A DNA stretch of 64,000 nucleotides from positions 1 to 64,000 of the IMG/VR virus record IMGVR_UViG_3300023115_001620. The stretch is one strand, 5' to 3'. Within the stretch, counting starts at the first letter, position 1, and each line of letters opens with the position of its first letter. The notes beneath the pieces were generated by a model, which saw only the letters and a program-made list of their open reading frames with translations, did no database searches and had not been told where the DNA came from. Shown here one piece after another: positions 1 through 64,000 of the stretch. Source of the stretch: a virus. The position numbers and the translations under genes are program-made.

Positions 1-2
1 AT

Positions 3-563
3 ATGCGTGATGGTCTAGACTTTGATCGTTTATGGAACAACGTAAACAACTATCTAGCAAAGACACACAACGGGCTAGTAACGTTTATTGTTACTTTTAA
101 TATGTTGAGCTTGCCAAGTATTAAACGCTTGCTAGAGGGCATATATGCGCTGCAAAAGGCCCATAACGTGCGTAAAGTACGCAGAGACGATGCTACAGGC
201 AAACTAACATACTATGGTAATCATCGTGTGTTTGTTGATACACCTGCACTGCATCATCCTGCTTGGCAAAGTCTAAAACTTGCACCACAAGAACATTGGC
301 ATTATGCAGAATCTGCACTTGAGTTTATGAAAGCTCATCCTGACGGACAACGAGAAACACGATGGACAGGATTCAAGCCACACCAAATTGCTAGATTTGA
401 ACGTTCAATAGAATTTATGAAGGAAGGGTTTGCTACAGAAAAAGAACGCATAGATGCACAACAAAACTTTGTAAGATTTTTTACAGAGTATGACAAACGT
501 CGTGGCATAAGTTTTGAAAATACATTTCCTGAATACAAAGGATTAAAAGAAAAATGGAAATAG
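3..563 (+). CDS. C-terminal part of a probable radical SAM protein (5' end outside window)
   Basis: Resembles the C-terminus of phage radical SAM proteins (Y.R.GLDF..LW.N, TFN.LS, F..F..EYDKRRG..F...FPE); CxxxCxxC not visible in the window. Confidence 0.5.
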   Translation: MRDGLDFDRLWNNVNNYLAKTHNGLVTFIVTFNMLSLPSIKRLLEGIYALQKAHNVRKVRRDDATGKLTYYGNHRVFVDTPALHHPAWQSLKLAPQEHWHYAESALEFMKAHPDGQRETRWTGFKPHQIARFERSIEFMKEGFATEKERIDAQQNFVRFFTEYDKRRGISFENTFPEYKGLKEKWK

Positions 564-1816
564 ACAGACGAATTCATCCGCAGGAACTTGGACTGTTTAG
601 TAATGTATGTTTGGGAGATATTTGGTTCCCTCAACAGATTACTCCACAAATGGAAGGCTGGACTAGTGCATGGAAAGATTTATCAAAAACATTTTTTAAA
701 AAAGTAAAAACTCCTTACGCTGTATATTTTGGAGTGGGTTCTATATCTTGGTTAGAGTCTGAATATGCTTTAATGAATCCTAAAAATATCAGAGAATGTA
801 ATAAAAAAGGACTTAAGATATACTTATGGGAGCCATTGTCAACTTATAACATGCTAGACGAAGATGACAAGGAGGGCATATACACGTCTTGGTCCGACAC
901 AGACCTAGGAAACATTAGAGCATATGAACTTGATAGTATACAATACTATGCACAAATAAATGGCTTGACAAATGTGCAAGTGTATAGTCCTAGCTATAAT
1001 AGTAAATTATTTTTTCAAGATATATATCCTGAATTGCAAATAGATTGCACTCCTGTAGGATGGATTTATCCTGCCACTATTAATGTCCAAGAACAAGAAG
1101 GATATATGGATGCAGATAAGATTATAAAAAAGTTTTGGTGCGGCAACTGGCGTTATGCAAGTCATAGACATTGTGTTGCTAGTTACCTTGTACAAAAAAC
1201 CGACAGTTATAATTTAAGTTGGTTGTATGAAAGTAATGCAGAAATATTAGAACAAAATTCTACATTTAATCTGCCCAATAAAGATGATCTATATCGAGGC
1301 GCTGCAATCTTAGATACTATGGCACCTCTTAGTATGGATATAGACGTTGATAAAAAATTGAATAAAAACGAATATATAGACATACATATAGATACAAATC
1401 CTAAAAATGCATATGCAGAATGTTTTTGTGCTATTGTGAATGAAACACGTTACGCAGAGCCTACAGGTCTCTTGACAGAAAAGATAATGAATGCTATGCT
1501 TAATTATAGGCCTGTCATAATGGTAGGCCCGCCTGGTAATTTAGAATATATGCGAGCATGGGGATTTATGACATTCGATGAATGGTTCGACGAAAGTTAT
1601 GACTTAGAAAAGGATCATAGTAAACGTATGCAAAAGATATTTAGTTTAATAGACTGGATAAATTCAAAAAGCATAGATGACTTAAAAGAAATGTACATAG
1701 ATATGAATCACGTTCTATTACATAATAAAACATGGATAGAAGAACTACAAGAGCGTTTACTAGAAAAACCTATTACTAAAAATGAAATATTTAAGAGGAT
1801 ACGCTATGCTAATTAA
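554..1816 (+). CDS. Putative glycosyltransferase-like protein (paralog of 2399 and 20214)
   Basis: C-terminal IVNET...TEK...RP.I..G..G.L..MR.WGF.TFDEWFDESYD motif resembling a GT10/GT-B C-domain; sugar-gene context. Confidence 0.5.
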   Translation: MEIDRRIHPQELGLFSNVCLGDIWFPQQITPQMEGWTSAWKDLSKTFFKKVKTPYAVYFGVGSISWLESEYALMNPKNIRECNKKGLKIYLWEPLSTYNMLDEDDKEGIYTSWSDTDLGNIRAYELDSIQYYAQINGLTNVQVYSPSYNSKLFFQDIYPELQIDCTPVGWIYPATINVQEQEGYMDADKIIKKFWCGNWRYASHRHCVASYLVQKTDSYNLSWLYESNAEILEQNSTFNLPNKDDLYRGAAILDTMAPLSMDIDVDKKLNKNEYIDIHIDTNPKNAYAECFCAIVNETRYAEPTGLLTEKIMNAMLNYRPVIMVGPPGNLEYMRAWGFMTFDEWFDESYDLEKDHSKRMQKIFSLIDWINSKSIDDLKEMYIDMNHVLLHNKTWIEELQERLLEKPITKNEIFKRIRYAN

Positions 1817-2402
1817 AAATGCCAAACCACTAAAAATAATTGGATATGACCAAAGCATGCTTACACAAGATAGTATGTTTTACGGAAAAAACTTTGTCAA
1901 CGAAGATTGTAGCATCATGAGCCCACAAGAGTTCAAGCAATTACAAAGCAAAGATGATTTCCAGTATTTTATTGGATTTGCTCTAGATTTACAGGAGCGC
2001 AGCGAAACAATAGATTTACTTGATGAATACGATTGCGACTGTGTTACTTATATCCACGAAACTGCTGTTATACACGAAGGTGCTGTAATTGGAAAGGGTT
2101 CTTGTGTTGCCAACTTTAGTACAGTAATGCAAGGTGCAGTTGTAGGGAAACACTGTTTTATTGAAACATACTGCCTAGTTAGTCACGGTGTGAATCTTGG
2201 AGATAATTGTATGCTGCATAGCGGAACTATGATTGCAGGAAAAACTAATGTCGGTAGGAATTGTATGTTTAACTTTAGGAGTGGTGCAATAAACAAAATA
2301 GACATATGTGACAATGTTATTGTTGGAGCATTTTCTAACCTAACTAAAAGTGTTGACAAGGCAGGTGTGTATGTAGGTTCTCCTGCTAGAAAATTAAAAT
2401 GA
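1806..2402 (+). CDS. Hexapeptide-repeat sugar acetyltransferase (NeuD/PglD-like)
   Basis: Left-handed beta-helix repeats (IHETAVIHEGAVIGKG...VGKHCFI...SHGVNLG) and terminal YVGSPARKLK; ATG 1806 preceded by GAGG. Confidence 0.85.
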   Translation: MLIKNAKPLKIIGYDQSMLTQDSMFYGKNFVNEDCSIMSPQEFKQLQSKDDFQYFIGFALDLQERSETIDLLDEYDCDCVTYIHETAVIHEGAVIGKGSCVANFSTVMQGAVVGKHCFIETYCLVSHGVNLGDNCMLHSGTMIAGKTNVGRNCMFNFRSGAINKIDICDNVIVGAFSNLTKSVDKAGVYVGSPARKLK

Positions 2403-3352
2403 AGTATCTGAATATATGGAAAGATATCCATGTTTATATTCGTGAACACGGTATTGATAACTTTTTATCTAATTTACAAAATAACAAAGAAGAAACAATT
2501 TTAATGTGTGCAGAAGAGGCAAGTTTACATGCTGTCTCGAATGTAATAAAAAAATACAAATTAGGTCATGTCCATATGGTAAATGGTGGATACGATATTA
2601 ATTATTACAATAACGTATTTGCAGGACAAGACATTTCATATTCTATATGGCCCTTTTACTTTTTGTATGAAACTTTTTATCACAACAACTTTCATAATCT
2701 AAATTGTGACATAGAATGTTTGTTTTTGAATATGAATTATAGGCCTAGGTTGCATAGAAAAAAACTTATTGATAGGTTGGAATCTGCATGCATACTAGAA
2801 GAAAATTATTTTACATGGCATAATCCAGGATATAAAAAAACATTCCAACCAGACTTTGATGAAATAGATTACTATTGGAAATTTTGGAAACCTAGTACTG
2901 TGACCTTAGAATCGCAAAATTGGGATCAATATTCTCCTCCAATAGAAATGTATAAAAGTGCTATAAATCTAGTTACCGAATCGTTTTTACATTGTGGATT
3001 TATAACTGAAAAAACCTGGAATTCTATCATTTGCAAAAGACCATTTATTATACTAGGTGCTCCGGGTATACATAAACATTTACATAATTTAGGTTTTGAA
3101 TTTAGTGATAAAATAAATTATGACTTTGATAGTGTTGATGATACTGATACTAGAATTAATCTAATTGTACAAGAATTGGAAAGATTAAGCAGTTTAAATG
3201 TAAAAAATCTTTATGAAAGTACGATAAGCCTTAACGAACATAACTATAATAAAGCTATTGATATTATAAAAACTGAAGAACAATCTGTTTATGTAAAACA
3301 TCATTATAGTGAAATAATAAATAGAGCAAGGACAAAAGCACATGAGCTTTGA
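2399..3352 (+). CDS. Putative glycosyltransferase-like protein
   Basis: INLVTES...FITEKTW...KRPFIILG..G....L..LGFE motif shared with ORFs 554 and 20214. Confidence 0.5.
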   Translation: MKYLNIWKDIHVYIREHGIDNFLSNLQNNKEETILMCAEEASLHAVSNVIKKYKLGHVHMVNGGYDINYYNNVFAGQDISYSIWPFYFLYETFYHNNFHNLNCDIECLFLNMNYRPRLHRKKLIDRLESACILEENYFTWHNPGYKKTFQPDFDEIDYYWKFWKPSTVTLESQNWDQYSPPIEMYKSAINLVTESFLHCGFITEKTWNSIICKRPFIILGAPGIHKHLHNLGFEFSDKINYDFDSVDDTDTRINLIVQELERLSSLNVKNLYESTISLNEHNYNKAIDIIKTEEQSVYVKHHYSEIINRARTKAHEL

Positions 3353-3938
3353 TGCAGTAGAACAATTTGAAAAAGAAATTGCAAGTTTCTACGGTGCACC
3401 GTATGCAGTAGCAACAGATAGTTGTACCCATGCAATTGAATTATGTTTGAGATATAAAAAAGTAAAACATACTGCATGTCCAAAACATACCTATCTTAGT
3501 GTACCAATGACTATGGAAAAATTAGGATTGCGTTGGAAATTACATGAAGCAAGGTGGAAAGAATACTATCATCTTGCTAATACAAACATAATAGATGCAG
3601 CAGTATATTGGAAAAAGCAAGGATATATACCTAATACCTTAATGTGCCTAAGTTTCCAATTCAAAAAACATTTGAGTTTAGGCAGAGGCGGAATGATATT
3701 ATGCGACAGTGCATTAGATCGTGCAGAGCTTATAAAAATGAGTTATGACGGTAGACATCGTAATGCCCCTTGGACAGAACAAGAAGTATACCAAATGGGT
3801 TACCATTATTATATGACGCCGGAAACAGCAGAATTAGGATTGGCAAAACTTAACGATGCTGCCTCGGCATACGCAAAAAATTGGTCGTGGTCTGATTATC
3901 CTGATCTGTCTAAGATGCCTCTTTTTAAGAATAAATAA
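3342..3938 (+). CDS. DegT/DnrJ/EryC1/StrS-family PLP aminotransferase (short form)
   Basis: FE..IA.F.GAPYAVA.DSCT.AI, IIDAA, SFQFKKHLSLGRGG (PLP lysine loop). Confidence 0.85.
   Translation: MSFDAVEQFEKEIASFYGAPYAVATDSCTHAIELCLRYKKVKHTACPKHTYLSVPMTMEKLGLRWKLHEARWKEYYHLANTNIIDAAVYWKKQGYIPNTLMCLSFQFKKHLSLGRGGMILCDSALDRAELIKMSYDGRHRNAPWTEQEVYQMGYHYYMTPETAELGLAKLNDAASAYAKNWSWSDYPDLSKMPLFKNK
3931..3937 (+). promoter_or_regulatory. T4-like late promoter motif ATAAATA
   Basis: Upstream of the AGGAG SD and ATG 3964; the same motif recurs at many gene starts. Confidence 0.55.
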
Positions 3939-3963
3939 TATACGCATATTATAGGAGTAACAA

Positions 3964-5193
3964 ATGAATATCGGTTTTATCGGTGTAGGTAAATTAGGCA
4001 TGCCTTGTGCAGAAGCAATTGCACAAAAAGGACATGATGTAACCGGATACGATGTAGTAAAAAGAAAAAGTAATTATATTACAATGTATCCTACAATTCA
4101 AGGTGCTGTTCAAGGCAGAGATATAGTGTTTATTGCAGTTCCTACTCCGCATGATCCTGATTATGATGGTCGAGCTCCTACAGCACATTTAGAACCCAAG
4201 GATTTTTCATATGATATTGTAAATGAAGTTATAGATGAAGCAAATAAACATATGACCAAAGATCAATTGCTTGTATTAATTTCAACTGTACTACCTGGCA
4301 CAGTACGTAGAGAATTTGTACCAAGAATTACCAATCCGAGATTTGTGTATAATCCATATCTTATTGCAATGGGCAGTGTAGCATGGGACATGATTAATCC
4401 AGAAATGGTCATGATTGGCACAGAAGACGGCGCAGAGAATGGTGATGCCAAAGAACTTGTGGACTTTTACAAAACTATAATGGAAAATGATCCACGGTAT
4501 GTTGTAGGCACATGGGACGAGTGTGAATGTATTAAGGTGTTTTACAATACCTTTATTAGTACAAAGATTGGTCTTGTAAACATGATACAAGACGTTGCAG
4601 AATCTCAAGGTAATATTAACGTAGATGTAGTGACTAAAGCACTAGCAGATAGCACAATGCGTATTATGGGTCCACAGTACATGACAGCTGGTATGGGCGA
4701 CGGAGGAGGCTGTCACCCTAGAGACAATATTGCACTAAGATATATGGCTCAAGAACTAGATTTAGGTTATGATATTTTTGATGCAGTAATGAATGCAAGA
4801 GAAATTCAAGCAGAAAATCTTGCTCTTAAATTAGTAGATTTAGCAAATGAATACAACTATCCTATCTATATACATGGCAAAGCATATAAACCTGGCGTAG
4901 AATATTGTGACGGTAGTTACAGTTTATTAGTAGGGCATTACTGTGAAAAGCACGGATTTGCACCTGTATATATTGATCCTTTAACAGGCGATAATAACGA
5001 ACCTAATGAACCGTGTATAATGTTAATGGCACATAGTCCTAGCACAACTTACAAATACATGCAAGAAGAAGGTGATAGTACGGATAAAGTATATTGCAAT
5101 ATACCGTCAGATAGTGTTATAGTTGATCCTTGGCGTAAATACCAAAATCCTAATTGCGAAGTAATTCATTACGGTAACACAAGAAATGTATGA
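3964..5193 (+). CDS. ugd: UDP-glucose/GDP-mannose 6-dehydrogenase family
   Basis: GxGxxG (GVGKLG), FIAVPTP, STVLPGT, GGGCHPRD catalytic Cys, K.YKP. Confidence 0.9.
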   Translation: MNIGFIGVGKLGMPCAEAIAQKGHDVTGYDVVKRKSNYITMYPTIQGAVQGRDIVFIAVPTPHDPDYDGRAPTAHLEPKDFSYDIVNEVIDEANKHMTKDQLLVLISTVLPGTVRREFVPRITNPRFVYNPYLIAMGSVAWDMINPEMVMIGTEDGAENGDAKELVDFYKTIMENDPRYVVGTWDECECIKVFYNTFISTKIGLVNMIQDVAESQGNINVDVVTKALADSTMRIMGPQYMTAGMGDGGGCHPRDNIALRYMAQELDLGYDIFDAVMNAREIQAENLALKLVDLANEYNYPIYIHGKAYKPGVEYCDGSYSLLVGHYCEKHGFAPVYIDPLTGDNNEPNEPCIMLMAHSPSTTYKYMQEEGDSTDKVYCNIPSDSVIVDPWRKYQNPNCEVIHYGNTRNV

Positions 5194-5863
5194 TATTGTT
5201 TTTATATCATATCAAGAACCAAACGCAGATGAAAATTTTACAAAATTAAAACAACGGTTTCCTATGGTAAAACGTGTGCACGGTGTAAAGGGAATACATC
5301 AAGCACATATTGCCGCTGCCAAAAAATGTTTTACTAAGATGTTTTGGGTAGTTGATGCTGATGCACTTATTGCAGATGATTTTAATTTTGATTATGAGGT
5401 AGACGATTACAATTTAGAAACTGTGCATGTGTGGCGCAGTCAAAATCCTATTAATGATCTTGTGTATGGTTATGGCGGTGTAAAACTGTTGCCACGTAAA
5501 CTTACAATTAATATGGATATTAGCAAGCCTGACATGACTACTAGTATTAGTTCAAAATTTAAAGCAGTAAAAGAATTATCAAATATTACTGCATTTAATA
5601 CAGATCCTTTTAACACTTGGAAAAGTGCGTTTAGAGAGTGTGCAAAACTTAGTAGTAAAATAATTGATAGGCAGAAAAATGAAGAAACAGAACAAAGACT
5701 TGAAACGTGGTGTACAATTGGAGAACACAGACCTTATGGTTCCTATGCTCTTGCCGGTGCTAGGGCTGGCCGTGAGTTTGGCATTTCTAATAGTAACAGT
5801 TTACAACTTATAAATGACTTTGATTGGTTAAAGGAGCAGTTTAATGATAAAAACAGATCCTGA
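5186..5863 (+). CDS. GT-A-fold glycosyltransferase-like protein
   Basis: DIVFISY.E, FWVVDAD (DxD), YGYGGVKL, W.SAFRE. Confidence 0.6.
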   Translation: MYDIVFISYQEPNADENFTKLKQRFPMVKRVHGVKGIHQAHIAAAKKCFTKMFWVVDADALIADDFNFDYEVDDYNLETVHVWRSQNPINDLVYGYGGVKLLPRKLTINMDISKPDMTTSISSKFKAVKELSNITAFNTDPFNTWKSAFRECAKLSSKIIDRQKNEETEQRLETWCTIGEHRPYGSYALAGARAGREFGISNSNSLQLINDFDWLKEQFNDKNRS

Positions 5864-6302
5864 TCTAATTACAAATTTAGAGACTAATGCTCTTTGGTTA
5901 GTAATACATCCTGTCACTACTTTCGATAATGAAATACATGAAATATATCCCTGGGTACGTGCAGAAACAATTAATTTTTCAAAAAGAATATTACACTATT
6001 TAAAAAATGTCAAATATAAAGCTATTTCAGCACCTACCGAAGCAATAAGGTTTTTCCATAATTATCCTAATTTGGTTTCCTCTAGTCAATTGCAAGATTA
6101 CATGAAAAAACATAAACTTTCTAATATAGTTTATTGCGGATTTCACTATGGCTTTTGTATACTAAATGATGAAAAAGTTGGTATTAACAAAATGGAAAAA
6201 TACTATACTTGCTTTGTTAAAAAAGATATTTGCCAACTTGCTTGGGAAGCAGATTGGGAAGAATGCGATAAAAAAACAAGCAAAGTTGCACAAATAATTT
6301 AA
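5844..6302 (+). CDS. Hypothetical protein (weak cysteine-hydrolase-like motif)
   Basis: ORF with SD, coupled to neighbours; IVYCGFHYGFCI. Confidence 0.5.
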   Translation: MIKTDPDLITNLETNALWLVIHPVTTFDNEIHEIYPWVRAETINFSKRILHYLKNVKYKAISAPTEAIRFFHNYPNLVSSSQLQDYMKKHKLSNIVYCGFHYGFCILNDEKVGINKMEKYYTCFVKKDICQLAWEADWEECDKKTSKVAQII

Positions 6303-6310
6303 GGATTAAT

Positions 6311-6958
6311 ATGTCAATACATAACAGTGAGTTTTTTGATAACTTTGGACAAGTACTAAACAAATTTCCTGATTTATATCTTACAGATCTTTTTTCAAAA
6401 GGACAGATGGAATCTAAACGTTGGTTGGTTAATGAACTTGAAAAAATTAACCAACCATTAGGAACTGTGTTTTTATGTGCTGGTTGGTATGGCAGTTTGG
6501 CAACATTTCTATTTGAAAGTAAATTAGAAATAGAAAAGATTAGAAGTTTTGATATAGACAAGCATTGTGCAGCAATCGCAGAAACATTTAATCGCACAAA
6601 AACAATGGATAATTGGAAGTTTAAGGCTAGTACACTAGATATTTCAAAATTGGATTATCCTACGACTTACAGTACATTTAGATCAGATGGATCAAGTTTA
6701 GAACTTACAGAAATGCCAAATACAATTATTAATACTAGTTGTGAACATATTGACAACTTTGATGTATGGTTTAACAATATACCTGCAGGAACATTTGTTA
6801 TATTACAGTCAAATGATTACTTTGATTTACCAGAACACGTAAATTGCTGTATAGATTTAGAAGACTTTTCTAAAATGACACCTATGCATAAAGTATATTA
6901 TCAAGGGCAAATTGCACTATCTAAGTACAATAGATATATGCGTATAGGAATAAAATAG
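6311..6958 (+). CDS. Class I SAM-dependent methyltransferase
   Basis: AGWYG motif I, SFDID, IINTSCEH. Confidence 0.75.
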   Translation: MSIHNSEFFDNFGQVLNKFPDLYLTDLFSKGQMESKRWLVNELEKINQPLGTVFLCAGWYGSLATFLFESKLEIEKIRSFDIDKHCAAIAETFNRTKTMDNWKFKASTLDISKLDYPTTYSTFRSDGSSLELTEMPNTIINTSCEHIDNFDVWFNNIPAGTFVILQSNDYFDLPEHVNCCIDLEDFSKMTPMHKVYYQGQIALSKYNRYMRIGIK

Positions 6959-6989
6959 TCACAAGCAGCTATACACGTTTCAAACCTCA

Positions 6990-6996
6990 ATAAATA
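6990..6996 (+). promoter_or_regulatory. T4-like late promoter motif ATAAATA upstream of the P450 cluster
   Basis: Intergenic, 26 nt before ATG 7023. Confidence 0.55.
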
Positions 6997-7022
6997 CGTA
7001 TATTATTTACATAAGAGATAAA

Positions 7023-8270
7023 ATGCGAAAAAATGATTTTGAGATAGTAAATCCAGAATTTCTTTATAAAATGGACGAACACGCAGAATGCTTGTTTGCT
7101 ACAGAGCCTCGCGGTTTTTATTGGCACCCAGTATATAAACATTGGATTATATTCTCAATGGATAAACTTAAAGAAGCTTCTAAAATGAATGAGGATTTTA
7201 GTTTAGCAACCACGTCTCCTGCTCCTTTTGATCCAACACCCTTAGGCGGAATATGGAGAGCAGGATATGCACTTACTCTCCGAGAAGGCCCACATCATCA
7301 TTTAGCAAAGAAGCATAGTCTAGACTGGCTCAAGCGCAGATCTACCGACTTTACTAAAATCTTTACTAACAACTTAAATAATGCCCTTGATAGTATACAA
7401 AAGGGAAAATCTTTTAAAGCATACGATATAATTGGTAAAACAGTTACACATACACAGATACAAAGTATAGAATTTCCTTGGCATATACTAGATGTTAATG
7501 AGGAGTTTGTCAAGGATGCTTATTTTCAGTGGATGAAACCTGGCGGTGTTTTTAGCAATTTTAATCCTGATTTTGATTACGATAAACCTGTTGCAGAAAC
7601 AACTGAATTTTACAGCATGTTTGCACAAATAGTAGATAAAACAATTGACTATTATCATATTGATCGACCTGATGCAGACACAATGATTAACATGACAAAA
7701 AATCTTAGTGACAAGCAATCGGAATATAATGACAACCCTAAAAAGATGGCTTATATGCTTATACAATCATTATGGACTGTTGTAATACCTACATTTTCAT
7801 TAAGTTTATATCAAAATATCTTGATGAACTTTTGTAAATATCCAGAAATTGCTGCAAGAGTCAAAAACGATAGATCTCTTGTTCCTTCTTTTGCTCGTGA
7901 AAGTTTACGCTTAGGACCTATGAAAGGCGGCATAAGAGATATTACACGCACCTTAGATTATCATGGATACAAATTTGATAAAGGCGGCAGAATACTCCTT
8001 TATACATACGGAGCAAATAGAGACCCAAAATATTTTAAAGATCCACTTGAATTTAAATTAGAAAGAGATAATGAACCATTGCCTGTTACTCTAGCATACG
8101 GTCCGCATCATTGCACTGGTGATTTTCTTGTAAAACATTTTCTAGAAATTATCACTAACGCTGTATTAGATAGGTTTAGTGAATTTGAAATTACAAATCA
8201 ACCAGAACTGCTACCCGCTATGTTTGGTTCTACAACTGTGTATAAAGACCTTGAGTTAAAATTTTCATGA
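7023..8270 (+). CDS. Cytochrome P450
   Basis: ExxR (ESLR), ANRDPKYF.DP.EF, heme-ligand loop AYGPHHCTG; 415 aa. Confidence 0.9.
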   Translation: MRKNDFEIVNPEFLYKMDEHAECLFATEPRGFYWHPVYKHWIIFSMDKLKEASKMNEDFSLATTSPAPFDPTPLGGIWRAGYALTLREGPHHHLAKKHSLDWLKRRSTDFTKIFTNNLNNALDSIQKGKSFKAYDIIGKTVTHTQIQSIEFPWHILDVNEEFVKDAYFQWMKPGGVFSNFNPDFDYDKPVAETTEFYSMFAQIVDKTIDYYHIDRPDADTMINMTKNLSDKQSEYNDNPKKMAYMLIQSLWTVVIPTFSLSLYQNILMNFCKYPEIAARVKNDRSLVPSFARESLRLGPMKGGIRDITRTLDYHGYKFDKGGRILLYTYGANRDPKYFKDPLEFKLERDNEPLPVTLAYGPHHCTGDFLVKHFLEIITNAVLDRFSEFEITNQPELLPAMFGSTTVYKDLELKFS

Positions 8271-8782
8271 TAAAAACAAAACAATTATATAATGCAACCC
8301 ATGAGTTAATTACGTTTATACAGGAGTGTGATAAATTAGGATATAAAAATAATAACACATTAGAAGCAATGAAGTTTGATTGGTGTTTAGCAAATGGTGG
8401 ATCTTGGTATGCTACATTTGTTGATGATAAAATTGTTGGTATAAGTGGCTTGCACAAATTTGCTGATGGTTATCGTGCACTTTTTAGAGGCTGCCAGCTG
8501 CACCCTATTCCAGGAGGATTATCTAAAAATCATATGAATTGCTGGATGTTTTATTATCATTTACCTTTAGTTATAGATCGTGTAGACGGACCAATCTATA
8601 TTACAACCAACACAGATAACGATGCAAGTGGAAAAATGTTAAAATTAAATAAATTATACTCTATATTAGAAAAATCAGGCATAGTAGATTTTGTTGCTGA
8701 AGAAGAAGTGTTTTACACTAATCAAAATATATGGAAATTAAATAATAAAATTTATTTAGACGCAAGGAGTAAAGTAAAATGA
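8267..8782 (+). CDS. GNAT-like protein
   Basis: DDKIVGISG.H....R.LFRG pattern; ATGA-coupled to the P450. Confidence 0.45.
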   Translation: MIKTKQLYNATHELITFIQECDKLGYKNNNTLEAMKFDWCLANGGSWYATFVDDKIVGISGLHKFADGYRALFRGCQLHPIPGGLSKNHMNCWMFYYHLPLVIDRVDGPIYITTNTDNDASGKMLKLNKLYSILEKSGIVDFVAEEEVFYTNQNIWKLNNKIYLDARSKVK

Positions 8783-9906
8783 AGATTGCAATTTTAGGCG
8801 CTGGCAGTGCCGGCATTCTTACTACTGGTTGTATCCTTAAAGATTTTAAAAACAGAAATATTGAATGTGAAGTTACCCATATTTTTGATCCTAATATTCC
8901 TATACTAGGAGTAGGAGAAAGCACAACATCAGAAGTGACATTTGCAATAGGACAAGCATTTAATTTTATTTTTGCTACTGAATCAGACGAAATAAAAAGC
9001 ACTACTAAGTATGGTACACACTATATTGACTGGAGAGAAAAAGACATAATTTTTCCTTTTCAATCAGGTTATCATGCTGTTCATTTTGATGCTAGAGACT
9101 TTGCAAAAATGGGACTAGAAAGATTAAAAAGAATATATCCAAATTATAAATTATTACAGGAAAGCTGGCAAGAGTCTAGTGCAGAAAATTATGATTATGT
9201 AATTGATTGTCGCGGACGTCCCCAAGATTTCTCAGATTATAAGGAATGTAATTTAATACTTAATAGTGCTTTAGTTTACGATGATCCTGAACCTAGTGAT
9301 TTTGGATTTACTAGACATGTAGCGCACAAATACGGATGGATGTTTGTAATTCCTTTAAAGCACAGAACATCACACGGTTTCTTATATAATAAAGATTTCT
9401 GCAATAGGCAGGAAGCAGAAGCAGAACTCATACGTATTACAAACGCAACAGAAAAAGATATTGAAAATTTTAGAACATTTACATTGAAGCCTTACTACTG
9501 TAAAAAGACAGTGAATGGACGTATGTTGAAAAACGGTAACAGAGCTGTATTTTTTGAGCCTATGAGTGCTAATTCTCTTTATATGGCTGTCAAAAATACA
9601 CAAATTTTATCTCAATATATGAGGGGAGAAATTAGTCAAGACGAAGCTAACAAATTGTGCATCCTAAACTATCGTGCAGTTGAAGATTTAATTAATCTAA
9701 TTTACCACGGTGGTTCTATATACGACAATGATTTTTGGCAGTGGACAAAAAAACGTGCTTCAAAAAATCTGCAAGAAACTGACGTCTTAAAAAGATATGT
9801 AAAAGATCAAGAAGATGAAATGTTTAAAACTATTACAGAAAGATTTATGGGGCACCATGTTTTACGATATGTAGACAAAGAATTTGAGTTTAATTATTTT
9901 GAGTAA
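8779..9906 (+). CDS. Flavin-dependent halogenase (tryptophan halogenase family)
   Basis: GAGSAG, GVGEST, TKYG (candidate catalytic Lys), VIDCRG, GWMFVIPL, GN...FFEPMSA. Confidence 0.8.
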   Translation: MKIAILGAGSAGILTTGCILKDFKNRNIECEVTHIFDPNIPILGVGESTTSEVTFAIGQAFNFIFATESDEIKSTTKYGTHYIDWREKDIIFPFQSGYHAVHFDARDFAKMGLERLKRIYPNYKLLQESWQESSAENYDYVIDCRGRPQDFSDYKECNLILNSALVYDDPEPSDFGFTRHVAHKYGWMFVIPLKHRTSHGFLYNKDFCNRQEAEAELIRITNATEKDIENFRTFTLKPYYCKKTVNGRMLKNGNRAVFFEPMSANSLYMAVKNTQILSQYMRGEISQDEANKLCILNYRAVEDLINLIYHGGSIYDNDFWQWTKKRASKNLQETDVLKRYVKDQEDEMFKTITERFMGHHVLRYVDKEFEFNYFE

Positions 9907-9909
9907 ATT

Positions 9910-10674
9910 ATGTCTTTAAACACTTGGTATGATAATTTTGACGAACAATACTTCCGCGATATAATACACACAGGAGTAACAATACTTACGTCTGGCTCTT
10001 CGGGAGAACCTAAAGAAATTTACCAACCTCCAAGTAAAATCAATGCAGATGCAAAATTTGCAATAGATATTCAAGGTATAAATGTTACAAGTAGTGTTTA
10101 TACATGTTTGAACCCTGTAAGAGCAGGCGGCTTATTTGCGCAAACTATCCCTGCATTACTTGTAGGAGCAGATGTTGATCTAGATAAGTTTAATCCTTAC
10201 GAGTATGTTAGAGTTGCCAATAAATACACACACACGCATCTGACACCTAAACAAGCAAAAGCTGTGATGTTAACAAAGGGTTTTAGAGATCTCGATCTAA
10301 CGGGTAAGACTTTTTTGATAGGATCTGAACCTGTCACTTATGATATTATAGAGGCATTTGTACACAGAGGAGCAAAAGTAATTACAATTTGGGGAATGAC
10401 CGAAATAGGAGTCAATGCTATTATGGAGGTTTTTAATAGTATTGAAGATGTAAATAGTATGAAAGAAATCACGCCTAACAATTCGACAATTCTTGGCAGT
10501 ATTTTTAATTGTAATTGGCGTATCATTGATTCGTGTTTGTGGGTATGCGGAGATATATGTGTATACGACGGATGGTTTAATACTAATGATACTGTGATTG
10601 AAAAGGATGGATATTTGTTTTATACTGGTAGAAGTAACGCTATAGTAGATTTTGCTAATCCAAAAAAAGGTTAA
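9910..10674 (+). CDS. AMP-binding (ANL/acyl-CoA ligase-like) enzyme, minimal form
   Basis: TSGSSGEPK (A3), GSEP, WGMTE (A5), WFNTND (A7-like), YTGR (A8); no C-terminal subdomain. Confidence 0.8.
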   Translation: MSLNTWYDNFDEQYFRDIIHTGVTILTSGSSGEPKEIYQPPSKINADAKFAIDIQGINVTSSVYTCLNPVRAGGLFAQTIPALLVGADVDLDKFNPYEYVRVANKYTHTHLTPKQAKAVMLTKGFRDLDLTGKTFLIGSEPVTYDIIEAFVHRGAKVITIWGMTEIGVNAIMEVFNSIEDVNSMKEITPNNSTILGSIFNCNWRIIDSCLWVCGDICVYDGWFNTNDTVIEKDGYLFYTGRSNAIVDFANPKKG

Positions 10675-10675
10675 T

Positions 10676-12697
10676 ATGAAAATAAAAAATACATATGATA
10701 TTATTATAATGACAGAAGGAAGTGATCCTGTTTTTAATGTTGCAAGAGCATTAGGTGGGTACAAAATTGCTTCTGCACTGCGTAACGAAGGGTATAGTGT
10801 ATTTGTATTAAGTAACTTTTCTCACTTTATACAAAAAGGTAATATTAATCAAATCCTAGATAAACTGATAGGTGACAATACTTTGTGGGTAGGATTTAGT
10901 TCTACACTGTTTATGAGATCACAAAAAGATGTTTATAGAAAACGTCATACAAGAGATACAGCAAAACAGAATATGTTATGGCATTGGCCTACTAATGACA
11001 TTGATGTAAAATCAATGACAGATTACATACGTTCTAAAGGAATAAAAACTGTCTATGGTGGTATGATGGATGCACATCGTGTGCCATTAGTTAGTGATTG
11101 TATAGACTATTATGTAGTAGGAATGGGCGAACATGCAGCTTTACACATAACAGATCATATAAAAAATGGTACTATACTTAATTATAATCCTGCTTACGGA
11201 TTGAAGCCAAAAGTAATTGATTACGATCAAAGAGGAGAGCTTTTTGACTTTAGGAATGCGCACATAAATTATGTGCCAGAAGATTTTTGGAATCCAGAAG
11301 ATGGCATGGGTATAGAGTTTGGTCGAGGATGTATTTTTAGATGTAAGTTTTGTGCATATCCATTGATTGGTAAGAAGAAAGGAGACTTGTCCTTTTTAAG
11401 AGAAAAAGAACGGATAAAAGATGAACTAAAACAAAACTATGAATTATATGGCACTACTAAGTATGTAATTATAGATGATACATTCAACGAGCAAACAATA
11501 AAATTACAAGCAATAGCAGATGCTATAGATGAAATAGATTTGCCAGAACAGTTACAATTTGCAGCTTTTATTAGAATTGACTTAATAGCAAGATACCCTG
11601 AACAACTAGAACTACTTAAGAAAATAAATGTACGTGCTTGGTTTTTAGGTGTAGAAAGTTTAAATTATGAGTCAGCAAAAGCAATTGGAAAAGGATGTCC
11701 TAAAGAAGTTATATTTGAAACAATCAAAAATGCAAAAGAAAAATTTAACGGATCATTAAGTGTATACGGCAGTTTTATTGCAGGACTTCCGCATGATAGT
11801 AGAGAAACTATGGATAAATGGACTGCCGAACTTGTAGAGAACAAACATTTATTTGATGCATTTTCGTTTAGTCCTCTAGAACTAGGAACTGCATCTCTCC
11901 TTTCTAAAAATCCAGAACTATATGGATACACAATTGATAAATCTGCAGACACTGCAAACAAGTGGACAAACGAGCATTGGTCCGCAGATGAAACAGTGGA
12001 ATATGTAAAGCATTTGCAAAGCACAATTTTAGAGGACATCAGAGTGTCTACTTTCTTTTTGATGTTTTATCAATGTTTAGGTTTTACTTTTGATGAGCTT
12101 AGAGTAATGACATTCACAGAACTTTTTGCAAATAGTAAGGTTAGGAGAAAAGCTAGGCAGTATTTAGAAAAAAGTTATTATTCTAAAGTTGAAAACTTTT
12201 TAGGTGTAGAACCTACCCAACCTAATATCAAATACATGAAAAATCTATCAATAGAGCAAAGCATTAAAGACAGTTTGAAAGAAGAATTTTTACAAGTAAA
12301 AAATTTAGTAGATGTTCCTGAATTAGAAGTTCTCAAGGCAGTAGAGGATATTACAGAATGTAAAACTGCTAATGCTATTGTACAAAATGTTAAAAAAATT
12401 ATTGGCTGTGAAATTTATCCTAGCTTTTTTATTCAGGCTGCAGATAGTTATTTAAAACCTAGAACTGAATCGGGTGCTACTGGTATACAAATAGTGCTTA
12501 ACTTAGATGCTCCTATCACCTGGGACGAAGCAGTTGATGTATACTATGACTGTGCTGTATTAGATCTTAGCAACATGCATAGTATACAAACTGATAAAGA
12601 AGACAGGATTTTCTTACATATCACAATTTTAGACAAACCATATGAAGATGTGTTGCAAATTCTTAGTGAAAATGAAAGTGAGGTTTTTAATGTTTGA
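10676..12697 (+). CDS. B12-binding-domain radical SAM protein with C-terminal DSBH-like extension
   Basis: N-terminal R.LG.YKIA..LR..G, VGFSST, GG...V.G.GE; RGCIFRCKFC; DDTFN; GVESL; FIAGLP; ATG 10676. Confidence 0.85.
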   Translation: MKIKNTYDIIIMTEGSDPVFNVARALGGYKIASALRNEGYSVFVLSNFSHFIQKGNINQILDKLIGDNTLWVGFSSTLFMRSQKDVYRKRHTRDTAKQNMLWHWPTNDIDVKSMTDYIRSKGIKTVYGGMMDAHRVPLVSDCIDYYVVGMGEHAALHITDHIKNGTILNYNPAYGLKPKVIDYDQRGELFDFRNAHINYVPEDFWNPEDGMGIEFGRGCIFRCKFCAYPLIGKKKGDLSFLREKERIKDELKQNYELYGTTKYVIIDDTFNEQTIKLQAIADAIDEIDLPEQLQFAAFIRIDLIARYPEQLELLKKINVRAWFLGVESLNYESAKAIGKGCPKEVIFETIKNAKEKFNGSLSVYGSFIAGLPHDSRETMDKWTAELVENKHLFDAFSFSPLELGTASLLSKNPELYGYTIDKSADTANKWTNEHWSADETVEYVKHLQSTILEDIRVSTFFLMFYQCLGFTFDELRVMTFTELFANSKVRRKARQYLEKSYYSKVENFLGVEPTQPNIKYMKNLSIEQSIKDSLKEEFLQVKNLVDVPELEVLKAVEDITECKTANAIVQNVKKIIGCEIYPSFFIQAADSYLKPRTESGATGIQIVLNLDAPITWDEAVDVYYDCAVLDLSNMHSIQTDKEDRIFLHITILDKPYEDVLQILSENESEVFNV

Positions 12698-12914
12698 ACA
12701 ATTATTTTACATATACTATTTTCCTGTAACTTTTTTTGCAATATATACAATTGAAAAAGAAGTAAAATGTAATACCTTTGTTGGTAGTGTTTGGAGTAGA
12801 GTTACCTTACTTGAGCGTTTAGTTGCATGTATGATACCTTTGTATAGAGAATTTATACTAATAATCTTGTATATCCAAAGCCGGAAACCTAGTTGGTTTC
12901 CTAAGCCTTTGTAA
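12690..12914 (+). CDS. Small membrane protein
   Basis: GAGG SD before ATG 12690; two hydrophobic stretches. Confidence 0.55.
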   Translation: MFEQLFYIYYFPVTFFAIYTIEKEVKCNTFVGSVWSRVTLLERLVACMIPLYREFILIILYIQSRKPSWFPKPL

Positions 12915-12923
12915 GGAAACGCA

Positions 12924-13454
12924 ATGTCATATTATGAAAACGTCGACCTACCATCCTTTTTAAATTTGTATACCCAGCTACAACAGCTAGATGTTGAATG
13001 GACTGGAAATCAAATTTGTATGAATGCTCCGCAAAATTTAACTTATGATACTACATTTGGAGTTGGCAGATTATTAAAAGAGTACAAGTTTGGAGATAAG
13101 ATAGGACAAAATGAAGTAATTAAATCTTTAAAGGACGGAAATTGGCATTTGTGCGATATATTTGTAGATACACAATTTGAAGAATTATTTAATGCTGTTA
13201 AGTCTAGGTATAAAATAGGGAGGATACGTCTTATGAAATCGGCTCCTAATACTTGTTTAGCATGGCATCAAGATCCTGTACCTAGACTACACTATCCTAT
13301 CAAAACGCAGGAAGGCTGCTTAATGGTAATAGAAGACGAAGTAAGACACTTAGAACAAGATAAATGGTGTCTTACACGCACTACACACGCTCATACAGCA
13401 CTCAACGGCAGCAAAGAGGATCGTATACATATTGTTGCTGATATATTTCCATGA
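12924..13454 (+). CDS. Asp/Asn beta-hydroxylase-like 2OG-Fe(II) oxygenase
   Basis: GRIRLM, WHQD (HxD), RLHYPIKT, HTALNG...RIHIV. Confidence 0.8.
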   Translation: MSYYENVDLPSFLNLYTQLQQLDVEWTGNQICMNAPQNLTYDTTFGVGRLLKEYKFGDKIGQNEVIKSLKDGNWHLCDIFVDTQFEELFNAVKSRYKIGRIRLMKSAPNTCLAWHQDPVPRLHYPIKTQEGCLMVIEDEVRHLEQDKWCLTRTTHAHTALNGSKEDRIHIVADIFP

Positions 13455-14050
13455 TATTTAGAAAAACTAATACATTTTCAATTTTTGATCAATTTGTAGA
13501 TGACTACAATGGCAAAACAATATTAGACTTCGGAGGTAACAGAGGTAATCTTATCGCTTCTAGCGAGGGTAAAATAAGTCAGGAAAACTATACTTGTTTA
13601 GATATAAGTAAACAAGCTCTTAGTGTTTTGCACAAGGATTTTCCTCTGGTCAAAAGTATTCATTGGAATAAATACCATTCTTACTATAATCCTACAGGAA
13701 ATATAAAAGAACCATTTCCTAAATTACAATTTTATGATATCGTATTTGCAAATAGTGTGTTTACACATCTAACTCTAAAAGAAACACTATATTGCTTAGA
13801 GCAAATTACACAATATACTAATAGAATAGCTTTTACTTATATAGATCCTAGTAACAATCAATTTTTAAAAAAATTCAATGAAAAGTATTGTAAATTGTCA
13901 TTTGATAATACCGATGAATCATATACAAACGACGAAAATGGAATATTTTGGAGTGCATTTAAGACAGAATATTTACTACATTTATTACCGCATACTAATA
14001 TTAAACATGGCAGTACTAATTGGTTTAACTTTATCGACATCACAATTTAG
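13451..14050 (+). CDS. Class I SAM-dependent methyltransferase
   Basis: ILDFGGNRG, LDIS, YDIVFANSVFTH. Confidence 0.85.
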   Translation: MIFRKTNTFSIFDQFVDDYNGKTILDFGGNRGNLIASSEGKISQENYTCLDISKQALSVLHKDFPLVKSIHWNKYHSYYNPTGNIKEPFPKLQFYDIVFANSVFTHLTLKETLYCLEQITQYTNRIAFTYIDPSNNQFLKKFNEKYCKLSFDNTDESYTNDENGIFWSAFKTEYLLHLLPHTNIKHGSTNWFNFIDITI

Positions 14051-14071
14051 TTATGTATCATAACTAAATGA

Positions 14072-14078
14072 ATAAATA
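14072..14078 (+). promoter_or_regulatory. T4-like late promoter motif ATAAATA
   Basis: Intergenic, upstream of AGGAG and ATG 14102. Confidence 0.55.
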
Positions 14079-14101
14079 TAAAGTATAAAAAGGAGATTAC
14101 A

Positions 14102-14320
14102 ATGACAACACTTACAGCACATCTTCATAAAGAAGGAGCAGGCGGCAATTATTTCGGACATTTAAAAATAGGGCTTAATATGATCATATGGTCTGCCGCA
14201 GTATTTGTTACAAGCACAATTCACGGAATTTTTCCGTTTTTATTAAACGATTCATCTATGTATTGTGCAAAAAAACTAGCAAGTTTAGTAGAGCAAACAT
14301 TTAGTCATCACGAGGCGTAA
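14102..14320 (+). CDS. Small His-containing membrane protein (DUF6356-like)
   Basis: HL...YF.H...IHG.FPFL pattern. Confidence 0.6.
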   Translation: MTTLTAHLHKEGAGGNYFGHLKIGLNMIIWSAAVFVTSTIHGIFPFLLNDSSMYCAKKLASLVEQTFSHHEA

Positions 14321-14321
14321 A

Positions 14322-14594
14322 ATGAAGTTTGGAGATTTAGGCAAGTATGGATGGTTAGTGAACACTGAACATCTTAGAGAAGTCCGTAGTGGCTATTTTA
14401 AGCATATGTGGTATGCGATTAAAATTTCCTCTTGGGGATTACTTAATCCTATTACAGGTTATATTCATGCCTTTTTTCCGTTTTTATTTCCAAATACGCC
14501 GCATAGGATAGCAATGCGTACTGTTGAGATGGCCGAGGAAATGATAGCAGAATTAAAAGCTACAATTGAAGCAGAAGACGCTGCAAAGAAGTAG
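14322..14594 (+). CDS. Small His-containing membrane protein (DUF6356-like), paralog of 14102
   Basis: HL...YFKH...IHA.FPFL pattern. Confidence 0.6.
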   Translation: MKFGDLGKYGWLVNTEHLREVRSGYFKHMWYAIKISSWGLLNPITGYIHAFFPFLFPNTPHRIAMRTVEMAEEMIAELKATIEAEDAAKK

Positions 14595-14613
14595 GCAAAA
14601 AAAATTTAGTCAT

Positions 14614-14640
14614 AAAAAAACGCCCAACGGGCGTTTTTTT
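14614..14640. terminator. Bidirectional intrinsic terminator
   Basis: AAAAAAACGCCC-AAC-GGGCGTTTTTTT between convergent genes. Confidence 0.9.
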
Positions 14641-14650
14641 ATCTTATGTA

Positions 14651-16117
14651 TTAATATAAGTCTATCCATCCTGCTGTGGAGTTTGAGACGCCGCCGCCGG
14701 CTAAACCTGTGTCACTTACATAGCCTACAAATTTTTGAGTATCTTGTAAAAACGCAAGCATTCCTTCTACAGGCGATGTTATTGCAGCATCACGTGTTGC
14801 TGCATCTGCATAAACGCCAGGTTTAATTGCACCTTGAACGTCTAGTGTTGCTGTAGGATTAATTGTGCCTATACCAAATTGTTGATCTTTCCATGAGTAG
14901 TAGTTTGCACCATTCGCAAAATCGGCAGTTGAAGTTGATGCAACAAGTATTGCATTTTCTCTTGCTTGGATAATACCTGTAATTAATTGACCATTTACAT
15001 CATCACGTGTAAATCTAATCATTCCATATGTTAAAGCTGTATTACCACTTAGATCTGCTTCGCTTGTTCTAATAAAGTCTAATTGACTTCTTTCGTTGAC
15101 TGCGTCAATTTTGATGACGCTTTGACTTGCATTTTCATTGTTACCAAATGTTACAATGTTTGTTGAAGATTGGTATGTAGGTGCTTTGATTGTGCCAGCA
15201 GTTCCGTCGATAATCATATCACTATCATCTGCAAATACAGAGCCAACAACATCACCGTAAAGTGTTGCAGTATCATGATTTAGTATGACATTCAGATCTG
15301 GACCAACGACTGTTCCGCGTATGGGACCATCTACACTACCAATAAATGTAGGAGTAGCACCGCCTTGAATTATGACTTGGCCGTTTTCGCCGCGCCTCAA
15401 ATCACCAGTAAAGTTATCTAGTACTGTATATGTATCTGTAGGATCTCTAACGTCTACCATTGCTGCTTTAGTAAACTCATCAATCATTAAGTTTCCTAAG
15501 CCATCATAAAGGCTACCGTAAAAATCACCTCTATGTGTATTTGTAACAGGATCGACAATAATTGTGCTGTCATTGCCTGCAATAGTTAGTGTATGTGTTT
15601 GTTCTTGCGATAAAATACGATCTGTAAGGGATGTTGCAGGAGTATTTGCCCATGCTGTACCGTCATAGTACATAATATCAAAGTTTTTTGGATTATCTAA
15701 AACTACGCCTGTTATATCGTCGATTGTAGTTAATGAATTGATTTTATTTGCAAGTGAATCAATACGTATGTTTTTCCAATTTAAACCGTCATAAGAAATG
15801 ATATCAAAGTTTTCTGAGTTTGAGACACTAAGATCTGTTAGGTCATCTAGTTCTAACGCAGACTGTCTATTGTTCCATTCGTTAGTTAATGAGTTGTAAA
15901 CAAGGACATCGCCGTCTTGCAAACCTGCTATGTCAGTATCAAGTAATCCTGCTACTGTGTTAGAAACTTCTCCAGATGCTGCAATAAGTATGCCACCTAA
16001 CGTGGATCCGTCACCCACATAAAGTGATTTTGTATCTGTAGCATAAATTAATTCGCCTTCTAACGGCGTTATTAGCTGACGTTCTGCATCAGTTCCACGT
16101 CTTAAACGTAATGCCAT
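14651..16117 (-). CDS. Tail-fibre/virion structural protein with Mtd-like N-terminal domain
   Basis: MALRLRRGT..R....P.EGEL.Y.TDT..LYVGDG; three internal L.D....D...Y....W.N repeats; GIGT..P...LDV.G fibre motif. Confidence 0.75.
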   Translation of the reverse strand: MALRLRRGTDAERQLITPLEGELIYATDTKSLYVGDGSTLGGILIAASGEVSNTVAGLLDTDIAGLQDGDVLVYNSLTNEWNNRQSALELDDLTDLSVSNSENFDIISYDGLNWKNIRIDSLANKINSLTTIDDITGVVLDNPKNFDIMYYDGTAWANTPATSLTDRILSQEQTHTLTIAGNDSTIIVDPVTNTHRGDFYGSLYDGLGNLMIDEFTKAAMVDVRDPTDTYTVLDNFTGDLRRGENGQVIIQGGATPTFIGSVDGPIRGTVVGPDLNVILNHDTATLYGDVVGSVFADDSDMIIDGTAGTIKAPTYQSSTNIVTFGNNENASQSVIKIDAVNERSQLDFIRTSEADLSGNTALTYGMIRFTRDDVNGQLITGIIQARENAILVASTSTADFANGANYYSWKDQQFGIGTINPTATLDVQGAIKPGVYADAATRDAAITSPVEGMLAFLQDTQKFVGYVSDTGLAGGGVSNSTAGWIDLY

Positions 16118-16147
16118 TCTATTACTCCTGAACTCTGTTGTTAAATA

Positions 16148-16154
16148 TATTTAT
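16148..16154 (-). promoter_or_regulatory. Late promoter ATAAATA inside an SD-masking inverted repeat
   Basis: On - strand: CCTGAATT..GATAAATA..AGTTCAGGAG..ATG. Confidence 0.65.
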
Positions 16155-16169
16155 CTAATTCAGGTGATA

Positions 16170-16466
16170 TTATTTTCTTTTTTTTATAAATGATCGCACT
16201 TGCGATTTTACATCTTTAACAACTCTTTCCGAGTCAATTTTGAAGTCAACTTTTACAATTGCATCATCATATTCTTCAAAAAAAGCATTCAATGATTCTT
16301 CGGCATCATCAAATTCGGGACCTTTAATATCAATTTCCCATACATCACCGTTATCGAAATATACAACCGCAGAATTTAGATATTCAATAGGCACAGCTTT
16401 TATTTCTATATCTTCGAAAACTTCTGGCCAATGGTTGATAATTTCTTGCGGGAGCTTATCAGGCAC
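16170..16466 (-). CDS. Hypothetical acidic protein
   Basis: ORF coupled to upstream gene. Confidence 0.65.
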   Translation of the reverse strand: MPDKLPQEIINHWPEVFEDIEIKAVPIEYLNSAVVYFDNGDVWEIDIKGPEFDDAEESLNAFFEEYDDAIVKVDFKIDSERVVKDVKSQVRSFIKKRK

Positions 16467-17034
16467 TTTCTGGAGACTTCGCTTTGGATGCTTTTTTCTT
16501 AGTAGGCACTAATTCTTCTGCTTGTTCTCTAAGAGCCTTTGCTTCTTTGAATAGTGCATCTGCTTGCGAACGATATTGAGCAGCCAAGTCTTCATTAGAT
16601 AAAACAGTATCATCAGAAACCTCTGCTACTACGTTAGCAGTTTCACCTGTAGCAGGTTTCGGCGCCAACTCTGCTACTGTAACACCTTCTTGCTCTGCAA
16701 TAATTTGATTAAGTTCTGCAAGATTAATAACACTTTTGGTAGTAGGAGTCATTTCAATTTGCTTAGTTTCTAGTTTCACCATTTTACCTGTTCTGTGAAA
16801 ACTTGCAAGCATATTTCTACCATCTGGTAGTGTTGTTCTTGCCATTGCATCAGCTAAATGAGTGCTGTCTTGGCCCGAAGCTGATTCTACTACTTTCATT
16901 AGTGCATCGTGATCTTCGGCATTTAGATTTTCTGTTGTAACTATTACGCAATTTTCTGGCTCGTTAGGTACAACTCTGTATGCTACAATTACTTTACGAC
17001 CGTTCGTAATTAATCTTCCTACATGTTTTAACAT
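16459..17034 (-). CDS. Hypothetical protein
   Basis: AAGGAG SD, 191 aa. Confidence 0.75.
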   Translation of the reverse strand: MLKHVGRLITNGRKVIVAYRVVPNEPENCVIVTTENLNAEDHDALMKVVESASGQDSTHLADAMARTTLPDGRNMLASFHRTGKMVKLETKQIEMTPTTKSVINLAELNQIIAEQEGVTVAELAPKPATGETANVVAEVSDDTVLSNEDLAAQYRSQADALFKEAKALREQAEELVPTKKKASKAKSPESA

Positions 17035-17043
17035 TTTATCTCC

Positions 17044-17280
17044 TTAGGCAGCAGGTGCCTGTTGCTGTTGTGATGCTACAGCAGTTAGGAATGTATCTAG
17101 TTTTTGATACGTTTGGCCTACTGCAACCATTTCATTTGGCTTAAATGCGCCACGCTGGCTTGCAACATCAATAATACTTTTTAACGCTTGTAAATCATTT
17201 ACTGTTAAGTCTGGTGATGTAGAAGCAGGTGCTTCTTGTGTACCTTCGTTAACTGCTTGAGTTTCTACTTCGTCGCTCAT
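17044..17280 (-). CDS. Hypothetical protein
   Basis: AGGAG SD; CTAAATA motif upstream. Confidence 0.75.
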   Translation of the reverse strand: MSDEVETQAVNEGTQEAPASTSPDLTVNDLQALKSIIDVASQRGAFKPNEMVAVGQTYQKLDTFLTAVASQQQQAPAA

Positions 17281-17317
17281 ACTTTTATCTCCTATATAGT
17301 ATATATACGTAGTTTAT

Positions 17318-17599
17318 TTAGTTGTACTTTAAATGTGGACAAGCTAACATGAAATAACTCATTTCCTTGTTATCTTCAAATCCAACAGATATACAAATAC
17401 CTTTTTCTTTTTTAGAATTTACCGTAAGGCGTTTGCCTACGTAAAATCTCTTTTTACAATTTTTATTGATCCATTTTATTAAAGATCCTTCTAGATTATA
17501 TGTAGAAGGTATATCTACATATTCAAAATGCGGCGGAGCCACATCTAACCTTCTGATCCTTAATACATCTAATGGATTGATAGTTTTATTTTTTATCAT
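17318..17599 (-). CDS. Hypothetical protein
   Basis: ATGA-coupled to the vWA gene. Confidence 0.65.
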   Translation of the reverse strand: MIKNKTINPLDVLRIRRLDVAPPHFEYVDIPSTYNLEGSLIKWINKNCKKRFYVGKRLTVNSKKEKGICISVGFEDNKEMSYFMLACPHLKYN

Positions 17600-18939
17600 G
17601 CCGCTTCGTCGTAATGGACACTAGTGCCAAATGGTGATTGCAAATTTTTATCTGCGTTAGAATGAATTACGAAAACAGTTTCACAGTAATCTGGATCACC
17701 CCAGCTATCCCAAGCATAACCGTCTGTAAACATAATTAATTTTTTAGGTTGGATATCATTTTCTTTCATATAAGTCCAATTAACCATAAAGTCAGTGCCA
17801 CCACCACCATACACTTCGTAGTCTGTCAAATCCTCACCACCATCTGCTGTAAAGTCTTGCTCGTTATATACAGCAGTATCAAAACACCACAATTTGATTT
17901 TGTAGTCTTTGTACTGATCCATAATACCTTTGACTTCGCTAAGGAATATTTTTGCTTGTGCACTACCAATAGAGCCTGACATATCAATGCATACACATAC
18001 ATCAATTGTTTCGTCAAAGTTCATACCTGGAAGAACTGCTCCAGTATGCCAGCCTTTGCGTGAAGGACGCATAAATGTATAATCACTTTTAATTATTGAT
18101 TGAATTTGTTGTTGCAGGATTTCTCGCCAATTCATTTTAGGCTCAGTGAGCTCTTGAATCATGCGTTGAACACCTGCTGGAGTATTACCTGCGCCGGCTG
18201 CCTGTGCACTAGACAAAACGTTTTCTTTTATTTCGTCTTTGATCTTTTTAAGTTCTTCTTTAGAATACTTTGGTCTTTTGCTACTAGTGCCGTGACCATT
18301 TGAGTCTTTATCCTCGCCGTTGTCACCATCAGCTTCCCCATCTGCATCTTCTGAATCAAGATGCTCGTCTAGCATTTCACCTTCTTTGTCTAATTGATCA
18401 AGAAGTTCTTGTAACTCTTTTCCAGCTTCTTTAGCTTGCTCAAACAGTTTATCGTAAATTTCTTCTGACGTGTCTGCATCGTATTTAAAGTCTTGAAAGC
18501 AGTCTACAATGCTAGGCTTTTCGCCAATACGATCTCTTACAAGTAAGTTATTAACTTTGTAGTCTGCGGCAATATTGTAGAGCATAGGATTACGATCACC
18601 GCGACGTTCTAAGTGATCAAAAACCATATGTAATATTTCATGTGCAATAACAAATTCAATTTCTTTGTTTGTCATTGCATTAAAGAACTGGGTGTTGTAG
18701 TAAAGGTTACGACCGTCTACTGCGGCAGTAGGTAACCAATCGTCTGCTGCCAGTATTTGCAAACGTGTAGCCATATTACCAAAAAACGGATGCCTAAGTA
18801 GCAAACCTACTCGTGCAACAATAATGCGGTCATAAACTTCAACACGCATTTCTTCTAATTGTTCTGGAGTGATATTGGGGTCAGGTTGCCAGTTTTTTAG
18901 TTTACTAGCAGTTTTTTCTGTAGACATTTGCAGTACCAT
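17596..18939 (-). CDS. Metallopeptidase plus vWA domain protein (DUF2201-like; MoxR partner)
   Basis: TAAVDG, HEILH (HExxH), DMSGS (MIDAS), GGGGTDF, FTDG. Confidence 0.85.
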   Translation of the reverse strand: MVLQMSTEKTASKLKNWQPDPNITPEQLEEMRVEVYDRIIVARVGLLLRHPFFGNMATRLQILAADDWLPTAAVDGRNLYYNTQFFNAMTNKEIEFVIAHEILHMVFDHLERRGDRNPMLYNIAADYKVNNLLVRDRIGEKPSIVDCFQDFKYDADTSEEIYDKLFEQAKEAGKELQELLDQLDKEGEMLDEHLDSEDADGEADGDNGEDKDSNGHGTSSKRPKYSKEELKKIKDEIKENVLSSAQAAGAGNTPAGVQRMIQELTEPKMNWREILQQQIQSIIKSDYTFMRPSRKGWHTGAVLPGMNFDETIDVCVCIDMSGSIGSAQAKIFLSEVKGIMDQYKDYKIKLWCFDTAVYNEQDFTADGGEDLTDYEVYGGGGTDFMVNWTYMKENDIQPKKLIMFTDGYAWDSWGDPDYCETVFVIHSNADKNLQSPFGTSVHYDEAA

Positions 18940-18972
18940 TTTACCCTCTACTTTGCTATTTTCTATACATAT

Positions 18973-19001
18973 AGTATAACACTATTTAATAGGATTGTCA
19001 A
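18973..19001 (-). promoter_or_regulatory. Sigma70-type promoter
   Basis: TTGACA-N17-TATACT. Confidence 0.8.
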
Positions 19002-19011
19002 CCAGAAAAAT

Positions 19012-19042
19012 AAAGAACGGGCTCAAAAGAACCCGTTCTTTT
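19012..19042. terminator. Intrinsic terminator-like hairpin after the AAA gene
   Basis: AAAGAACGGG-CTCAAAAGAA-CCCGTTCTTT. Confidence 0.7.
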
Positions 19043-19047
19043 CAACA

Positions 19048-20133
19048 TTATGCCGCTTGAGCAGCCTTAATGTACTTACCATAACGATCGTGGAACTCAT
19101 CAAAGCATTCTACTTCGTCAGGGTCAATGGGCAATGCATACTGTGTTAGTGCGAGCTTAATGCCCATTACAACTAGCTCAGTATCAAAATTGTCCATTGC
19201 AAATCGCAGGAAGTTGTTAACTTTCTCGTCAAACTTCTTGTCGCCTTTGTTATCAGCTTCTTTCAGTTCGTAGCACAAAGATACAGTTAAGGAATACATA
19301 GCACTGATTTCTTGTGACTGTATCTCTTTAACTTTTCCTGCAAGAATATCAGTTGGGTTAGGCATGCTCGACGCAACCTTGCGGTGAGCCATAAATTTGA
19401 CAGCCAAACCTTCGCCAACTGCACCACTAACTAAATCAGTAGTAGTGTTTTCGTCAATGTCGTCTTCAAGCAATTCGCTTACAAACGACCATGTACGAGG
19501 TGTTGCAAAAGAACGTGAAGGGGACTTTGGATCAAAGTCATACAAGTCCTTTTTGCTAAATTGTAAGAAACCTACAACGTCCTGATGTATTTTGTTATCT
19601 ACAGCCCACTCAAACCAGTCATCAAATGACACAACCATTTCTAAGTGAATAAAGCGGTTAGCCAGCGGAGCAGGCATACGATATGTAACACCCTTATCTG
19701 CGTCACGATTGCCTGCCGCAACAATAAGCACATTGTCAGGCAGTTTGTAGGTACCAACCTTACGGTTAAGAATAAGTTGATAAGCCGCTGCCTGTACAGC
19801 AGGTGCCGCAGAGTTCATTTCGTCTAAGAAAAGAACAATGTTATCATACTGTGCCGCAAACTCATCTGACGGTAGTTCACTTGGAGGAGCCCAAGCCATT
19901 GTACCTGCATTGCTATCAAAAAACGGAATGCCTTTGATATCAGTAGGTTCCCATAGACTCAAACGAACATCGATCAAATGTGAATTTGGAAGTCCATCTG
20001 TAATTTGCTTTACAATATCGGACTTACCAATACCTGGAGGTCCCCAAAGGAAGATAGGACGCTTCTTTTTAAGAGCATGTCTAATGCTTGCTTTTGCGCT
20101 GTTTGGTGTTACTGTACGAGTTGCAGTATCCAT
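19048..20133 (-). CDS. MoxR-type AAA+ ATPase
   Basis: GPPGIGKS, LFLDE, AAGN, PLANRF. Confidence 0.9.
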   Translation of the reverse strand: MDTATRTVTPNSAKASIRHALKKKRPIFLWGPPGIGKSDIVKQITDGLPNSHLIDVRLSLWEPTDIKGIPFFDSNAGTMAWAPPSELPSDEFAAQYDNIVLFLDEMNSAAPAVQAAAYQLILNRKVGTYKLPDNVLIVAAGNRDADKGVTYRMPAPLANRFIHLEMVVSFDDWFEWAVDNKIHQDVVGFLQFSKKDLYDFDPKSPSRSFATPRTWSFVSELLEDDIDENTTTDLVSGAVGEGLAVKFMAHRKVASSMPNPTDILAGKVKEIQSQEISAMYSLTVSLCYELKEADNKGDKKFDEKVNNFLRFAMDNFDTELVVMGIKLALTQYALPIDPDEVECFDEFHDRYGKYIKAAQAA

Positions 20134-20182
20134 GAAAGTATTCCCTCTTGTGTTATCAGTGCTAATTTCTAACTATGTATAT

Positions 20183-20210
20183 ATAATAACATCATTACAG
20201 ATAAAGTCAA
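20183..20210 (-). promoter_or_regulatory. Sigma70-type promoter
   Basis: TTGACT-N16-TATTAT with extended TG. Confidence 0.65.
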
Positions 20211-20213
20211 CCA

Positions 20214-21389
20214 TTAATTTAAAATAGGAAAATTATTTTTTCTATAGAAATCAACAGTTTGTAAATTATGGTCAAAAATATCTGCCATTTCTCGGTGTAT
20301 TTCTTTCATTTCTTCTATATTTAATGTGTCAATATAATCTATTAGATCGTAAATTTTTTCTAACCTTTTGAAATGATCTGTTTCTAAATCATAACTTTCG
20401 TCCCACCATTTATCGAATGTTTTGAATCCTAATTCTTTCAAATACTGTAGCGTAAAAGGTGGTGCAACTATCACAAAAGGTCTTCTACAACGGATAGGAT
20501 GTAATGCTTTTTCACTAAAATTTGCTTGTGGTTGTCCAAATCTAGTTTCAGTAATTATACCTACAAAGCAAGAAACAAGCGAATCATAAAAAACAGGATT
20601 ATATTTTGTTGTCATAGATTTTTTATTTTTAGGATAGTAAACGCTGTGATCGTTCGATACATTAGTTTTAGTTGCCATCTGATCTAAATAGAATTTTTCT
20701 TTATTAAGTACTTTGTTACCTTCGTGTAACACACTTAGATATTTTTCTTCTACGTCAATGCCGTCAATTTCTGGTGTTGTGAAATGCCAGCTGTAGTTAC
20801 CGTCTTTATTTGCCAAATAGCTCATAACAGCATGTCTTGCAAGAGTATATCTCCAATTTGCACACCAAAACTTCTTTGTAATACCTAAGTTGTTTGGCGG
20901 TATTCCTTTTTTTGTATTCATAATTGTTTGTAGAAATATGTCAAAACAAAAAATATTTAAATTTTTATATTTGTAACCAAAAAACTGACTAGCATTTCTT
21001 TCACATGTGTAGACATTTATAATAATACCCAGTCTTTCTGCAAGGTGTTGTATGACATCAAATTCATGACTATATAATTTATTATGTTCATCTTCGTTAT
21101 ATAATGTTTCTGTATAAAATGATCTATTACACTCTTTTTGTCCATCGACTAATTTATAAGTTGATAAAACTTCAAATAGATATATGTCAAGTCCTGTACT
21201 TGAAAGTTTTTTTAGCTTACTATGTGATAACAAATCATCTAAATTTAATTTGTTATGTGCTGTAGAAATGATATATGGACCTTTACTTGGCAATGATAAT
21301 TTTGCTGTCCTACCTAACAGCTTATTGTTTGACCTCATTTTAAAAGGAAAGTTAAAATAATATACCTTATCCATAAAATTAGGCATCAT
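20214..21389 (-). CDS. Putative glycosyltransferase-like protein (paralog of 554)
   Basis: GL.IYL.E.LSTY, KKFWC.NWRY..RH, ITET...SEK...RPF...GF.TFD.WWDESYD. Confidence 0.5.
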   Translation of the reverse strand: MMPNFMDKVYYFNFPFKMRSNNKLLGRTAKLSLPSKGPYIISTAHNKLNLDDLLSHSKLKKLSSTGLDIYLFEVLSTYKLVDGQKECNRSFYTETLYNEDEHNKLYSHEFDVIQHLAERLGIIINVYTCERNASQFFGYKYKNLNIFCFDIFLQTIMNTKKGIPPNNLGITKKFWCANWRYTLARHAVMSYLANKDGNYSWHFTTPEIDGIDVEEKYLSVLHEGNKVLNKEKFYLDQMATKTNVSNDHSVYYPKNKKSMTTKYNPVFYDSLVSCFVGIITETRFGQPQANFSEKALHPIRCRRPFVIVAPPFTLQYLKELGFKTFDKWWDESYDLETDHFKRLEKIYDLIDYIDTLNIEEMKEIHREMADIFDHNLQTVDFYRKNNFPILN

Positions 21390-21889
21390 TTAGTCCCTGT
21401 TATTTGTAGAGTGTATCTCGGCAATATTCCTATATTACTTGCAGCGTGAGGAGTATCTCCGCTCCATAAGTAGTAATCTCCTGCACACCAATTTACAACT
21501 CCTATATTATCAATTTCAAAATAATGTCCGGATTGCCAATCTTCTAAAAAAACAATTGCTCTATAAACTTCATCACGATACAGATTAAATATACGACAGT
21601 AAGTTTCAAAGTGATCTGAGTGTACAGGCATAATTTCTAGTGTACACATTTTATAAAATACAAATCCTGGATTTTTAAGTTTTAGTTTATTTGATATATT
21701 GTATACCCACTCTGGCATTTGATTTTCTTGATTTGATTGACTGTACATTACTCCCGAAAAAGAGTCATGAGTATATCCTTGGCTACGCCATTCCTGTATT
21801 TCTGAATCTTTAATCGGCTGCCTAACATAAGGAAATGATTTATAAGCATCACTCCAATTTGCAGATATATGTCCTTTAGTGTATGTCAC
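21386..21889 (-). CDS. Cupin/2OG-Fe(II) oxygenase-like protein
   Basis: MPVHSD (HxD), PHAASNIG..PRYTLQIT. Confidence 0.7.
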   Translation of the reverse strand: MTYTKGHISANWSDAYKSFPYVRQPIKDSEIQEWRSQGYTHDSFSGVMYSQSNQENQMPEWVYNISNKLKLKNPGFVFYKMCTLEIMPVHSDHFETYCRIFNLYRDEVYRAIVFLEDWQSGHYFEIDNIGVVNWCAGDYYLWSGDTPHAASNIGILPRYTLQITGTK

Positions 21890-22859
21890 GCTCTAAATCC
21901 AATGTTACACAATGAAATCCACCGCCTAGTGTTCTTTGATGACGCATAGGAAGCATTGCACATTCTATATTATATTTTTCTAATTCTTTCCTAAGTGTGT
22001 GCTGATTTTCCTCTAACACAACTAAATTAGGATTTATGCTAAACAAGTTCATGTTTATCCATTTACTTGCATTACAGTAATCTGGAAAATGTCCTATGTC
22101 AGTAGGCTCCGGGCACCAAATTGCTTCCCATTTACTGAAAGGTAACGGAAGCTGATCTTTTGATTTTATTCTTTCAGGATTTAATAGCATTAAGCCATCT
22201 CTCAAAAACGCAATAGTACTATCTATATGAATATAGCTGTATATACCTTCTAGTGTATGGACATGTACATCTGAATGTTCTCTATTAAGCCATTCTTGTA
22301 ACATTTGTGCACCTGCTTTGTTGCCTGTATTACTAACCAGGTACAAAAGATCGTTGTTTGCACGGATAATATTTGCAGCGTCAAACATAGGATGTTTTTC
22401 TGTAAGAGCCAATTGATCAGGATTACCTATACACAGTTCATTGTACATATCTTCGTCATAGGTTCCATACTTGTGTATTGATATAGGAGCAGCAGCAGGT
22501 AAAAGATATCGCCATTCGTTCTTACGTGCTTCGAGAGACATTGGAGCAGCAAGCCTTCTGTCACCGTATGCAAATACTGTATCTCTAGGACAGTAATTAT
22601 AATATTCAACTTCTTGTGTAACAGTTGGGCGGACAACTTTGATGTTTAAATTTTTTAAAAAACTTGATAATATTTCTAAATCTTCATTTGCTTCTTGTAT
22701 GACTTGGTTAGGATAATTGCCTATTTTTATATTAGACACATCCTTTTTGTCTGCATAATTTACAGTGCGTAAACTTTTTGACATTGTAGGAATTTTTGCT
22801 CCATCTGCTACTCCTACAACAACTGTTTTCAATTGATCCCATTCGTTATATACGCTCAT
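21876..22859 (-). CDS. L-arginine amidinotransferase (glycine/inosamine-phosphate, StrB1-like)
   Basis: YNEWDQL..VVVG, CPRD, FDAA, HIDST, GGGFHCVT. Confidence 0.9.
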   Translation of the reverse strand: MSVYNEWDQLKTVVVGVADGAKIPTMSKSLRTVNYADKKDVSNIKIGNYPNQVIQEANEDLEILSSFLKNLNIKVVRPTVTQEVEYYNYCPRDTVFAYGDRRLAAPMSLEARKNEWRYLLPAAAPISIHKYGTYDEDMYNELCIGNPDQLALTEKHPMFDAANIIRANNDLLYLVSNTGNKAGAQMLQEWLNREHSDVHVHTLEGIYSYIHIDSTIAFLRDGLMLLNPERIKSKDQLPLPFSKWEAIWCPEPTDIGHFPDYCNASKWINMNLFSINPNLVVLEENQHTLRKELEKYNIECAMLPMRHQRTLGGGFHCVTLDLERDIH

Positions 22860-23239
22860 TCTTTAGATTGCCTTTTCATCGCTTTGACTAACCCATACTT
22901 TCTAAGATCACCACTAAACAATGTAAGTTCAACAGCCTTTTTTTCATTTGTTACACTAATACTTCTATTAGTGAGATAATAAGGACAGTCTATGAATTGA
23001 TCTAAAAAAATAATTACTTGTGTAGTAAGTGGCATTTCTTTTGGATAAGGGATATCATATATAGCAAGATCGATTTTTTTTAATACATTGAAACCTTCTT
23101 CTGTAAGACGTAAACCACCTTTGCCTTTATTTCTTGTGTTTTGCCACCAGAGGGGCATATACGTTTTTATATTTGCTTCACTAGTAGATTGTCCTAGTTC
23201 TTTCAAAAATATTTTTGTATATGCTTCTTTCCAACTCAT
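22856..23239 (-). CDS. Hypothetical protein
   Basis: Coupled ORF, 127 aa. Confidence 0.7.
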   Translation of the reverse strand: MSWKEAYTKIFLKELGQSTSEANIKTYMPLWWQNTRNKGKGGLRLTEEGFNVLKKIDLAIYDIPYPKEMPLTTQVIIFLDQFIDCPYYLTNRSISVTNEKKAVELTLFSGDLRKYGLVKAMKRQSKE

Positions 23240-23523
23240 TCTTCAACTTTTTCACCTGTTGTGAGTTTGTAAACAACAAATTCGTCTGTGTTGAACATGT
23301 CATTTAATTTTTTAGCTAGATTATGTGCATGCCCAGGATTTGAAAAACTAGTCTTTTTATATTTTGGACCAGGATAATTTGTAAGAGCATTAGAGCTTTT
23401 TAAATTGAAGGGTGCATCTTGATAAAATACAGCCCAAATGGCTTCTGCTTGTAAAACTTGTTCGCTTCTATATGTTTTACTGTTTACCTTCTCAAGAAGA
23501 ATATTTGGCTTTGGTCTACTCAT
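23236..23523 (-). CDS. Hypothetical protein
   Basis: Preceded by late promoter and hairpin. Confidence 0.75.
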   Translation of the reverse strand: MSRPKPNILLEKVNSKTYRSEQVLQAEAIWAVFYQDAPFNLKSSNALTNYPGPKYKKTSFSNPGHAHNLAKKLNDMFNTDEFVVYKLTTGEKVEE

Positions 23524-23550
23524 ATATACGTATCCTATTAACTACGTATA

Positions 23551-23557
23551 TATTTAT
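23551..23557 (-). promoter_or_regulatory. Late promoter ATAAATA overlapping an 11-bp inverted repeat
   Basis: ATATATACGTA (23522-23532) / TACGTATATAT (23543-23553). Confidence 0.6.
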
Positions 23558-23581
23558 CTCTTTTAGAGTTATATGAGCAGT

Positions 23582-23824
23582 TTATTCAAAACCACTGCCG
23601 TCCATTGTAATGTTAATTACTTCATCTGAGTTAGTATTTGATTCGGAAACAAGTTTTTCTAGATCGCCTTGTAGTCTACTCATTACAATACCAATAGTAA
23701 AAGCAAGATTTTTAGCTGTGTTTATATCCAGCTTAACTTCTTTGGCTCTACTATTTTCAGCACTTTTCACTTGTGTAATAAACTGTTGTAGTGGAATAGT
23801 GTTTAAAGGTTCAACGGTTGGCAA
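23582..23824 (-). CDS. Hypothetical protein (probable TTG start)
   Basis: AGGAG SD before TTG 23824. Confidence 0.6.
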   Translation of the reverse strand: MPTVEPLNTIPLQQFITQVKSAENSRAKEVKLDINTAKNLAFTIGIVMSRLQGDLEKLVSESNTNSDEVINITMDGSGFE

Positions 23825-24284
23825 GGCTAAGCTCCTGACGCATTTCAATTTCAGTCTTAAAAGGACCTTTGTAATCGTAACGTTCTACTGTAATTTGTTT
23901 AGGACAAAAACTTTTAACCCAACCCTTGTCAAATTTAATAATATAATATCCTGCACAATAGTTGCTTTTAGATTTTTCGCTTTTGGTAAACAACGGCAAT
24001 TTACGTTTTACATCATACATAGAATTGTATGGACATACACTTGTAGGGAAACCATGAACAATATATTCAACTTCTTTCTGTGTTTCTTCTTTTTCAATGC
24101 CTACAAAAATTATATCACTGCCAAACTTTTTTGACATCTGCCGTTTGTTGTTAAAGAAGCAGGTTCCAGATGGCTCTGAAAACATGTAACGTTCATCATC
24201 CCAGCTTAGTGTTCCTAAACGTGTGCCTTCGTCTTCTACGATCCAAAATTTATCTTTTAGAATTGTTTTTGCTTTTATAGTCAT
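23811..24284 (-). CDS. Hypothetical protein
   Basis: Coupled ORF, 157 aa. Confidence 0.7.
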   Translation of the reverse strand: MTIKAKTILKDKFWIVEDEGTRLGTLSWDDERYMFSEPSGTCFFNNKRQMSKKFGSDIIFVGIEKEETQKEVEYIVHGFPTSVCPYNSMYDVKRKLPLFTKSEKSKSNYCAGYYIIKFDKGWVKSFCPKQITVERYDYKGPFKTEIEMRQELSLANR

Positions 24285-25264
24285 TTAGGGTACCTCGCTT
24301 GTAATGGTTCTGCAAAAGATGCTGCCTGGTCTGCAATACGTTGCATATCCCACTTAGCACAAAATTTCATAAGACGCATACCTACTTGTGATATATTCTT
24401 TGGTTCTACTTCTGCAATAGTAGTATTAATTATCTCTCTAATATCTGCAGGTTGCGCAGTCAAATCACATAGTGTTACATTGCGGTTGTAGTCGTCCAGA
24501 ACACGGTGCTCAATATCATTATGATCAACCCAACGCTGTAGCATAAGATTATTCCAATTAAAACCTTTTGTATCTTTGTCTTCAAATGCTTCAAGTAATC
24601 CTACCTTGTTTTTTGTACCTTTCTTGCGAACGCCTGGATATGCACTAAACACATTATCACTTGTATCACCACGCATACATTTCTCAAATAGCATCCACTG
24701 CGGGTTAGGTGCACCTTTAGGCTCTTTAGTTTTCTTGTCAATTACTTCTTTGCCTTTGTCATCAAAGTAACCTTCATGTGTAATTGTAGTATTACTCACA
24801 CCGTTGTATTGTTTTACGTTAGGTGCAATAAGTTGTGCAAAGTCGCCGTCAGTAGAAATGATAACGTGATTGTCATTGGGATGTGCTTGTACCCAACCTG
24901 CAATAAGATCGTCTGCTTCTAGTTGCGGATGACGTATCATTGTACAGTTAGTCTTTTCGCCGATGAAATCTTTAAACTCGTCAAAGATTTGCCAAAACAC
25001 AGTATCTTCTTCTTGCTGTGCAGGAGTCATTGCATCACGAGTTTCTTGACGATTGCGCTTGTATGGCTCGTAATAATCTTTACGCCAACTGCGGCCTTCT
25101 AAACAAAACACAACATGATCTGCGTTAAAGTCTGTCCAAGCTTTTTTTACACTGTTAAGAGTAATGTGTAGTGCCATACCTACTTTAGTATCTAAGTCGC
25201 CACGTACTACGTGTCGTGCTCTAAAGAAAGTATTAGCAGTATCAACTAGTACATAAGTTGCCAT
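24281..25264 (-). CDS. rnh: 5'-3' exonuclease / RNase H (T4 Rnh/FEN family)
   Basis: LVD, SWRK..Y..YK.NR, EADD, STDGD..QL, GDTSDNV. Confidence 0.9.
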   Translation of the reverse strand: MATYVLVDTANTFFRARHVVRGDLDTKVGMALHITLNSVKKAWTDFNADHVVFCLEGRSWRKDYYEPYKRNRQETRDAMTPAQQEEDTVFWQIFDEFKDFIGEKTNCTMIRHPQLEADDLIAGWVQAHPNDNHVIISTDGDFAQLIAPNVKQYNGVSNTTITHEGYFDDKGKEVIDKKTKEPKGAPNPQWMLFEKCMRGDTSDNVFSAYPGVRKKGTKNKVGLLEAFEDKDTKGFNWNNLMLQRWVDHNDIEHRVLDDYNRNVTLCDLTAQPADIREIINTTIAEVEPKNISQVGMRLMKFCAKWDMQRIADQAASFAEPLQARYPK

Positions 25265-25655
25265 TTAGTTCCTCGTCTATATAACGTTTCAATTCATGGT
25301 CTCCAACATTTTCAGGTATCTCATTTTTATAAAATAAGCGATAACTGTCACTGCCGTATTTCCCAATTCCATATAACATTGTAGCATCTTCCTCGTCCCA
25401 TGTCAAGAAATCTTTTGTCATACGTTTCAAACGGTTATAACGAATATTCAACATACCTAGTGGTTGAATAATATTTTTTATAGTTTTTTCTGTTGTGTTT
25501 AAAAAATGTACAGGTGTTGGAGCCACGCTGAACAAGACTGGTAAAACTCTTTTTACTTGTTTACGATTTGTTTGATTCAAACAAATCACTCCTACCATAT
25601 GCTGCCATTTTGACTCTACTTGTTGTTGTACCATTAAGTCATCGAGCATATTCAT
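25242..25655 (-). CDS. HhH-GPD DNA glycosylase, MBD4-like
   Basis: I.LNQT, PLG...R, LYGIGKYGSDSYRLF, DHEL..Y. Confidence 0.8.
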   Translation of the reverse strand: MNMLDDLMVQQQVESKWQHMVGVICLNQTNRKQVKRVLPVLFSVAPTPVHFLNTTEKTIKNIIQPLGMLNIRYNRLKRMTKDFLTWDEEDATMLYGIGKYGSDSYRLFYKNEIPENVGDHELKRYIDEELNGNLCTS

Positions 25656-26325
25656 TCTCTTCCGTTATATTCTTCAATATATCTTCGTTTATAAAAGGTA
25701 TACACAATCCGTTTTCGTCTTCTCTGTGTAAAACGATATCAAATGCTATGCTTACTCTTGGTTCGTCTTGCGTATGCTCTGTTGTACAGTGTTCTAAATA
25801 TGTTGGAAAAAGTGTCACATTGCCCATTTTGTTAGGATCGGGATATACAACTTGATTATCATATGGACTAACATATAAAGTATAACTATCATAATCCTTA
25901 AGATGCATATTTCCGCTTATATATGTATCTGCGGTTGCGCCATGATGATGTGGTTTTATTTTATCACCTTTTTCTAAAATATTAAACCATCCTATAATAT
26001 TACAATTTCTTACCGCTGCACCTTTTTTAGTTACAAAATCTAGATACAACGCTTGTAAATAATTATATAGGGTTTGTAAAGATTCACACTGATCGCGATA
26101 GTTAAATAAATTGTAAGAGCCTAACCTAGCAGTAATTGTACTATCTGCTAATCCTGTATCTCCTACAGGATTCACAGGGTATTTCAAAAATTCGTCTTTA
26201 TTATCTAATAGCCAGTCATGTATAACTCCGCATTCTTGGAAATTAAATAATTCATTATACATAGGAATATGCCATGTAGGTGCAAATTCATTTGTAGGAT
26301 GCTTGCTACTAAAATATTTCAACAT
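25639..26325 (-). CDS. 2OG-Fe(II) oxygenase (TIGR02466-like)
   Basis: W.NI...G....PHHH, ISG, LFP.YL.H.T......RVSIAFD. Confidence 0.8.
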   Translation of the reverse strand: MLKYFSSKHPTNEFAPTWHIPMYNELFNFQECGVIHDWLLDNKDEFLKYPVNPVGDTGLADSTITARLGSYNLFNYRDQCESLQTLYNYLQALYLDFVTKKGAAVRNCNIIGWFNILEKGDKIKPHHHGATADTYISGNMHLKDYDSYTLYVSPYDNQVVYPDPNKMGNVTLFPTYLEHCTTEHTQDEPRVSIAFDIVLHREDENGLCIPFINEDILKNITEENEYAR

Positions 26326-26708
26326 TAAGAAACCTCACTCTTTCCTTTGTCTAATGGTACAACATTGATGTATCCTGCTCCCCTATCGGTATCCATACCT
26401 TCTTCTTGCAACATATTATACACAATGTCACGGAACCAACGATCTACAATTTCTTCTTCTGGATCATTTTCAACACCATAACCTGCTTCAATAAGTTGTA
26501 GAATAAAGTATTTGTTCCAGTCTAGCTCAAAGAATCCGTTGCGAACATTGTCTTCGTTTACTTTAACATCAAGTACATTTACCCAAGGCTCTTTGCGTCT
26601 AGTAGCATATTCCTTAGGATCTTTCTTTTTAAGAAGAGCCATTTCCTGCTCTTCTAGTTCTTTTTCTCTCTTACTGATACCAGTAATATCTTTTATAAAT
26701 TTTTTCAT
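26325..26708 (-). CDS. Hypothetical protein
   Basis: 127 aa, coupled; NGFFELDWN. Confidence 0.7.
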   Translation of the reverse strand: MKKFIKDITGISKREKELEEQEMALLKKKDPKEYATRRKEPWVNVLDVKVNEDNVRNGFFELDWNKYFILQLIEAGYGVENDPEEEIVDRWFRDIVYNMLQEEGMDTDRGAGYINVVPLDKGKSEVS

Positions 26709-26839
26709 ATTAAACCTTTTTCTCTTAACCTATTTGCAAGATCTTCAGGATTTTCAACATCTTTTTTTGCATTTATAGGAGCAGTCATAGCACGTTCATG
26801 CTGCTCATTTTTATATTTTTGTTTAGGTGCCCCAGGCAT
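26705..26839 (-). CDS. Possible small protein (3' part of track ORF 26705-27241)
   Basis: Fills the gap between queE and the next gene with ATGA coupling; start uncertain. Confidence 0.35.
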   Translation of the reverse strand: MPGAPKQKYKNEQHERAMTAPINAKKDVENPEDLANRLREKGLI

Positions 26840-27719
26840 TTCCGAATAAGCTGATGTGTAATCTTGGTGTGAAACGCCATCCTCTCGCCATACATTCGTT
26901 CGCCACCTCTTGTACGTTAAGCGTATACTCTTCAGAACGTCCTCCAAGCGGCATAAGATATACTGGACACTCGATGCCGTTTTTGCGATATGCATCAACA
27001 GCCCTACCGGCTTCATCAATATCTGTACTGTCAGCAACAACAAATTTGAGATAGACTGAAGAATTCCGAAGACTAAAATAATCACTAACAACAGCAGGTC
27101 GGATAGCGTCCTCCCAAGATTCTCCACTAACGGAGAGCTTAGGCGAACATGAGAAAGTCCATTTAATTCTGCTCGTAGCATTGATATAGTTTCTAAGATC
27201 GTCGTGTAAAAATTGTGTGCTATTTGTTTCAAACGTGACATTTTTTAAGTCCTTCATTTTAGGATGTTCAAACAACTCTACATAAAGTCGTTGCCAAGCA
27301 AGTAATGGCTCACCGCCTGTAAGAATTAGATGTATATCTTGCCCGTTGTCTTGTGTCCATTTGCCTTCTGGCAGCAAACTAATCAAATGATCTACAACTT
27401 CGTCTACTTCTGCTAGTTTGTTGAAGTCTTTAAATTCTGGATAGATACTTGCATATGTGTCACAGCCTGTATGAATAATGGGCAAGTCTTCAAACTTTTC
27501 TGTTGTATTATGCACATCCTTTGCAATTAGTTCTGCAACTTCAGGATTGTGTCTGATTTTATTTTGTGTTTTTACTGCACGACTAGGTTCATCTCTTCCT
27601 AGTCCAAAGTTCATACAGCGGAAGTTACAACCAAATGTGCGCAAGAATACACTAGGTACTCCTACAAATTTGCCTTCGCCTTGCACACTATAGAATGCTT
27701 CTGAATATCTTAGTTTCAT
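26823..27719 (-). CDS. queE: 7-carboxy-7-deazaguanine synthase (radical SAM)
   Basis: E.FYS.QGEG..VG.PSVFLR..GCN..C, CDT, LTGGEPL, ETN, SPKL; next to folE. Confidence 0.9.
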   Translation of the reverse strand: MKLRYSEAFYSVQGEGKFVGVPSVFLRTFGCNFRCMNFGLGRDEPSRAVKTQNKIRHNPEVAELIAKDVHNTTEKFEDLPIIHTGCDTYASIYPEFKDFNKLAEVDEVVDHLISLLPEGKWTQDNGQDIHLILTGGEPLLAWQRLYVELFEHPKMKDLKNVTFETNSTQFLHDDLRNYINATSRIKWTFSCSPKLSVSGESWEDAIRPAVVSDYFSLRNSSVYLKFVVADSTDIDEAGRAVDAYRKNGIECPVYLMPLGGRSEEYTLNVQEVANECMARGWRFTPRLHISLFGNAWGT

Positions 27720-27826
27720 AATGGCAGCCTTCCTGTATACAATTCAATTCCTAAACCTATCATGCCCATTATAAACACTGCTATAATAAACACTTGTGCC
27801 ATGCGCACTGCAATATAATCACCCAT
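27716..27826 (-). CDS. 36-aa single-TM protein (not in ORF track)
   Basis: MGDYIAVRMAQVFIIAVFIMGMIGLGIELYTGRLPL; TAATG overlap with folE and ATGA overlap with queE. Confidence 0.65.
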   Translation of the reverse strand: MGDYIAVRMAQVFIIAVFIMGMIGLGIELYTGRLPL

Positions 27827-28509
27827 TAGCAACTAAACTCCTGCTGTAGTTTAATATTGTCAAAGAATTCTTTCTTTGTACCTGCATCATCCTTAAATGC
27901 ACCTTTTAGTACAGTTGTCTGTGTAAGTGAACTATGTGCCATAATGCCACGATTCTCACAGCAACCATGTGTTGCTTGAATGTATACACCTAAATGTTCT
28001 GCACCTGTTGCCTTTGCAATCTCACGTGCAATATCATTTGCAAGTTCTTCTTGTAGCGTACCACGGCGAGCGCACCACTGTGCAATACGTGTGTATTTAG
28101 ATAAGCCAATCAATTTGTCTGCGGCAATAATACCAATGTATGCTACACCGCCTACTGGTTGATGATGGTGACTACACATACTTTTTAGTTCTGAACGAAC
28201 AACTAGCATACCTTCGTAGCGTTCGTCTGAGTCATTTGGAAATGCTGTTGCACTTGGAATAGGATCATAACGTCCTGACATGATCTCATTAAAGTACATC
28301 TTAGCAAGACGTCTTGCTGTACCTTGTGAGTTAGGATCATTGTGTCGATCAATTACTAGTGCATCAAGCACACTTTCAAATGCTACTGTAGCATCATCAA
28401 TAAGTTGTTCTTTATCGCCCTTTTGTAGGACTTCTGAAATATTGTCGCCTGCCCAATAGCGAATGTTTGCATCTTGCAAACGGGCTTTAATCTGTTCTGC
28501 TTTGCTCAT
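27826..28509 (-). CDS. folE: GTP cyclohydrolase I
   Basis: SMCSHH, IGLSK..R, LQE, A.HGC...RG. Confidence 0.95.
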   Translation of the reverse strand: MSKAEQIKARLQDANIRYWAGDNISEVLQKGDKEQLIDDATVAFESVLDALVIDRHNDPNSQGTARRLAKMYFNEIMSGRYDPIPSATAFPNDSDERYEGMLVVRSELKSMCSHHHQPVGGVAYIGIIAADKLIGLSKYTRIAQWCARRGTLQEELANDIAREIAKATGAEHLGVYIQATHGCCENRGIMAHSSLTQTTVLKGAFKDDAGTKKEFFDNIKLQQEFSC

Positions 28510-28566
28510 TTAGTTCTCCGAGTTATCGACGTGGATGTCGTATATCATGGTACAAGACATAATAGT

Positions 28567-28595
28567 ATTGTACCATGTATTTAGGTTTATGTCAA
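28567..28595 (-). promoter_or_regulatory. Sigma70-type promoter for folE
   Basis: TTGACA-N17-TACAAT; CTAAATA in the spacer; overlapping inverted repeat. Confidence 0.75.
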
Positions 28596-28600
28596 GTATT

Positions 28601-28807
28601 TTATGCAAAATACTTGTCTAACATATCTAATCTATCATTTGCAGCAGCCATACTATCTAGCTCTTTTTGTATAGTTTCAATAATATCAGAGTGCTCTCCA
28701 ATACCAACTACTTTCTGCATATAAACTTCAATATTAGTTTTATGCAACTCTAACTCTGCTTCAGCATGTTTACGAGCTGCGGTTATCATTTGCTCACGCA
28801 ATTCCAT
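28601..28807 (-). CDS. Small hypothetical protein
   Basis: AAGGA SD; VGIGEHSDI motif. Confidence 0.7.
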   Translation of the reverse strand: MELREQMITAARKHAEAELELHKTNIEVYMQKVVGIGEHSDIIETIQKELDSMAAANDRLDMLDKYFA

Positions 28808-29189
28808 ATCCTTTCCTATAATTTCCTTTGCCCGGAATAACATTTCTAACTCCTCCTACGGGATCCGGACAATCATTATCCCGTCTGAAGATTAAGTGAA
28901 CGTGTGGATACATGCAAGTCTGTCCTGCACTATCTCCCATATTTAGGCCAACATTAAATCCAGTAATATCATTATTTGATGAATAAACATTGTCGTCGCC
29001 CATTGTAACTGCAAACTTAAAACATTTCATTACGTTATCAATGGTATTTGTTTTTGGCACAATTAACATGTGTCCTTCAGTCACTGGAAACTTATCTTTA
29101 AATACAACAAAATCTGTAGTCGTTAATTCAACGTCAGTCCAAGGAGCTCTACCTTCTTTTTGTGCTGCTTCTAAAGTATCAGTTCGCAT
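28794..29189 (-). CDS. HIT-family nucleotide hydrolase
   Basis: D.FPVT.GH.L.VPK, N.G..AGQT..YPHVHLI (first triad His replaced by Tyr). Confidence 0.85.
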   Translation of the reverse strand: MRTDTLEAAQKEGRAPWTDVELTTTDFVVFKDKFPVTEGHMLIVPKTNTIDNVMKCFKFAVTMGDDNVYSSNNDITGFNVGLNMGDSAGQTCMYPHVHLIFRRDNDCPDPVGGVRNVIPGKGNYRKGYGIA

Positions 29190-29210
29190 ATTGTTTTCCT
29201 TATTTTTATA

Positions 29211-29248
29211 ATAGTAACATAAGTTAACCTAAAAGTCAAGCATAAATA
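29211..29248. promoter_or_regulatory. Divergent promoters: sigma70 (-) and late ATAAATA (+)
   Basis: - strand TTGACT-N17-TACTAT (29239-29211); + strand ATAAATA 29242-29248. Confidence 0.7.
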
Positions 29249-29252
29249 CTTT

Positions 29253-29687
29253 ATGAATGATGCATATCGTGTAGCATTTTATGATGTAGTAAAAGAAACG
29301 CAAGCTACTTCAGGTTATAATTTACCTGAACACTTAGAGGCTTACGTTGTAATGCTTTTGGCACATCACATTGACCGTCCTGACTTTTTACCTGAAGATT
29401 CATTTGCACAAGCATATTTAAAACTGAACCGTCCTGCCGATTATACTGCTAAGGAACTTGGCGACACTTGTTTGTTTGTTACAGGTGTATTTCCTACTTA
29501 TGGTAGTAAACACGGTATTAATCGTCGATACTATCAAGATATAGGTATAGGATCATATGAAATGGTAGCAGAGGTTATGCACAAAGATTTGTTTTCACAA
29601 CTTGCTACACATTTTGATTTCCTAAGTAATTTTATTGAAATAACTACGCATTCTGCCAAACAGAAGCATAGTAACCTTTTCCATTAG
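29253..29687 (+). CDS. Hypothetical protein on the opposite strand
   Basis: 144-aa ORF directly after ATAAATA, protein-like composition. Confidence 0.7.
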   Translation: MNDAYRVAFYDVVKETQATSGYNLPEHLEAYVVMLLAHHIDRPDFLPEDSFAQAYLKLNRPADYTAKELGDTCLFVTGVFPTYGSKHGINRRYYQDIGIGSYEMVAEVMHKDLFSQLATHFDFLSNFIEITTHSAKQKHSNLFH

Positions 29688-30375
29688 TATCGCCACCTTC
29701 GTTGTCTATTTCTACACCGTCGTAAACAATCGAAGTAATAGTCTCTTCACCGTTATCATATTCGCTCAGATGAAACTCTAGTTTCTTAGGATCAAACTCT
29801 CCAACAGTTTCGATTACACCTTCAAAGAATGTACCTTTTTCACTAGAATACATTTGTGCAATATAATCCACATCCTCACCGGCATAGCATTCTTGTGAAT
29901 CGTATAGTTCAACTTCCCAGTCAGTTTCGTCGCCTATTTCGTCACACAGTTCTTGAACACCCTTACGAGACATAACTTCACGAACAAAAGGAGCATTGTA
30001 TTCAGCATTCTCAACTTCGTCGATGTCCATGTATGCACTACCAAACTCTGCACCATATTGATGTTCGTATTCTGTAGGTGCCTCATACCAGGATGACTTG
30101 TAATCATCTTTGCCGTAACTAGTTAAAAAGTCTGCTTCAGTTGGAACACTATCAATGTTTTCAAACTCGCATTCGTCCGTACTGTCGTCTACCATATAGG
30201 TAACAAAATCACTGTCACCGTGTTCTTCGCAAACTTGTGACCAAAAGTCGTGTGCTTCTTTCGTAATACTCATGTATGCTGCTTCACCACCATAGCCTGA
30301 GATATGTATACGATAATATCTTGGACCTTTAATTGTTTCTACTAACTCCTGATTTTCTTCACTGGTATAAGTCAT
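29644..30375 (-). CDS. Highly acidic hypothetical protein
   Basis: 243 aa, D/E-rich. Confidence 0.7.
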   Translation of the reverse strand: MTYTSEENQELVETIKGPRYYRIHISGYGGEAAYMSITKEAHDFWSQVCEEHGDSDFVTYMVDDSTDECEFENIDSVPTEADFLTSYGKDDYKSSWYEAPTEYEHQYGAEFGSAYMDIDEVENAEYNAPFVREVMSRKGVQELCDEIGDETDWEVELYDSQECYAGEDVDYIAQMYSSEKGTFFEGVIETVGEFDPKKLEFHLSEYDNGEETITSIVYDGVEIDNEGGDTNGKGYYASVWQNA

Positions 30376-30569
30376 TATTTTATTCCTAGTTCTTTTTTAA
30401 GTTTTACTACCTGTCGTCTTCGTGCATGTATTTCTGCTTGAAGTCCTGAGATTAAATTACCCTTTGCTTTATTTTCGTGTGCTTCTTTGAGATCAGCAAT
30501 CTTACGATTAATACTGTCTTCTAAGCCTGCCAAGTATCGTAATCTATCTTCTCGTTTTGCGTTATCCAT
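30375..30569 (-). CDS. Small coiled-coil protein
   Basis: Coupled ORF. Confidence 0.6.
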   Translation of the reverse strand: MDNAKREDRLRYLAGLEDSINRKIADLKEAHENKAKGNLISGLQAEIHARRRQVVKLKKELGIK

Positions 30570-31125
30570 TTACGTTCTCCCAAGGGTAAACTAACCAAAC
30601 ATCTTCTTCTGCTTTGTTAACTTCATGTACACTATAATCTACCTTGCCATCGAAGTCACTAGACAAGTTGTCTGTAATAGTAGCAAAGCGAACATTACTG
30701 TGCCATACAGTATTCCAACTTTCTGAATTTGGTAAACAACTAGATTTCCAATCTTCTTTTATCCAGTTGAACGTAGCACCAGTGTCGTTAATATCATCAA
30801 CAATCAAAATGTTTTTACGTCTACTAATATCCCAACGGCTTTTATACGTTTCTTGATCATCTAGAGGAACATAGCCAAAAGCATCTTCTGCCATCCAACA
30901 GTTGCTTTCACTTGCTTCACCGTCGTAGTTATCACGTAAACTTACCTTTAATGCTTCGCCACGTACACCTAACATATTACTAAGGATAGTAGCAGGAATG
31001 TTGCCGCCTCGTGTAATACCTACAATGTAGTCAGGCCGCCAGTTGTCTTTATACATCTGTAATACAATATTTGTGCAAGCACGTTCAATGTCTGCCCAAT
31101 CATAATAATGCTTTTTAATTTTCAT
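30562..31125 (-). CDS. Type I phosphoribosyltransferase (Gpt/Hpt-like)
   Basis: IVGITRGG, ILIVDDINDTGAT (PRPP loop), W.VYPWE. Confidence 0.9.
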   Translation of the reverse strand: MKIKKHYYDWADIERACTNIVLQMYKDNWRPDYIVGITRGGNIPATILSNMLGVRGEALKVSLRDNYDGEASESNCWMAEDAFGYVPLDDQETYKSRWDISRRKNILIVDDINDTGATFNWIKEDWKSSCLPNSESWNTVWHSNVRFATITDNLSSDFDGKVDYSVHEVNKAEEDVWLVYPWENVNG

Positions 31126-31564
31126 ATTTTTCTTTTAGGTACTGTTCGTGTTGCACCCATTCTCCTTTGCGTAAAAAACCCCAGTCTCTTAATTTAGGAC
31201 CTGGGATGAATATAGTCCATACATCAACGCCAGGTTCAAGCTCAACACGATGAAGGCTATGACAGCCGGCAAACCGTATCGTGCCTGCGCTACGCCAAAA
31301 TCTACCATTCGGCGTGTGTTCCCAATAACCACCTTTAATGATAAAAGTGATAAAAGGCCAAGGATGGTCATGTAAATCATCTAAATCTCCTTTATGAAAA
31401 TTATGTAAAAATATGTTGAAAGGAAACCATTTCCTATCTTTTAAGAACAAATAGTAACGTGTTAGATACGGCTCGTTTTCGTGCCTGTCCATAATTACTC
31501 TTTTGCGGCCTATTTTTTCTAAAAGTTGTAAAAATTTAAAACGGAATGTCTTCGTCATCTTCAT
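31115..31564 (-). CDS. Cupin-fold protein
   Basis: LH......D..LHDHPW....I..GGY.E, H.V. Confidence 0.7.
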   Translation of the reverse strand: MKMTKTFRFKFLQLLEKIGRKRVIMDRHENEPYLTRYYLFLKDRKWFPFNIFLHNFHKGDLDDLHDHPWPFITFIIKGGYWEHTPNGRFWRSAGTIRFAGCHSLHRVELEPGVDVWTIFIPGPKLRDWGFLRKGEWVQHEQYLKEKYEN

Positions 31565-31946
31565 GATTACCTTTGAAATCTTGATCTACCATTTTATAGA
31601 TAGTTTTAAAATTTTCATATGCTTTTTCAAGTGCAGGATAATGCATACACATTTTTTTGAGCTTTTCCGGAGAGGGCATATGGTCTTCAAATTCAACTTT
31701 ATTGAAAGTTATATTTGTCAAACCGTCAATAGTGCTATCTAATGATATTGTATCGTTAAGTGTGAATGTGCCATCGTTAATATCTACAACAAATGTATTA
31801 TCTGCACTAGAAGTATACATTGAATCTTTGTAAACTAAATTATCAAGGTCTATAGTTTCTACCATCAAGTCAGATAGTGTGATAGAATCTGAACCAGTAA
31901 GAGTTACAATGTCAACATCTGTATCATTATCTTTTGATTGTGTCAT
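31536..31946 (-). CDS. Hypothetical protein
   Basis: GGAG SD; acidic C-terminus EDDEDIPF (SSB-like tail). Confidence 0.6.
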   Translation of the reverse strand: MTQSKDNDTDVDIVTLTGSDSITLSDLMVETIDLDNLVYKDSMYTSSADNTFVVDINDGTFTLNDTISLDSTIDGLTNITFNKVEFEDHMPSPEKLKKMCMHYPALEKAYENFKTIYKMVDQDFKGNHEDDEDIPF

Positions 31947-32970
31947 ATAGTACTGCTCCACTGAAGAATTCTTTGTTTAGTTTAGTGCGTTGCTTGTCTA
32001 ATGCTACAAGAAAATCTTCATAGTTTTCCATATATTCTCTAATTTGTGAAACTACCTCTCCACGGTGTTTGCGATAGCTTGCAAAGTCTTCAGTCCATAC
32101 ACTAGGATATTTAAATTCAGACAGTGCCATTTCACTGTAGCTCAGTCTATCAGGTACCATAGGAATAGCATCTACTAATGCACCTTCATACCAGCTAATA
32201 CCAAGTGTTTCTTGTAAGTTAGAAGAGAACACCATCTTAGCTTCGCCTAGCAAGTTGTGATACTCATTCTTAGTAAGCTCACGTTCTTGACAAACTACAA
32301 ACTCGTATTCAGGAAGTTGTTCTGCTAGATCACGGAAAATATCAACTTGCTTCTCAGGAGCAATACGATGTGGAAAGAGAATAAGATTACGCTTTTCCAT
32401 ACCTTTGTAACTATCTAAACTGTTCTTTAGATACTCCATAGGCCAGCCTACACGATGAGTTTTATCATCATCTATATCTAAACTTTCAGCAAATAGATCT
32501 ATATGAAAGTCAGTTGCATAAAAATTATCATCATAACATTCATACATAGATTGTTCTGCATGACGTACCCAAGGCTTATCGCCAATTAGCCTACCAAGGA
32601 AATCATGAGGATCATAAGAACCAGCATGCCAAAGACCACCGACTCTAATGTCGACCCCAAGGAGCTCAGCCATGTAGCGCAACTGGATAACAGTTGGGTT
32701 CCACGCATCCGTATATAGGAAATAATCTCCATCATTCACTTCACCTTTACAAAACATTTCACCAATCTGTTCAAGTTGTTTTGACTTGTACACGTTAGTT
32801 CCGCCAAAATTAAGAAATGCCCCAGGCGTAGTTGCTTGAGGCGTTTCTCCACCGCTAATAACCTTTACATTTTGATTTGTAGCTCGTTGAAGCTGTAATG
32901 GAAGATGATCCTTCCATTGCTTAGTGTAACGTGTATCTACAGCCTCAATGTCTACAATGTAAATAGTCAT
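31927..32970 (-). CDS. GT-B-fold glycosyltransferase (GT4-like)
   Basis: FPHR...EK, QETLGI...EG (ExxG-x4-E), P.VPDRLSY.E. Confidence 0.75.
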   Translation of the reverse strand: MTIYIVDIEAVDTRYTKQWKDHLPLQLQRATNQNVKVISGGETPQATTPGAFLNFGGTNVYKSKQLEQIGEMFCKGEVNDGDYFLYTDAWNPTVIQLRYMAELLGVDIRVGGLWHAGSYDPHDFLGRLIGDKPWVRHAEQSMYECYDDNFYATDFHIDLFAESLDIDDDKTHRVGWPMEYLKNSLDSYKGMEKRNLILFPHRIAPEKQVDIFRDLAEQLPEYEFVVCQERELTKNEYHNLLGEAKMVFSSNLQETLGISWYEGALVDAIPMVPDRLSYSEMALSEFKYPSVWTEDFASYRKHRGEVVSQIREYMENYEDFLVALDKQRTKLNKEFFSGAVLYDTIKR

Positions 32971-33182
32971 TATCTTTTACCGCTATAATTTTTTCTTGTT
33001 TGATTGCGGTTTTTCATACGCAAGTAATTTTGATATTTTTGATAAGCCTGCCAGTTTTGGTCATGCTTGTTATACAAAGCCTTTTCATTAAAGACTTTGC
33101 CTTCGAAACGACAATAATCACGATAAGCATCTAAGTCGTTAAAAACTTTAGTATACGCTGCACGATTGAATTCGATTGCCAT
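32970..33182 (-). CDS. Hypothetical protein
   Basis: AAGGA SD, 70 aa. Confidence 0.7.
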   Translation of the reverse strand: MAIEFNRAAYTKVFNDLDAYRDYCRFEGKVFNEKALYNKHDQNWQAYQKYQNYLRMKNRNQTRKNYSGKR

Positions 33183-33200
33183 AATGTATTTTTCCTTTAA

Positions 33201-33668
33201 TTATTGTTTAGGATAAAAGATTGAACAGCCATTTTCATTATCTTCAGCTACGCTGATCTCTACAAAGCGGCCGGGATACTTTGCAGCGATTTCTTGATAC
33301 AAGTCATCTGCAATCATCTCACATGACTTGTGATTTAACTCTAGTACGCCTTCAACGTCATAGAGTCGTTGCATCCAGCGTTTAAACTGAATGAATTCAA
33401 TATCGCGATCGTTATGAAATACTTCAATACGAACACGAAAGTGAAAGATATGACGATGTGGAATACCAAGGAATGATACGTCATCCCAATCGCCAGTTGC
33501 TAATTTAGGGTCAGTGTCTGCACCTGGGTACATATGTACACCTTCTTTTGTAAAGGTTACCCAAATGCTTCGTTGAGCTTCGGTTATTGCGTTGTTAATA
33601 TTATCGTTCATTTGTTCTTCTTTCAATCTACGACCCATATAGTCCCAATATGATTCACGTTGTTGCAT
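33201..33668 (-). CDS. queD: QueD/6-pyruvoyl-tetrahydropterin synthase-like T-fold protein
   Basis: H.YP, HRH metal motif, DIEF, SCEMIA; context of folE, queE and TGT. Confidence 0.65.
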   Translation of the reverse strand: MQQRESYWDYMGRRLKEEQMNDNINNAITEAQRSIWVTFTKEGVHMYPGADTDPKLATGDWDDVSFLGIPHRHIFHFRVRIEVFHNDRDIEFIQFKRWMQRLYDVEGVLELNHKSCEMIADDLYQEIAAKYPGRFVEISVAEDNENGCSIFYPKQ

Positions 33669-33674
33669 AGTACT

Positions 33675-33703
33675 AATATACTTTCTTTATAAAGGTTTGT
33701 CAA
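33675..33703 (-). promoter_or_regulatory. Sigma70-type promoter (leaderless transcript likely)
   Basis: TTGACA-N17-TATATT; ATG 33668 begins after a 6-nt gap from the -10 box. Confidence 0.7.
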
Positions 33704-34217
33704 GAGCATATTCACTCCAATCTGTAAACTTTTGATCGTCCATTAGATTGTGCAGTCTGTGACACCATACACCTGGATTGGTTGCACGAAAGTCCTTGTC
33801 ATCAATCTTTAACATAGTATTGTAACCAAATTGTTTAATGTAGGGAATAGGAATACGCAGTTGCGGAATAAACAGATCTGTTTCAACCAGTCCAGTTTCT
33901 AATAGTGCTTCTGCATGATCGAGCGGCACATCAAGTGTACAAGGAATACCTTTGTCAAGAAAATACATTATCATATCTTCCCATTCGTCCCATGTGTCTG
34001 CATCTTCTGGAAAGTTTGTACCTGGACTAAATGAATGATTAGCACCAAAGAAAATATGTTCACATTCTTGTGTTGCAAAATGTTCAAACACTGTTTCAAT
34101 ATTTTGAACACCAGTTACAAATAGTGTTTTCTTTCCATAAACAGGTGTACGTTCTACTTCAATTCCAGTAAAGAACATAACATCGTCATGTTCGCCTGTG
34201 TCATAGTCTCTTTTCAT
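33687..34217 (-). CDS. Hypothetical protein in the deazaguanine region
   Basis: 176 aa; F.G.EVE.TP..G..TLFV, HIFFGANHSF, KIDD.DF...NPGVWCH. Confidence 0.7.
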   Translation of the reverse strand: MKRDYDTGEHDDVMFFTGIEVERTPVYGKKTLFVTGVQNIETVFEHFATQECEHIFFGANHSFSPGTNFPEDADTWDEWEDMIMYFLDKGIPCTLDVPLDHAEALLETGLVETDLFIPQLRIPIPYIKQFGYNTMLKIDDKDFRATNPGVWCHRLHNLMDDQKFTDWSEYALDKPL

Positions 34218-34423
34218 TCTAATCCTAATTGTACAAGTTTAGAGTTAAGTTTATGAATTTCGTCTTTTAGATAAAGTTTCATAGTTTTCATTCTACGAAC
34301 TTCTTCTGATATAGTAATATTATTATATAATATTTCTATGTCACTGTCAAGTTTTCTGTGTCTTTTTTCTAGTTCAACTATACGGTTACGAATTTTGTCT
34401 TCTTCTGAATCATAATTGCTCAT
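34214..34423 (-). CDS. DUF465/YdcH-like coiled-coil protein
   Basis: L...H..LD..I...K..KL.LKDEI. Confidence 0.7.
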   Translation of the reverse strand: MSNYDSEEDKIRNRIVELEKRHRKLDSDIEILYNNITISEEVRRMKTMKLYLKDEIHKLNSKLVQLGLE

Positions 34424-36089
34424 CCACTAGTTCCTCCAACTTAGTTTCATCTAAGATGTCTTCTTCTTGTTCAACAACTTCTTCTACTTCAAATAATGCA
34501 TTAAAAAATGTATTAGCATTTACAGTCTTTTTGCCAATTGCACCTCTAGTACCAGGTATAGCCATCCAAAATTTAGAGTATTCATCTATTTTTTGTAAGG
34601 CTTCGTCTTTATCTGTAATTGCAAAAATTTCATTTACAACATCTCTAAACAGAATTCTATCAAACTTTTCGTCTACTAACATTTTAGGAATCACACCGTT
34701 GTCGTATTGTCTGTTTGCTTCTTGTACAGCGTTTACATGACTCCATACGTTATGACCCATTTGTATAGCATAACTAAATGAGTCCCAGCTAGTCTTTCCT
34801 TCTTTACCTATCTTATTTAGGTCTCCAGGAGCATAAGTGCAAACGTCTGATACTTTGAGTTCGGCAGTAATCGGTGAGTCTTCAAAGTTTTTAAATATCC
34901 CATCTGATATAACAGTGTCTCTAAACAAGCGTTGATCTGTAGCATATTTTTTATCGTCAACTGACGGCACCATACGATACGTCCATTTGCTTCTGTCCTC
35001 AGTTTCGTTCTGAATGTAGATCTGTCCATTCGCGGTTGCCAAGAAAGGACTAGCACAGTCAAAAGTAATAGTAAAGTTTTCATTATAGTTTTTCCGCACA
35101 GCACGTTGAATGTCAGTAAGCAAACAAGCCCACTCTAGTTTAGATGTACCTAGAAAGTGCATTATATCATGCACACCTTTTTCAAGCAAACCGTCAAAGT
35201 GCAGTGTTACAAGTCTTTTTAGTACCAAGTGTACATCGCACATGTTCTGACCACCCATTGCCCAACCATTAAAATGGTTGTCTGGATACTTTGCAGGATC
35301 ACAAAAATCTTTCATCTGTGAATACCAGTCATCTGCTTCGTCGTGTGTTTCGCCTTGTAGAACGTTTAAGAACTTACAGTTGCCGTTACGATGCTTCATC
35401 CAATATTCGTTATTATACTTAGAAGCATTAACAGCATCTTGATATGTACTAATACCGGTCTTTTCTCTACCTGCTGGCGAGCGACAAACCCATGCTGGAA
35501 TATCAAGGATCATACCGTAGTCCATATATGCATCCATCCAACGGAGAACACCGTCACGCTTTTGCTGTGCCGCATCAAGTCTTGCTTGATATTGTTTAGC
35601 ATGATTAATTTTAGTTGTCTTAGGATTACCGTTTTTATCAAGTTTAGGATTGCCATGTTCGTCTAGTTGTTCAACTATTTCAATACCTTTTGCAACAGCT
35701 TCTGCCATACGAGCAGCAACTTCAGGACCATTAGGGTCACGCCATTCGCCTTCCCAAACACCTTTACCAATTTGGAAACCACCTGAGTCGCCAAGTATCC
35801 AACTATTTTCTCTATCTCTATTACGTACCATATCTTCTTTAGGAACATCTTTAGTTGTATCTAAATCAGCGTGTCCTGCTGAATATAGAGTCCACTGGTA
35901 CTGGAATTGACCTTCTTGTTTGTTAAGATAGTTTAAACTCTCTACACCGTGTGTAAAGTTAGATGGAATACGTGACTTATCTACATATTCGTCATAACGC
36001 TGTTTGCCTACGTAAGTGGCATAGAAGCCACTTAGTGCCGGGAGAAACCTTGCGTAATCATTCTGTGTTGCAGTTAAGTCTTTTTGCAT
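34410..36089 (-). CDS. dpdA: TGT-superfamily transglycosylase, probable DNA 7-deazaguanine insertase (DpdA-like)
   Basis: DSGGFQ, LDIP, NVLQG, GWAMGG, HFLG.S, TFDCASP; clustered with folE, queD and queE. Confidence 0.75.
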   Translation of the reverse strand: MQKDLTATQNDYARFLPALSGFYATYVGKQRYDEYVDKSRIPSNFTHGVESLNYLNKQEGQFQYQWTLYSAGHADLDTTKDVPKEDMVRNRDRENSWILGDSGGFQIGKGVWEGEWRDPNGPEVAARMAEAVAKGIEIVEQLDEHGNPKLDKNGNPKTTKINHAKQYQARLDAAQQKRDGVLRWMDAYMDYGMILDIPAWVCRSPAGREKTGISTYQDAVNASKYNNEYWMKHRNGNCKFLNVLQGETHDEADDWYSQMKDFCDPAKYPDNHFNGWAMGGQNMCDVHLVLKRLVTLHFDGLLEKGVHDIMHFLGTSKLEWACLLTDIQRAVRKNYNENFTITFDCASPFLATANGQIYIQNETEDRSKWTYRMVPSVDDKKYATDQRLFRDTVISDGIFKNFEDSPITAELKVSDVCTYAPGDLNKIGKEGKTSWDSFSYAIQMGHNVWSHVNAVQEANRQYDNGVIPKMLVDEKFDRILFRDVVNEIFAITDKDEALQKIDEYSKFWMAIPGTRGAIGKKTVNANTFFNALFEVEEVVEQEEDILDETKLEELVDEQL

Positions 36090-36811
36090 TACTTACTCTG
36101 TGCTGGAAGTATATAATCGTATTTTGCCATTCCTGAATCAACTGTAATCATCATAGCGCCTTGGTCCGAAATGCTCATAGTCAAATCGCCATCTAAATTT
36201 AAGATGCTTTGTACTTGTGCAACAGGCCAACTCCAAGTGTGCTGTAAAGAACCCTCTACATCGTGTTGGAAAACAAACTCGCCTGCGTGTGTGCTTGCAT
36301 CACCAAAGCTAAAAACAAGATTACCATCAACAGTTTTAACATTAAATGTTGGTTCTTCTGAATGTGCAGCACTCATAAGCTTCATACGTGCAATTGCAGC
36401 TACACTAGGCTGTAGAGTAACATTCCAACTTGCACCTTTAAACTTAACGGTCTTAAGTTTTTCTTCAATAATTGCTTTGTTCATAAAGCGGTAATCGTTC
36501 TGGAAGTCACCAGTTGCATTTTCAAAGTGAATGTGTGTTGGAACTGTTTCGCCATTGCGTTCTGCTTGTACAACTTCAATTTTAGCATTGTCTTTGTACT
36601 CAGGGTTTTTCAAATGTAGCGCAAGTTTGTCTAAGTTTGGCATACCAAAAGTGCCTTCTGCCACTTTATGACCTGAAGTTGCGCTTAGAATTACGCTACG
36701 ATCATCTGCCATTGAGTCGATTGTTGTTTCGTCCTCGCCTGTAACTTTAACTAGACTTAGAAAACCAAGTGCATGTGTATGTGCAACAACGTCTTGTAAG
36801 ATATCTTTCAT
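36089..36811 (-). CDS. Probable sliding clamp (gp45/PCNA-like)
   Basis: 240 aa, alternating beta/alpha pattern, C-terminal YDYILPA; near the polymerase; clamp loader in window. Confidence 0.5.
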   Translation of the reverse strand: MKDILQDVVAHTHALGFLSLVKVTGEDETTIDSMADDRSVILSATSGHKVAEGTFGMPNLDKLALHLKNPEYKDNAKIEVVQAERNGETVPTHIHFENATGDFQNDYRFMNKAIIEEKLKTVKFKGASWNVTLQPSVAAIARMKLMSAAHSEEPTFNVKTVDGNLVFSFGDASTHAGEFVFQHDVEGSLQHTWSWPVAQVQSILNLDGDLTMSISDQGAMMITVDSGMAKYDYILPAQSK

Positions 36812-37599
36812 TATACTGTTTCTCCATTGAATAAATCTATTATATTATCATTACCTTCTTTTGTCAAGAAGTTTTGTATTTCGTATTTAGGTTTAAACCC
36901 AAGTGCTTTCATTTTCTCCATGTTTGCACAAGTCCATTCTCTTTCTCCTGGAGTATTTAGGCGAACAGGAAGTTTAGGCGCCAAGTCTTGAACACGCACT
37001 GGACGCCCTGTACCAATGTCAACAACACCATTGACATGTGGTGCATTTATGAGTATTTCAATTGCATCTAGCATATCTTCTAAATGAATGAAATCTCTAT
37101 AGTGCTTTGTTGTATATTCTAATGTACCGTTACGTAGTTTATTAAAGAACATATTCTTTCTAGGACAATTATCTGAGTACACAGTGTGGAAACGCATTCC
37201 TAACATTGTTCCTGCGTTATATCTTTCTGCAAGTTCTTCTAAAATATATTTAGAAGCTGCATAAGGATTTAAATCTGGTTCATAAGCACTTGAACTACTT
37301 GCATAAAGTATCCTTGTACCTTCATAATGTTCAAATAGTCTACGGCTTGCTTCAACATTATTCAACCAATATCCTGCAGGATCTTTAATACTTTCACGAA
37401 CACCGCTTTTGCCAGCAAGGTGAATAATTAAATCAAATTTTTCATTAAACTCACATGTTAATAAATCTTGAGTATTGTTAAGTTTGTCCCTATCCCAACC
37501 ATCTTTTAAGTCTATACCTACAACACTATAGTTTTTTGTAAGACGTGTAAGCAGATTGCTTCCTATGTATCCTCTATGACCTGTCAGCAAAATTTTCAT
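36811..37599 (-). CDS. NAD-dependent epimerase/dehydratase (extended SDR)
   Basis: TGHRGYIG, HLAG, ASSS, YAASK, RF.TVY. Confidence 0.9.
   Translation of the reverse strand: MKILLTGHRGYIGSNLLTRLTKNYSVVGIDLKDGWDRDKLNNTQDLLTCEFNEKFDLIIHLAGKSGVRESIKDPAGYWLNNVEASRRLFEHYEGTRILYASSSSAYEPDLNPYAASKYILEELAERYNAGTMLGMRFHTVYSDNCPRKNMFFNKLRNGTLEYTTKHYRDFIHLEDMLDAIEILINAPHVNGVVDIGTGRPVRVQDLAPKLPVRLNTPGEREWTCANMEKMKALGFKPKYEIQNFLTKEGNDNIIDLFNGETV
36839..36867 (-). promoter_or_regulatory. Perfect-consensus sigma70 promoter inside the epimerase 3' end
   Basis: TTGACA-N17-TATAAT, upstream of GGAG and ATG 36811. Confidence 0.85.
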
Positions 37600-38281
37600 T
37601 AAGTATCCTCCATGTGTCCTTCCAGTGTTTCACATGATAATTGCAACCTTTTTTATTTGCGTTAGCTAAAGGTTGATCATTACCACCTAACTGCATTGCG
37701 TCACCAAAAAATATTAATGTATCATTACTGTCAAAATCATTTACTATTTGACTTTTATCAAAGCCCTTTGGCGAAATGTCAATACCTGTTTCTCCACCTA
37801 CCTTTGCTTCTAAGTATGGAAACATAATATTGAAACTGTGAGCAATTTTATATCGTTCAGCCTTTTTTGTATCATAACGTACATACTGTGCACGTTGTTC
37901 TTTGTCTGCACCTCTGCCAACAACACTAAAATTTACCATTCCTGGGCGATGTTCAAAATGTTGTCCTGTACGCAACGGAAATTCACTTTCAGTTAAACAT
38001 TGGGCAAGGAATGTGTGAGGTGTTTCTTCTAATATCCATTCATTTTGATGTACATTTGTGTCTTGCTCCCAAACATCGTTTCCGTTGCAATTATAAACTC
38101 TCACAGCAAGATTGTAAATAGACAAACCTACTTGTTCAACAGTTTTCATTTTATCAGAACCTGTAACCAAATAACATGAATTATGGCTGGCAAAGTTCTC
38201 AAACCATGCAGCAAAGTCTTTATCTATTTTTCCTCTGCTAGGAGTCAGTGTTCCGTCTACATCAAAAACAAATTTATTCAT
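37574..38281 (-). CDS. HAD-IIB phosphomannomutase (eukaryotic PMM-like)
   Basis: FDVDGTLT, VTGSD, E.R.GM.NFS..GR, GG..GIDI...G.DK, FFGD...GGND. Confidence 0.85.
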   Translation of the reverse strand: MNKFVFDVDGTLTPSRGKIDKDFAAWFENFASHNSCYLVTGSDKMKTVEQVGLSIYNLAVRVYNCNGNDVWEQDTNVHQNEWILEETPHTFLAQCLTESEFPLRTGQHFEHRPGMVNFSVVGRGADKEQRAQYVRYDTKKAERYKIAHSFNIMFPYLEAKVGGETGIDISPKGFDKSQIVNDFDSNDTLIFFGDAMQLGGNDQPLANANKKGCNYHVKHWKDTWRILNENFADRS

Positions 38282-38432
38282 TTACACAAATTGCCTTTTC
38301 ATCTTGATCAAATGTTGCTTCTAACACAGCTTGGTTTATTAGACACTGTTTTTGTGAATCATACCTGTTGAATTCTGTGACTTTGTATTCATTATACTCA
38401 GGTATAAAACTTAGTACAAATAGAATCCACAT
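38274..38432 (-). CDS. 52-aa hypothetical protein (not in ORF track)
   Basis: MWILFVLSFIPE...C...C; coupled on both sides. Confidence 0.6.
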   Translation of the reverse strand: MWILFVLSFIPEYNEYKVTEFNRYDSQKQCLINQAVLEATFDQDEKAICVNE

Positions 38433-38611
38433 TAGGTGTCTTTCTCTTCTTTTTGTTTTTTGCGTTTAGTATAAAAGCCACCTTTGAATTCAATATCTTC
38501 TGTTCTTTTACCACTTACACCTACTGTAATTTTTCCACCATTTTTTATATATTCATCTACTAACTTTTGTTCTTCGTCAGTTAATGATCGACTCACAGGA
38601 TTCATACTCAT
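38432..38611 (-). CDS. 59-aa hypothetical protein (not in ORF track)
   Basis: MSMNPVSRSLTDEEQKLVDEYIKNGGKITVG...; coupled on both sides. Confidence 0.6.
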   Translation of the reverse strand: MSMNPVSRSLTDEEQKLVDEYIKNGGKITVGVSGKRTEDIEFKGGFYTKRKKQKEEKDT

Positions 38612-39024
38612 TTACTTTCTCTTTCTGCTACTCGCTTACGCAAGTCGCTACTGCTGAAGCGGTGATCTCGTTTGTTAAAGTGTAGCTGGATACCCCGCTT
38701 CTTGCAAATATCCTTGCCAGTAAAATCCTTTTCTCTATACTCTTCACCTAATATTCTAACATCAATATGATACATTGTCAAGATATCTTCTAGGTCTTTT
38801 TCAGATGTATATGGAATTATTTCATCTACGTATGCAACTGCTTTGAGTTGTGTGTAACGTTCTACTACAGTTTGTATAGGAGAATTCTTTTCAGGCCTGT
38901 CTACGTTAGGATCTACTTGTAATCCGCATATTAAGTAATCACATTGTTCTTTTGCTTCACGCAACATTTGTACGTGTCCTGCGTGAAGTAAGTCAAATGT
39001 TGAACAAGTAAATCCTACCTTCAT
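38608..39024 (-). CDS. Glycerol-3-phosphate cytidylyltransferase-like (TagD/RfaE)
   Basis: TFDLLHAGH, ER...L....YVDE, R...SSS. Confidence 0.9.
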   Translation of the reverse strand: MKVGFTCSTFDLLHAGHVQMLREAKEQCDYLICGLQVDPNVDRPEKNSPIQTVVERYTQLKAVAYVDEIIPYTSEKDLEDILTMYHIDVRILGEEYREKDFTGKDICKKRGIQLHFNKRDHRFSSSDLRKRVAERESK

Positions 39025-39128
39025 CCTAGCTGCTCCCTTAGTTCTTCAAGAAGTTCTAATAGCTTTTGCATTAGTTCTTCGTCTTGTGTTTTTTCTGTAT
39101 CAAATTCTACTTCTACTTTTATTTTCAT
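39021..39128 (-). CDS. 35-aa hypothetical protein (not in ORF track)
   Basis: MKIKVEVEFDTEK...; ATGA coupling at both ends. Confidence 0.55.
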   Translation of the reverse strand: MKIKVEVEFDTEKTQDEELMQKLLELLEELREQLG

Positions 39129-39514
39129 TGTGTTAGTCCTTGAACCAAATTCATAGCAACTGCTGTGCCGCTAATACTTGATCCTATCATAATTGCTCTA
39201 TCGCTCCAGCTCATTCCTACAAAGATCCATCCTATTGAACTGAGAATGTATGCTATTTGTCCATACATTGTGAATCCTGCACTAATTGAAAATACACCTA
39301 TCACAGCAAGTACCATACTTGCCCATTTTACATACCAGTCTACTGTGCCAGTAGGTGTTGTAGGTGTTAGATCTTCAACTTCGTGTTGTAGTTCTGCAAG
39401 CTCTTGTTTAAGACGTTTACGTTCTTTTGACAGTTCTGCTGCAAGTTGAGACGCACGATTTTCTCTAGATGCTTCTTTGTACTCGTCTTTTACCATTTGT
39501 TCGTGTTCTGTCAC
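39125..39514 (-). CDS. Membrane protein (coiled coil plus 3 TM)
   Basis: GGAG SD before GTG 39514; hydrophobic C-terminal half. Confidence 0.65.
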   Translation of the reverse strand: MTEHEQMVKDEYKEASRENRASQLAAELSKERKRLKQELAELQHEVEDLTPTTPTGTVDWYVKWASMVLAVIGVFSISAGFTMYGQIAYILSSIGWIFVGMSWSDRAIMIGSSISGTAVAMNLVQGLTQ

Positions 39515-39515
39515 G

Positions 39516-42188
39516 TTAGTCTCCAAAATCAAACAAACTTGAGAAAGTGTTGTGTTGTTTAGTATCTTCTAGTGGATAGTTAAGCACACCAATCAAGTTA
39601 TCTAGTTTATTATCAATAATAGTTTCCGCCATAGCCGCATCGTCAAACGGCAGTTCCTTAAACCATTCAGGCAAACGTAGCTCATCTGTTGGATAAGCAA
39701 CACTAGTATAGCCTAGTGGATTTGGTTTGAGTTTGCATACAATAACTTTCATACCATCTACAATCTCTTGCGAGTATTTGTCACCGTTCATACGTTTTAG
39801 TGTATTCCAGTTGATACTTGCTCTTACGTGACCAGGCATGTTTGCTTTGCCTTGTTTTTCTTCAAGACGTTGATAGTGTCCAATTTTGTTTGCACGTTTA
39901 GGCGAACCTTTTTCAAATCCTGGACGCTGTTCAAACTCTTTGCGGAACTCTGTAATACGCTGTAGCACATCTTCTTGTGATGCATCTGTAAGCACCATTA
40001 GTAGCAGTTCTTTTAGGAACTCCTGCATAAACACTGGAGTATCTGATCTACGCAAGTCCAAGCCCATTGCTTTTACTTTACCTGGCTTACCATCTGTGTC
40101 TGTTCTAAAGCCTTCGTTATCAACAACTAATGCTGCATATCGCTTCTTAGTAATGTACAGGCCTGATTGTGCAACAATTTCTCTACCTGCTGCAATAACA
40201 TCGCTCCTTGTCTTTGGACAGTGAAATGCTCTCAGCATAAAGTCTGGGAATGTTGTGTTTGCTTGTTCGCACACTTGATCATACAGTGTAATACACTTGT
40301 CTATGTTAAAGTCAAGTGCTCCACTTTCTACATCGTCTTTGAGAGCAGGCCAAGCACTAAAGTACACAGAGTCTGTATCACCATATATAACACTTTTGCC
40401 TGTGTGATCATATTCGCCTGTGATAACTTTGTTAACTTCAGCACTCATATGCTTAACAATTTGTCTACCAGTTAGTGTAGTTGACTGTCCTATCCTTTTG
40501 TCAAAAAATCTACAACCAGGATTAAGAATAGCTCCATAAAGTGAGTTAAGATTAATTTTCTTAACAAGTTGCCGCTTGTCCCAGTACTCAATCTCTGCAT
40601 CGTTCTTTGCATCTTTAGCTTTCTTCAGCATCTTCTGCATGTCTTTACGTTCTGCATACCAACGCTTTAGGATACCTGGAATGACACCTTCAAACTCTGT
40701 TGTAAAGATTGTACCATTTGCACTTAGCATCCAAGGCATTTGACTGTCAAAGATAAGTTGATAAATCTCTGCACCGCTTAGTACATCTGAACGTCCATCT
40801 TCCCAGTCAACTGTAAGTGCAACATCTTTGCGTTGCTCCATAACTGCATCATATTCTTCAACATTAAAGCGTCCTTCCCAGCTGCCTGCGAATGACTTTT
40901 TCTTTAGTGTAGTATCTTCGTGTACACGAGCATCTGTAATCTCAGGACGTATCTGTCCTACAATAGTTTCTGGAGCCATATTCAATGCACGAATCACTGA
41001 AGGATACAGTGAGTTCAAGTCCATTGAGCCAATGTATTTGTGCAAGCCCTTTTTAGGAAACGCAACATACGCACCTGCGGCTTGTGTGCTTTCAGTGTCG
41101 TCACGCTTTGGACGATTAGGTACTCGCAAATCTCTGTTGTGCGCTTCGTTGATAATACCTTGTTCTGTAACAGCAACAGCACCCATAGTTGTTTGCAGTA
41201 GAACAGTGTTTTCGTGTGCAATTGAATTACTTAGATCAATAAAGCGTAATTTTTTGTCAAGTTTGTCAAGTAGTGCAGTATCTTGAATGTTATATTCAAT
41301 GAACTTGCGGAAGTCATTATTATACAACTGGTCCAATGTGCCTTCATATGGCACCTTGTTTTCACCTACTTCAATCTCACCAATTGCATCCAAGCGATAT
41401 GAATGACGTTCTTCATATGTGTATTTGCGATACAGTTCTAAACTGTCCAAATGCACACGACCTACTAAGTCAAATGTTACTGCTTGTTTCCCATACTTTT
41501 CATATTCACGTTTCTTAGGCAACTGTCCCCACAAACAAAAACGTCTTGTGTCGTCTTTGCTTAGTACACGACTTGTTCTGTTTACAGTATACGGAATATC
41601 ATAACCTTCACTGTTCCAACCTGACAAAATATCTGCATCTTCAATAAGTGTTAAGAACGTGTCAATCATATCACCTTCACGTTCAAACAACATTACGTTA
41701 TCAATGCCTTCTAGTTCTTGTTTTGCTTGGTCCATTGTAAGTGTTTTAGGCGGAACAGCAAGACATACCATTGTTTCTAGCCACTGCAAATACACAGATA
41801 TAGATGTAATTGGCATAAAAGGATCTGCTGGATCAGCAAACCCGCGCTCTGGATCAAAGTCTGTCTCAATATCAAAGAACGCAATGTTTAGTTTAGGGGC
41901 GTCTTGATTTAGATAGTGTTCACTCAAACACTGAAAGATTGGATTGATGTCACTTTCAAATAAGTTTTTGCTTTTGTTAATAGCAACTTCTTTGCGAAAG
42001 TCTTTTGTATTTTTACAAACAATTCGTGTAAGGGGATCTCCGTACACACTTTTGTACTTGCCCTTAGGATCTTCATAGTAAAAAGTATATTTTGCTTGAT
42101 ATTCTTGATAGTGTCTTTTGCCGTCACGACGCTCCACGACACGGATAATATCTTGATCACGATCAAACATCGCATCAACGTATGGCAT
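39516..42188 (-). CDS. Family B DNA polymerase
   Basis: Exo I DIET, Exo II GWNSEGYD, Exo III YNIQD; DLNSLYPS, K..LNSLYG, YGDTDS, KKRY. Confidence 0.97.
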   Translation of the reverse strand: MPYVDAMFDRDQDIIRVVERRDGKRHYQEYQAKYTFYYEDPKGKYKSVYGDPLTRIVCKNTKDFRKEVAINKSKNLFESDINPIFQCLSEHYLNQDAPKLNIAFFDIETDFDPERGFADPADPFMPITSISVYLQWLETMVCLAVPPKTLTMDQAKQELEGIDNVMLFEREGDMIDTFLTLIEDADILSGWNSEGYDIPYTVNRTSRVLSKDDTRRFCLWGQLPKKREYEKYGKQAVTFDLVGRVHLDSLELYRKYTYEERHSYRLDAIGEIEVGENKVPYEGTLDQLYNNDFRKFIEYNIQDTALLDKLDKKLRFIDLSNSIAHENTVLLQTTMGAVAVTEQGIINEAHNRDLRVPNRPKRDDTESTQAAGAYVAFPKKGLHKYIGSMDLNSLYPSVIRALNMAPETIVGQIRPEITDARVHEDTTLKKKSFAGSWEGRFNVEEYDAVMEQRKDVALTVDWEDGRSDVLSGAEIYQLIFDSQMPWMLSANGTIFTTEFEGVIPGILKRWYAERKDMQKMLKKAKDAKNDAEIEYWDKRQLVKKINLNSLYGAILNPGCRFFDKRIGQSTTLTGRQIVKHMSAEVNKVITGEYDHTGKSVIYGDTDSVYFSAWPALKDDVESGALDFNIDKCITLYDQVCEQANTTFPDFMLRAFHCPKTRSDVIAAGREIVAQSGLYITKKRYAALVVDNEGFRTDTDGKPGKVKAMGLDLRRSDTPVFMQEFLKELLLMVLTDASQEDVLQRITEFRKEFEQRPGFEKGSPKRANKIGHYQRLEEKQGKANMPGHVRASINWNTLKRMNGDKYSQEIVDGMKVIVCKLKPNPLGYTSVAYPTDELRLPEWFKELPFDDAAMAETIIDNKLDNLIGVLNYPLEDTKQHNTFSSLFDFGD

Positions 42189-42236
42189 TCAATTTTTCTC
42201 CTTCGTTGCTTATGGCCAACTTAACCATCTACATGC

Positions 42237-42473
42237 CTATGCGGCGAAATCATATAGCAATCCTGCTACATATATTATAGTTAGTCCAAAGTTCATTACG
42301 ACTAAACTTTTCTCCCTCCATAGGATACCAATAATCATCCATAGTGTGTTACTAATAATGAATCCCCAAACATAAAGAGGATAAACATTAAAAGCAGCAA
42401 GCGTAGCAGACAGTAATAAAGATACTGTGCTAAACCATGCTAACCACTGATAAGGTTTTGTTTTATTTGTCAT
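42237..42473 (-). CDS. Small 3-TM membrane protein
   Basis: Hydrophobic; similar layout to the C-terminal half of 39125. Confidence 0.65.
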   Translation of the reverse strand: MTNKTKPYQWLAWFSTVSLLLSATLAAFNVYPLYVWGFIISNTLWMIIGILWREKSLVVMNFGLTIIYVAGLLYDFAA

Positions 42474-42723
42474 ATCCTAAAGTAGTAATGAGTGTTTCTA
42501 AATCGTCATACGCATCTGCATGCGAATCCCAGTCACGTTTCTGTGCAATCTTAATTGCTTTGTTAATAAGGCTAGGCTTGATATCTAGTTCTTCTGCAAC
42601 AGCCTTTACAGTTTCTTTTAATCCAGCATTTAAATCTTCTACTTCTTGTAATACTGTAACGCCTTCACGCACTAGACGTTCTAGTTTGGCTTTTTCTTCA
42701 GCACCATAGGTACGAGATCCCAT
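42463..42723 (-). CDS. dsDNA-binding protein (T4 DsbA/GapR-like)
   Basis: 86-aa helical pattern L..L..E......E.....LK......EEL...P....K. Confidence 0.55.
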   Translation of the reverse strand: MGSRTYGAEEKAKLERLVREGVTVLQEVEDLNAGLKETVKAVAEELDIKPSLINKAIKIAQKRDWDSHADAYDDLETLITTLGYDK

Positions 42724-42758
42724 ATATAGTCTCCTTTTGAGTGTCTAACTTAGTATTA

Positions 42759-42787
42759 AGTATATGGTATATTTAGGAATTTGTCAA
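42759..42787 (-). promoter_or_regulatory. Sigma70-type promoter for the dsbA-polymerase operon
   Basis: TTGACA-N17-TATACT with CTAAATA in the spacer. Confidence 0.8.
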
Positions 42788-42795
42788 GTAATATT

Positions 42796-43707
42796 TTACT
42801 TTTTTTCGGCTAGTTTTGCATACAGCATATCTTTAATTGATTCGTACTGTTTGCCTTTATGCTTTGCATAACCTTGTTTTGCAAGTTTCTTTTTATCTTT
42901 GTGCGCACCCATCGCACCACTCTTGCGTAGGTCGTTTAGTTTTTGTGCATTTGGATCTCGTGGTTTGATTAGTCTAGGGTCTTTTGATTCAGTAGGTTCC
43001 ATTTCCATTCTTTTAAGTTGCATCATAACCTTTTGTGTTTGTGCTGGATCCATTTGCATAAGTCTTTGGAATGCTTCTGCCATTGAGTTCATTTCATTTC
43101 TGGTAAGTTGCTTACCAGATTTTGTTTTCTGTATTGCCATAGCTAACAATTTAGGATCACGCACACCTAAATCGCCAACTAATTTTTGGGGATTTACTGT
43201 TCCTTTAACTTTGCCTTGAGTTTGTTGTGATTGTTGATTAGTTGGAGCTGTTTTTAAACTTTGTTGAAAATTTCCTGCATTATCCATTCCGTGCTTGATT
43301 TGATTTTTGGCATATGACGCCATTCCTTTTACAGCATCTAATGGCCCTTCATCGATGTCTGCTTCGCCGACAAGTTTATCCTTTAATGGATGTGGTTGTT
43401 CTCCTGTTGTGCTAGGAGTGCTTGTCTTTGGCATAGGATCTTTACCCTTGGCTTGACCTGCGGATCCTGTTTTTTGTTTTTCGTCTACGCGAACACCTGC
43501 AAGTGCAGCAAAATCTGCAATGCTGTCAATACCTAGCGGCATTGAACCTTTTTCAACTACAGCACTTTCTTCTAGGTAATTCTTCGTTGGCGGTACGTTT
43601 GTAAGATCACCTCCGCCTTGAGCAGCTTGTTGAAGTTTTGCTAGATCTTCTCTTGGATCACTTGGGTCCATTTCGAAAAGTTTGTGCTGTAGTTTGTGCC
43701 AATCCAT
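42796..43707 (-). CDS. Probable virion-internal modular protein
   Basis: Low-complexity K/Q-rich modules separated by LEE, VDE, IDE and TES sites. Confidence 0.55.
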   Translation of the reverse strand: MDWHKLQHKLFEMDPSDPREDLAKLQQAAQGGGDLTNVPPTKNYLEESAVVEKGSMPLGIDSIADFAALAGVRVDEKQKTGSAGQAKGKDPMPKTSTPSTTGEQPHPLKDKLVGEADIDEGPLDAVKGMASYAKNQIKHGMDNAGNFQQSLKTAPTNQQSQQTQGKVKGTVNPQKLVGDLGVRDPKLLAMAIQKTKSGKQLTRNEMNSMAEAFQRLMQMDPAQTQKVMMQLKRMEMEPTESKDPRLIKPRDPNAQKLNDLRKSGAMGAHKDKKKLAKQGYAKHKGKQYESIKDMLYAKLAEKK

Positions 43708-43708
43708 A

Positions 43709-44457
43709 TTACTTCTTTGCCATCTTAGTTGCTGTTGCGTACATTACTGCTTCTGCATCTTTGCCATAACGATCTTTAAAATCGCCTTTGGCTTTCTTCA
43801 TGCCCTTTACGTACTTTTCTTTTTTTTTGACTCGTCTTTAGTTAATGATCTTTCTGCAAGTTTGGCATGTAGTCTTTGTTTGTAAGTATCGTTAGCACTT
43901 TCAGCATGCATTGCTGCCATATGCTTCTTGTACTTTTTAGTACCTTTTTTGTGAGGTGATTTACCTTCTGCTGCAACTGCTTTAATTTCTTTACCACAGC
44001 ACTCACATTTTTTACCAACTTCATTCATTGAATGCTTACCACCGCAATGTGAGCAGCTTGGTCCGCATCCACAAGATGCCTTTTCTGTTGCTTCTGTTAC
44101 TGCGTTGCAACTACAACCTTTACAGTCTGGAGGACATTTACAGTCTTCTGCTTTTACATCTTCTCCACAGCACTTAGATGAACAATGCTTACCTGCGCCT
44201 TCACCAAGTTCGCCTGTTGCTTGTTCATAATCTAAATGATGATATACTGAGCCTAAGTAGTCTGCTGCTTTTGTAATCTTAGATTGTACCCAACCTTCTA
44301 ATCCTTCTGCTTCAGAAACATTCTTTAGCATTTCGTGGAGTTTGATTGAATACTTTGCTATTTTGTATAGGTCTGCTCTGGCCATCTGCACTTCATGGTC
44401 TTTTTCAGCCATGTGAGCCATATCACCTAAGCCTTCACTAATTTCTTTATCTCTCAT
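43709..44457 (-). CDS. Probable virion-internal protein with Cys-rich modules; -1 frameshift near 43820
   Basis: Zero frame stops at 43807; the -1 frame continues KEKYVKGMKK...ATKMAKK to a stop at 43709 adjacent to the next gene. Confidence 0.6.
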
Positions 44458-44478
44458 TGAGCTGCTCCATAATACGTA

Positions 44479-45384
44479 TTATAGTGTATTTATTTCTTTT
44501 AGTATTAATTCTGCTATTAGTTGATGTCCGTATTTTGTTGGATGATAGCTATATGGGTTAACAATTTTATTTTCTGCTAAAAATTTTATTCTATTTGTAT
44601 CTTCTTTGTAGGTTGAAGTATGATACTCTTTATCTAATTTTTTCATCCCAGCATTTTTACAAAGTATACTGCATATATCTCTAGGACTGCGATTATAAAA
44701 TAGCATATTATCTATTGTTTTGTTTTTATCTACACTTACTTCTTTGATAGTGGTTGTAACAGGGTGATCATGATCTTTTTGTCTACGATCTTTTTCAACT
44801 GTATATTCGTCTGTGCTGAAATTGGCTACAGCAGGGTGCGATTTTTCATAATCATGATGATTAAATGTGTCAAACCAGTAGTTTTTAATACCTAATGCTG
44901 CAAAGTAACTGTTAAAAAAATGCATTTCTTTTGCAAGAGCATGTACTTCATGATCATGATTATAAAAAAATCTCATCCATTGTTTTATAATGTAGTTTTC
45001 ATTGTTGACTACTTTTTGCCAACTGAATTTAGGATTAGGTAGAATTATATTTTTAAGATCCTGTGTTCTGTAGTCATATATTTCTGTTCTAGCAGTAGAT
45101 GTTATACCCCAAAGTACTATAATTTCGTCATACTTTTCTTTTATATTGTTAAATTCGTCACTTGGAAAAAAGTGTTTTGCAAATCTAAATTGTTTTTGAT
45201 TACTTGTTCCGCCTATACTAAAATTTAAAGTGTCTGCACTTAACTCTTTAGCGATAATTTCACGAAAAGTGCCTTCCGGCCTGTCCCATGTATTATAGTA
45301 TTCTTTTTCTGACATACCTTCATAATAGTATGTTCCTACACCCATGGTCCAGCTACAACCAAAGGTAATGAATAGTTTTTTCAT
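44479..45384 (-). CDS. SGNH-hydrolase-like protein
   Basis: TFGCSWT.G (block I), GGTSN, HPT..GH..IA (block V). Confidence 0.55.
   Translation of the reverse strand: MKKLFITFGCSWTMGVGTYYYEGMSEKEYYNTWDRPEGTFREIIAKELSADTLNFSIGGTSNQKQFRFAKHFFPSDEFNNIKEKYDEIIVLWGITSTARTEIYDYRTQDLKNIILPNPKFSWQKVVNNENYIIKQWMRFFYNHDHEVHALAKEMHFFNSYFAALGIKNYWFDTFNHHDYEKSHPAVANFSTDEYTVEKDRRQKDHDHPVTTTIKEVSVDKNKTIDNMLFYNRSPRDICSILCKNAGMKKLDKEYHTSTYKEDTNRIKFLAENKIVNPYSYHPTKYGHQLIAELILKEINTL
44487..44493 (-). promoter_or_regulatory. Late promoter ATAAATA
   Basis: Upstream of the ATAATACGTATTAT palindrome, GGAG and ATG 44457. Confidence 0.55.
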
Positions 45385-45569
45385 TTTTTATTTTTGCTTT
45401 TTGATTTTTTCTTTTTGTGACCTAATACATTAATATCAACGTCTAATGCATTTTTTACAGTACCGTCTGGATTTTTCATTTGACGACTTACTAATCCACC
45501 CACAGGTGTAGCAACGCTTGCAACAGATCCCGCTGTTGTAGTTTCCTTTACTATTTCGTTCATCTTCAT
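45381..45569 (-). CDS. Small probable virion-internal protein
   Basis: MKMNEIVKE N-terminus, basic tail. Confidence 0.6.
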   Translation of the reverse strand: MKMNEIVKETTTAGSVASVATPVGGLVSRQMKNPDGTVKNALDVDINVLGHKKKKSKSKNKK

Positions 45570-45696
45570 TTTAAGTATTCCCTGTATGTTTTCCAGTAGT
45601 TTTGTCGTTCGTTAGTGCTGGCTCGCCGGAGTTCGTGTTCTTTTAACTTGGCAACATAATGACTTGTTTCTATGTCGCTAGTGTCTGGGAATAGTT

Positions 45697-47265
45697 CTAT
45701 GACTTTTTCTTTCTTCCACTCTTCATGTTTGCGCACCAATGATACATCCTCGCTTTCTCACCTGAGCTATTCTTGGCTCTCTTTCTTAAACTTGTAACAC
45801 TACCATTGCAACTAGCACCTGCACGTTTTACACGCCCTGGTCTGCTTTTGCCTTTACGCTTACCGTCAGCAAAGTTTTCATTTATTCCAAGTTCATCAAC
45901 CATTATTTCTAACGCTGAATCTACATCATTTAAACCATTTTCTTCTTTTGTTTTCTCATACCAACTTCTTACAAAGTTTGATGCTGAGTGTCCATAAGTA
46001 TCTGGAGCCATCATCATTTGATAAAGAACTTGGTCAGGTGCTTCTCGTTGAGACCTTACAAACTTTCTAAGACTATCTAAGTCTGTACTTTCATTATATG
46101 CTACATCTGTTGCTGCTTTTGCTTTGGTAGCATCAGCAAAGTTTTCTATAATATGTGCTTCTAAATCAATGCCTGTATTTTTCTTAATATCTTTAACAGT
46201 ATAAGGCCAATCATCTTTTGAAACTTTTCTTCCTACTTTTAAAAGTGTGCTTAGAAGTTTAGGATATTTTTTATACAAGTTCATATTAAAAGTAATTTTC
46301 ACTGCATCATAAAAGTACGGTTCTAACTCGTTAGTTTCATGAGCCTTTTTTGCAAGACCTATAATTTTTTTATAAGAAGCTATGTCTTCTTTTGTTGCTT
46401 TTATTAACCCTTTTTTCTTACCGTCAGCAAAGTTTTCATCTATGTCTTCGTTTTTCTTACGTCCTGCACAATGAGCTTTTTGACTAAATCCTTTTGGATT
46501 AGAACAATTAATACTATCCTTGTACTTTTTGCTCCAACCTTCGTCTAGCATATCTTCCAATACATCGTCTGCCATATGTACACGAGCATACTCGGCACCT
46601 GCAAGACGCAAAGCATCGTACCTATGATGACCGTTAACTATGCGTCCCTTACGATCAATCTGTATGGGTGCATAATCATCCTTCAATACTCTTTCTAGCT
46701 GCTTTATTAATTTTTTGTAAGAGCGTTCTTTTTGAACTGTTCTTAACTGCACCAGTTTAACTCTGCCTAAAGGACCATAATTTTTTACCTGCGGAGGTGC
46801 TTCGCCACCTGTTGGTTCGTCGTCAAAATGTGCATCTTGATAGCCAGCAGCGCCTTGAACATCATATCCAATACGCTTCAATTGCTTCATTAGATATTTC
46901 ATTTCTTTCTTGCCTGCATACGGAGCAATTACAACGTCAGGTTCGTCGTAGTTTGCACCTTTGGGAACTGCTTTGAGATTTGCTAGATTAGTTCCTATTT
47001 TGTAGTGATCGTATGCAGTATCAGATTTTGTTAGAAATGTGTTTGGAGGATTAGGAATCAGTTGTCCTTCTGCTAAACCTAGATTATACAAAACATTTGT
47101 ACTTTTACCTTTAACTTTTTTACTCAAAGTTGGCGGCTTTCCGTCTTTGTCCACTTTGTTTCCAAATTTTGCTGCTTCACGAGATATAGAATTAGTGTCA
47201 ACATCTGCTGTTGTGTTGACACCCTTTACAATTCTACCATCTTCTAATAAATCTCTTATACGCAT
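45697..47265 (-). CDS. Modular polyprotein-like protein with a ParB/Srx-like domain and three ENFAD repeats
   Basis: MRIRDLLE N-terminus; PI.ID..G.IVNGHHRY.A; ENFAD three times. Confidence 0.7.
   Translation of the reverse strand: MRIRDLLEDGRIVKGVNTTADVDTNSISREAAKFGNKVDKDGKPPTLSKKVKGKSTNVLYNLGLAEGQLIPNPPNTFLTKSDTAYDHYKIGTNLANLKAVPKGANYDEPDVVIAPYAGKKEMKYLMKQLKRIGYDVQGAAGYQDAHFDDEPTGGEAPPQVKNYGPLGRVKLVQLRTVQKERSYKKLIKQLERVLKDDYAPIQIDRKGRIVNGHHRYDALRLAGAEYARVHMADDVLEDMLDEGWSKKYKDSINCSNPKGFSQKAHCAGRKKNEDIDENFADGKKKGLIKATKEDIASYKKIIGLAKKAHETNELEPYFYDAVKITFNMNLYKKYPKLLSTLLKVGRKVSKDDWPYTVKDIKKNTGIDLEAHIIENFADATKAKAATDVAYNESTDLDSLRKFVRSQREAPDQVLYQMMMAPDTYGHSASNFVRSWYEKTKEENGLNDVDSALEIMVDELGINENFADGKRKGKSRPGRVKRAGASCNGSVTSLRKRAKNSSGEKARMYHWCANMKSGRKKKS
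45859..46439. repeat. 23-bp direct repeat (45859-45881, 46417-46439) with partial copy at 46133-46146
   Basis: CTTACCGTCAGCAAAGTTTTCAT, encoding ENFADGK on the - strand. Confidence 0.85.
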
Positions 47266-47266
47266 T

Positions 47267-47512
47267 TTACCAAATCTTTACTACGTGAAAATCTGCAGGT
47301 CTTTGCAACTTTATTTCATTGCGTTTACCATCCATATCTACAAACACAAAATGTTTAGGCATTGTTTTTATTATTTTTTTGGCTGTATATGTTTGTGTTT
47401 TGAATTTTTCTGTTCTTGCACCATCCTGATGTACAGTTACTTCATCGGGAATTGTTATGATTAGCTCATATTCTTCTCGTGTTACTCTTTGCCACCAAGT
47501 CTTCAAGCTCAT
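47267..47512 (-). CDS. Hypothetical protein
   Basis: Coupled ORF, 81 aa. Confidence 0.65.
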   Translation of the reverse strand: MSLKTWWQRVTREEYELIITIPDEVTVHQDGARTEKFKTQTYTAKKIIKTMPKHFVFVDMDGKRNEIKLQRPADFHVVKIW

Positions 47513-47724
47513 TTTTTCTTACGTCCTCTAAAAGTATGTCCTGTCATATAAGGTTTTGAAAACCATAATTCAAACCATTCTTTGTCACCTGGTTTAATAT
47601 TTTGTTCTTTTTCTTTTTTCTTTAATTCAGTTGCAGTATGGCTCATATCTTCAAGAGTATACTCTGTGTAACCTTTGTATTCGTTTACACCTGCTAGTTT
47701 TTTAATATACTCTAGTTCATCCAC
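47509..47724 (-). CDS. Hypothetical protein
   Basis: 71 aa; EL..IKKLAG, KPG..EWF.LWFS. Confidence 0.65.
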   Translation of the reverse strand: MDELEYIKKLAGVNEYKGYTEYTLEDMSHTATELKKKEKEQNIKPGDKEWFELWFSKPYMTGHTFRGRKKK

Positions 47725-49082
47725 GATAGATCACCTTGTTCTAAAGATTCTGCATACTTAGCAGCAAACTTCTCGCCGTGCTTTTCTATCCATTTTTTAA
47801 GTACAACTGCACCTAAGATAAGTGTTACAGCCATTGCAATAGTAAACTTGTTGTCGATAAGCATTTGTGTTGCTTCTTCGCCAATTTTATCTGTAACCCA
47901 TTCCCATCCTTCACTTATGGCAATTGCTGCTGCGCTACCACCTATGATATATTTTGCAAATTTCTTTAACAACCATTTTAATACAGGCCACGCACCTCTT
48001 ACAGCAATCCAACGAAGTATCCACATAACTGCTGCACCCACTGCTGGTGCAATTTCATCTAGTTGTTGTTCTTCTTTGACGTATTTTTCTTTTTTCTTTT
48101 CTTCGCCTTTGGTAAGTTCACGTTCTATTGTAGATAATGCCTCTTGTATATCCTCTTTGGAAACAACAAATCGTTTTCCTTTAGATGTTATTTGTTTACC
48201 AGCAATATATTTTAATAAAGCAGAAAGGTTTTCAACACTATCCTCTCTGTTTACGTAATCTTGGATCTGATCTTTGATATATTTTACCAAAGCCTGTTTG
48301 TCTAAAACTAAATCTGCTTCTGCTGTTACTAATTCTTTTTTAGACTTCCATGCATCCTTGTCGCCTTTTGCAGCAGCTTTTCTTCTCGCTGCTATTCTAT
48401 CTCTGATGCTACTTGGTTCGTCGAATTTTTCTTTTTTCTTTTTAATTGTAGCTCTTTTAGCTCTACTTGGAATACCAAAAGCCATTATTTCTTCTACAGG
48501 CTCAGTAATACCCATGCCTTTGCGTACAGCATCAAACATAGTTTTGGCTAGTTTAGGATTTGGTACGCCTTTTGCAAATGCTTCTATGTCCCCTGAAGCT
48601 GCTGCTACACGCATTTTGCTTGCACTCATACCGCTTACATCATCTGCATCTGGATCACGTTCTCCTGCACTTGCTACTTTGATTGAATTAAATTTAAACG
48701 GAACTTTTCCTGATTTGTCTGGTTGACCGTTGTATGTATTGAACAGTTTTTGGAAACCATCTACACGATCTGAACCTGCAATAAAAATTACATCAGTGTA
48801 ACCTAAACTTTGTAGCATTTCTAATGCTTGAACTGGTGTACGTACACTTTGATGTCCTATGTTTATTCCAGGAAAAAATTGTTTTGCGAACTTTAGTTTT
48901 GTTGGAAAGTCTAAAGGATCTGTTTTAGGTTTTTGGCTTTGAGATAAGAAAAGATAGTGGTCTCCTTCAAAAGACTCTATTGTACTAACTAACTTTGCAT
49001 GACCTACAGTGGGAGGATTCAGCCTACCAAAAGCTAGAACTGCTGTTTTTTTCGTTTCTTCAAACAGTTCCCGTAGTAGCAT
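47712..49082 (-). CDS. HIGH-type nucleotidyltransferase fused to extra modules
   Basis: FGRLNPPTVGH, AGSDR, MSASKMR; MLLRELFE N-terminus; hydrophobic C-terminal module. Confidence 0.8.
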   Translation of the reverse strand: MLLRELFEETKKTAVLAFGRLNPPTVGHAKLVSTIESFEGDHYLFLSQSQKPKTDPLDFPTKLKFAKQFFPGINIGHQSVRTPVQALEMLQSLGYTDVIFIAGSDRVDGFQKLFNTYNGQPDKSGKVPFKFNSIKVASAGERDPDADDVSGMSASKMRVAAASGDIEAFAKGVPNPKLAKTMFDAVRKGMGITEPVEEIMAFGIPSRAKRATIKKKKEKFDEPSSIRDRIAARRKAAAKGDKDAWKSKKELVTAEADLVLDKQALVKYIKDQIQDYVNREDSVENLSALLKYIAGKQITSKGKRFVVSKEDIQEALSTIERELTKGEEKKKEKYVKEEQQLDEIAPAVGAAVMWILRWIAVRGAWPVLKWLLKKFAKYIIGGSAAAIAISEGWEWVTDKIGEEATQMLIDNKFTIAMAVTLILGAVVLKKWIEKHGEKFAAKYAESLEQGDLSWMN

Positions 49083-49414
49083 TAGTATGCTCCGTCTTTG
49101 ATTTGTTTCATCTCTTCAGAAAACAATTTTTTGACTAAAGCTTCTTTATCTTCATCCTTAAATATATTTTCAGATCTGCCAAGCTTGTATTCTTTGCAAT
49201 ACGATTCAATACCCCTATTGACACAGTCACCCATGCATTTTGATGCATTTACCTTTTGGTTTTTCTTATACATTTCCTGCATTTTTATTACAGCAGGAAA
49301 GAAATGTTTTCTATAAAACATAGGATCATTGCGCATATAGATAGCACAGTCGTCTACAGGACTGAAAGGCATTTTCTTATCAACTGCTTTTGCAAATTCT
49401 ACAAGTTTTACCAT
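49082..49414 (-). CDS. Hypothetical protein
   Basis: GGAG SD; MVKLVEF N-terminus. Confidence 0.65.
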   Translation of the reverse strand: MVKLVEFAKAVDKKMPFSPVDDCAIYMRNDPMFYRKHFFPAVIKMQEMYKKNQKVNASKCMGDCVNRGIESYCKEYKLGRSENIFKDEDKEALVKKLFSEEMKQIKDGAY

Positions 49415-49971
49415 TTGCGGCAACTCCAATATCTTGCCTTTGTTCTTGGACCTGGGTTATCGCAGTTGTGTCTTGCACGGAATGAACGTCTACGTGCCGG
49501 GTTTGATTTTTTAATCTTCATGTTAGGATCACCAAAGTTAACTTTTTTAACATTCTTAGTCTTTGGGTCTTTAACATATACTTTAAACTTTTTAACATCG
49601 CCACGCATAGGCTTGCCTAGTGGAACTTTACGGCCTTGGTATTCTGCTTCATCGATTTCATCTTCGTTAAACCACATTACACCGTACTCTAAGAAAAAGT
49701 CATCACCGTCGTAAGTTTCCTCTACAATGTCTTCCCCTAAATCTGTTGAAATTTCAATATCAAAGTCATCATAACCTTGTTCAAACATATAATTTGCTAA
49801 ACGATTTGCGTATTCGTCTGCTTCTTCTTCATCTAATTGGCGGGGGAGTGCTATTTCGTATACTGTAGCACCTTGCTCAGTTTCGTAAATTTCTTGTTCT
49901 GCAAAGATGCTTTCGTCTAATAGTTGCGCACCTTCTTGTTTTTCCATTACTACTCTTACAAAATGTTCCAT
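49408..49971 (-). CDS. Two-module protein (acidic N-terminal, basic C-terminal RARHNC...YWSC)
   Basis: Modules separated by IVEE/IDE. Confidence 0.7.
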   Translation of the reverse strand: MEHFVRVVMEKQEGAQLLDESIFAEQEIYETEQGATVYEIALPRQLDEEEADEYANRLANYMFEQGYDDFDIEISTDLGEDIVEETYDGDDFFLEYGVMWFNEDEIDEAEYQGRKVPLGKPMRGDVKKFKVYVKDPKTKNVKKVNFGDPNMKIKKSNPARRRSFRARHNCDNPGPRTKARYWSCRKW

Positions 49972-49980
49972 GATTTTACC

Positions 49981-50325
49981 TTAATGATTCAAAACAACAC
50001 TATCTAAGGTGCCGTCTGTCCAATTCATAATCTTTGCTCTAAGCCAAACATAATTGCCTGTTACACTTTTAATTTGACTATCTGTCTCTTGTTCAGCAAC
50101 AAGTGATAATACAGAAAACCAATCAGCGCCAGTTGGGTCAATCGCCAACGTTGCTTCTATAACTAATGTTCCGGTAAAGCCTGTATAACTATATTGAAGA
50201 GTATGTAGACCATCAGAGCGTCCATAATAGCCGTCTCCTTTGTATTTCTCTCCTGTGACACTTTCAATTGTGCTATCACCTGGATGAGTGTTGGTTGTTA
50301 AAATTGTTTCACTAGTTGCTGCCAT
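49981..50325 (-). CDS. Probable virion structural protein (beta-rich)
   Basis: ATAAATA 5 nt upstream of ATG; G.....EATL...P...DWF, GNYVWLRA. Confidence 0.6.
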   Translation of the reverse strand: MAATSETILTTNTHPGDSTIESVTGEKYKGDGYYGRSDGLHTLQYSYTGFTGTLVIEATLAIDPTGADWFSVLSLVAEQETDSQIKSVTGNYVWLRAKIMNWTDGTLDSVVLNH

Positions 50326-50326
50326 A

Positions 50327-51025
50327 CTAATATTTATCTAATTCTTGTTTCCAAACCAGTTTTTCAATTTTACGTATATTGTCACCGCATATCAATGTAA
50401 CTAATTGTAAAACTTTTTCATCTCTTACATAGAAATAGAGTCCATTTGCATAGCCAGAATTCAATAATGTTTCTAATGCAATTTTACCAACTTTGCTTTT
50501 ATCTTTATTGTTTTCTAACCACATGCCTAGTTCTTTAGATGCTTTTTTTCTGCCCAAAATACATCGAATAGAATATTTTGGCTTGTTACTAACAATAACA
50601 GTATGATCATTGCTTAACAAAAATTCTTTATCTTGCACACGAGGCTCAAAAAATTCTACATCTTTAGTTCTAAGCTTTCCGCCTAAACTAGTTAATAGGT
50701 TTTTGTTGTTAGAATATAGTATTAAACTATGACATGCACCTACTCTTACTAATACTTGGTCAGTGTTGGCTTTTAAATGATTGTAAATATCATTTGCATC
50801 AAAGAAATCGTTATTTGTAACCGGCAAATCAGTACGAAACAGAGTACGTTTTAAGGGTATACCGTTTTCATAGTCTGCATAAAGTCGATCTAAATGAGAA
50901 CGTGCATGACTTAAATCCCCTTTTTTCTGTAATTCTGTGCGAAAAATAGAGTTAAGGGAATTATGCAGTACAAGTTTGTACAAATACTTTCCATAGTGAA
51001 GCTTATTTGATTCACGCTGTTTCAG
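50327..51025 (-). CDS. Hypothetical protein (possible CTG start)
   Basis: Frame is open upstream of 50983 to CTG 51025, 7 nt after GAGGAG. Confidence 0.6.
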   Translation of the reverse strand: MKQRESNKLHYGKYLYKLVLHNSLNSIFRTELQKKGDLSHARSHLDRLYADYENGIPLKRTLFRTDLPVTNNDFFDANDIYNHLKANTDQVLVRVGACHSLILYSNNKNLLTSLGGKLRTKDVEFFEPRVQDKEFLLSNDHTVIVSNKPKYSIRCILGRKKASKELGMWLENNKDKSKVGKIALETLLNSGYANGLYFYVRDEKVLQLVTLICGDNIRKIEKLVWKQELDKY

Positions 51026-53252
51026 CTTCTTTCTCCTCTACAGAACTTGTACGGAGTGTAATTTTATCATCGTAATCAATTGTTAATTTACCACCATTTT
51101 GTAAGTCACCAAAAAGTATTTGTCTACTTAAAGGACGTTTAATTTCTTTATCAATTACACGCTGTAAAGGACGGGCGCCATTTTTTGGATCAAAGCCTTT
51201 GTCTACTAAGTAATCAAGTGCTTCGTCAGTTATTTTAATTTCAATATTTTTGTCTGACACCATGTTCTTTAGTTCTACTAGGAACTTGCCAACAATTTTC
51301 ATCATAACTTCTTTGCCCAACTTAGCAAATGTTATAATACCGTCTAGTCGATTTCTAAATTCAGGAGCAAAAAACCTCTTAATTTCAGTATCTTCATAAT
51401 CATAATCACTTTGGCTTTCAAAACCTATAGAATTTTTCTCTGCTTGAGCAGCACCTAGGTTAGTTGTAAGGATAAGTGTACAGTTGCGAGCATCTGCTTC
51501 TTTACCGTTTGATCCTGTGACTTTTCCGTTATCCATTACTTGTAACAAAATTTGAGATACATCTGGGTGTGCTTTTTCTATCTCGTCTAATAATAAAACA
51601 CAGTTAGGATATTCTTGTAATTTTGTAATTAATTGGCCTGCATTGTCTTCGTGACCAACGTAACCCGGAGGTGAACCAATTAGTTTAGCAACTGAATGTT
51701 TCTCCATGTATTCACTCATGTCAAAGCGCACAAGTTGTACACCAAGATTTTTAGCAAGTTGTTTTGCTGTTTCTGTTTTACCTGTACCTGTTGGACCCAT
51801 AAACACAAATGCGCCAATTGGCTTATCGTCTGGTTTTAAACCTGCTTGGCTTACAAGAATTTTATCAACAATACCTTCAATTGCTTCATCTTGACCATAG
51901 ACAACTTTCTTAAGATTGTCTTCTAGATTTTTTAAATTTTCTGTTTCACGTTGTGCAACCTGTTCTTCAGGAAGATTCAACATTTTAGATAGCTCATATT
52001 GAATGTTTTCTTCTGTAACAACTTTGTTTTCAGTTTGATCATTTACTTTAAAACGTGAACAAGCTACATCTATTAAATCAATTGCCTTATCAGGTAATTT
52101 TTTATCAGTTTGATATTTTACACTTAACTTTACTGCTGCTTCTATAGCAGAATCTGTAATAGTTGTTGCATGATAATCTTCATAATACTTTTTGATACCT
52201 TGTAAGATATCTTTTGTGGTTTCTGAACTTGGCTCACTGATAACAACACGTTGGAATCTGCGCATTAATGCACGATCCTTTTCAAAATACTTGCGATATT
52301 CTTCCCAAGTAGTGGATGCAACAACTTTTAAGTCACCTTTTGTTAATGCAGGCTTCAACATGTTAGCAAGGTCGTTGGAACTGCCACTACCGGCAGCGCC
52401 AGCACCGTTCATCATATGTGCTTCATCAACAAACATGATTGTTTTACCTTGTTTTGTAAGTGCCTGTAGTACAAGTTTAAACCGTTCTTCAAAATCACCG
52501 CGATACTTTGAACCTGCAAGCATACTGCCAATATCAAGATTATAAACTTTGTACTCTTTTAAGAACTCCGGTACATTGTCATTGACAATGTTAAATGCAA
52601 GTCCTTCTGCAATAGCAGTTTTACCTACACCAGGGTCGCCTACCATTAGTACATTGTTTTTGCTTCTACGTCCAAGTGCAAGAGCAAGGCTTTCTAATTC
52701 TTCTGAGCGTCCAATAATAGGATCAACTTTGCCTTTTTTCACTTCAGCGTTCAAATCTGTTGTAAAGTTTTTAAGGGCTCTACGTGCTTCGCTCGGCAAT
52801 TCTTCGTCTTCTAATTCATCCATAGTTTCGTCGACAAATGCGCTTAAACTTGCTTTATCAATGCCGCCTTTGTTCAGATAGAACACACTTACACATTTTT
52901 TCTCGTGTAAAACACTTAACACGACATCTGTAAGTTCAATAGTAGTCCTACCTGCAAACAAAACTTGGGTAAAGCCTCTGTTTAACACTCTTTCAACTGT
53001 AGAAGTTTTCTTAGGTTTATACTTTACCATATCTGTTTTAATATCGTCTAGTTCATTCTTGAGATAATGCTCAAGATTAGACTTGATATACTGAATATCA
53101 GCTCCAAAAGTTTCTAATAATTTACAGAAATTTTCGCTACAAAAAATTGCATACACAAGATGTTCTACAGTCACGTATTCATGCTGTAATTTTTTTGCAT
53201 CTTTAACTGCTTTATCAAATATTGCTTGTAGCTCTTTACTTGGTTCTACCAT
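51012..53252 (-). CDS. clpA: ClpA-type two-domain AAA+ unfoldase
   Basis: Clp N-domain, GDPGVGKT, GPTGTGKT, IGSPPGYVG, IGF loop, no long middle domain. Confidence 0.9.
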   Translation of the reverse strand: MVEPSKELQAIFDKAVKDAKKLQHEYVTVEHLVYAIFCSENFCKLLETFGADIQYIKSNLEHYLKNELDDIKTDMVKYKPKKTSTVERVLNRGFTQVLFAGRTTIELTDVVLSVLHEKKCVSVFYLNKGGIDKASLSAFVDETMDELEDEELPSEARRALKNFTTDLNAEVKKGKVDPIIGRSEELESLALALGRRSKNNVLMVGDPGVGKTAIAEGLAFNIVNDNVPEFLKEYKVYNLDIGSMLAGSKYRGDFEERFKLVLQALTKQGKTIMFVDEAHMMNGAGAAGSGSSNDLANMLKPALTKGDLKVVASTTWEEYRKYFEKDRALMRRFQRVVISEPSSETTKDILQGIKKYYEDYHATTITDSAIEAAVKLSVKYQTDKKLPDKAIDLIDVACSRFKVNDQTENKVVTEENIQYELSKMLNLPEEQVAQRETENLKNLEDNLKKVVYGQDEAIEGIVDKILVSQAGLKPDDKPIGAFVFMGPTGTGKTETAKQLAKNLGVQLVRFDMSEYMEKHSVAKLIGSPPGYVGHEDNAGQLITKLQEYPNCVLLLDEIEKAHPDVSQILLQVMDNGKVTGSNGKEADARNCTLILTTNLGAAQAEKNSIGFESQSDYDYEDTEIKRFFAPEFRNRLDGIITFAKLGKEVMMKIVGKFLVELKNMVSDKNIEIKITDEALDYLVDKGFDPKNGARPLQRVIDKEIKRPLSRQILFGDLQNGGKLTIDYDDKITLRTSSVEEKEAETA

Positions 53253-53270
53253 AGATATATACACCTTTTA

Positions 53271-54095
53271 TTATTTGTAAATCTTCTTTTTAAGATCTTC
53301 TATTTCTCTTAAAATACTTTCGTCTTCTATATTTGGTATACTTGCATCAATTTCCACATACAAATTACCTCTTTTGCCTGTATTAATGTTTGGAATACCG
53401 TATCCTGGTATGTTGAAAACTTGTCCTGATTTTGTGCCTTTTGGAATTTTTAATCTAACTTGCTTACCGTCTAATGTATTCATTATTATAACACAACCTA
53501 GCAATAAGTCAAATACATTTGTTACCTTTTTGGTAATTAAATTGTCATTATCTCTTTCCCAGTTATGTTGTTTTTTAACTCTAATTTTTACATGCAAATC
53601 GCCTCTTGGATATTGATGATATCCGTCGTCTCCTAATCCCTGATATCTAACTGTATCTCCGTTTTTTGCCCCAGGAGGTATACTTACTGTTACTGTTTCT
53701 AGTTTACCTGTTCTAGTTTGGTATTGAATGATTGCATCTTTTCCTTTTAAAACATCTTGCAAACTTATTTCTGCTTTTACATGTATATCACTATTTCTAG
53801 GAGTCTTAACATTTGCAAACCCCTGGCCAAATATATGATCAAAGGGTGTTCCTGCAAAAGGGTTACCTCCATTTCTAAATTGATTTGCGTTAAATTGGAA
53901 GTCTGGACCAGGATTGTCGTAGGCAGAACGTTTATCCGAGTTACTTAGTATTTCGTATGCTTCTGTAACACGTTTAAATTCTTCTTGGTTGCCTCCTCTG
54001 TCAGGATGATGTTGCATTGCCTTACGTTTGAAGGCTTTTTTTATTTCATCCTGCGAAGCAGTCCTTTGAACACCTAAAATAGAATAATAGTCCAT
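53271..54095 (-). CDS. dnaJ: DnaJ class B (CbpA-like) co-chaperone
   Basis: DYY.ILGV, HPD, G/F linker, C-terminal beta domains, no Zn finger. Confidence 0.9.
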   Translation of the reverse strand: MDYYSILGVQRTASQDEIKKAFKRKAMQHHPDRGGNQEEFKRVTEAYEILSNSDKRSAYDNPGPDFQFNANQFRNGGNPFAGTPFDHIFGQGFANVKTPRNSDIHVKAEISLQDVLKGKDAIIQYQTRTGKLETVTVSIPPGAKNGDTVRYQGLGDDGYHQYPRGDLHVKIRVKKQHNWERDNDNLITKKVTNVFDLLLGCVIIMNTLDGKQVRLKIPKGTKSGQVFNIPGYGIPNINTGKRGNLYVEIDASIPNIEDESILREIEDLKKKIYK

Positions 54096-54122
54096 ACAAT
54101 TACTTATCGCACGGACTATTAT
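54084..54122 (-). promoter_or_regulatory. Hairpin masking the dnaJ start codon, with late promoter variant ATAAGTA at the loop
   Basis: mRNA AUAAUAGUCCGUGCGAU-AAGUA-AUUGUAUGGACUAUUAU. Confidence 0.7.
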
Positions 54123-54138
54123 GTACTATAAGTAGTGA

Positions 54139-54567
54139 TTACTTACCTTTAGCAGAATATGCATTAGCACCAAAGAATGCCATTACAATCGCTGCAACAG
54201 AAACAAAGTATGTCGCTGCCATTGATCCTAGCACAGTTGCAGAATTATCAAGATTGAAATAACTTGCTGCAACAACTGCAAATGGATATAATAACATACC
54301 AAACAGAGCAAACCATGCCATAGAACGCTGTGCATCACGCATAGCATCTTGGTCCTCTAGTTCTTTACGTTTGAATTCTAAATGCATCTCCATTTCTTGT
54401 TTTGAAATATGACCGTCACCGTTCATATCTGCACTTGCTGGCAATGCACCGTTATCAATAGTCATTTTTCTTTCATATGATATTTCGGGAGCCGGAGCAG
54501 GGGCAGGTGCCGCTGCTGGTTCAGCTGCTGGGGTGCTTTCTAGTTCTTCTGGTTTTTTACGTGGCAT
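54139..54567 (-). CDS. Holin-like 2-TM protein with EF-hand loop
   Basis: Pro/Ala linker, DMNGDGHISKQE, two C-terminal TM helices; downstream of lysis genes. Confidence 0.55.
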   Translation of the reverse strand: MPRKKPEELESTPAAEPAAAPAPAPAPEISYERKMTIDNGALPASADMNGDGHISKQEMEMHLEFKRKELEDQDAMRDAQRSMAWFALFGMLLYPFAVVAASYFNLDNSATVLGSMAATYFVSVAAIVMAFFGANAYSAKGK

Positions 54568-54983
54568 TATTTTCCCTCCTTAATAAGTGTGTCGATCTTA
54601 TGCCCATTTTGTTCAATTTTTCTTTCATTTACTTCTGGTGTTGCATCAAAGATAATCTTTTCAATCTTTAATCCTGGTATTCTTTCGTTAGGTACATAGC
54701 GCCATATATAGTCGCCATCAAATTCACCACCTTTTTTGTGTATACCAAATACAGTTTCTGTATTACCTATTTTAACTATTAGTGCTCTTTCACCGTCTAG
54801 TATAACTTTGTCGCCTTCTTTGAATGCTGGATTCATTTTGAAAGCCATGCCCTTTGCTATTTTAGTTGCATAATCTTTAAACATTAGTGTTACAACTAAT
54901 GCAACTAATGCTGCAATAAAAGGTGTTGCTAATTCTGCTAATTCAAGTCCTACGCCTCCTGCACTCATTATTTCATTTTCCAC
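54567..54983 (-). CDS. Minimal MscS-like membrane protein
   Basis: TM helix then ...G......FKEGDKV.LDG....IVKIG...T...VPN. Confidence 0.55.
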   Translation of the reverse strand: MENEIMSAGGVGLELAELATPFIAALVALVVTLMFKDYATKIAKGMAFKMNPAFKEGDKVILDGERALIVKIGNTETVFGIHKKGGEFDGDYIWRYVPNERIPGLKIEKIIFDATPEVNERKIEQNGHKIDTLIKEGK

Positions 54984-55335
54984 GTTTCTTCTCCAATGCT
55001 TTTAGTCTAGCATCTAGCTCAGGCCAAACTTCAAATTCATATAATTCTTTTGGAGGGTGACTATTAGTCTCTAGTTCACGTATACGTGCTTCTAGATCAT
55101 CAATTTTTTTAGTTACTTTTGGATATCTTTTGCGCCATGCCTCTGGATCGTCTTGAAGGAAGTCCCAACCAAAACGATCTACTAGACTATCTAGTAGTGC
55201 ATCAAATTTAGACATTAAGTATAATGCTGCGTGTGTGTTTCTAAACCACGCTAAAAATGCTGCGCCCAACAGCGATCCAGCTATTGCTGTGTAAATCCAC
55301 AGCGTATCGCCGAACATACGACTAATCATTTCCAT
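54973..55335 (-). CDS. Membrane protein (1 TM plus coiled coil)
   Basis: ATAAATA at 55355-55361 and GGAGG SD upstream. Confidence 0.7.
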   Translation of the reverse strand: MEMISRMFGDTLWIYTAIAGSLLGAAFLAWFRNTHAALYLMSKFDALLDSLVDRFGWDFLQDDPEAWRKRYPKVTKKIDDLEARIRELETNSHPPKELYEFEVWPELDARLKALEKKRGK

Positions 55336-55363
55336 TAGCTACCCTCCGCTAATGTATTTATTC

Positions 55364-56884
55364 CTATTTTTGTAAAACTTCGTTACCTATTACAACTCTG
55401 TCTATAGCAGTTTTGTGGAATATTTCCCATGCGTTACTTTTATATCCTGCAATGGGTTTTGTATTGACATTTAAACTTGTGTTTAACAGCATAGGTATTC
55501 CTGTTAGCTTTCTAAATTCTTCTATAAGTTCAGCATACAGTAAATTTTCATTACCTACAGTTTGTATACGACAAGTACCGTCTATGTGTGTAATTGGTTT
55601 AAATTTTTGTTTATCTCTAACTTTTTGAACATAAAGCATGTAAGGACTAGGTTCATCCCATTCAAAATATTCATTTGTATAATCAAGCAATATTGATGCA
55701 CCGAAAGGTCTATATGGTTCTCTAAATTTAACTTTGTTATTAATTATATCTTTTCCGTCTTTAACACTAGGGTTCATTAAAACTGATCTATTTCCTAGTG
55801 CCCTTGGACCTATTTCACCTTTGCCTTGATACCAGCCTACAATTTCTCCTCTAGCAAGTCTTTCTGCTGTTTCTTTAATAGTTTTAGAACTTGCAACCGT
55901 GTTAGGTTCTTGATCATCTTGCCAAAATGGGAATCCGTCAGTATCAAAAGGTTCAGCATCGTATATTTGTCTTAATACTTCTATACATCCTAAACTTAAT
56001 CCATCGTCTGGAGAATGCGGAGGTATATGAATATTAGGAATAACTTCTTTAATTTTAGTATTAATAACTGTATTTTGTGCGATTCCGCCTGAATATGTAA
56101 TTATTTCGTCCGGATTACAAAATTTTAAAAAATAGTTAGGATAAATTTTTTCTAAATGATCATGTATTGTACGCAACCAGTCTACCCATTTGCTTTCTTC
56201 TAAATTATTAGTACCTTTGTAAGCATACCATTTTTGTATGTTTAGAAGTTCTGCAACATCGTACATACCACAATGAGAAATTTGTTTATAAAACTCAACA
56301 TCAAAATTTCCGTAGGATTTTAGCCCCATTAATTTGCCTGCATGATCTAGCAAATAACCCTTCATACCTACATGCGAACCTATAGTACCAAAGTAGCGAC
56401 CAATACTTTCTGCTTCAGACAACTTGGCATAATGAAATACTTTTTTGTTTTTATAAATTGTATGCGAACGTTCATCATCACCAAAACCGTCAAAAACAAA
56501 GTCTGTTGTAGACTCAATACCCATAGGCCAGCAACTCATTACATGTGCATAATGATGATCTATTCTATAAATTGGACATTTAACATGATCCCAGTGAGGG
56601 TAAGAATGGTTAAGTAATTCATACGGAGCATCGTAATCATTTACTGATATACAATCATAGTTTTTATCGTCAACGACAATTCCTATTGCATCTATATCAG
56701 CAACATCAATATTCCATTCTTCTAAAACAAACAACCAATCATAAAGATTAGCAAAAGAATGATGTTTAATTTGTGTGTTTCGTTCTGTCTTTCTATATTT
56801 GACAGTAGTGCCTATAGACAAAGATATGTTTGTGTCATGTTCACACAATCTAAGCCCTAGGAAAACGGACTTATTATTAATCAT
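55364..56884 (-). CDS. Carbamoyltransferase (NodU/CmcH/TobZ family)
   Basis: HD, K.ER...KH, HH.AH, DG.GD, GKLMGL, GG.AQN, E.GPRALGNRS, K.RE.YRPF, LNTSLN. Confidence 0.92.
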   Translation of the reverse strand: MINNKSVFLGLRLCEHDTNISLSIGTTVKYRKTERNTQIKHHSFANLYDWLFVLEEWNIDVADIDAIGIVVDDKNYDCISVNDYDAPYELLNHSYPHWDHVKCPIYRIDHHYAHVMSCWPMGIESTTDFVFDGFGDDERSHTIYKNKKVFHYAKLSEAESIGRYFGTIGSHVGMKGYLLDHAGKLMGLKSYGNFDVEFYKQISHCGMYDVAELLNIQKWYAYKGTNNLEESKWVDWLRTIHDHLEKIYPNYFLKFCNPDEIITYSGGIAQNTVINTKIKEVIPNIHIPPHSPDDGLSLGCIEVLRQIYDAEPFDTDGFPFWQDDQEPNTVASSKTIKETAERLARGEIVGWYQGKGEIGPRALGNRSVLMNPSVKDGKDIINNKVKFREPYRPFGASILLDYTNEYFEWDEPSPYMLYVQKVRDKQKFKPITHIDGTCRIQTVGNENLLYAELIEEFRKLTGIPMLLNTSLNVNTKPIAGYKSNAWEIFHKTAIDRVVIGNEVLQK

Positions 56885-57359
56885 TGAATGGGTTTAAGTC
56901 TATACCTTTATTAAGTTGAGCTTCTCTTGCAGCATCTTCTTCTTCTTCAGCTTGACGCTGTGCTTCTGCTTCATCAAGAGCTTTGTTTGCTGCTTTGTAA
57001 TAGTTTTCATATGCAACAATAATCTGTTGTTGTTGCTGTACTAACGCACGAATGTCTGAAAAGTTTAATCCTAAAGCTCCATAACCGTCACCGGTTAGTG
57101 CATAGAAGGCAAATGCCTTGCCTTCGCTTTCAATACGAGCTTTTACTTCTTCGATATTATTTTCGTTAATAACAATCCACTCAATACGGCGCATGTTGAC
57201 TTCGTCAACTGGCGGTAGCACCAATTCCGGTTTATCAATCGGTTTGCTGGTTATTTGTATTACTTGTGGGGTCGTTGAGCATGCCGCGAGACTTATAAGT
57301 ATCATAAAGCCAAGGGCACTCTTTGTTAAAAGACCTTGCATTTTCTGCATTTTTCTCAT
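56877..57359 (-). CDS. Outer-membrane spanin (lipoprotein)
   Basis: Lipobox LAAC, Pro-rich linker, overlaps the i-spanin 3' end. Confidence 0.75.
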   Translation of the reverse strand: MRKMQKMQGLLTKSALGFMILISLAACSTTPQVIQITSKPIDKPELVLPPVDEVNMRRIEWIVINENNIEEVKARIESEGKAFAFYALTGDGYGALGLNFSDIRALVQQQQQIIVAYENYYKAANKALDEAEAQRQAEEEEDAAREAQLNKGIDLNPFND

Positions 57360-57738
57360 CCTCTGTTAGTTCAGCACCACTTAATAATTCAAAGCATCTG
57401 CCTGCATTTATACTACCTCTATTTACCGCTCTTTCAATTGCTGCTGGGTTAGCTATGGCTGCTGCGGTCATATCAATATCTGCTAGTTTATTTGCTAGTT
57501 CTTGATTTTGTCTACGAATATTAGCAAACTCAGTGTTTACTTTTTTTAATTCTTCATTAGCGGCAGCAAAATCCGCCGCCATTGCCTTGATTGTTTCTTC
57601 GTTTGTGGCAACTGCCAGTTCAAGTTTAGCATTGTTTTCAGTTAGTACAGCAATAGTCCGTTGTGTATCAGTGTAATACCAATATCCTATACCACCCATA
57701 GTCATTATAACAATTAAAAGCATTCCTGACAGTTTCAT
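57235..57738 (-). CDS. Inner-membrane spanin
   Basis: N-terminal TM plus long coiled coil, directly after the endolysin. Confidence 0.75.
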   Translation of the reverse strand: MKLSGMLLIVIMTMGGIGYWYYTDTQRTIAVLTENNAKLELAVATNEETIKAMAADFAAANEELKKVNTEFANIRRQNQELANKLADIDMTAAAIANPAAIERAVNRGSINAGRCFELLSGAELTEDEKNAENARSFNKECPWLYDTYKSRGMLNDPTSNTNNQQTD

Positions 57739-57741
57739 AAT

Positions 57742-58590
57742 TTAACCCTCAAACATTAATTTAAGACTTGCAGGACCCATAATACCGTCTGCTGTTAGAC
57801 CGTTTTCTTCCTGCCAAGCTTTTACGTGTGCTTCTGTGCCTCTACCAAAGACTCCATCTGCACCAATTTCTAATTCTTCTTGCACTGCACGTACTGTTGG
57901 TCCTTTTGATCCTAAACGCACTGTTTCGTACACAATAGCAGCTGGTTCCCAGTCGCCGCCTAGCACTTCCATAGCGTGTTTGTAATGCTTTTCACGATCT
58001 TCTAAACCAATGTAACCACCGTTGATACGTTTTGTAGCACCTTTGATGTCCATTGCATCTGCATACTTATTTAGACCATTTGTATCCCAGAACCAGCAAG
58101 CACTATCTAGTGCGCCTTTTTTGGTGCGCACATATTCTACTGCTTCTTCGGGTGACATGTCAACTTCTTCGCCAAACTTCGTATAGTTGTAACGACCTGT
58201 AAGTTGTAGAATGCCGCCGCCTCTAAATGTCCAGCCGTCGCCTGAATCAATATCGCCATTGTCCATTCTGTTTGCATAAATTACATTTGCAATCTTGCGT
58301 GGTTGTCTGTGATATTCTTGAGCATCTCTACCTGCCCTTTCAAAATATTTTGGAAATATTGCGTTAAGTGCTTTTGCACTATAATTTAAATTTTCACTTA
58401 GTACTTTAAAATTGTTTGATTCATGTCCACACTGTGCAATAAACATCGCTACACGCTCTGCAGAGTCAACCTCCCAAAGAGGAAGTATTTCACACATTGC
58501 ATCGTACCAATCTTCTGCTTCTTCGTTTCCGCGAAGCAATTCTATCACCATTTCTTCGGTGAATTCAAAGCCAAAATCTTCTGCTGCCAT
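57742..58590 (-). CDS. GH19 endolysin with C-terminal peptidoglycan-binding domain
   Basis: F.AQ..HES, ENLNYSA, GDG..FRG.G..QLTGR.NY, INGG..GL.DR; ADG.FG..T...VK.WQ...GL.ADGI.G. Confidence 0.92.
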   Translation of the reverse strand: MAAEDFGFEFTEEMVIELLRGNEEAEDWYDAMCEILPLWEVDSAERVAMFIAQCGHESNNFKVLSENLNYSAKALNAIFPKYFERAGRDAQEYHRQPRKIANVIYANRMDNGDIDSGDGWTFRGGGILQLTGRYNYTKFGEEVDMSPEEAVEYVRTKKGALDSACWFWDTNGLNKYADAMDIKGATKRINGGYIGLEDREKHYKHAMEVLGGDWEPAAIVYETVRLGSKGPTVRAVQEELEIGADGVFGRGTEAHVKAWQEENGLTADGIMGPASLKLMFEG

Positions 58591-58601
58591 TTTTTTATCC
58601 T

Positions 58602-59321
58602 TTATACTACAATCCTTTCAAGAACAAGAGTGTGCCCCTCATTTTCGAAAGTTAACTTACGCCCATATTTAGTAATATTGTAGTCGCCTATATACTTTGT
58701 AAGAAAAATAATTTCTGCAAAGTCGTCAGCGTTAAAAGATTCTGTAATAGAATCCAGTGTTTCTTGTGTCGGCCCTATATCTTTAAATTCAAATGCTATT
58801 GGATCTGCATATGCTTTTTTAATAACAAGCATATTGTCTTCCATATACACTTCTTCTACAAAACTTTTATCAAAAAAGTTTTTGTAATTTTGTAATCTTG
58901 TTTCTTGTATTGCAACGTCATAATCGTCTGCGGTTGTTGGCAGAAATTCTTGTAAATTTTCTTGTGAAAAACTTTGGCTCTTAAAGTTTTTGTAATATCT
59001 GAATCTCATATCATTAGTGTCAGCAAGTTTTGATACACCATCTATCAATTCCATTATATTGTCTGACGCATCATCAGTTCTTTCAATTTCTACAAAAACT
59101 TTGTAAGTACCGTCGCTAGTTTCTCCCGAAGTAGCGTCAGCATCTAAAACAAATGAATAACCTCTTTCAAAAAAGTTACTCATGTCAGTTGCCGATTCGC
59201 CTGTTTTTGTACTAAATGCTATTGTGATAATATCAGAGTCGGAGCCCATCTTACTTTTATATGAATCTATTTCTACAACCTTATCGACAAGGTGTTGTAA
59301 ATCTCCTGTACGCAAAGTCAT
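58602..59321 (-). CDS. Hypothetical protein
   Basis: 239 aa, coupled. Confidence 0.75.
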   Translation of the reverse strand: MTLRTGDLQHLVDKVVEIDSYKSKMGSDSDIITIAFSTKTGESATDMSNFFERGYSFVLDADATSGETSDGTYKVFVEIERTDDASDNIMELIDGVSKLADTNDMRFRYYKNFKSQSFSQENLQEFLPTTADDYDVAIQETRLQNYKNFFDKSFVEEVYMEDNMLVIKKAYADPIAFEFKDIGPTQETLDSITESFNADDFAEIIFLTKYIGDYNITKYGRKLTFENEGHTLVLERIVV

Positions 59322-59845
59322 TATTCAGCTCCCTCTGGTGCTTCTGCAGCCAGTTCGTCTGCTTGCTGCGCTTCTGGTGCAGGTGCCATTGTATCAGCAG
59401 TTGCAGACATGTCGTCTAAATAACCTGTATATATGTCAGCAATTAGTTTCTTTGGCATCATTATTTCAACTACCCATATAGGATGTCTGTCTAGTTTACC
59501 TTTTTTAGTACCTGGGCGAATATCATCTGGCGATTCAATTTTACGTGGTAATATTAAAGACGTCTTTTTGTATTTTACTTTACAGTCATAATCTATAAGA
59601 CGCTTTCCGCCCATTGGATCTGGCATTTTATCTTCAGGCCAATAAAAGCTGCATGTTACCCAATGCCGTCCAATGTTTGGTCCTTCTGCTAGTTCTCCAT
59701 CTTCCCAATTTTTATACACATAAAGGTCTAAATGGTCAAGCACTCTCTCAAAATCTTTTAACACTTTGAAAGCTGTATTAGAATCATAGATTGATTCTAT
59801 GTTTTTGATTATGTCTAATGAATCATGCATATTGAAACCTATCAC
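59321..59845 (-). CDS. Hypothetical protein
   Basis: Late ATAAATA (59853-59859) upstream; start may be ATG 59830. Confidence 0.75.
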   Translation of the reverse strand: MIGFNMHDSLDIIKNIESIYDSNTAFKVLKDFERVLDHLDLYVYKNWEDGELAEGPNIGRHWVTCSFYWPEDKMPDPMGGKRLIDYDCKVKYKKTSLILPRKIESPDDIRPGTKKGKLDRHPIWVVEIMMPKKLIADIYTGYLDDMSATADTMAPAPEAQQADELAAEAPEGAE

Positions 59846-59924
59846 TTTATATTATTTATCTGAAAAGACTACTTATGATTTTTTTGTAAAGAGAAAACAA
59901 AGTGTTTTTTATAGTATTCAAACT

Positions 59925-59932
59925 TATAAATA
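59925..59932 (+). promoter_or_regulatory. T4 late consensus TATAAATA upstream of phoH
   Basis: Exact TATAAATA, then hairpin AGTGTGT-TCT-ACACACT and AGGAGG SD. Confidence 0.7.
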
Positions 59933-59995
59933 CATTTGTAGAGCAAGTGTGTTCTACACACTGCGTTCTACTCCACATCCAAAGGAGGACACTTA

Positions 59996-60718
59996 ATGGG
60001 TGCAAAGAGAAAGGCTGCCCGGCAGTCAAAAAATAACTATAGTAATGTAGTTAACGTCAACTTTACAACACAAAAACAACAACAAGTAAAAATACTTCCA
60101 AGAAATAGAAATCAAGAACAATATGTACTTCAATTGTTAGACGAAACCAAAGACATAGTATTTGGAATCGGTCCTGCAGGTACGGGTAAAACACTACTTG
60201 CAGTACAGGTCGCAGTTAAACTATTCAAGGAAGGGCAAATTGATAAGATCATTGTTACAAGACCTGCTGTTAGCGTAGATGAAGACTTAGGCTTCTTACC
60301 AGGAACACTAGAACAAAAAATGGCTCCATGGACTAGACCTATATTTGACGTACTAAGAGAATATTTCAATGCAAGAGAAATAGAAGGCATGATCGAAGAG
60401 GGTATAATTGAAATAGCGCCACTAGCATATATGAGAGGTAGAACTTTTAAAAACAGTTTTATACTTGCTGATGAAATGCAGAACGCTACTCAAAATCAAA
60501 TGAAAATGCTACTTACACGTCTAGGCGAAGGCTCTATGATGGCTGTAACAGGCGATCTAGCTCAAGCAGATAGACTAAAGGATAATGGTCTAATAGACTT
60601 TACAGACCGTCTTGCAGAAGCAAATTTATCTCATATAGATATTGTAAACTTTGGACAAGGAGATATAGAAAGACACGAAGCTGTAAAAGAAGTTCTCAAG
60701 ATTTATGGTGATGAATAA
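59996..60718 (+). CDS. phoH: PhoH-family ATPase
   Basis: GPAGTGKT, LGFLPG, YMRGRTF, DEMQN, TGD..Q.D, RH. Confidence 0.95.
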   Translation: MGAKRKAARQSKNNYSNVVNVNFTTQKQQQVKILPRNRNQEQYVLQLLDETKDIVFGIGPAGTGKTLLAVQVAVKLFKEGQIDKIIVTRPAVSVDEDLGFLPGTLEQKMAPWTRPIFDVLREYFNAREIEGMIEEGIIEIAPLAYMRGRTFKNSFILADEMQNATQNQMKMLLTRLGEGSMMAVTGDLAQADRLKDNGLIDFTDRLAEANLSHIDIVNFGQGDIERHEAVKEVLKIYGDE

Positions 60719-61136
60719 CTGTAATATTTGACTTCTCTAAAAATTTAATTCCCTGTGTACTACGATATTCATTTTTGTAGTACACAGTTGATATACCACT
60801 TTGATAAATGAGCTTGGAACACTCTATGCAAGGTGAGTGTGTGATAAAAATAGTTGCCCCTTCACCGCTTTCAGAAGATCTGGCAAGTTTAGCAATCGCA
60901 TTTGATTCTGCGTGAAGCACTTCCTTTTTGCTTTTGGTAATAGTATTACCCCATTCGTCTTCACCGTACCATTCCTCACAGCAGTTATCCCAGCCACTGG
61001 GCATACCATTGTAGCCAATGGAGATAATACGATCATCTTTTACAACAATCGCTCCTACTTGTAGACGTTTGGCACTACTTAGTTGTGCAAAACGTTCAGC
61101 AACGTCCATATATGCATTTATAAACTTACTTTTCAT
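60696..61136 (-). CDS. dCMP deaminase
   Basis: GYNG.P.G, HAE.NAI, PCIEC. Confidence 0.92.
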   Translation of the reverse strand: MKSKFINAYMDVAERFAQLSSAKRLQVGAIVVKDDRIISIGYNGMPSGWDNCCEEWYGEDEWGNTITKSKKEVLHAESNAIAKLARSSESGEGATIFITHSPCIECSKLIYQSGISTVYYKNEYRSTQGIKFLEKSNITVIHHHKS

Positions 61137-61362
61137 TATTTTCTTTCTTTAGCAAGTACAACAAATATTCGTTTTGCGTATAATTTAAAGTCCAACTACG
61201 TCCTTGTATTGGAGGTCTGCCAGTTTCGTCAAAATATATGTGTAATTCTATATATTTTTTTAACCATATACGTTTTTTACTAAAACTACTTTTGACAGGC
61301 AACCAAGCAAATTTTTCTTTAGGCTCCTCTACTCTATCAAAGAATGCACTTATATGCTTCAT
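61126..61362 (-). CDS. Hypothetical protein
   Basis: FAWLPV...IWL motif, coupled. Confidence 0.6.
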   Translation of the reverse strand: MKHISAFFDRVEEPKEKFAWLPVKSSFSKKRIWLKKYIELHIYFDETGRPPIQGRSWTLNYTQNEYLLYLLKKENNEK

Positions 61363-61580
61363 CCTATTCCTAATAATCTAAGTATAATAGGCAAACCAAA
61401 TATAAAAAATAATAAAAGATAAAAATTAAATTTTAAGCGTGTAAGTTCTCGCTCTAGTTTTAAAATTTTAAATGCTGCACCTTCAACATAGCGTTCCCAG
61501 TCATCCATTTGCATTGTTTTACGAGCAACTTCTTTTGCTTCTCGTTGTAATTCGTAGTTTTCTTCGTCGTTATTAAACAT
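61359..61580 (-). CDS. Small membrane-anchored protein
   Basis: C-terminal TM. Confidence 0.6.
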   Translation of the reverse strand: MFNNDEENYELQREAKEVARKTMQMDDWERYVEGAAFKILKLERELTRLKFNFYLLLFFIFGLPIILRLLGIG

Positions 61581-61581
61581 G

Positions 61582-62448
61582 TTATACCGCCATTGGTGCT
61601 TTAATACTATCCATTGGAGTATAATTTATAAGTTTATACTGATCTGGAGTAGTTTTTACAAGTTCATCTAAATCTGTAAATGCAGGCATTATCAAACTAG
61701 GTCCGCTTTGAGGAGTTCTTGTAATTTGTTCCTTAACTTGTTCCATATGATTTTGATAGATGTGACAATCGCCACCAGTCCATACAAAATCACCTACTTT
61801 TAAATTAAGCAACTGTGCAAACATATGCGTCAATAAACTGTAACTTGCAATGTTAAATGGAACACCTAAGAACATATCTGCTGAACGTTGATATAATTGA
61901 CAACTTAGTTCACCGTCTTGTATATGAAACTGGAATAGTGTGTGACAAGGCGGAAGTGCCATGACATTTACTCTATCAGCATTCCACGCACTTACAATGT
62001 GACGTCTACTATCTGGGTCATAATACATATTTTCAAGCACTTCTGCAATTTGGTCGACAAACCCTAGTTGTGCATCCCACTTACGCCATTGGTGTCCATA
62101 TACAGGGCCTAGGTCTTTAGTTGTATCGTCGTTGATATACCCCAAATCTTTACCTTGTGCATCTGCATTAGCAGTCCAAATGGTTGTTTTGCCTACAAGT
62201 TCTTCTCTCGGCTTGCCATAGTGTATTTCAGCAAGTCTACGCTCGTCACTAGATCCTTCTAGCATCCAAAGTAGCTCGCTTACTACACTCTTCCATGCAA
62301 GCTTCTTTGTTGTTACAGCAGGGAATTCATTCCGCAAATCAAAACGCATTTGATAGCCAAAAACACCTCGTGTGCCTACACCTGTTCTATCACTGCGATC
62401 ATTACCGTTTTCTATTATATATTTTAGTGCATCAAGATACTGTTTCAC
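61582..62448 (-). CDS. thyA: Thymidylate synthase
   Basis: DRTG.GT, TTKK, GPVYG.QWR, SRR, LPPCH, YQRS.D..LG.PFN; GTG start after GGAG. Confidence 0.96.
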   Translation of the reverse strand: MKQYLDALKYIIENGNDRSDRTGVGTRGVFGYQMRFDLRNEFPAVTTKKLAWKSVVSELLWMLEGSSDERRLAEIHYGKPREELVGKTTIWTANADAQGKDLGYINDDTTKDLGPVYGHQWRKWDAQLGFVDQIAEVLENMYYDPDSRRHIVSAWNADRVNVMALPPCHTLFQFHIQDGELSCQLYQRSADMFLGVPFNIASYSLLTHMFAQLLNLKVGDFVWTGGDCHIYQNHMEQVKEQITRTPQSGPSLIMPAFTDLDELVKTTPDQYKLINYTPMDSIKAPMAV

Positions 62449-62929
62449 GTTTACTCCAAATTTCAAATGTCACGCCATCCTTTTCTTCACACCAAGATCT
62501 TTCAAATAATGTTTCGATCTTTTTTAATGGTAGATGCGTGTCGCATTCATATTCTCCTGGAATACGACTTAAATAAAATTCGTCAATTACTCCTAGTGTT
62601 TGTTCAATAATGTTTGGACCACCAATGATCCAGGTAATTAAACCAGGTGATTCTATTTCTAAACTGCGTACACCTGCACATAGATCGCCATTAATATAAC
62701 CATGTGCTCCAGGATAATCAGTTTCTTTGCTAGTTGCTAGTACATTTACACGTTTAGGCAAAGGTCGAGGCATGTGAGGATCTTTCCAAGTGGTAGATCC
62801 CATTACAACAATATGTCCTGCTGTGTTGTCTTTAAACCATTTTAAGTCTGTGCTATTGTGTGGCCATGGTAGTGTACCATCTTTACTTACTCCACCTTTA
62901 TCATCACACGCTAAAATTGCACGTATCAT
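62432..62929 (-). CDS. folA: Dihydrofolate reductase
   Basis: G.LPW...DL..FK..T, MG..TW, PLP.R.N, IIGG, CDT. Confidence 0.93.
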   Translation of the reverse strand: MIRAILACDDKGGVSKDGTLPWPHNSTDLKWFKDNTAGHIVVMGSTTWKDPHMPRPLPKRVNVLATSKETDYPGAHGYINGDLCAGVRSLEIESPGLITWIIGGPNIIEQTLGVIDEFYLSRIPGEYECDTHLPLKKIETLFERSWCEEKDGVTFEIWSKRETVS

Positions 62930-63276
62930 TAAACATCTCCTTCCCCTGCTGCTGGACTTAGAAGTTCTAATTTGTTAGGCACATCTTCCCAATCAACTGC
63001 ATCGGGTAATGAGCCTTTTGATTGTGTAATTACAGGCCAAATATTTGCATAGCGGTCGTTTATTTCAATCCATTTTATTCGTTCTGGTTCTGACAAGTCA
63101 CTGTCTGCAACAATAGCATCAATAGGACATTCTGGAACACAAACTCCGCAATCTATACATTCGTTAGGATTGATTACTAAAAAGTTTTCACCTTCATAAA
63201 AACAGTCTACAGGACATACTTCTACGCAATCAGTATGTTTACACTTAATACAATTTTCTGTAACTAGATATGTCAT
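62929..63276 (-). CDS. fdxA: 7Fe ferredoxin (FdxA-type)
   Basis: [18 protein letters not shown] and [12 protein letters not shown]. Confidence 0.93.
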
Positions 63277-64000
63277 TATATCCTCGCAAGGCGAATTAAT
63301 GTCGCCGCTAAATTAATTTCAGGATCCACAACAAGCGTGTGATCAACCATTCCTTGTTTAATTGTTAGAACTGCTGTATCTTGTTTTTCTTCGTCACCGA
63401 ACAATTCAATGTTATCATACAGCCAACGATACACTTCTTCCATCTCTTCTGGACGGATGGCTCCGCACAAGAGTTTACGTGCTTCTTGAATCTTGCCTGC
63501 TTTAAACAGTTCAACCATTTCAAGTTTCCAGTCGCTTTCGCCAGTGTCACCTTCATTAGGTTTGTTCAATACACCGTCAACGCTATTCATTTGTACAGTG
63601 TTGATACACTTACGCAAGTCTGGGTAAGTTGCTTTTACGTATGTATCAAGTGTATCCAAATCAGGAGTAACACCTTCAGTGATAAGAATTTCAGCAACTC
63701 TAGCTGTGAACTCAGTTTGGTCAATTTTAGCAATGTGGAAACCTTGACACCTACTGTGCAAAGCGGGTATAACACGATTTGGATAGTTACAAGTAAGAAT
63801 AAAACGAGCAGTAGTATGATACTCCTCCATAACACCACGCAGTGCCGCTTGAGCGTTTGGAGATAAGTAGTCAGCTTCATCTAATAGTACCACCTTAAAC
63901 TCGCCAAATGGAATCATTTGAACAAAGTTTACAATTTTATCACGTACATCGTCTACTGAGTTTGTACGACTTGCGTTTATTTCTAGTATGTCTAGGTCAT
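63276..64000 (-). CDS. Clamp loader AAA+ subunit (RFC/gp44-like), 5' end outside window
   Basis: EINAS, LLDEAD.L...AQ.ALR..ME, LTCNY, SRC. Confidence 0.9.

Follow-up and report, generated by a model that had tools for sequence, protein, structure and literature searches.

Flavin-dependent halogenases of the kind found in phages act on aromatic substrates. The characterised cyanophage enzyme VirX1 acts in vitro on small aromatic molecules (cited via PMC10452541). Canonical ANL enzymes, a further point of reference, need the A10 lysine subdomain for adenylation. The locus described here carries a halogenase and an ANL-like protein within one operon. The window is the whole 64,000-nt stretch that was analysed, part of a 91-kb parent record. 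Its source is an uncultured salt-marsh giant phage, and the clade to which the cassette carriers belong consists of uncultured salt-marsh and marine giant T4-like phages. Between 7023 and 14594 lie ten genes, all on the plus strand and mostly overlapping. The earlier note had described ten co-oriented, mostly tightly coupled genes running from an ATAAATA at 6990 to a bidirectional terminator; the ORFs lie where it placed them, and the terminator is strong and folds on both strands. Nine of its enzyme calls were right or nearly so. The GNAT call holds for the fold only. The features are as follows.

6311–6958, plus: u9, a 215-aa gene loosely linked to the cassette
6990–6996, plus: putative ATAAATA late-promoter-like motif, 27 nt 5′ of the P450 start
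7023–8270, plus: cytochrome P450 of an orphan phage clade (PF00067)
8267–8782, plus: GNAT-fold protein (171 aa, predicted fold), partner of the mini-ANL
8779–9906, plus: compact flavin-dependent halogenase (375 aa; PF04820, Trp_halogenase, 4.6e-31; phrog_2928, 1e-62)
9910–10674, plus: predicted mini-ANL adenylating enzyme (254 aa; PF00501, 1.4e-10)
10676–12190, plus: radical SAM protein of class-B-like architecture, an N-terminal Rossmann-like part and a CxxxCxxC core (PF04055, 1.6e-15)
12191–12697, plus: cupin/DSBH (2OG-oxygenase-like) domain, C-terminal on the radical SAM protein (AF2/Foldseek)
12690–12914, plus: conserved small membrane protein (about 74 aa), the earlier note's tenth, 90-aa ORF
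12924–13454, plus: predicted AspH-family Fe(II)/2OG beta-hydroxylase (176 aa; PF05118, Asp_Arg_Hydrox, 2.7e-10)
13451–14050, plus: class I SAM-dependent methyltransferase (PF08242, Methyltransf_12, 2e-08)
14072–14078, plus: second putative ATAAATA, 24 nt 5′ of the first DUF6356 gene
14102–14320, plus: DUF6356 paralog a (72 aa; PF19883, 23.9 bits, just under the cut-off)
14322–14594, plus: DUF6356 paralog b (90 aa; PF19883, 39.8 bits, cut-off 24.4)
14612–14642, both strands: predicted bidirectional intrinsic terminator, common to the operon and the convergent fibre gene
14651–16117, minus: convergent tail-fibre-like gene outside the operon (Mtd_N domain, PF18454, 5.2e-10)

Three junctions are 4-nt overlaps (8267–8270, 8779–8782 and 13451–13454). 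The remaining ones are gaps of 1–9 nt, except for a 51-nt spacer preceding 14102, which contains the second ATAAATA. The P450, halogenase, radical SAM, AspH and methyltransferase genes all retain their catalytic motifs, and dN/dS values of 0.03–0.31 indicate purifying selection on all ten genes.

The ordered core, i.e., P450, GNAT-like, (halogenase), mini-ANL and radical SAM, is present in 17 IMG/VR contigs at 59–96% amino acid identity, with different flanks and mosaic identities. Thus, the homologs are not scattered, whereas scattered homologs were what the earlier note had said would refute its proposal. Synonymous divergence is saturated at 59% protein identity, yet gene order and translational coupling persist; all 17 contigs are from related phages, so that this conservation partly reflects shared descent. 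Against the closest relative, identities are 94% for the P450, 95% for the GNAT-like protein, 79% for the halogenase, 81% for the ANL and 75% for the methyltransferase, a mosaic that shows allele swapping within a retained frame. The methyltransferase is the most divergent gene of the cassette, at 39–75% identity between contigs. The gene set is not fixed: the halogenase, missing from 4 of the 17 contigs, is an optional member, the AspH and DSBH genes are missing in one lineage, and the DUF6356 pair is missing in one lineage. Given these optional members, loosely coupled tailoring fits as well as one tight pathway. In support of the earlier note, neither the P450 nor the radical SAM protein has a homolog in any of 50,697 GenBank phage records.

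The P450 matches PF00067 at 3.9e-11 (42.8 bits, cut-off 22.8). All 41 clade members share, without variation, the Cys-ligand loop GPHHCTG, the ExxR motif and an atypical I-helix, WTVVIPT. Identity within the clade is 66–100%; the next-best sequences drop to about 30% over one third of the protein, and no near relative was found among 5.8 billion proteins. The clade is known from this cassette only.

The mini-ANL matches PF00501 only at profile positions 168–357 of 384; its N-terminal third and the entire C-terminal subdomain are missing. It retains conserved P-loop (TSGSSGEPK), GMTE, TxD and GR motifs. Since the A10 lysine subdomain is missing, its adenylation activity is uncertain. The family comprises 278 clusters at 90% identity, nearly all of 236–276 aa, and P(K/R)KG is conserved at the C terminus. 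The adjacent GNAT-like protein has neither a Pfam match nor a recognisable acyl-CoA motif. Its AF2 model has a pLDDT of 87, the top Foldseek PDB matches are all GNAT acyltransferases (TM about 0.55), and in the ESM Atlas it leads to viral N-acetyltransferase-like clusters; its family has just 221 representatives among 1.84 billion. Of 64 viral mini-ANL loci outside the cassette, 44 have a GNAT-like gene within 8 kb and 28 have it as the direct neighbour, in either order; 17 of the 64 contain DUF6356, which is adjacent in 10. One locus, L161, reads DUF6356-GNAT-ANL-DSBH, and in a single metagenomic protein of 578 aa an ANL-like part and the GNAT-like domain are joined in one chain. The mini-ANL and the GNAT-like protein are thus a pair linked far beyond this cassette, a linkage that is new here.

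The halogenase carries GxGxxG, the catalytic Lys and the FFEP Glu, with WMFVIP at the WxWxIP position. The radical SAM protein, for which ATG 10676 is a more likely start than TTG 10652, has an invariant Cys triad. Its best NCBIfam matches, at about 1e-16 and far under their cut-offs, are B12-rSAM models (PhpK, ladderane, HpnJ, MCR Gln methyltransferase); the protein may depend on B12. Viral contigs hold more than 570 stretches related to it; its distant relatives adjoin compact halogenases in 9 viral loci and AspH/2OG oxygenases in others. The DSBH domain at its C terminus is a separate ORF in three relatives (L023, L024, L026). An AF2 model (pLDDT 85.6) gives Foldseek matches to PHD2, AspH, HygX, SnoN and cupins. 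Of 8 sequences, 6 keep HxD...H...R; the window and its closest relative have R-T-E instead, and judged from the residues the metal-binding His-x-Asp is lost in this window.

In the AspH-like protein His115, Asp117, His157 and Arg167 are invariant. The small membrane protein, with a likely start at 12690, has one clear hydrophobic segment (KD 2.04) and dN/dS of 0.12–0.31; homologs with ER-x-V-x-C-x-IP-x-YRE follow the AspH-like gene in relatives. The earlier note's two His miniproteins proved to be both DUF6356. The paralogs and a distant copy share three invariant His, one Tyr and one Pro, and dN/dS of paralog b is 0.04–0.16.

ATAAATA is rarer than chance in the window (14 observed, 33 expected), and, as we read the surrounding sequence, 9 of these 14 sit 12–33 nt 5′ of the start codon of a listed ORF, in the coding direction. 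Relatives keep it at −33 of the P450 or 5′ of the first operon gene, and five keep the second copy at −25 to −38. These placements would fit late expression of the operon. For the terminator, the folding energies of the two strands are −15.7 and −17.7 kcal/mol (z about −4.6). In four salt-marsh metatranscriptome runs, contigs are at least 99% identical on P450, GNAT, radical SAM, AspH, DUF6356 and fibre, carried-over DNA being a possible source of such RNA-library contigs. Those of two runs cover 14104–14605 only, a weak hint of transcription from the second ATAAATA.

Directly 5′ of the cassette lie genes for a UDP-glucose dehydrogenase, a DegT aminotransferase, a hexapeptide acyltransferase and GT-like proteins. 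Here, as noted earlier, the cassette has glycan genes and the fibre gene as neighbours, but not constantly so: the former adjoin the cassette only in the window and its closest relative, and the latter is adjacent in some lineages. A fibre-d2-VWA-MoxR block adjoins the island here and adjoins mini-ANL islands in 13 other, distant viral loci. u9 has no family match; most relatives carry a homolog of it (26–36% identity) no more than 8 kb from the cassette, usually next to a GT34-like protein of 570–586 aa.

We tentatively read the locus, at somewhat less than an even chance, as a single tailoring and activate-and-transfer pathway, carried as a swappable cassette in a hypervariable, tail-fibre-adjacent island. 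It would be one selected operon built from modules circulating among phages. What we infer is a single common substrate, the type of each reaction (assigned throughout by family resemblance), which way the transfer runs and to what acceptor, and the timing. In the first module the mini-ANL would adenylate a carboxylate, and the GNAT-fold partner would move the acyl group directly onto an amine or hydroxyl acceptor; direct uptake is proposed because the mini-ANL lacks the C-terminal subdomain and no carrier protein was found for the cassette. The His-rich DUF6356 proteins and the small membrane protein may be accessories of this pair. A second, tailoring module would edit the same substrate: the optional halogenase would halogenate an electron-rich ring, the radical SAM protein would probably C-methylate, the AspH-type and DSBH oxygenases would hydroxylate, and the methyltransferase would be a further member. 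The orphan P450 would form the third module. The likeliest product would be a tailored acyl or aryl group of an unusual kind, borne on a surface structure; candidate acceptors are glycans and proteins, either on the virion or in the envelope of the infected cell.

An unlikely alternative is a RiPP-like or protein-modifying system, in which a phage protein (the neighbouring fibre, the DUF6356 miniproteins or a small protein encoded first in the operon of relatives) would be halogenated, cross-linked, methylated, hydroxylated and acylated post-translationally. RiPP counterparts exist for every enzyme type in the cassette, and the radical SAM protein weakly matches NCBIfam models of RiPP rSAM C-methyltransferases, ApyD and ApyO. 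Its closest solved structure, 9CCB, is cited in a paper on MgmA, the rSAM protein responsible for glutamine methylation in methyl-coenzyme M reductase. AspH-type enzymes hydroxylate protein residues, and three lineages carry extra AspH paralogs right next to the fibre gene. The candidate precursor is an ORF of roughly 100 aa whose C-terminal motif is conserved. It stands first in the operon of about 9 contigs and diverges faster than the enzymes (38–51% identity), but is missing from the 91-kb record and from several cassette contigs. DUF6356 evolves as slowly as the enzymes, occurs also in Caulobacter (control set), and has one copy in a viral locus without P450 or halogenase. Nor does the fibre have an obvious repeat or motif marking a target, and neither an RRE nor a leader peptidase or exporter turned up. 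The AspH-like protein's closest solved structure, 7V4F (deposited as 'Beta-hydroxylase', 182 aa), is cited in a paper on the caprazamycin hydroxylase Cpz10, which acts on a nucleoside small molecule. That nucleoside-antibiotic context, along with VirX1's activity, would favour instead a small molecule that diffuses freely (an antibiotic, a signal or a compound that binds metal) and is made in the course of infection from a metabolite of the host; the small membrane protein could then serve export or immunity. The enzyme set does resemble bacterial secondary-metabolite tailoring. We nevertheless regard release as quite unlikely: the complete natural-product pathway envisaged earlier is not borne out, as scaffold synthase, carrier protein and convincing precursor peptide were not found for the cassette and transporter and regulator are absent. 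The conserved ligase and transferase pair argues for attachment to an acceptor, and the fibre-adjacent island and late-type motif for virion- or envelope-related roles. The 91-kb record also has no 2Fe-2S ferredoxin (PF00111), which had been suggested for co-expression, and no flavin reductase.

Also quite improbable is that no common pathway exists, the genes being independent auxiliary enzymes gathered in a recombination-prone island and held together by recent shared descent. Cyanophage halogenases, 2OG oxygenases and AspH genes do occur singly, several cassette genes are optional, the mosaic identities imply frequent exchange, and radical SAM homologs in bacterial genome contigs are never accompanied by other cassette genes. 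Against this stand the order and coupling kept at saturated synonymous divergence despite replaced flanks, the recurrence of the ANL-GNAT(-DUF6356) linkage and of rSAM-halogenase/oxygenase adjacency in unrelated phage contexts, and the confinement of the P450 clade to this cassette. A very unlikely reading is directed at lipids: a fatty-acyl or isoprenoid envelope lipid would be activated, hydroxylated and methylated, changing the host surface during infection. The lipid A hydroxylase LpxO belongs to PF05118, the cassette encodes a membrane miniprotein, and a Bdellovibrionales MAG contig has a radical SAM homolog beside a fatty-acid-desaturase-family gene and 2OG oxygenases. The weak best matches also lean this way (ANL to long-chain fatty-acid-CoA ligases, rSAM to ladderane/hopanoid B12-rSAMs, P450 to CYP152, GNAT-like to LCAT), but all are superfamily-generic and far under family cut-offs. 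The aromatic preference of such halogenases, and the absence of an acyl carrier protein and of any lipid-synthesis gene, argue against it.

Phage halogenases are known singly, as the earlier note stated: the cyanophage enzymes, 26–35% identical to the cassette halogenase, stand alone.

The cassette consists of ten plus-strand open reading frames, mostly overlapping or spaced 1–9 nt apart, and is the co-oriented operon that the earlier note described. The features of the locus are as follows.

554–5193, sugar genes upstream of the operon
6990, ATAAATA motif before the P450 gene
7023–14594, plus strand, ten-gene operon, from the P450 gene through two DUF6356 genes
8267–8782, plus strand, 171-aa GNAT-fold (GNAT-like) protein
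9910–10674, plus strand, 254-aa adenylating enzyme (mini-ANL)
12191–12697, plus strand, independent C-terminal domain of the radical SAM protein
12690, plus strand, more likely start of a 90-aa ORF
14072, ATAAATA motif before the first DUF6356 gene
14612–14642, terminator, strong in both directions
14651–16117, minus strand, fibre-like Mtd_N gene, convergent with the operon
16154, minus strand, ATAAATA motif before the fibre gene
17596–20133, minus strand, DUF2201 metallopeptidase plus VWA protein, and MoxR-type AAA ATPase

Pfam, PHROGs and NCBIfam back the enzyme identities proposed earlier, namely the P450, the Trp-type flavin halogenase, the ANL fragment, the radical SAM enzyme, the AspH-family oxygenase and the class I methyltransferase, and they identify two DUF6356 proteins. 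The terminator, too, was correctly called. The 90-aa ORF, previously doubtful, proves to be a real gene: its homologs in relatives share ER..C.IP.YRE, purifying selection acts on it, and its product has one clear hydrophobic segment. The small genes in the window are limited to a membrane miniprotein and the two DUF6356 genes, and the conservation of all three resembles that of the enzymes.

ATAAATA is rarer in the window than expected (14 copies versus 33), and 9 of the 14 lie, by our reading of the contexts, 12–33 nt 5′ of listed start codons in the coding direction, the copies at 6990, 14072 and 16154 among them. In relatives, the motif is found 33 nt before the P450 gene or ahead of the operon's extra first gene, and also 25–38 nt ahead of DUF6356 genes. 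For the T4 late-promoter octamer TATAAATA, 9 copies are expected and one is present. The two depletions together fit counter-selection of a functional signal. The "late" timing of the operon would follow by analogy with the T4 late promoter. Contigs at least 99% identical to the P450, GNAT, radical SAM, AspH, DUF6356 and fibre genes were recovered from four salt-marsh metatranscriptome runs. Contigs from two of these cover 14104–14605 alone, that is, from just past the 14072 motif to the terminator. Since contigs assembled from RNA libraries may include carried-over DNA, these give a weak hint of cassette expression. An Rfam scan of 5000–18000 returned no match.

When the radical SAM, P450 and ANL proteins were used as queries, the block was recovered in 17 IMG/VR contigs. 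The synteny sought by the earlier note is therefore present: every contig, as far as it covers the block, keeps the order P450, GNAT-like, (halogenase), mini-ANL, radical SAM, with changing flanks. The methyltransferase lies downstream of this core in all covered contigs. The halogenase is absent from four cassette contigs, one lineage is without the AspH-like gene and the radical SAM protein's C-terminal domain, and the DUF6356 pair is missing from one lineage. Pairwise dN/dS is 0.03–0.31 for all ten genes. Identities to the closest relative are mosaic (P450 94%, GNAT 95% and radical SAM 92%; halogenase 79%, ANL 81% and methyltransferase 75%), which argues that alleles have been exchanged while the frame was retained.

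The flanks and accessory genes vary even among contigs whose P450s are 74–94% identical. Upstream sugar genes together with a directly downstream fibre gene are found only in the window and its closest relative. Other relatives are flanked by additional radical SAMs, by PP-loop proteins of the QueC type, by a GT34-like gene with a homolog of u9 (the family-less 215-aa gene at 6311–6958), or by a protein with a subtilase domain and then the fibre gene. In some cassette contigs, a QueC-like PP-loop protein lies between the methyltransferase and DUF6356 (contigs L016:17179–17877 and L019:17109–17756), and paralogs lie upstream elsewhere. Searches of the flanking genes u1–u9 against PHROGs and PDB sequences returned nothing useful. 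The metallopeptidase/VWA–MoxR block, 80–88% conserved across contigs, is a constant anchor beside the fibre gene and the variable island; the PHROGs label "HNH endonuclease" for the DUF2201/VWA protein is unsupported by Pfam. At 13 distant loci, an ANL island adjoins the same block of fibre, d2 (a gene near the fibre), VWA/metallopeptidase and MoxR ATPase genes. The locus thus has the fibre neighbor, the variable content and the sugar and glycosyltransferase genes of a fibre-adjacent hypervariable island of the "host recognition cluster" type. To summarize, the evidence supports a real, selected operon assembled from circulating modules within such an island.

The window spans the leading 64 kb of an IMG/VR record that is 91 kb long and, by estimate, 23% complete. 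Its family-B DNA polymerase shares 43–50% identity with the polymerases of Atu_ph07, of Phosso, of a 349-kb Vibrio phage and of 350–380-kb E. coli phages; this grouping indicates a giant phage rather than a pelagimyophage. By megablast, neither the cassette nor a 20-kb part of the window had a nucleotide match among GenBank phages, and 18 salt-marsh metagenome runs contain DNA nearly identical to the window. Neither a Fer2 ferredoxin nor a flavin reductase turned up in the 91-kb record, about 23% of the genome.

The P450 scores 42.8 against PF00067 (cut-off 22.8), and its Cys loop, GPHHCTG, and RE-x-LR (ExxR) motif are invariant among 41 clade members. The I-helix acid–alcohol pair (A/G-G-x-D/E-T) is missing; in its place is an acid-free, clade-invariant stretch, SLWTVVIPT. 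Judged by these motifs, the protein is a superfamily member whose chemistry may be atypical. The clade is tight (66–100% identity, about 40 clusters) and is without a near relative among 5.8 billion proteins, the next-best matches being about 30% identical over one third of the protein.

The halogenase (108.6 bits against PF04820) keeps the GxGxxG motif as GAGSAG, the FFEP Glu, and a catalytic Lys in TTKYG that aligns to the LooH Lys; WxWxIP is altered to WMFVIP. At 375 aa it is compact beside the 500–550-aa tryptophan halogenases, whose C-terminal substrate-binding module was not found in it. It matches the PF04820 profile up to position 431 of 458, with an internal deletion relative to solved enzymes. 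In other viral contigs, compact halogenases adjoin class-B-like radical SAMs and 2OG oxygenases.

In the radical SAM protein, the CxxxCxxC cysteines C219, C223 and C226 are invariant across 20 diverse homologs. The protein itself has no PF02310 match, whereas some homologs at 30–35% identity do carry this domain. Alignments to the B12 radical SAM models of NCBIfam start at residues 101–144 and reach at most about 60 bits, against cut-offs of 251–650. The family is abundant in viruses (more than 570 stretches). Homologs at 30–36% identity adjoin compact halogenases in nine viral loci, and at other viral loci the neighbors are AspH or 2OG-Fe(II) oxygenases, one being a PhoH-linked cyanomyophage-like array. 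On a Bdellovibrionales MAG contig, the radical SAM is accompanied by 2OG oxygenases and by a desaturase-family gene. On bacterial genome contigs with radical SAM homologs the other cassette genes are absent, except for an AspH-like fragment on a 2-kb contig. One Gammaproteobacteria MAG contig (L033, QZLE01000063.1) holds six paralogs of the class-B-like radical SAM within 11 kb (3–11269), five as a tandem array on the same strand and one divergent from it, all 26–30% identical to the window's protein. With the protein P0047 as query, viral contigs yielded no related loci.

AF2 (pLDDT 85.6) models the last 165 residues of the radical SAM protein as a cupin/DSBH fold most like PHD2, AspH, HygX and SnoN. 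Three lineages encode the DSBH domain on its own, and there the AspH-like gene separates it from the radical SAM core. HxD...H...R is intact in six of eight sequences and is replaced by R-T-E in the window and its closest relative, so iron binding has probably been lost in the window's copy, which resembles an oxygenase domain that was inactivated naturally and yet kept. The AspH-like protein (40.8 against PF05118, cut-off 22.6) has its iron triad, H115, D117 and H157, and the 2OG-binding R167 invariant in 10 sequences. Since hhalign detected no similarity between the DSBH domain and the AspH-like family, the two oxygenases are not recent duplicates. In three lineages (contigs L007, L008 and L023), an extra AspH-family paralog sits directly beside the Mtd_N fibre gene, between it and d2.

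Three His, one Tyr and one Pro are invariant between the DUF6356 paralogs and a distant copy. Their hydrophobicity is borderline, so a membrane-protein label is unjustified. A tie between the DUF6356 pair and the halogenase was considered, the two being co-absent in one lineage, but DUF6356 stands beside ANL in loci that have no halogenase.

The mini-ANL scores 41 against PF00501 (cut-off 29.9). It spans A3–A8 only, beginning 27 residues ahead of the P-loop and stopping 13 residues past the hinge; the A1–A2 region and the C-terminal subdomain bearing the catalytic A10 lysine are missing. The A3 P-loop TSGSSGEPK, A5 WGMTE, A7 NTND and the A8 TGR hinge are kept across 16 sequences. The protein is not the product of a broken gene, because the family comprises 278 clusters at 90% identity and, among the 120 listed, nearly all are 236–276 aa with the same ending. 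That ending is a conserved P-(K/R)-K-G among the matches listed, and its terminal Lys could replace the A10 lysine.

The designation of the 171-aa protein as a GNAT stands as to fold: in its AF2 model (pLDDT 87, with ESM Atlas agreeing), about 40 listed of 54 PDB matches at E ≤1e-3 are, every one, GNAT acyltransferases. As to sequence family, Pfam and NCBIfam gave no match. The loop after strand 4, PGGLSKNH, loosely fits the Q/R-x-x-G-x-G/A acyl-CoA loop, in a region of low model confidence. The idea that this gene supplies the ANL's missing N-terminal part was ruled out by its GNAT fold. The family is small, with 221 representatives among 1.84 billion.

The two proteins go together well beyond the cassette. 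Of 194 IMG/VR stretches matching the mini-ANL, 80 viral loci were fetched, and 64 of these have no P450. A GNAT-like homolog lies within 8 kb of the mini-ANL in 44 of the 64 and directly adjacent, in either order, in 28. DUF6356 is present in 17 of the 64 (adjacent in 10), and one locus is ordered DUF6356, GNAT, ANL, DSBH. In one 578-aa metagenomic member of the GNAT-like family (P0454), an ANL-like part with a canonical A10-like PNGKLDYKKL is fused to the GNAT-like domain. Prediction of a mini-ANL–GNAT-like complex scored nil, which speaks neither for nor against binding. The pairing is the best-supported mechanistic element of the cassette, and it points to the formation of an acyl-adenylate followed by its direct transfer, with no carrier protein, to an acceptor. 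The remaining cassette enzymes would tailor the substrate of the pair.

Recurrent 230–310-aa proteins with a P-loop-like TGAPGSKWS, and a second family beginning FILANxGAGG, lie near the ANL–GNAT pair in three loci (L160, L161 and L163); neither has a Pfam match. In P0456, a 613-aa metagenomic protein, two Laminin_G_3 (ConA-like lectin) domains precede a partial match to the GNAT-like family, which hints at a tie between this family and carbohydrate-binding or virion-surface proteins.

The sugar genes upstream and the position in the island favor decoration of a surface. The target may instead be a protein, as in RiPP-like systems, a free small molecule or a lipid. Proteusin RiPP clusters of the polytheonamide type combine B12 radical SAM C-methyltransferases, an Fe/2OG hydroxylase and an N-methyltransferase, and the cassette likewise joins a class-B-like radical SAM, a 2OG hydroxylase and a SAM methyltransferase within one operon. 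A candidate RiPP precursor also exists in relatives: a Ser/Thr-rich ORF of about 100 aa, with a conserved C-terminal GW-x-ISF-T/S-PETADL, heads the operon after ATAAATA in about nine cassette contigs. It lies just 5′ of the P450 gene in contigs L018, L019, L020 (9683–9985), L024 and L026. It is missing from the window's record, has no family match, and drew sub-threshold leads only from the ESM Atlas. Unlike in the proteusin sets, no leader-bearing precursor, epimerase, dehydratase or protease was recognized in the cassette, and its scores against the RiPP models of NCBIfam fall far short of the cut-offs. Nor are PP-binding, condensation or ketosynthase domains found in the window's genes between 3 and 23239 or in the relatives' accessory genes; that is, the carrier protein and scaffold synthase of an NRPS/PKS-type cluster are lacking. 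That no scaffold synthase, carrier, precursor, protease or transporter was recognized speaks against a RiPP cluster or natural-product cluster of the classical kind.

The most far-reaching form of the surface-decoration reading is a tentative and rather doubtful proposal. A late, multi-step viral pathway would make an acyl or aryl group that is halogenated, hydroxylated and methylated on carbon; the carrier-free mini-ANL, the GNAT and the His-rich DUF6356 proteins would attach this group to the phage surface or host envelope and so affect host recognition; and the pathway would draw on a P450 lineage so far met only in such cassettes. Lying by fibre genes and varying between close relatives, the cassette may yield a product that tunes host recognition or resistance to host defenses. 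If the proposal is true, viruses would have a chemical decoration of a new kind, with a two-protein ligase that has not been described before. If the genes form one pathway, phages keep and trade whole tailoring operons, beyond single borrowed metabolic genes. The mini-ANL–GNAT pair would be a new minimal solution to acyl activation and transfer, of biocatalytic interest, and the hypervariable-island question in marine phage genomics would gain defined, testable genes. Literature searches covering DUF6356, jumbo phage P450s, and phage P450s with halogenase and radical SAM found no paper on the operon, on a phage P450 of this clade or on the mini-ANL/GNAT pair.

Among the closest known systems are bacterial pairs of acyl-adenylate ligase and GNAT acyltransferase, for example in mycobactin synthesis, where the FAAL MbtM, the carrier MbtL and the GNAT MbtK acylate lysine. 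As in these pairs, the ANL would activate a carboxylic acid and the GNAT-fold enzyme would move the acyl group to an amine. In contrast to them, the cassette lacks a carrier protein, its ANL is cut to 254 aa with no C-terminal subdomain, and its GNAT-like protein is without a match among curated GNAT families; the likeness is at superfamily level only.

The island has its counterpart in the "host recognition cluster" of pelagimyophages and cyanomyophages, a non-syntenic island by the tail fibres where genes for glycosyltransferases and sugars occur together with radical SAM cassettes that can be exchanged (Zaragoza-Solas et al. 2020, PMC7029224). Many of these marine T4-like myophages also carry AspH-type hydroxylases (PMC7029224). 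The window's cassette similarly lies between sugar genes and fibre and is swapped between relatives. It differs in its content: the paper on those clusters reports no adenylating enzyme, GNAT pair or defined operon, and its text mentions neither P450 nor halogenase.

Phage halogenases are known, but singly. VirX1 is that of cyanophage Syn10, and "tryptophan halogenase" genes occur in about 20 of 153 cyanophage genomes (PMC10452541). The window's halogenase shares its Pfam and PHROG family with the cyanophage enzymes, is 26–35% identical to compact ones, and keeps the GxGxxG, Lys and Glu; VirX1, at 531 aa, is only distantly similar to it (E 4.5e-10). The cyanophage genes stand alone amid unrelated genes, whereas the window's halogenase sits inside a coupled operon.

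Follow-up and report, generated by a model that had tools for sequence, protein, structure and literature searches.

The window analysed here is a stretch of 64,000 nucleotides from a jumbo phage of salt marsh, with a genome of roughly 350 kb. On its minus strand, at 26.8-39.0 kb, it contains a densely packed block of genes within the replication module (Table 1). The open reading frames from 39024 down to 29644, all on this strand, mostly overlap or abut. The module is headed by a family B DNA polymerase, which is 50% identical to the polymerases of phages PA5oct and Phosso. The original prediction placed a 7-deazaguanine DNA-modification locus at 26823-36089. The genes that it named were all found on the minus strand where it had put them, and the identity of only one, the queD-like frame, had to be changed. 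The gene content of that locus therefore stands but its right-hand end does not, since past 36089 the module goes on with a clamp gene, followed by an NDP-sugar cassette that reaches to 39024. The stop of the clamp gene overlaps the start of the gene for a divergent DpdA, and of 80 divergent loci 79 have the clamp gene immediately upstream of DpdA.

Table 1. Genes of the replication-linked module and supporting evidence (positions in the window)
Positions	Strand	Product	Evidence
26823-27719	-	QueE-like radical-SAM CDG (7-carboxy-7-deazaguanine) synthase	phrog_2076 E 5e-51; N-terminus matches TIGR QueE models
27826-28509	-	FolE, GTP cyclohydrolase I	PF01227, 129.6 bits; NF006824 E 1.9e-39
28794-29189	-	HIT-family nucleotide hydrolase or transferase	PF01230 E 2.7e-7
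30562-31125	-	6-oxopurine-type phosphoribosyltransferase (PRTase)	PF00156 E 6.6e-12
31115-31564	-	Cupin ("cysteine dioxygenase" PHROG)	phrog_4786 E 4.6e-39
31536-31961	-	Acidic 141-aa protein, SSB-like C-terminal tip	Sequence, ...EDDEDIPF
31927-32970	-	GT4-type (GT-B) glycosyltransferase	EX7E motif; homologues match PF00534
32970-33182	-	Conserved 70-aa protein between DpdL and glycosyltransferase	80/80 close loci
33201-33668	-	DpdL, QueD-like T-fold protein, proposed CDG decarboxylase	LGIPHRHIF motif; phrog_17812 E 1.7e-30
33687-34217	-	176-aa protein (p176), between DpdA and DpdL	72/80 close, 70/80 divergent loci
34214-34423	-	DUF465 small protein	PF04325 E 1.6e-8
34410-36089	-	Divergent DpdA-type guanine transglycosylase, TGT TIM barrel, no zinc site	AlphaFold2 pLDDT 91
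36089-36811	-	Sliding-clamp-like protein	33% identical to Phosso "DNA polymerase III sliding clamp beta"; 38% to PA5oct EST35_0314
36811-37599	-	NAD-dependent sugar-nucleotide epimerase or dehydratase	PF01370 E 5e-25
37574-38281	-	Phosphomannomutase-type HAD-IIB enzyme	PF03332 E 2e-25; TIGR01484
38608-39024	-	Sugar-phosphate nucleotidyltransferase (RfaE domain II / cytidylyltransferase-like)	PF01467 E 1.1e-15
39516-42188	-	Family B DNA polymerase (head of replication module)	PF00136 + PF03104

Two enzymes of the 7-deazaguanine precursor pathway, FolE and QueE, are encoded in the module. The QueE-like protein has a long insert separating the second and third cluster cysteines and is 31% identical over its full length to QueE of PA5oct and X1. 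As originally noted for the window, QueC, QueF and ArcS are missing, and none of the three was found in the whole 91-kb phage contig that was searched. They are also absent from a 335-kb near-complete relative and from the complete genomes of PA5oct and Phosso, and QueC is likewise missing from two relatives that are about 67% complete. Because near-complete and complete relatives have no QueC either, its absence is not an artefact of a fragmentary sequence. There is also no PF01242 match, and so no QueD, anywhere on the 91-kb contig, which counts against a complete pathway. However, a true QueD is found about 60 kb from the module in relatives, just past the end of this contig, and is present in PA5oct as well. 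The evidence for a 7-deazaguanine DNA-modification locus that works without QueC is good.

The frame originally described as queD-like encodes a homologue of DpdL. Its LGIPHRHIF segment fits the DpdL signature LxxxHRHxF (PMC10516641), and in tblastn the protein is 52% identical to DpdL of phage ACP17 and 31% to gp040 of phiST. The assignment as QueD was rejected on the basis of this signature and homology, together with the lack of PF01242 on the contig. Since the gene is a DpdL, the base made should be 7-deazaguanine (DG) rather than CDG. Of the suggestion that the DNA carries CDG or a further-modified deazaguanine, the deazaguanine DNA locus is retained, while CDG becomes less likely. It must be said against this that the decarboxylase activity of DpdL is a proposal, for the phiST and ACP17 proteins also. 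Cui et al. reported that DpdL and DpdA of phiST or of ACP17 alone yielded no dDG, and suggested that additional enzymes might be required (PMC10516641). In almost every locus DpdL stands between p176 and the glycosyltransferase. The former gave no match in Pfam, NCBIfam, PHROG, PDB or Atlas but has a homologue in ACP17 (E 5.7e-21), and its invariant residues include E20, E22, H54, S62, K137, D139 and D140.

The 559-aa protein is not detected by Pfam. Its fold is that of the TGT enzymes: all of the 50 Foldseek matches listed were TGT, and the comparison with TGT gave VIA Z 19-20 across about 300 residues. The residues D101-S102-G104, D196, H311/G314 and D344 are invariant in the family, and the catalytic motifs align motif by motif with those of a bacterial TGT in hhalign. 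The zinc site is absent, with no conserved cysteine in the family. Among named viral proteins in BFVD, those that match best are phage TGT/DpdA proteins. This enzyme, with every catalytic motif kept, is the most conserved partner in the pathway. The fold and motifs identify it as a divergent DpdA, and its gene context points to DNA as the substrate. It is quite probable that base exchange is how deazaguanine gets into the DNA.

In the glycosyltransferase the EX7E residues E254...E262, together with R202/K207, are invariant. PF00534 is matched by 7 of 9 homologues (best E 8e-12), and ESM Atlas clusters for this protein bear the name GT family 1. However, the protein of the window itself scores 13 bits, which Pfam's threshold excludes, and AlphaFold2 models it poorly (pLDDT 52); both count against the reading proposed below. 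It is 40-47% identical to DpdL-adjacent genes of ACP17, PA5oct and Phosso. The gene lies beside or near DpdL or DpdA in five cultured lineages (PA5oct-like phages, Phosso, ACP17, X1/BUDD and BCSR5), and all 17 phage records with at least 80% coverage of the glycosyltransferase also encode DpdL. A tblastn search of 50,697 phage records gave no T-even phage among the 22 matches listed. The glycosyltransferase was found in 11 of 16 divergent metagenomic DpdA-family lineages, where the genes keep the order DNA polymerase, clamp, DpdA, p176, DpdL, glycosyltransferase, FolE; three DpdA-family lineages without it speak against a general link. In bacteria, too, it adjoins a DpdA of the same family; the five genomes concerned are those of two isolates, one Methylobacterium and one Pseudooctadecabacter, and of three MAGs (Pelagibacterium, Sulfitobacter, Crocinitomicaceae). 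Two of these loci have a mobile-element-like context, far from virion or replication genes. Three have no DpdL, FolE or QueE, and one of these has a neighbouring gene of the YhhQ family, the preQ0 transporter family; this suggests that the glycosyltransferase acts at or after base insertion.

The remaining genes of the module could supply substrates or accessory steps. For the epimerase or dehydratase and the nucleotidyltransferase, the best NCBIfam models are ADP-glyceromanno-heptose 6-epimerase (E 3.4e-16) and heptose 1-phosphate adenylyltransferase (E 1.4e-20), both below cut-off. A homologue of the epimerase directly follows the glycosyltransferase in at least four divergent lineages. The cassette as such is confined to this lineage, as among 80 divergent loci the phosphomannomutase is never found and the nucleotidyltransferase just once, which weakens its connection with the pathway. 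The window also encodes a UDP-glucose dehydrogenase, a P450 and a halogenase-like gene. With such other sugar and tailoring genes present, the cassette could serve another target. The PRTase, found in 76 of 80 close loci, has xanthine/guanine PRT as its best NCBIfam model (E 2.5e-10, below cut-off) and a homologue, EST35_0321, in the PA5oct module (E 1e-9); it may salvage released guanine or activate the deazaguanine base. Of 80 close loci 56 have the HIT gene, as do many divergent ones. The cupin, a possible oxygenase, keeps its place behind FolE in 27 of the 80 divergent loci. The acidic protein occurs in 63 of 80 close loci and has a weak PA5oct homologue, EST35_0319, while family searches with the 70-aa protein gave no match.

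Among the systems closest to this module, that of phage phiST (Cui, Hutinet et al., NAR 2023, PMC10516641) shares FolE, QueD, QueE, DpdL with its signature, a TGT-superfamily transglycosylase, the absence of QueC and a site beside replication genes, and the product of its DpdL/DpdA3 system is 2'-deoxy-7-deazaguanosine (dDG). However, the transglycosylase is 559 aa here and 259 aa in phiST DpdA3, with a marginal alignment (hhalign probability 76%, Foldseek E 0.03), and phiST has MazG instead of the GT4 glycosyltransferase, p176, PRTase and sugar cassette. Acidovorax phage ACP17, Xanthomonas X1/BUDD and Burkholderia BCSR5 have DpdL, the GT4 glycosyltransferase, QueE, FolE and DpdA clustered, ACP17 with p176 in addition. 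The DpdA proteins of these phages, with about 420-450 aa, fall in another clade, related to the 559-aa family with 96% probability in hhalign but not detected by HMMER. The Pseudomonas jumbo phage PA5oct (Wroclawvirus) shares the order DNA polymerase, clamp, DpdA-like, glycosyltransferase, DpdL, PRT-like, QueE, RNase H, with identities of 34% for the DpdA-like protein, 45% for the glycosyltransferase and 60% for DpdL. It also has no QueC, and its QueD lies about 54 kb from the module. It differs in its smaller genome and its host, and in having neither p176 nor the mutase/nucleotidyltransferase/epimerase cassette. Its DNA is restriction-resistant, from which its authors infer a modified G of unidentified chemistry; of the module genes, annotated as hypothetical, only QueE and PTPS are named in that paper (PMC12191111).

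The bacterial Dpd system (DpdA, DpdB, DpdC; dPreQ0, dADG) also inserts 7-deazaguanine into DNA with a DpdA-type transglycosylase, but it uses QueC-made preQ0 and has no glycosyltransferase or DpdL. The partner genes in the bacterial islands described above are unlike those of the Dpd restriction-modification system. The T4 alpha- and beta-glucosyltransferases and other phage DNA glycosyltransferases offer the same concept, in which a GT-B enzyme and a nucleotide sugar decorate a modified base against restriction. However, their acceptors are hydroxylated or hydroxymethylated pyrimidines (5-hmC, 5-hmU, 5-hydroxycytosine), and we know of no purine acceptor described for such an enzyme. Glycosylation of a 7-deazapurine base does have a precedent, since HuiG carries it out with UDP-GlcNAc in huimycin biosynthesis. 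The likeness is one of chemistry: the base also derives from the FolE, QueD and QueE pathway, but the substrate is a free secondary metabolite made from preQ0, not DNA.

We propose, with a probability of about 0.5, that the module is a DpdL-type, QueC-independent system for replacing guanine by 7-deazaguanine in DNA, located in the replication operon, with the glycosyltransferase in the pathway and most likely adding a sugar. GTP would be converted to CDG by FolE, the distantly encoded QueD and QueE, to judge by their homologies. By homology to the phiST and ACP17 proteins, DpdL would turn CDG into 7-deazaguanine, which the divergent DpdA would exchange for guanine in phage DNA. The glycosyltransferase would then most likely attach a sugar to the deazaguanine; the neighbouring mutase, nucleotidyltransferase and epimerase would presumably make or epimerise the NDP-sugar that serves as donor. 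p176 and the cupin may prepare the acceptor, and the PRTase may recycle the released guanine. The acceptor atom is not obvious, because 7-deazaguanine has no hydroxyl group, and this counts against the proposal; N2, O6, C7/C8 or a hydroxyl added by an oxygenase may serve. The original idea of a glycosylated base is strengthened, since a tie between the glycosyltransferase and DpdL or DpdA recurs across many independent lineages, while the sugar itself is still conjectural. The chances that the glycosyltransferase belongs to the deazaguanine pathway are about even. That the final DNA base carries a sugar is a more tentative suggestion from this co-inheritance. If it is correct, the DNA would contain a sugar-bearing purine, of which we found no description in the literature.

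The DNA might instead carry plain dDG, as in phiST and Vibrio phage VP1, with the glycosyltransferase and sugar genes serving virion proteins, the host envelope or another metabolite, for example, and co-located through shared early or replication-phase expression. This is rather unlikely but has real arguments. Phage phiST attains 100% dDG with FolE, QueD, QueE, DpdL and DpdA3 and no glycosyltransferase (PMC10516641), which also counts against our proposal; VP1 DNA is fully substituted with 7-deazaguanine, dDG offers no obvious O-nucleophile, the phage is rich in other sugar genes, and three DpdA lineages manage without the glycosyltransferase. However, the gene stays beside DpdL or DpdA in phages that otherwise share little, including two DpdA clades, and in the bacterial pairs, two of them mobile-element-like, it is remote from virion and replication genes. 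ACP17, which carries it, gave no dDG from DpdL and DpdA alone.

That failure without glycosyltransferase or p176, and the position of both genes around DpdL, would also suit a glycosyltransferase that is needed for biosynthesis while the DNA ends up free of the sugar, for instance through a glycosylated or activated CDG or DG intermediate consumed by DpdL, p176 or DpdA. This is improbable, as the three bacterial loci pair the gene with DpdA where DpdL, FolE and QueE are missing. No deazapurine biosynthetic pathway known to us uses a transient sugar of this kind.

A route through nucleotides has a very small probability. ToyH (toyocamycin) and TubE (tubercidin) are models for PRTase-type conversion of base to nucleotide; here the PRTase would make a deazaguanine nucleotide for the phage polymerase, leaving the TGT-fold protein with a secondary function, be it proofreading, repair or tRNA modification. 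The conserved PRTase and HIT enzyme, the PRTase homologue in the PA5oct module and MazG in one related lineage are in keeping with this, and full G replacement is perhaps easier to imagine at the dNTP level. However, the module revealed no dedicated nucleotide kinase or reductase, the DpdA-type enzyme retains all its catalytic motifs and its rank as most conserved partner, bacterial islands have DpdA and glycosyltransferase without PRTase, and the PRTase is equally explicable by salvage of the guanine freed in base exchange.

Action of the TGT-fold protein on tRNA, which its fold and catalytic motifs alone would permit, can practically be dismissed in view of the missing zinc site, the overlap with the clamp gene inside the replication operon (79 of 80 loci), the clustering with phage DpdA proteins in BFVD and the restriction-resistant DNA of PA5oct, which carries an orthologue. 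As PA5oct combines the shared module with a restriction-resistant G, the predicted sugar is directly testable in that phage.

The locus is a variant of the known DpdL-type 7-deazaguanine system, distinguished by a DpdA clade that escapes Pfam and by a glycosyltransferase (GT) that is inherited together with the pathway. It is real and well delimited. All genes of the module are on the minus strand, and most of them overlap or abut from 39024 down to 29644. They are listed below in the order of transcription.

Genes of the deazaguanine module and its neighbours, in order of transcription
Feature	Coordinates	Strand	Place in order
Family B DNA polymerase	39516-42188	-	First
Sugar-phosphate nucleotidyltransferase	38608-39024	-	After DNA polymerase
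Phosphomannomutase-type HAD enzyme	37574-38281	-	After nucleotidyltransferase
NAD-dependent sugar epimerase	36811-37599	-	After HAD enzyme
Sliding-clamp-like protein	36089-36811	-	After epimerase
TGT-fold protein, 559 aa	34410-36089	-	After clamp
DUF465, then p176 (176 aa, no assigned family)		-	Between TGT-fold gene and QueD-like gene
QueD-like protein (= DpdL), 155 aa	33201-33668	-	After p176
70-aa protein		-	Between DpdL and glycosyltransferase
Glycosyltransferase, 347 aa	31927-32970	-	After 70-aa protein
Acidic 141-aa protein	31536-31961	-	After glycosyltransferase
Cupin, then purine-type PRTase		-	After acidic 141-aa protein
Two variable ORFs		-	Between PRTase and HIT
HIT, then small conserved protein		-	After variable ORFs
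FolE, then QueE	QueE 26823-27719	-	After small conserved protein
2OG oxygenase and 5'-3' exonuclease		-	Further downstream of QueE

The source contig, a viral contig of IMG/VR, has a length of 91 kb and a CheckV completeness of 23%, and the window is its first 64 kb. Relatives of 236 kb are 66-67% complete, and one contig of 335,231 bp sits in a bacterial MAG bin, so that the genome is expected to be roughly 350 kb, that of a jumbo phage. Near-identical DNA was found in 14 salt-marsh metagenome runs, and a megablast search of the locus against 50,697 phage records gave no match. For three salt-marsh runs, RNA libraries gave contigs that are identical to many segments of the locus; as contigs, and with carry-over of DNA possible, they were not accepted as proof of transcription.

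The original prediction described the gene between p176 and the glycosyltransferase as queD-like. The gene is rather DpdL, the proposed decarboxylase of 7-carboxy-7-deazaguanine (CDG) from Cellulophaga phage phiST. It carries the motif LGIPHRHIF (residues 76-84), and the DpdL signature is LxxxHRHxF in place of the CxxxHGH of QueD (PMC10516641). By tblastn, the window DpdL is 52% identical to that of the cultured phage ACP17 (E 3e-32) and 31% identical to phiST gp040 (E 3e-6), and the DpdL profile finds phiST with an E-value of 1e-15. The window protein falls below the Pfam PTPS model. Its genomic context is that of a DpdL, with FolE and QueE in the module, QueD in the relatives and QueC absent. 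A true PTPS/QueD gene is located 54-64 kb from the module in the cultured phage PA5oct, in three related contigs and in the 335-kb contig. The corresponding position is just past the end of the contig studied here, and QueD is seen in the relatives only.

The absence of queC from the window, as first proposed, extends well beyond it. No QueC or Gat-QueC was found in the contig, in four to five related contigs, in the 335-kb contig or in the complete genomes of PA5oct and Phosso, the latter also a cultured phage with a relative of the module. As far as these near-complete relatives show, the possibility that queC lies elsewhere in the genome therefore fails. QueF and ArcS were likewise not found in the contig, the related contigs, the 335-kb contig, PA5oct and Phosso. 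Weak signals for QueC in the relatives, either sub-threshold or limited to the N-terminal PP-loop, come from two PP-loop ORFs of 247 and 315 residues, which match only part of the model. The two ORFs are not related, the window has no equivalent of either, and they were rejected as QueC. In locus L089 (contig G002, 588-3160), each of the two ORFs next to the 247-aa ORF has many cysteine motifs and resembles a radical-SAM/SPASM protein. A PP-loop protein of 177 residues, annotated as 'PAPS reductase family', is located between FolE and the glycosyltransferase in the deazaguanine cluster of Xanthomonas phage X1 (L095, 7332-7865), where it might replace a QueC-like adenylation step.

The TGT-fold protein was undetected in Pfam, PHROG, NCBIfam and PDB sequence searches. 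No PF01702 match was obtained by hmmscan, or in a six-frame search of the contig at E<=1. An AlphaFold2 model was calculated from an alignment of 56 sequences, with homologues down to 27% identity, and has a mean pLDDT of 91. Among the Foldseek matches listed for this model in the PDB, all 50 of 50 are tRNA-guanine transglycosylases, each with a probability of 1.0. Comparison by VIA with bacterial, archaeal and eukaryotic TGT gave Z-values of 19-20 and an rmsd of about 4.5 Å for about 300 aligned residues. The AlphaFold2, Foldseek and VIA results all point to a TIM barrel of the TGT type. The invariant columns of the 56 sequences are D101-S102-G104 (DSGGFQ), D196 (LDxP), H311/G314 (HFLG) and D344 (FDxAS), and G246 and G275 are also invariant or nearly so. 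A profile alignment with a genuine bacterial TGT corresponds motif for motif at DSGGYQ, FDECP, VQGG, GMAIGG, LMGVG and FDCV, and these motifs include the aspartates that serve as general acid/base, in base binding and as nucleophile. A conserved cysteine of the zinc site CxCxxC...H was sought in the 56-sequence alignment and none was found, so this site of TGT is missing in the protein.

The best named viral matches of the model in BFVD are larger phage TGT/DpdA proteins, for example those of Achromobacter phage Motura and Vibrio phage nt-1 (464 aa), with E-values of about 1e-10, while phiST DpdA3 (CGPG_00065; model M4SLA5) is reached with an E-value of 0.03 only. With hhalign, the family gave a probability of 96% to the DpdA of ACP17, and of 76% over 83 columns to phiST DpdA3. 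It forms 968 clusters at 50% identity and has at least 7,710 significant matches, from 8,000 scored candidates, in the 90%-identity collection. The fold, motif, BFVD and hhalign results together indicate, at the level of sequence and predicted structure, that the protein is a member of a distinct and large clade of the DpdA group missed by Pfam.

A protein of this fold could act on tRNA or on DNA. The stop codon of the clamp gene overlaps the start codon of DpdA by one base (36087-36089), and the clamp gene immediately precedes DpdA in all but one of the 80 divergent loci (79 of L122-L201). This arrangement is compatible with base exchange coupled to replication. The context, namely the clamp overlap in a replication operon and the restriction resistance of PA5oct, suggests that the enzyme would exchange guanine in DNA and not in tRNA.

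The match of the 347-aa protein to PF00534 has only 13 bits (E 0.075) against a cut-off of 26.4 bits, and seven of nine homologues match this family, the best with an E-value of 8e-12. The EX7E motif (E254-x7-E262), a hallmark of GT4, and the phosphate-binding residues R202 and K207 of the C-terminal domain are invariant in nine sequences down to 27% identity, and names in ESM Atlas clusters and at JGI likewise indicate a glycosyltransferase. The AlphaFold2 model of this protein has a pLDDT of 52, from a shallow alignment of 84-100% identity, and was left out of the fold searches. Searches of PDB sequences with the GT profile, the DpdA-like protein and the p176 profile gave nothing meaningful, and p176 has no match in the ESM Atlas. 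In the 90%-identity collection the glycosyltransferase search returned at least 8,000 significant matches. The product is predicted to be a glycosyltransferase of the GT4 type, with a presumed GT-B fold of two Rossmann domains. The matches in Xanthomonas PhiXhv and Erwinia Ep032 phages cover 64% of the query only, and in the one locus examined, PhiXhv-15, the GT gene is found with GlmS and a deacetylase and without deazaguanine genes. For these two reasons the matches are not counted in the subfamily.

The main argument is comparative, namely the linkage of the glycosyltransferase to DpdL and DpdA. In the phage collection, DpdL is present in all 17 records with a GT match covering at least 80% of the query (PA5oct-like phages, Phosso, ACP17, X1/BUDD and BCSR5). 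The two genes adjoin or are separated by no more than 3 kb, with QueE, FolE and a DpdA alongside. In ACP17, X1 and BCSR5 the DpdA belongs to another clade, which indicates that the glycosyltransferase goes with the pathway rather than with a single lineage of DpdA. The whole block is kept among 80 close relatives. A further 80 divergent loci represent 16 DpdA clusters that are 30-57% identical to the window protein. The recurrent order in these loci is DNA polymerase, clamp, DpdA, p176, DpdL, GT, FolE, cupin, PRTase and HIT. The glycosyltransferase is found in 11 of the 16 clusters; two clusters end at contig edges, and three are without it. An NAD epimerase follows it directly in at least four lineages. 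In one of the three lineages without the glycosyltransferase, that of locus L131 (and L142, L146, L155 and L156), no GT4 gene is present within 4 kb after DpdL. Instead, MazG is found between DpdA and p176, and the genes upstream of the clamp encode an epimerase and a protein of 669 residues that has an Asp/Arg beta-hydroxylase domain.

The glycosyltransferase also adjoins DpdA of this family in five bacterial genomes, two from isolates (Methylobacterium and Pseudooctadecabacter) and three from MAGs (Pelagibacterium, Sulfitobacter and Crocinitomicaceae). The Methylobacterium genes, which have a serine recombinase on one side and a VapE-type primase on the other, are ordered DpdA, a 201-aa ORF, DpdL and GT. 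In Pseudooctadecabacter a gene of the YhhQ/Vut_1 family, a preQ0-transporter family, precedes GT and DpdA. The island of Pseudooctadecabacter jejudonensis (L107, 938-13513) contains a Dcm methylase, the YhhQ/Vut_1-family gene, GT, DpdA, a 585-aa protein and another GT4, which is of the 'conflict system' type. The island might serve for self-marking or defence by means of a salvaged deazaguanine.

The following mechanism may be proposed. By homology, FolE, QueD and QueE make CDG, and DpdL would strip the carboxyl group to give 7-deazaguanine. The DpdA-like enzyme would then swap this base for guanine in the replicating phage DNA, and the GT4 enzyme would add a sugar. With the mutase, nucleotidyltransferase and epimerase next to it, the module would have a minimal set of enzymes for turning the 6- or 7-phosphate of a host sugar into an epimerised NDP-sugar. 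The best NCBIfam matches of this cassette are ADP-heptose enzymes, but their scores lie far under the cut-offs and are too low to assign a sugar. The acceptor atom might be created by the cupin or by p176. The PRTase resembles xanthine/guanine PRTs and is also found in the PA5oct module; its simplest role would be recycling of the excised guanine to GTP, the substrate of the pathway itself, and a route at the nucleotide level is the alternative.

In this proposal the virion DNA of the phage group, and that of PA5oct, ACP17, X1, BCSR5 and Phosso, would contain a glycosylated 7-deazaguanine, made by exchange of the DpdA type followed by the action of a dedicated GT4, and the same pair of enzymes would self-mark bacterial mobile elements. 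We consider this reading possible, with a probability of about one in three. Two caveats apply: the sugar cassette of three genes is a feature of this lineage only, and the phage has further sugar and tailoring genes at 1-13 kb (UDP-glucose dehydrogenase, P450, halogenase-like and large radical-SAM). The unusual auxiliary genes that cluster on the plus strand at 3964-12697 resemble a pathway for the tailoring of small molecules; they encode a UDP-glucose/GDP-mannose dehydrogenase, a P450-like protein, a tryptophan-halogenase-like flavoenzyme and a radical-SAM protein of 681 residues.

We know of no sugar-bearing purine in any DNA, and a glycosylated 7-deazaguanine, if confirmed, would to our knowledge be the first. 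In the literature consulted, the glycosylated DNA bases (5-hmC and 5-hydroxycytosine) are pyrimidines, and the known 7-deazaguanine modifications of DNA have small C7 substituents only. A sugar on a deazapurine would be a new chemical class of DNA hypermodification. A chemical precedent is HuiG, which glycosylates a free 7-deazapurine base. A full-text literature search found no paper on glycosylated deazaguanine in DNA, and the module is unmentioned in the 'moraphage' jumbo-phage paper and in the paper on glycosylated 5-hydroxycytosine. The only DpdL phage with a known product is phiST, which has no GT and contains 2'-deoxy-7-deazaguanosine (dDG). In the study that defined DpdL, E. coli with DpdL plus DpdA of either phiST or ACP17 yielded no dDG, and a need for further enzymes was considered possible (PMC10516641). 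The authors of the PA5oct study deduce that G is modified and mention QueE and PTPS; the base and DpdA are not identified there (PMC12191111). The proposed sugar would explain both the failed reconstitution and the modified G of PA5oct. The module is very common and is present in cultured phages, one of them a therapeutic candidate against Pseudomonas aeruginosa, so the prediction can be tested cheaply by nucleoside mass spectrometry. The DpdA clade undetected by Pfam also matters for predicting the escape of phages from restriction, CRISPR, glycosylase or END-type defences.

Several other features of the region may be mentioned. In QueE, about 50 residues separate the sequence CNFRC from the third cysteine (CDT), while the known patterns are CX3CX2C and CX14CX2C; the QueE proteins of PA5oct and X1 align with it over the full length. 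An ORF proposed earlier at 26705-27241 is in another frame inside QueE, matches no family and was treated as spurious. The variable spot of the module (29190-30569) contains a plus-strand ORF of 144 residues (29253-29687), an acidic 243-aa ORF and a 64-aa ORF, the latter two found in 5 and 12 of the 80 close relatives, respectively. Of the 80 close loci, 63 encode the acidic 141-aa protein, and the PA5oct module has a gene with weak homology to it. The C-terminus of the 141-aa protein, ...EDDEDIPF, resembles the tip of bacterial SSB, and it may be an adaptor or decoy for SSB-binding proteins. Elsewhere on the minus strand, a DUF2201 metallopeptidase/VWA protein adjoins a MoxR-like AAA ATPase (17596-20133), and a 750-aa ClpB-like double-AAA chaperone is encoded at 51012-53264. 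A 488-aa protein (14651-16117, minus strand) has an N-terminal Mtd_N domain, as in the major tropism determinant of the Bordetella phage diversity-generating system, and may be a receptor-binding protein.
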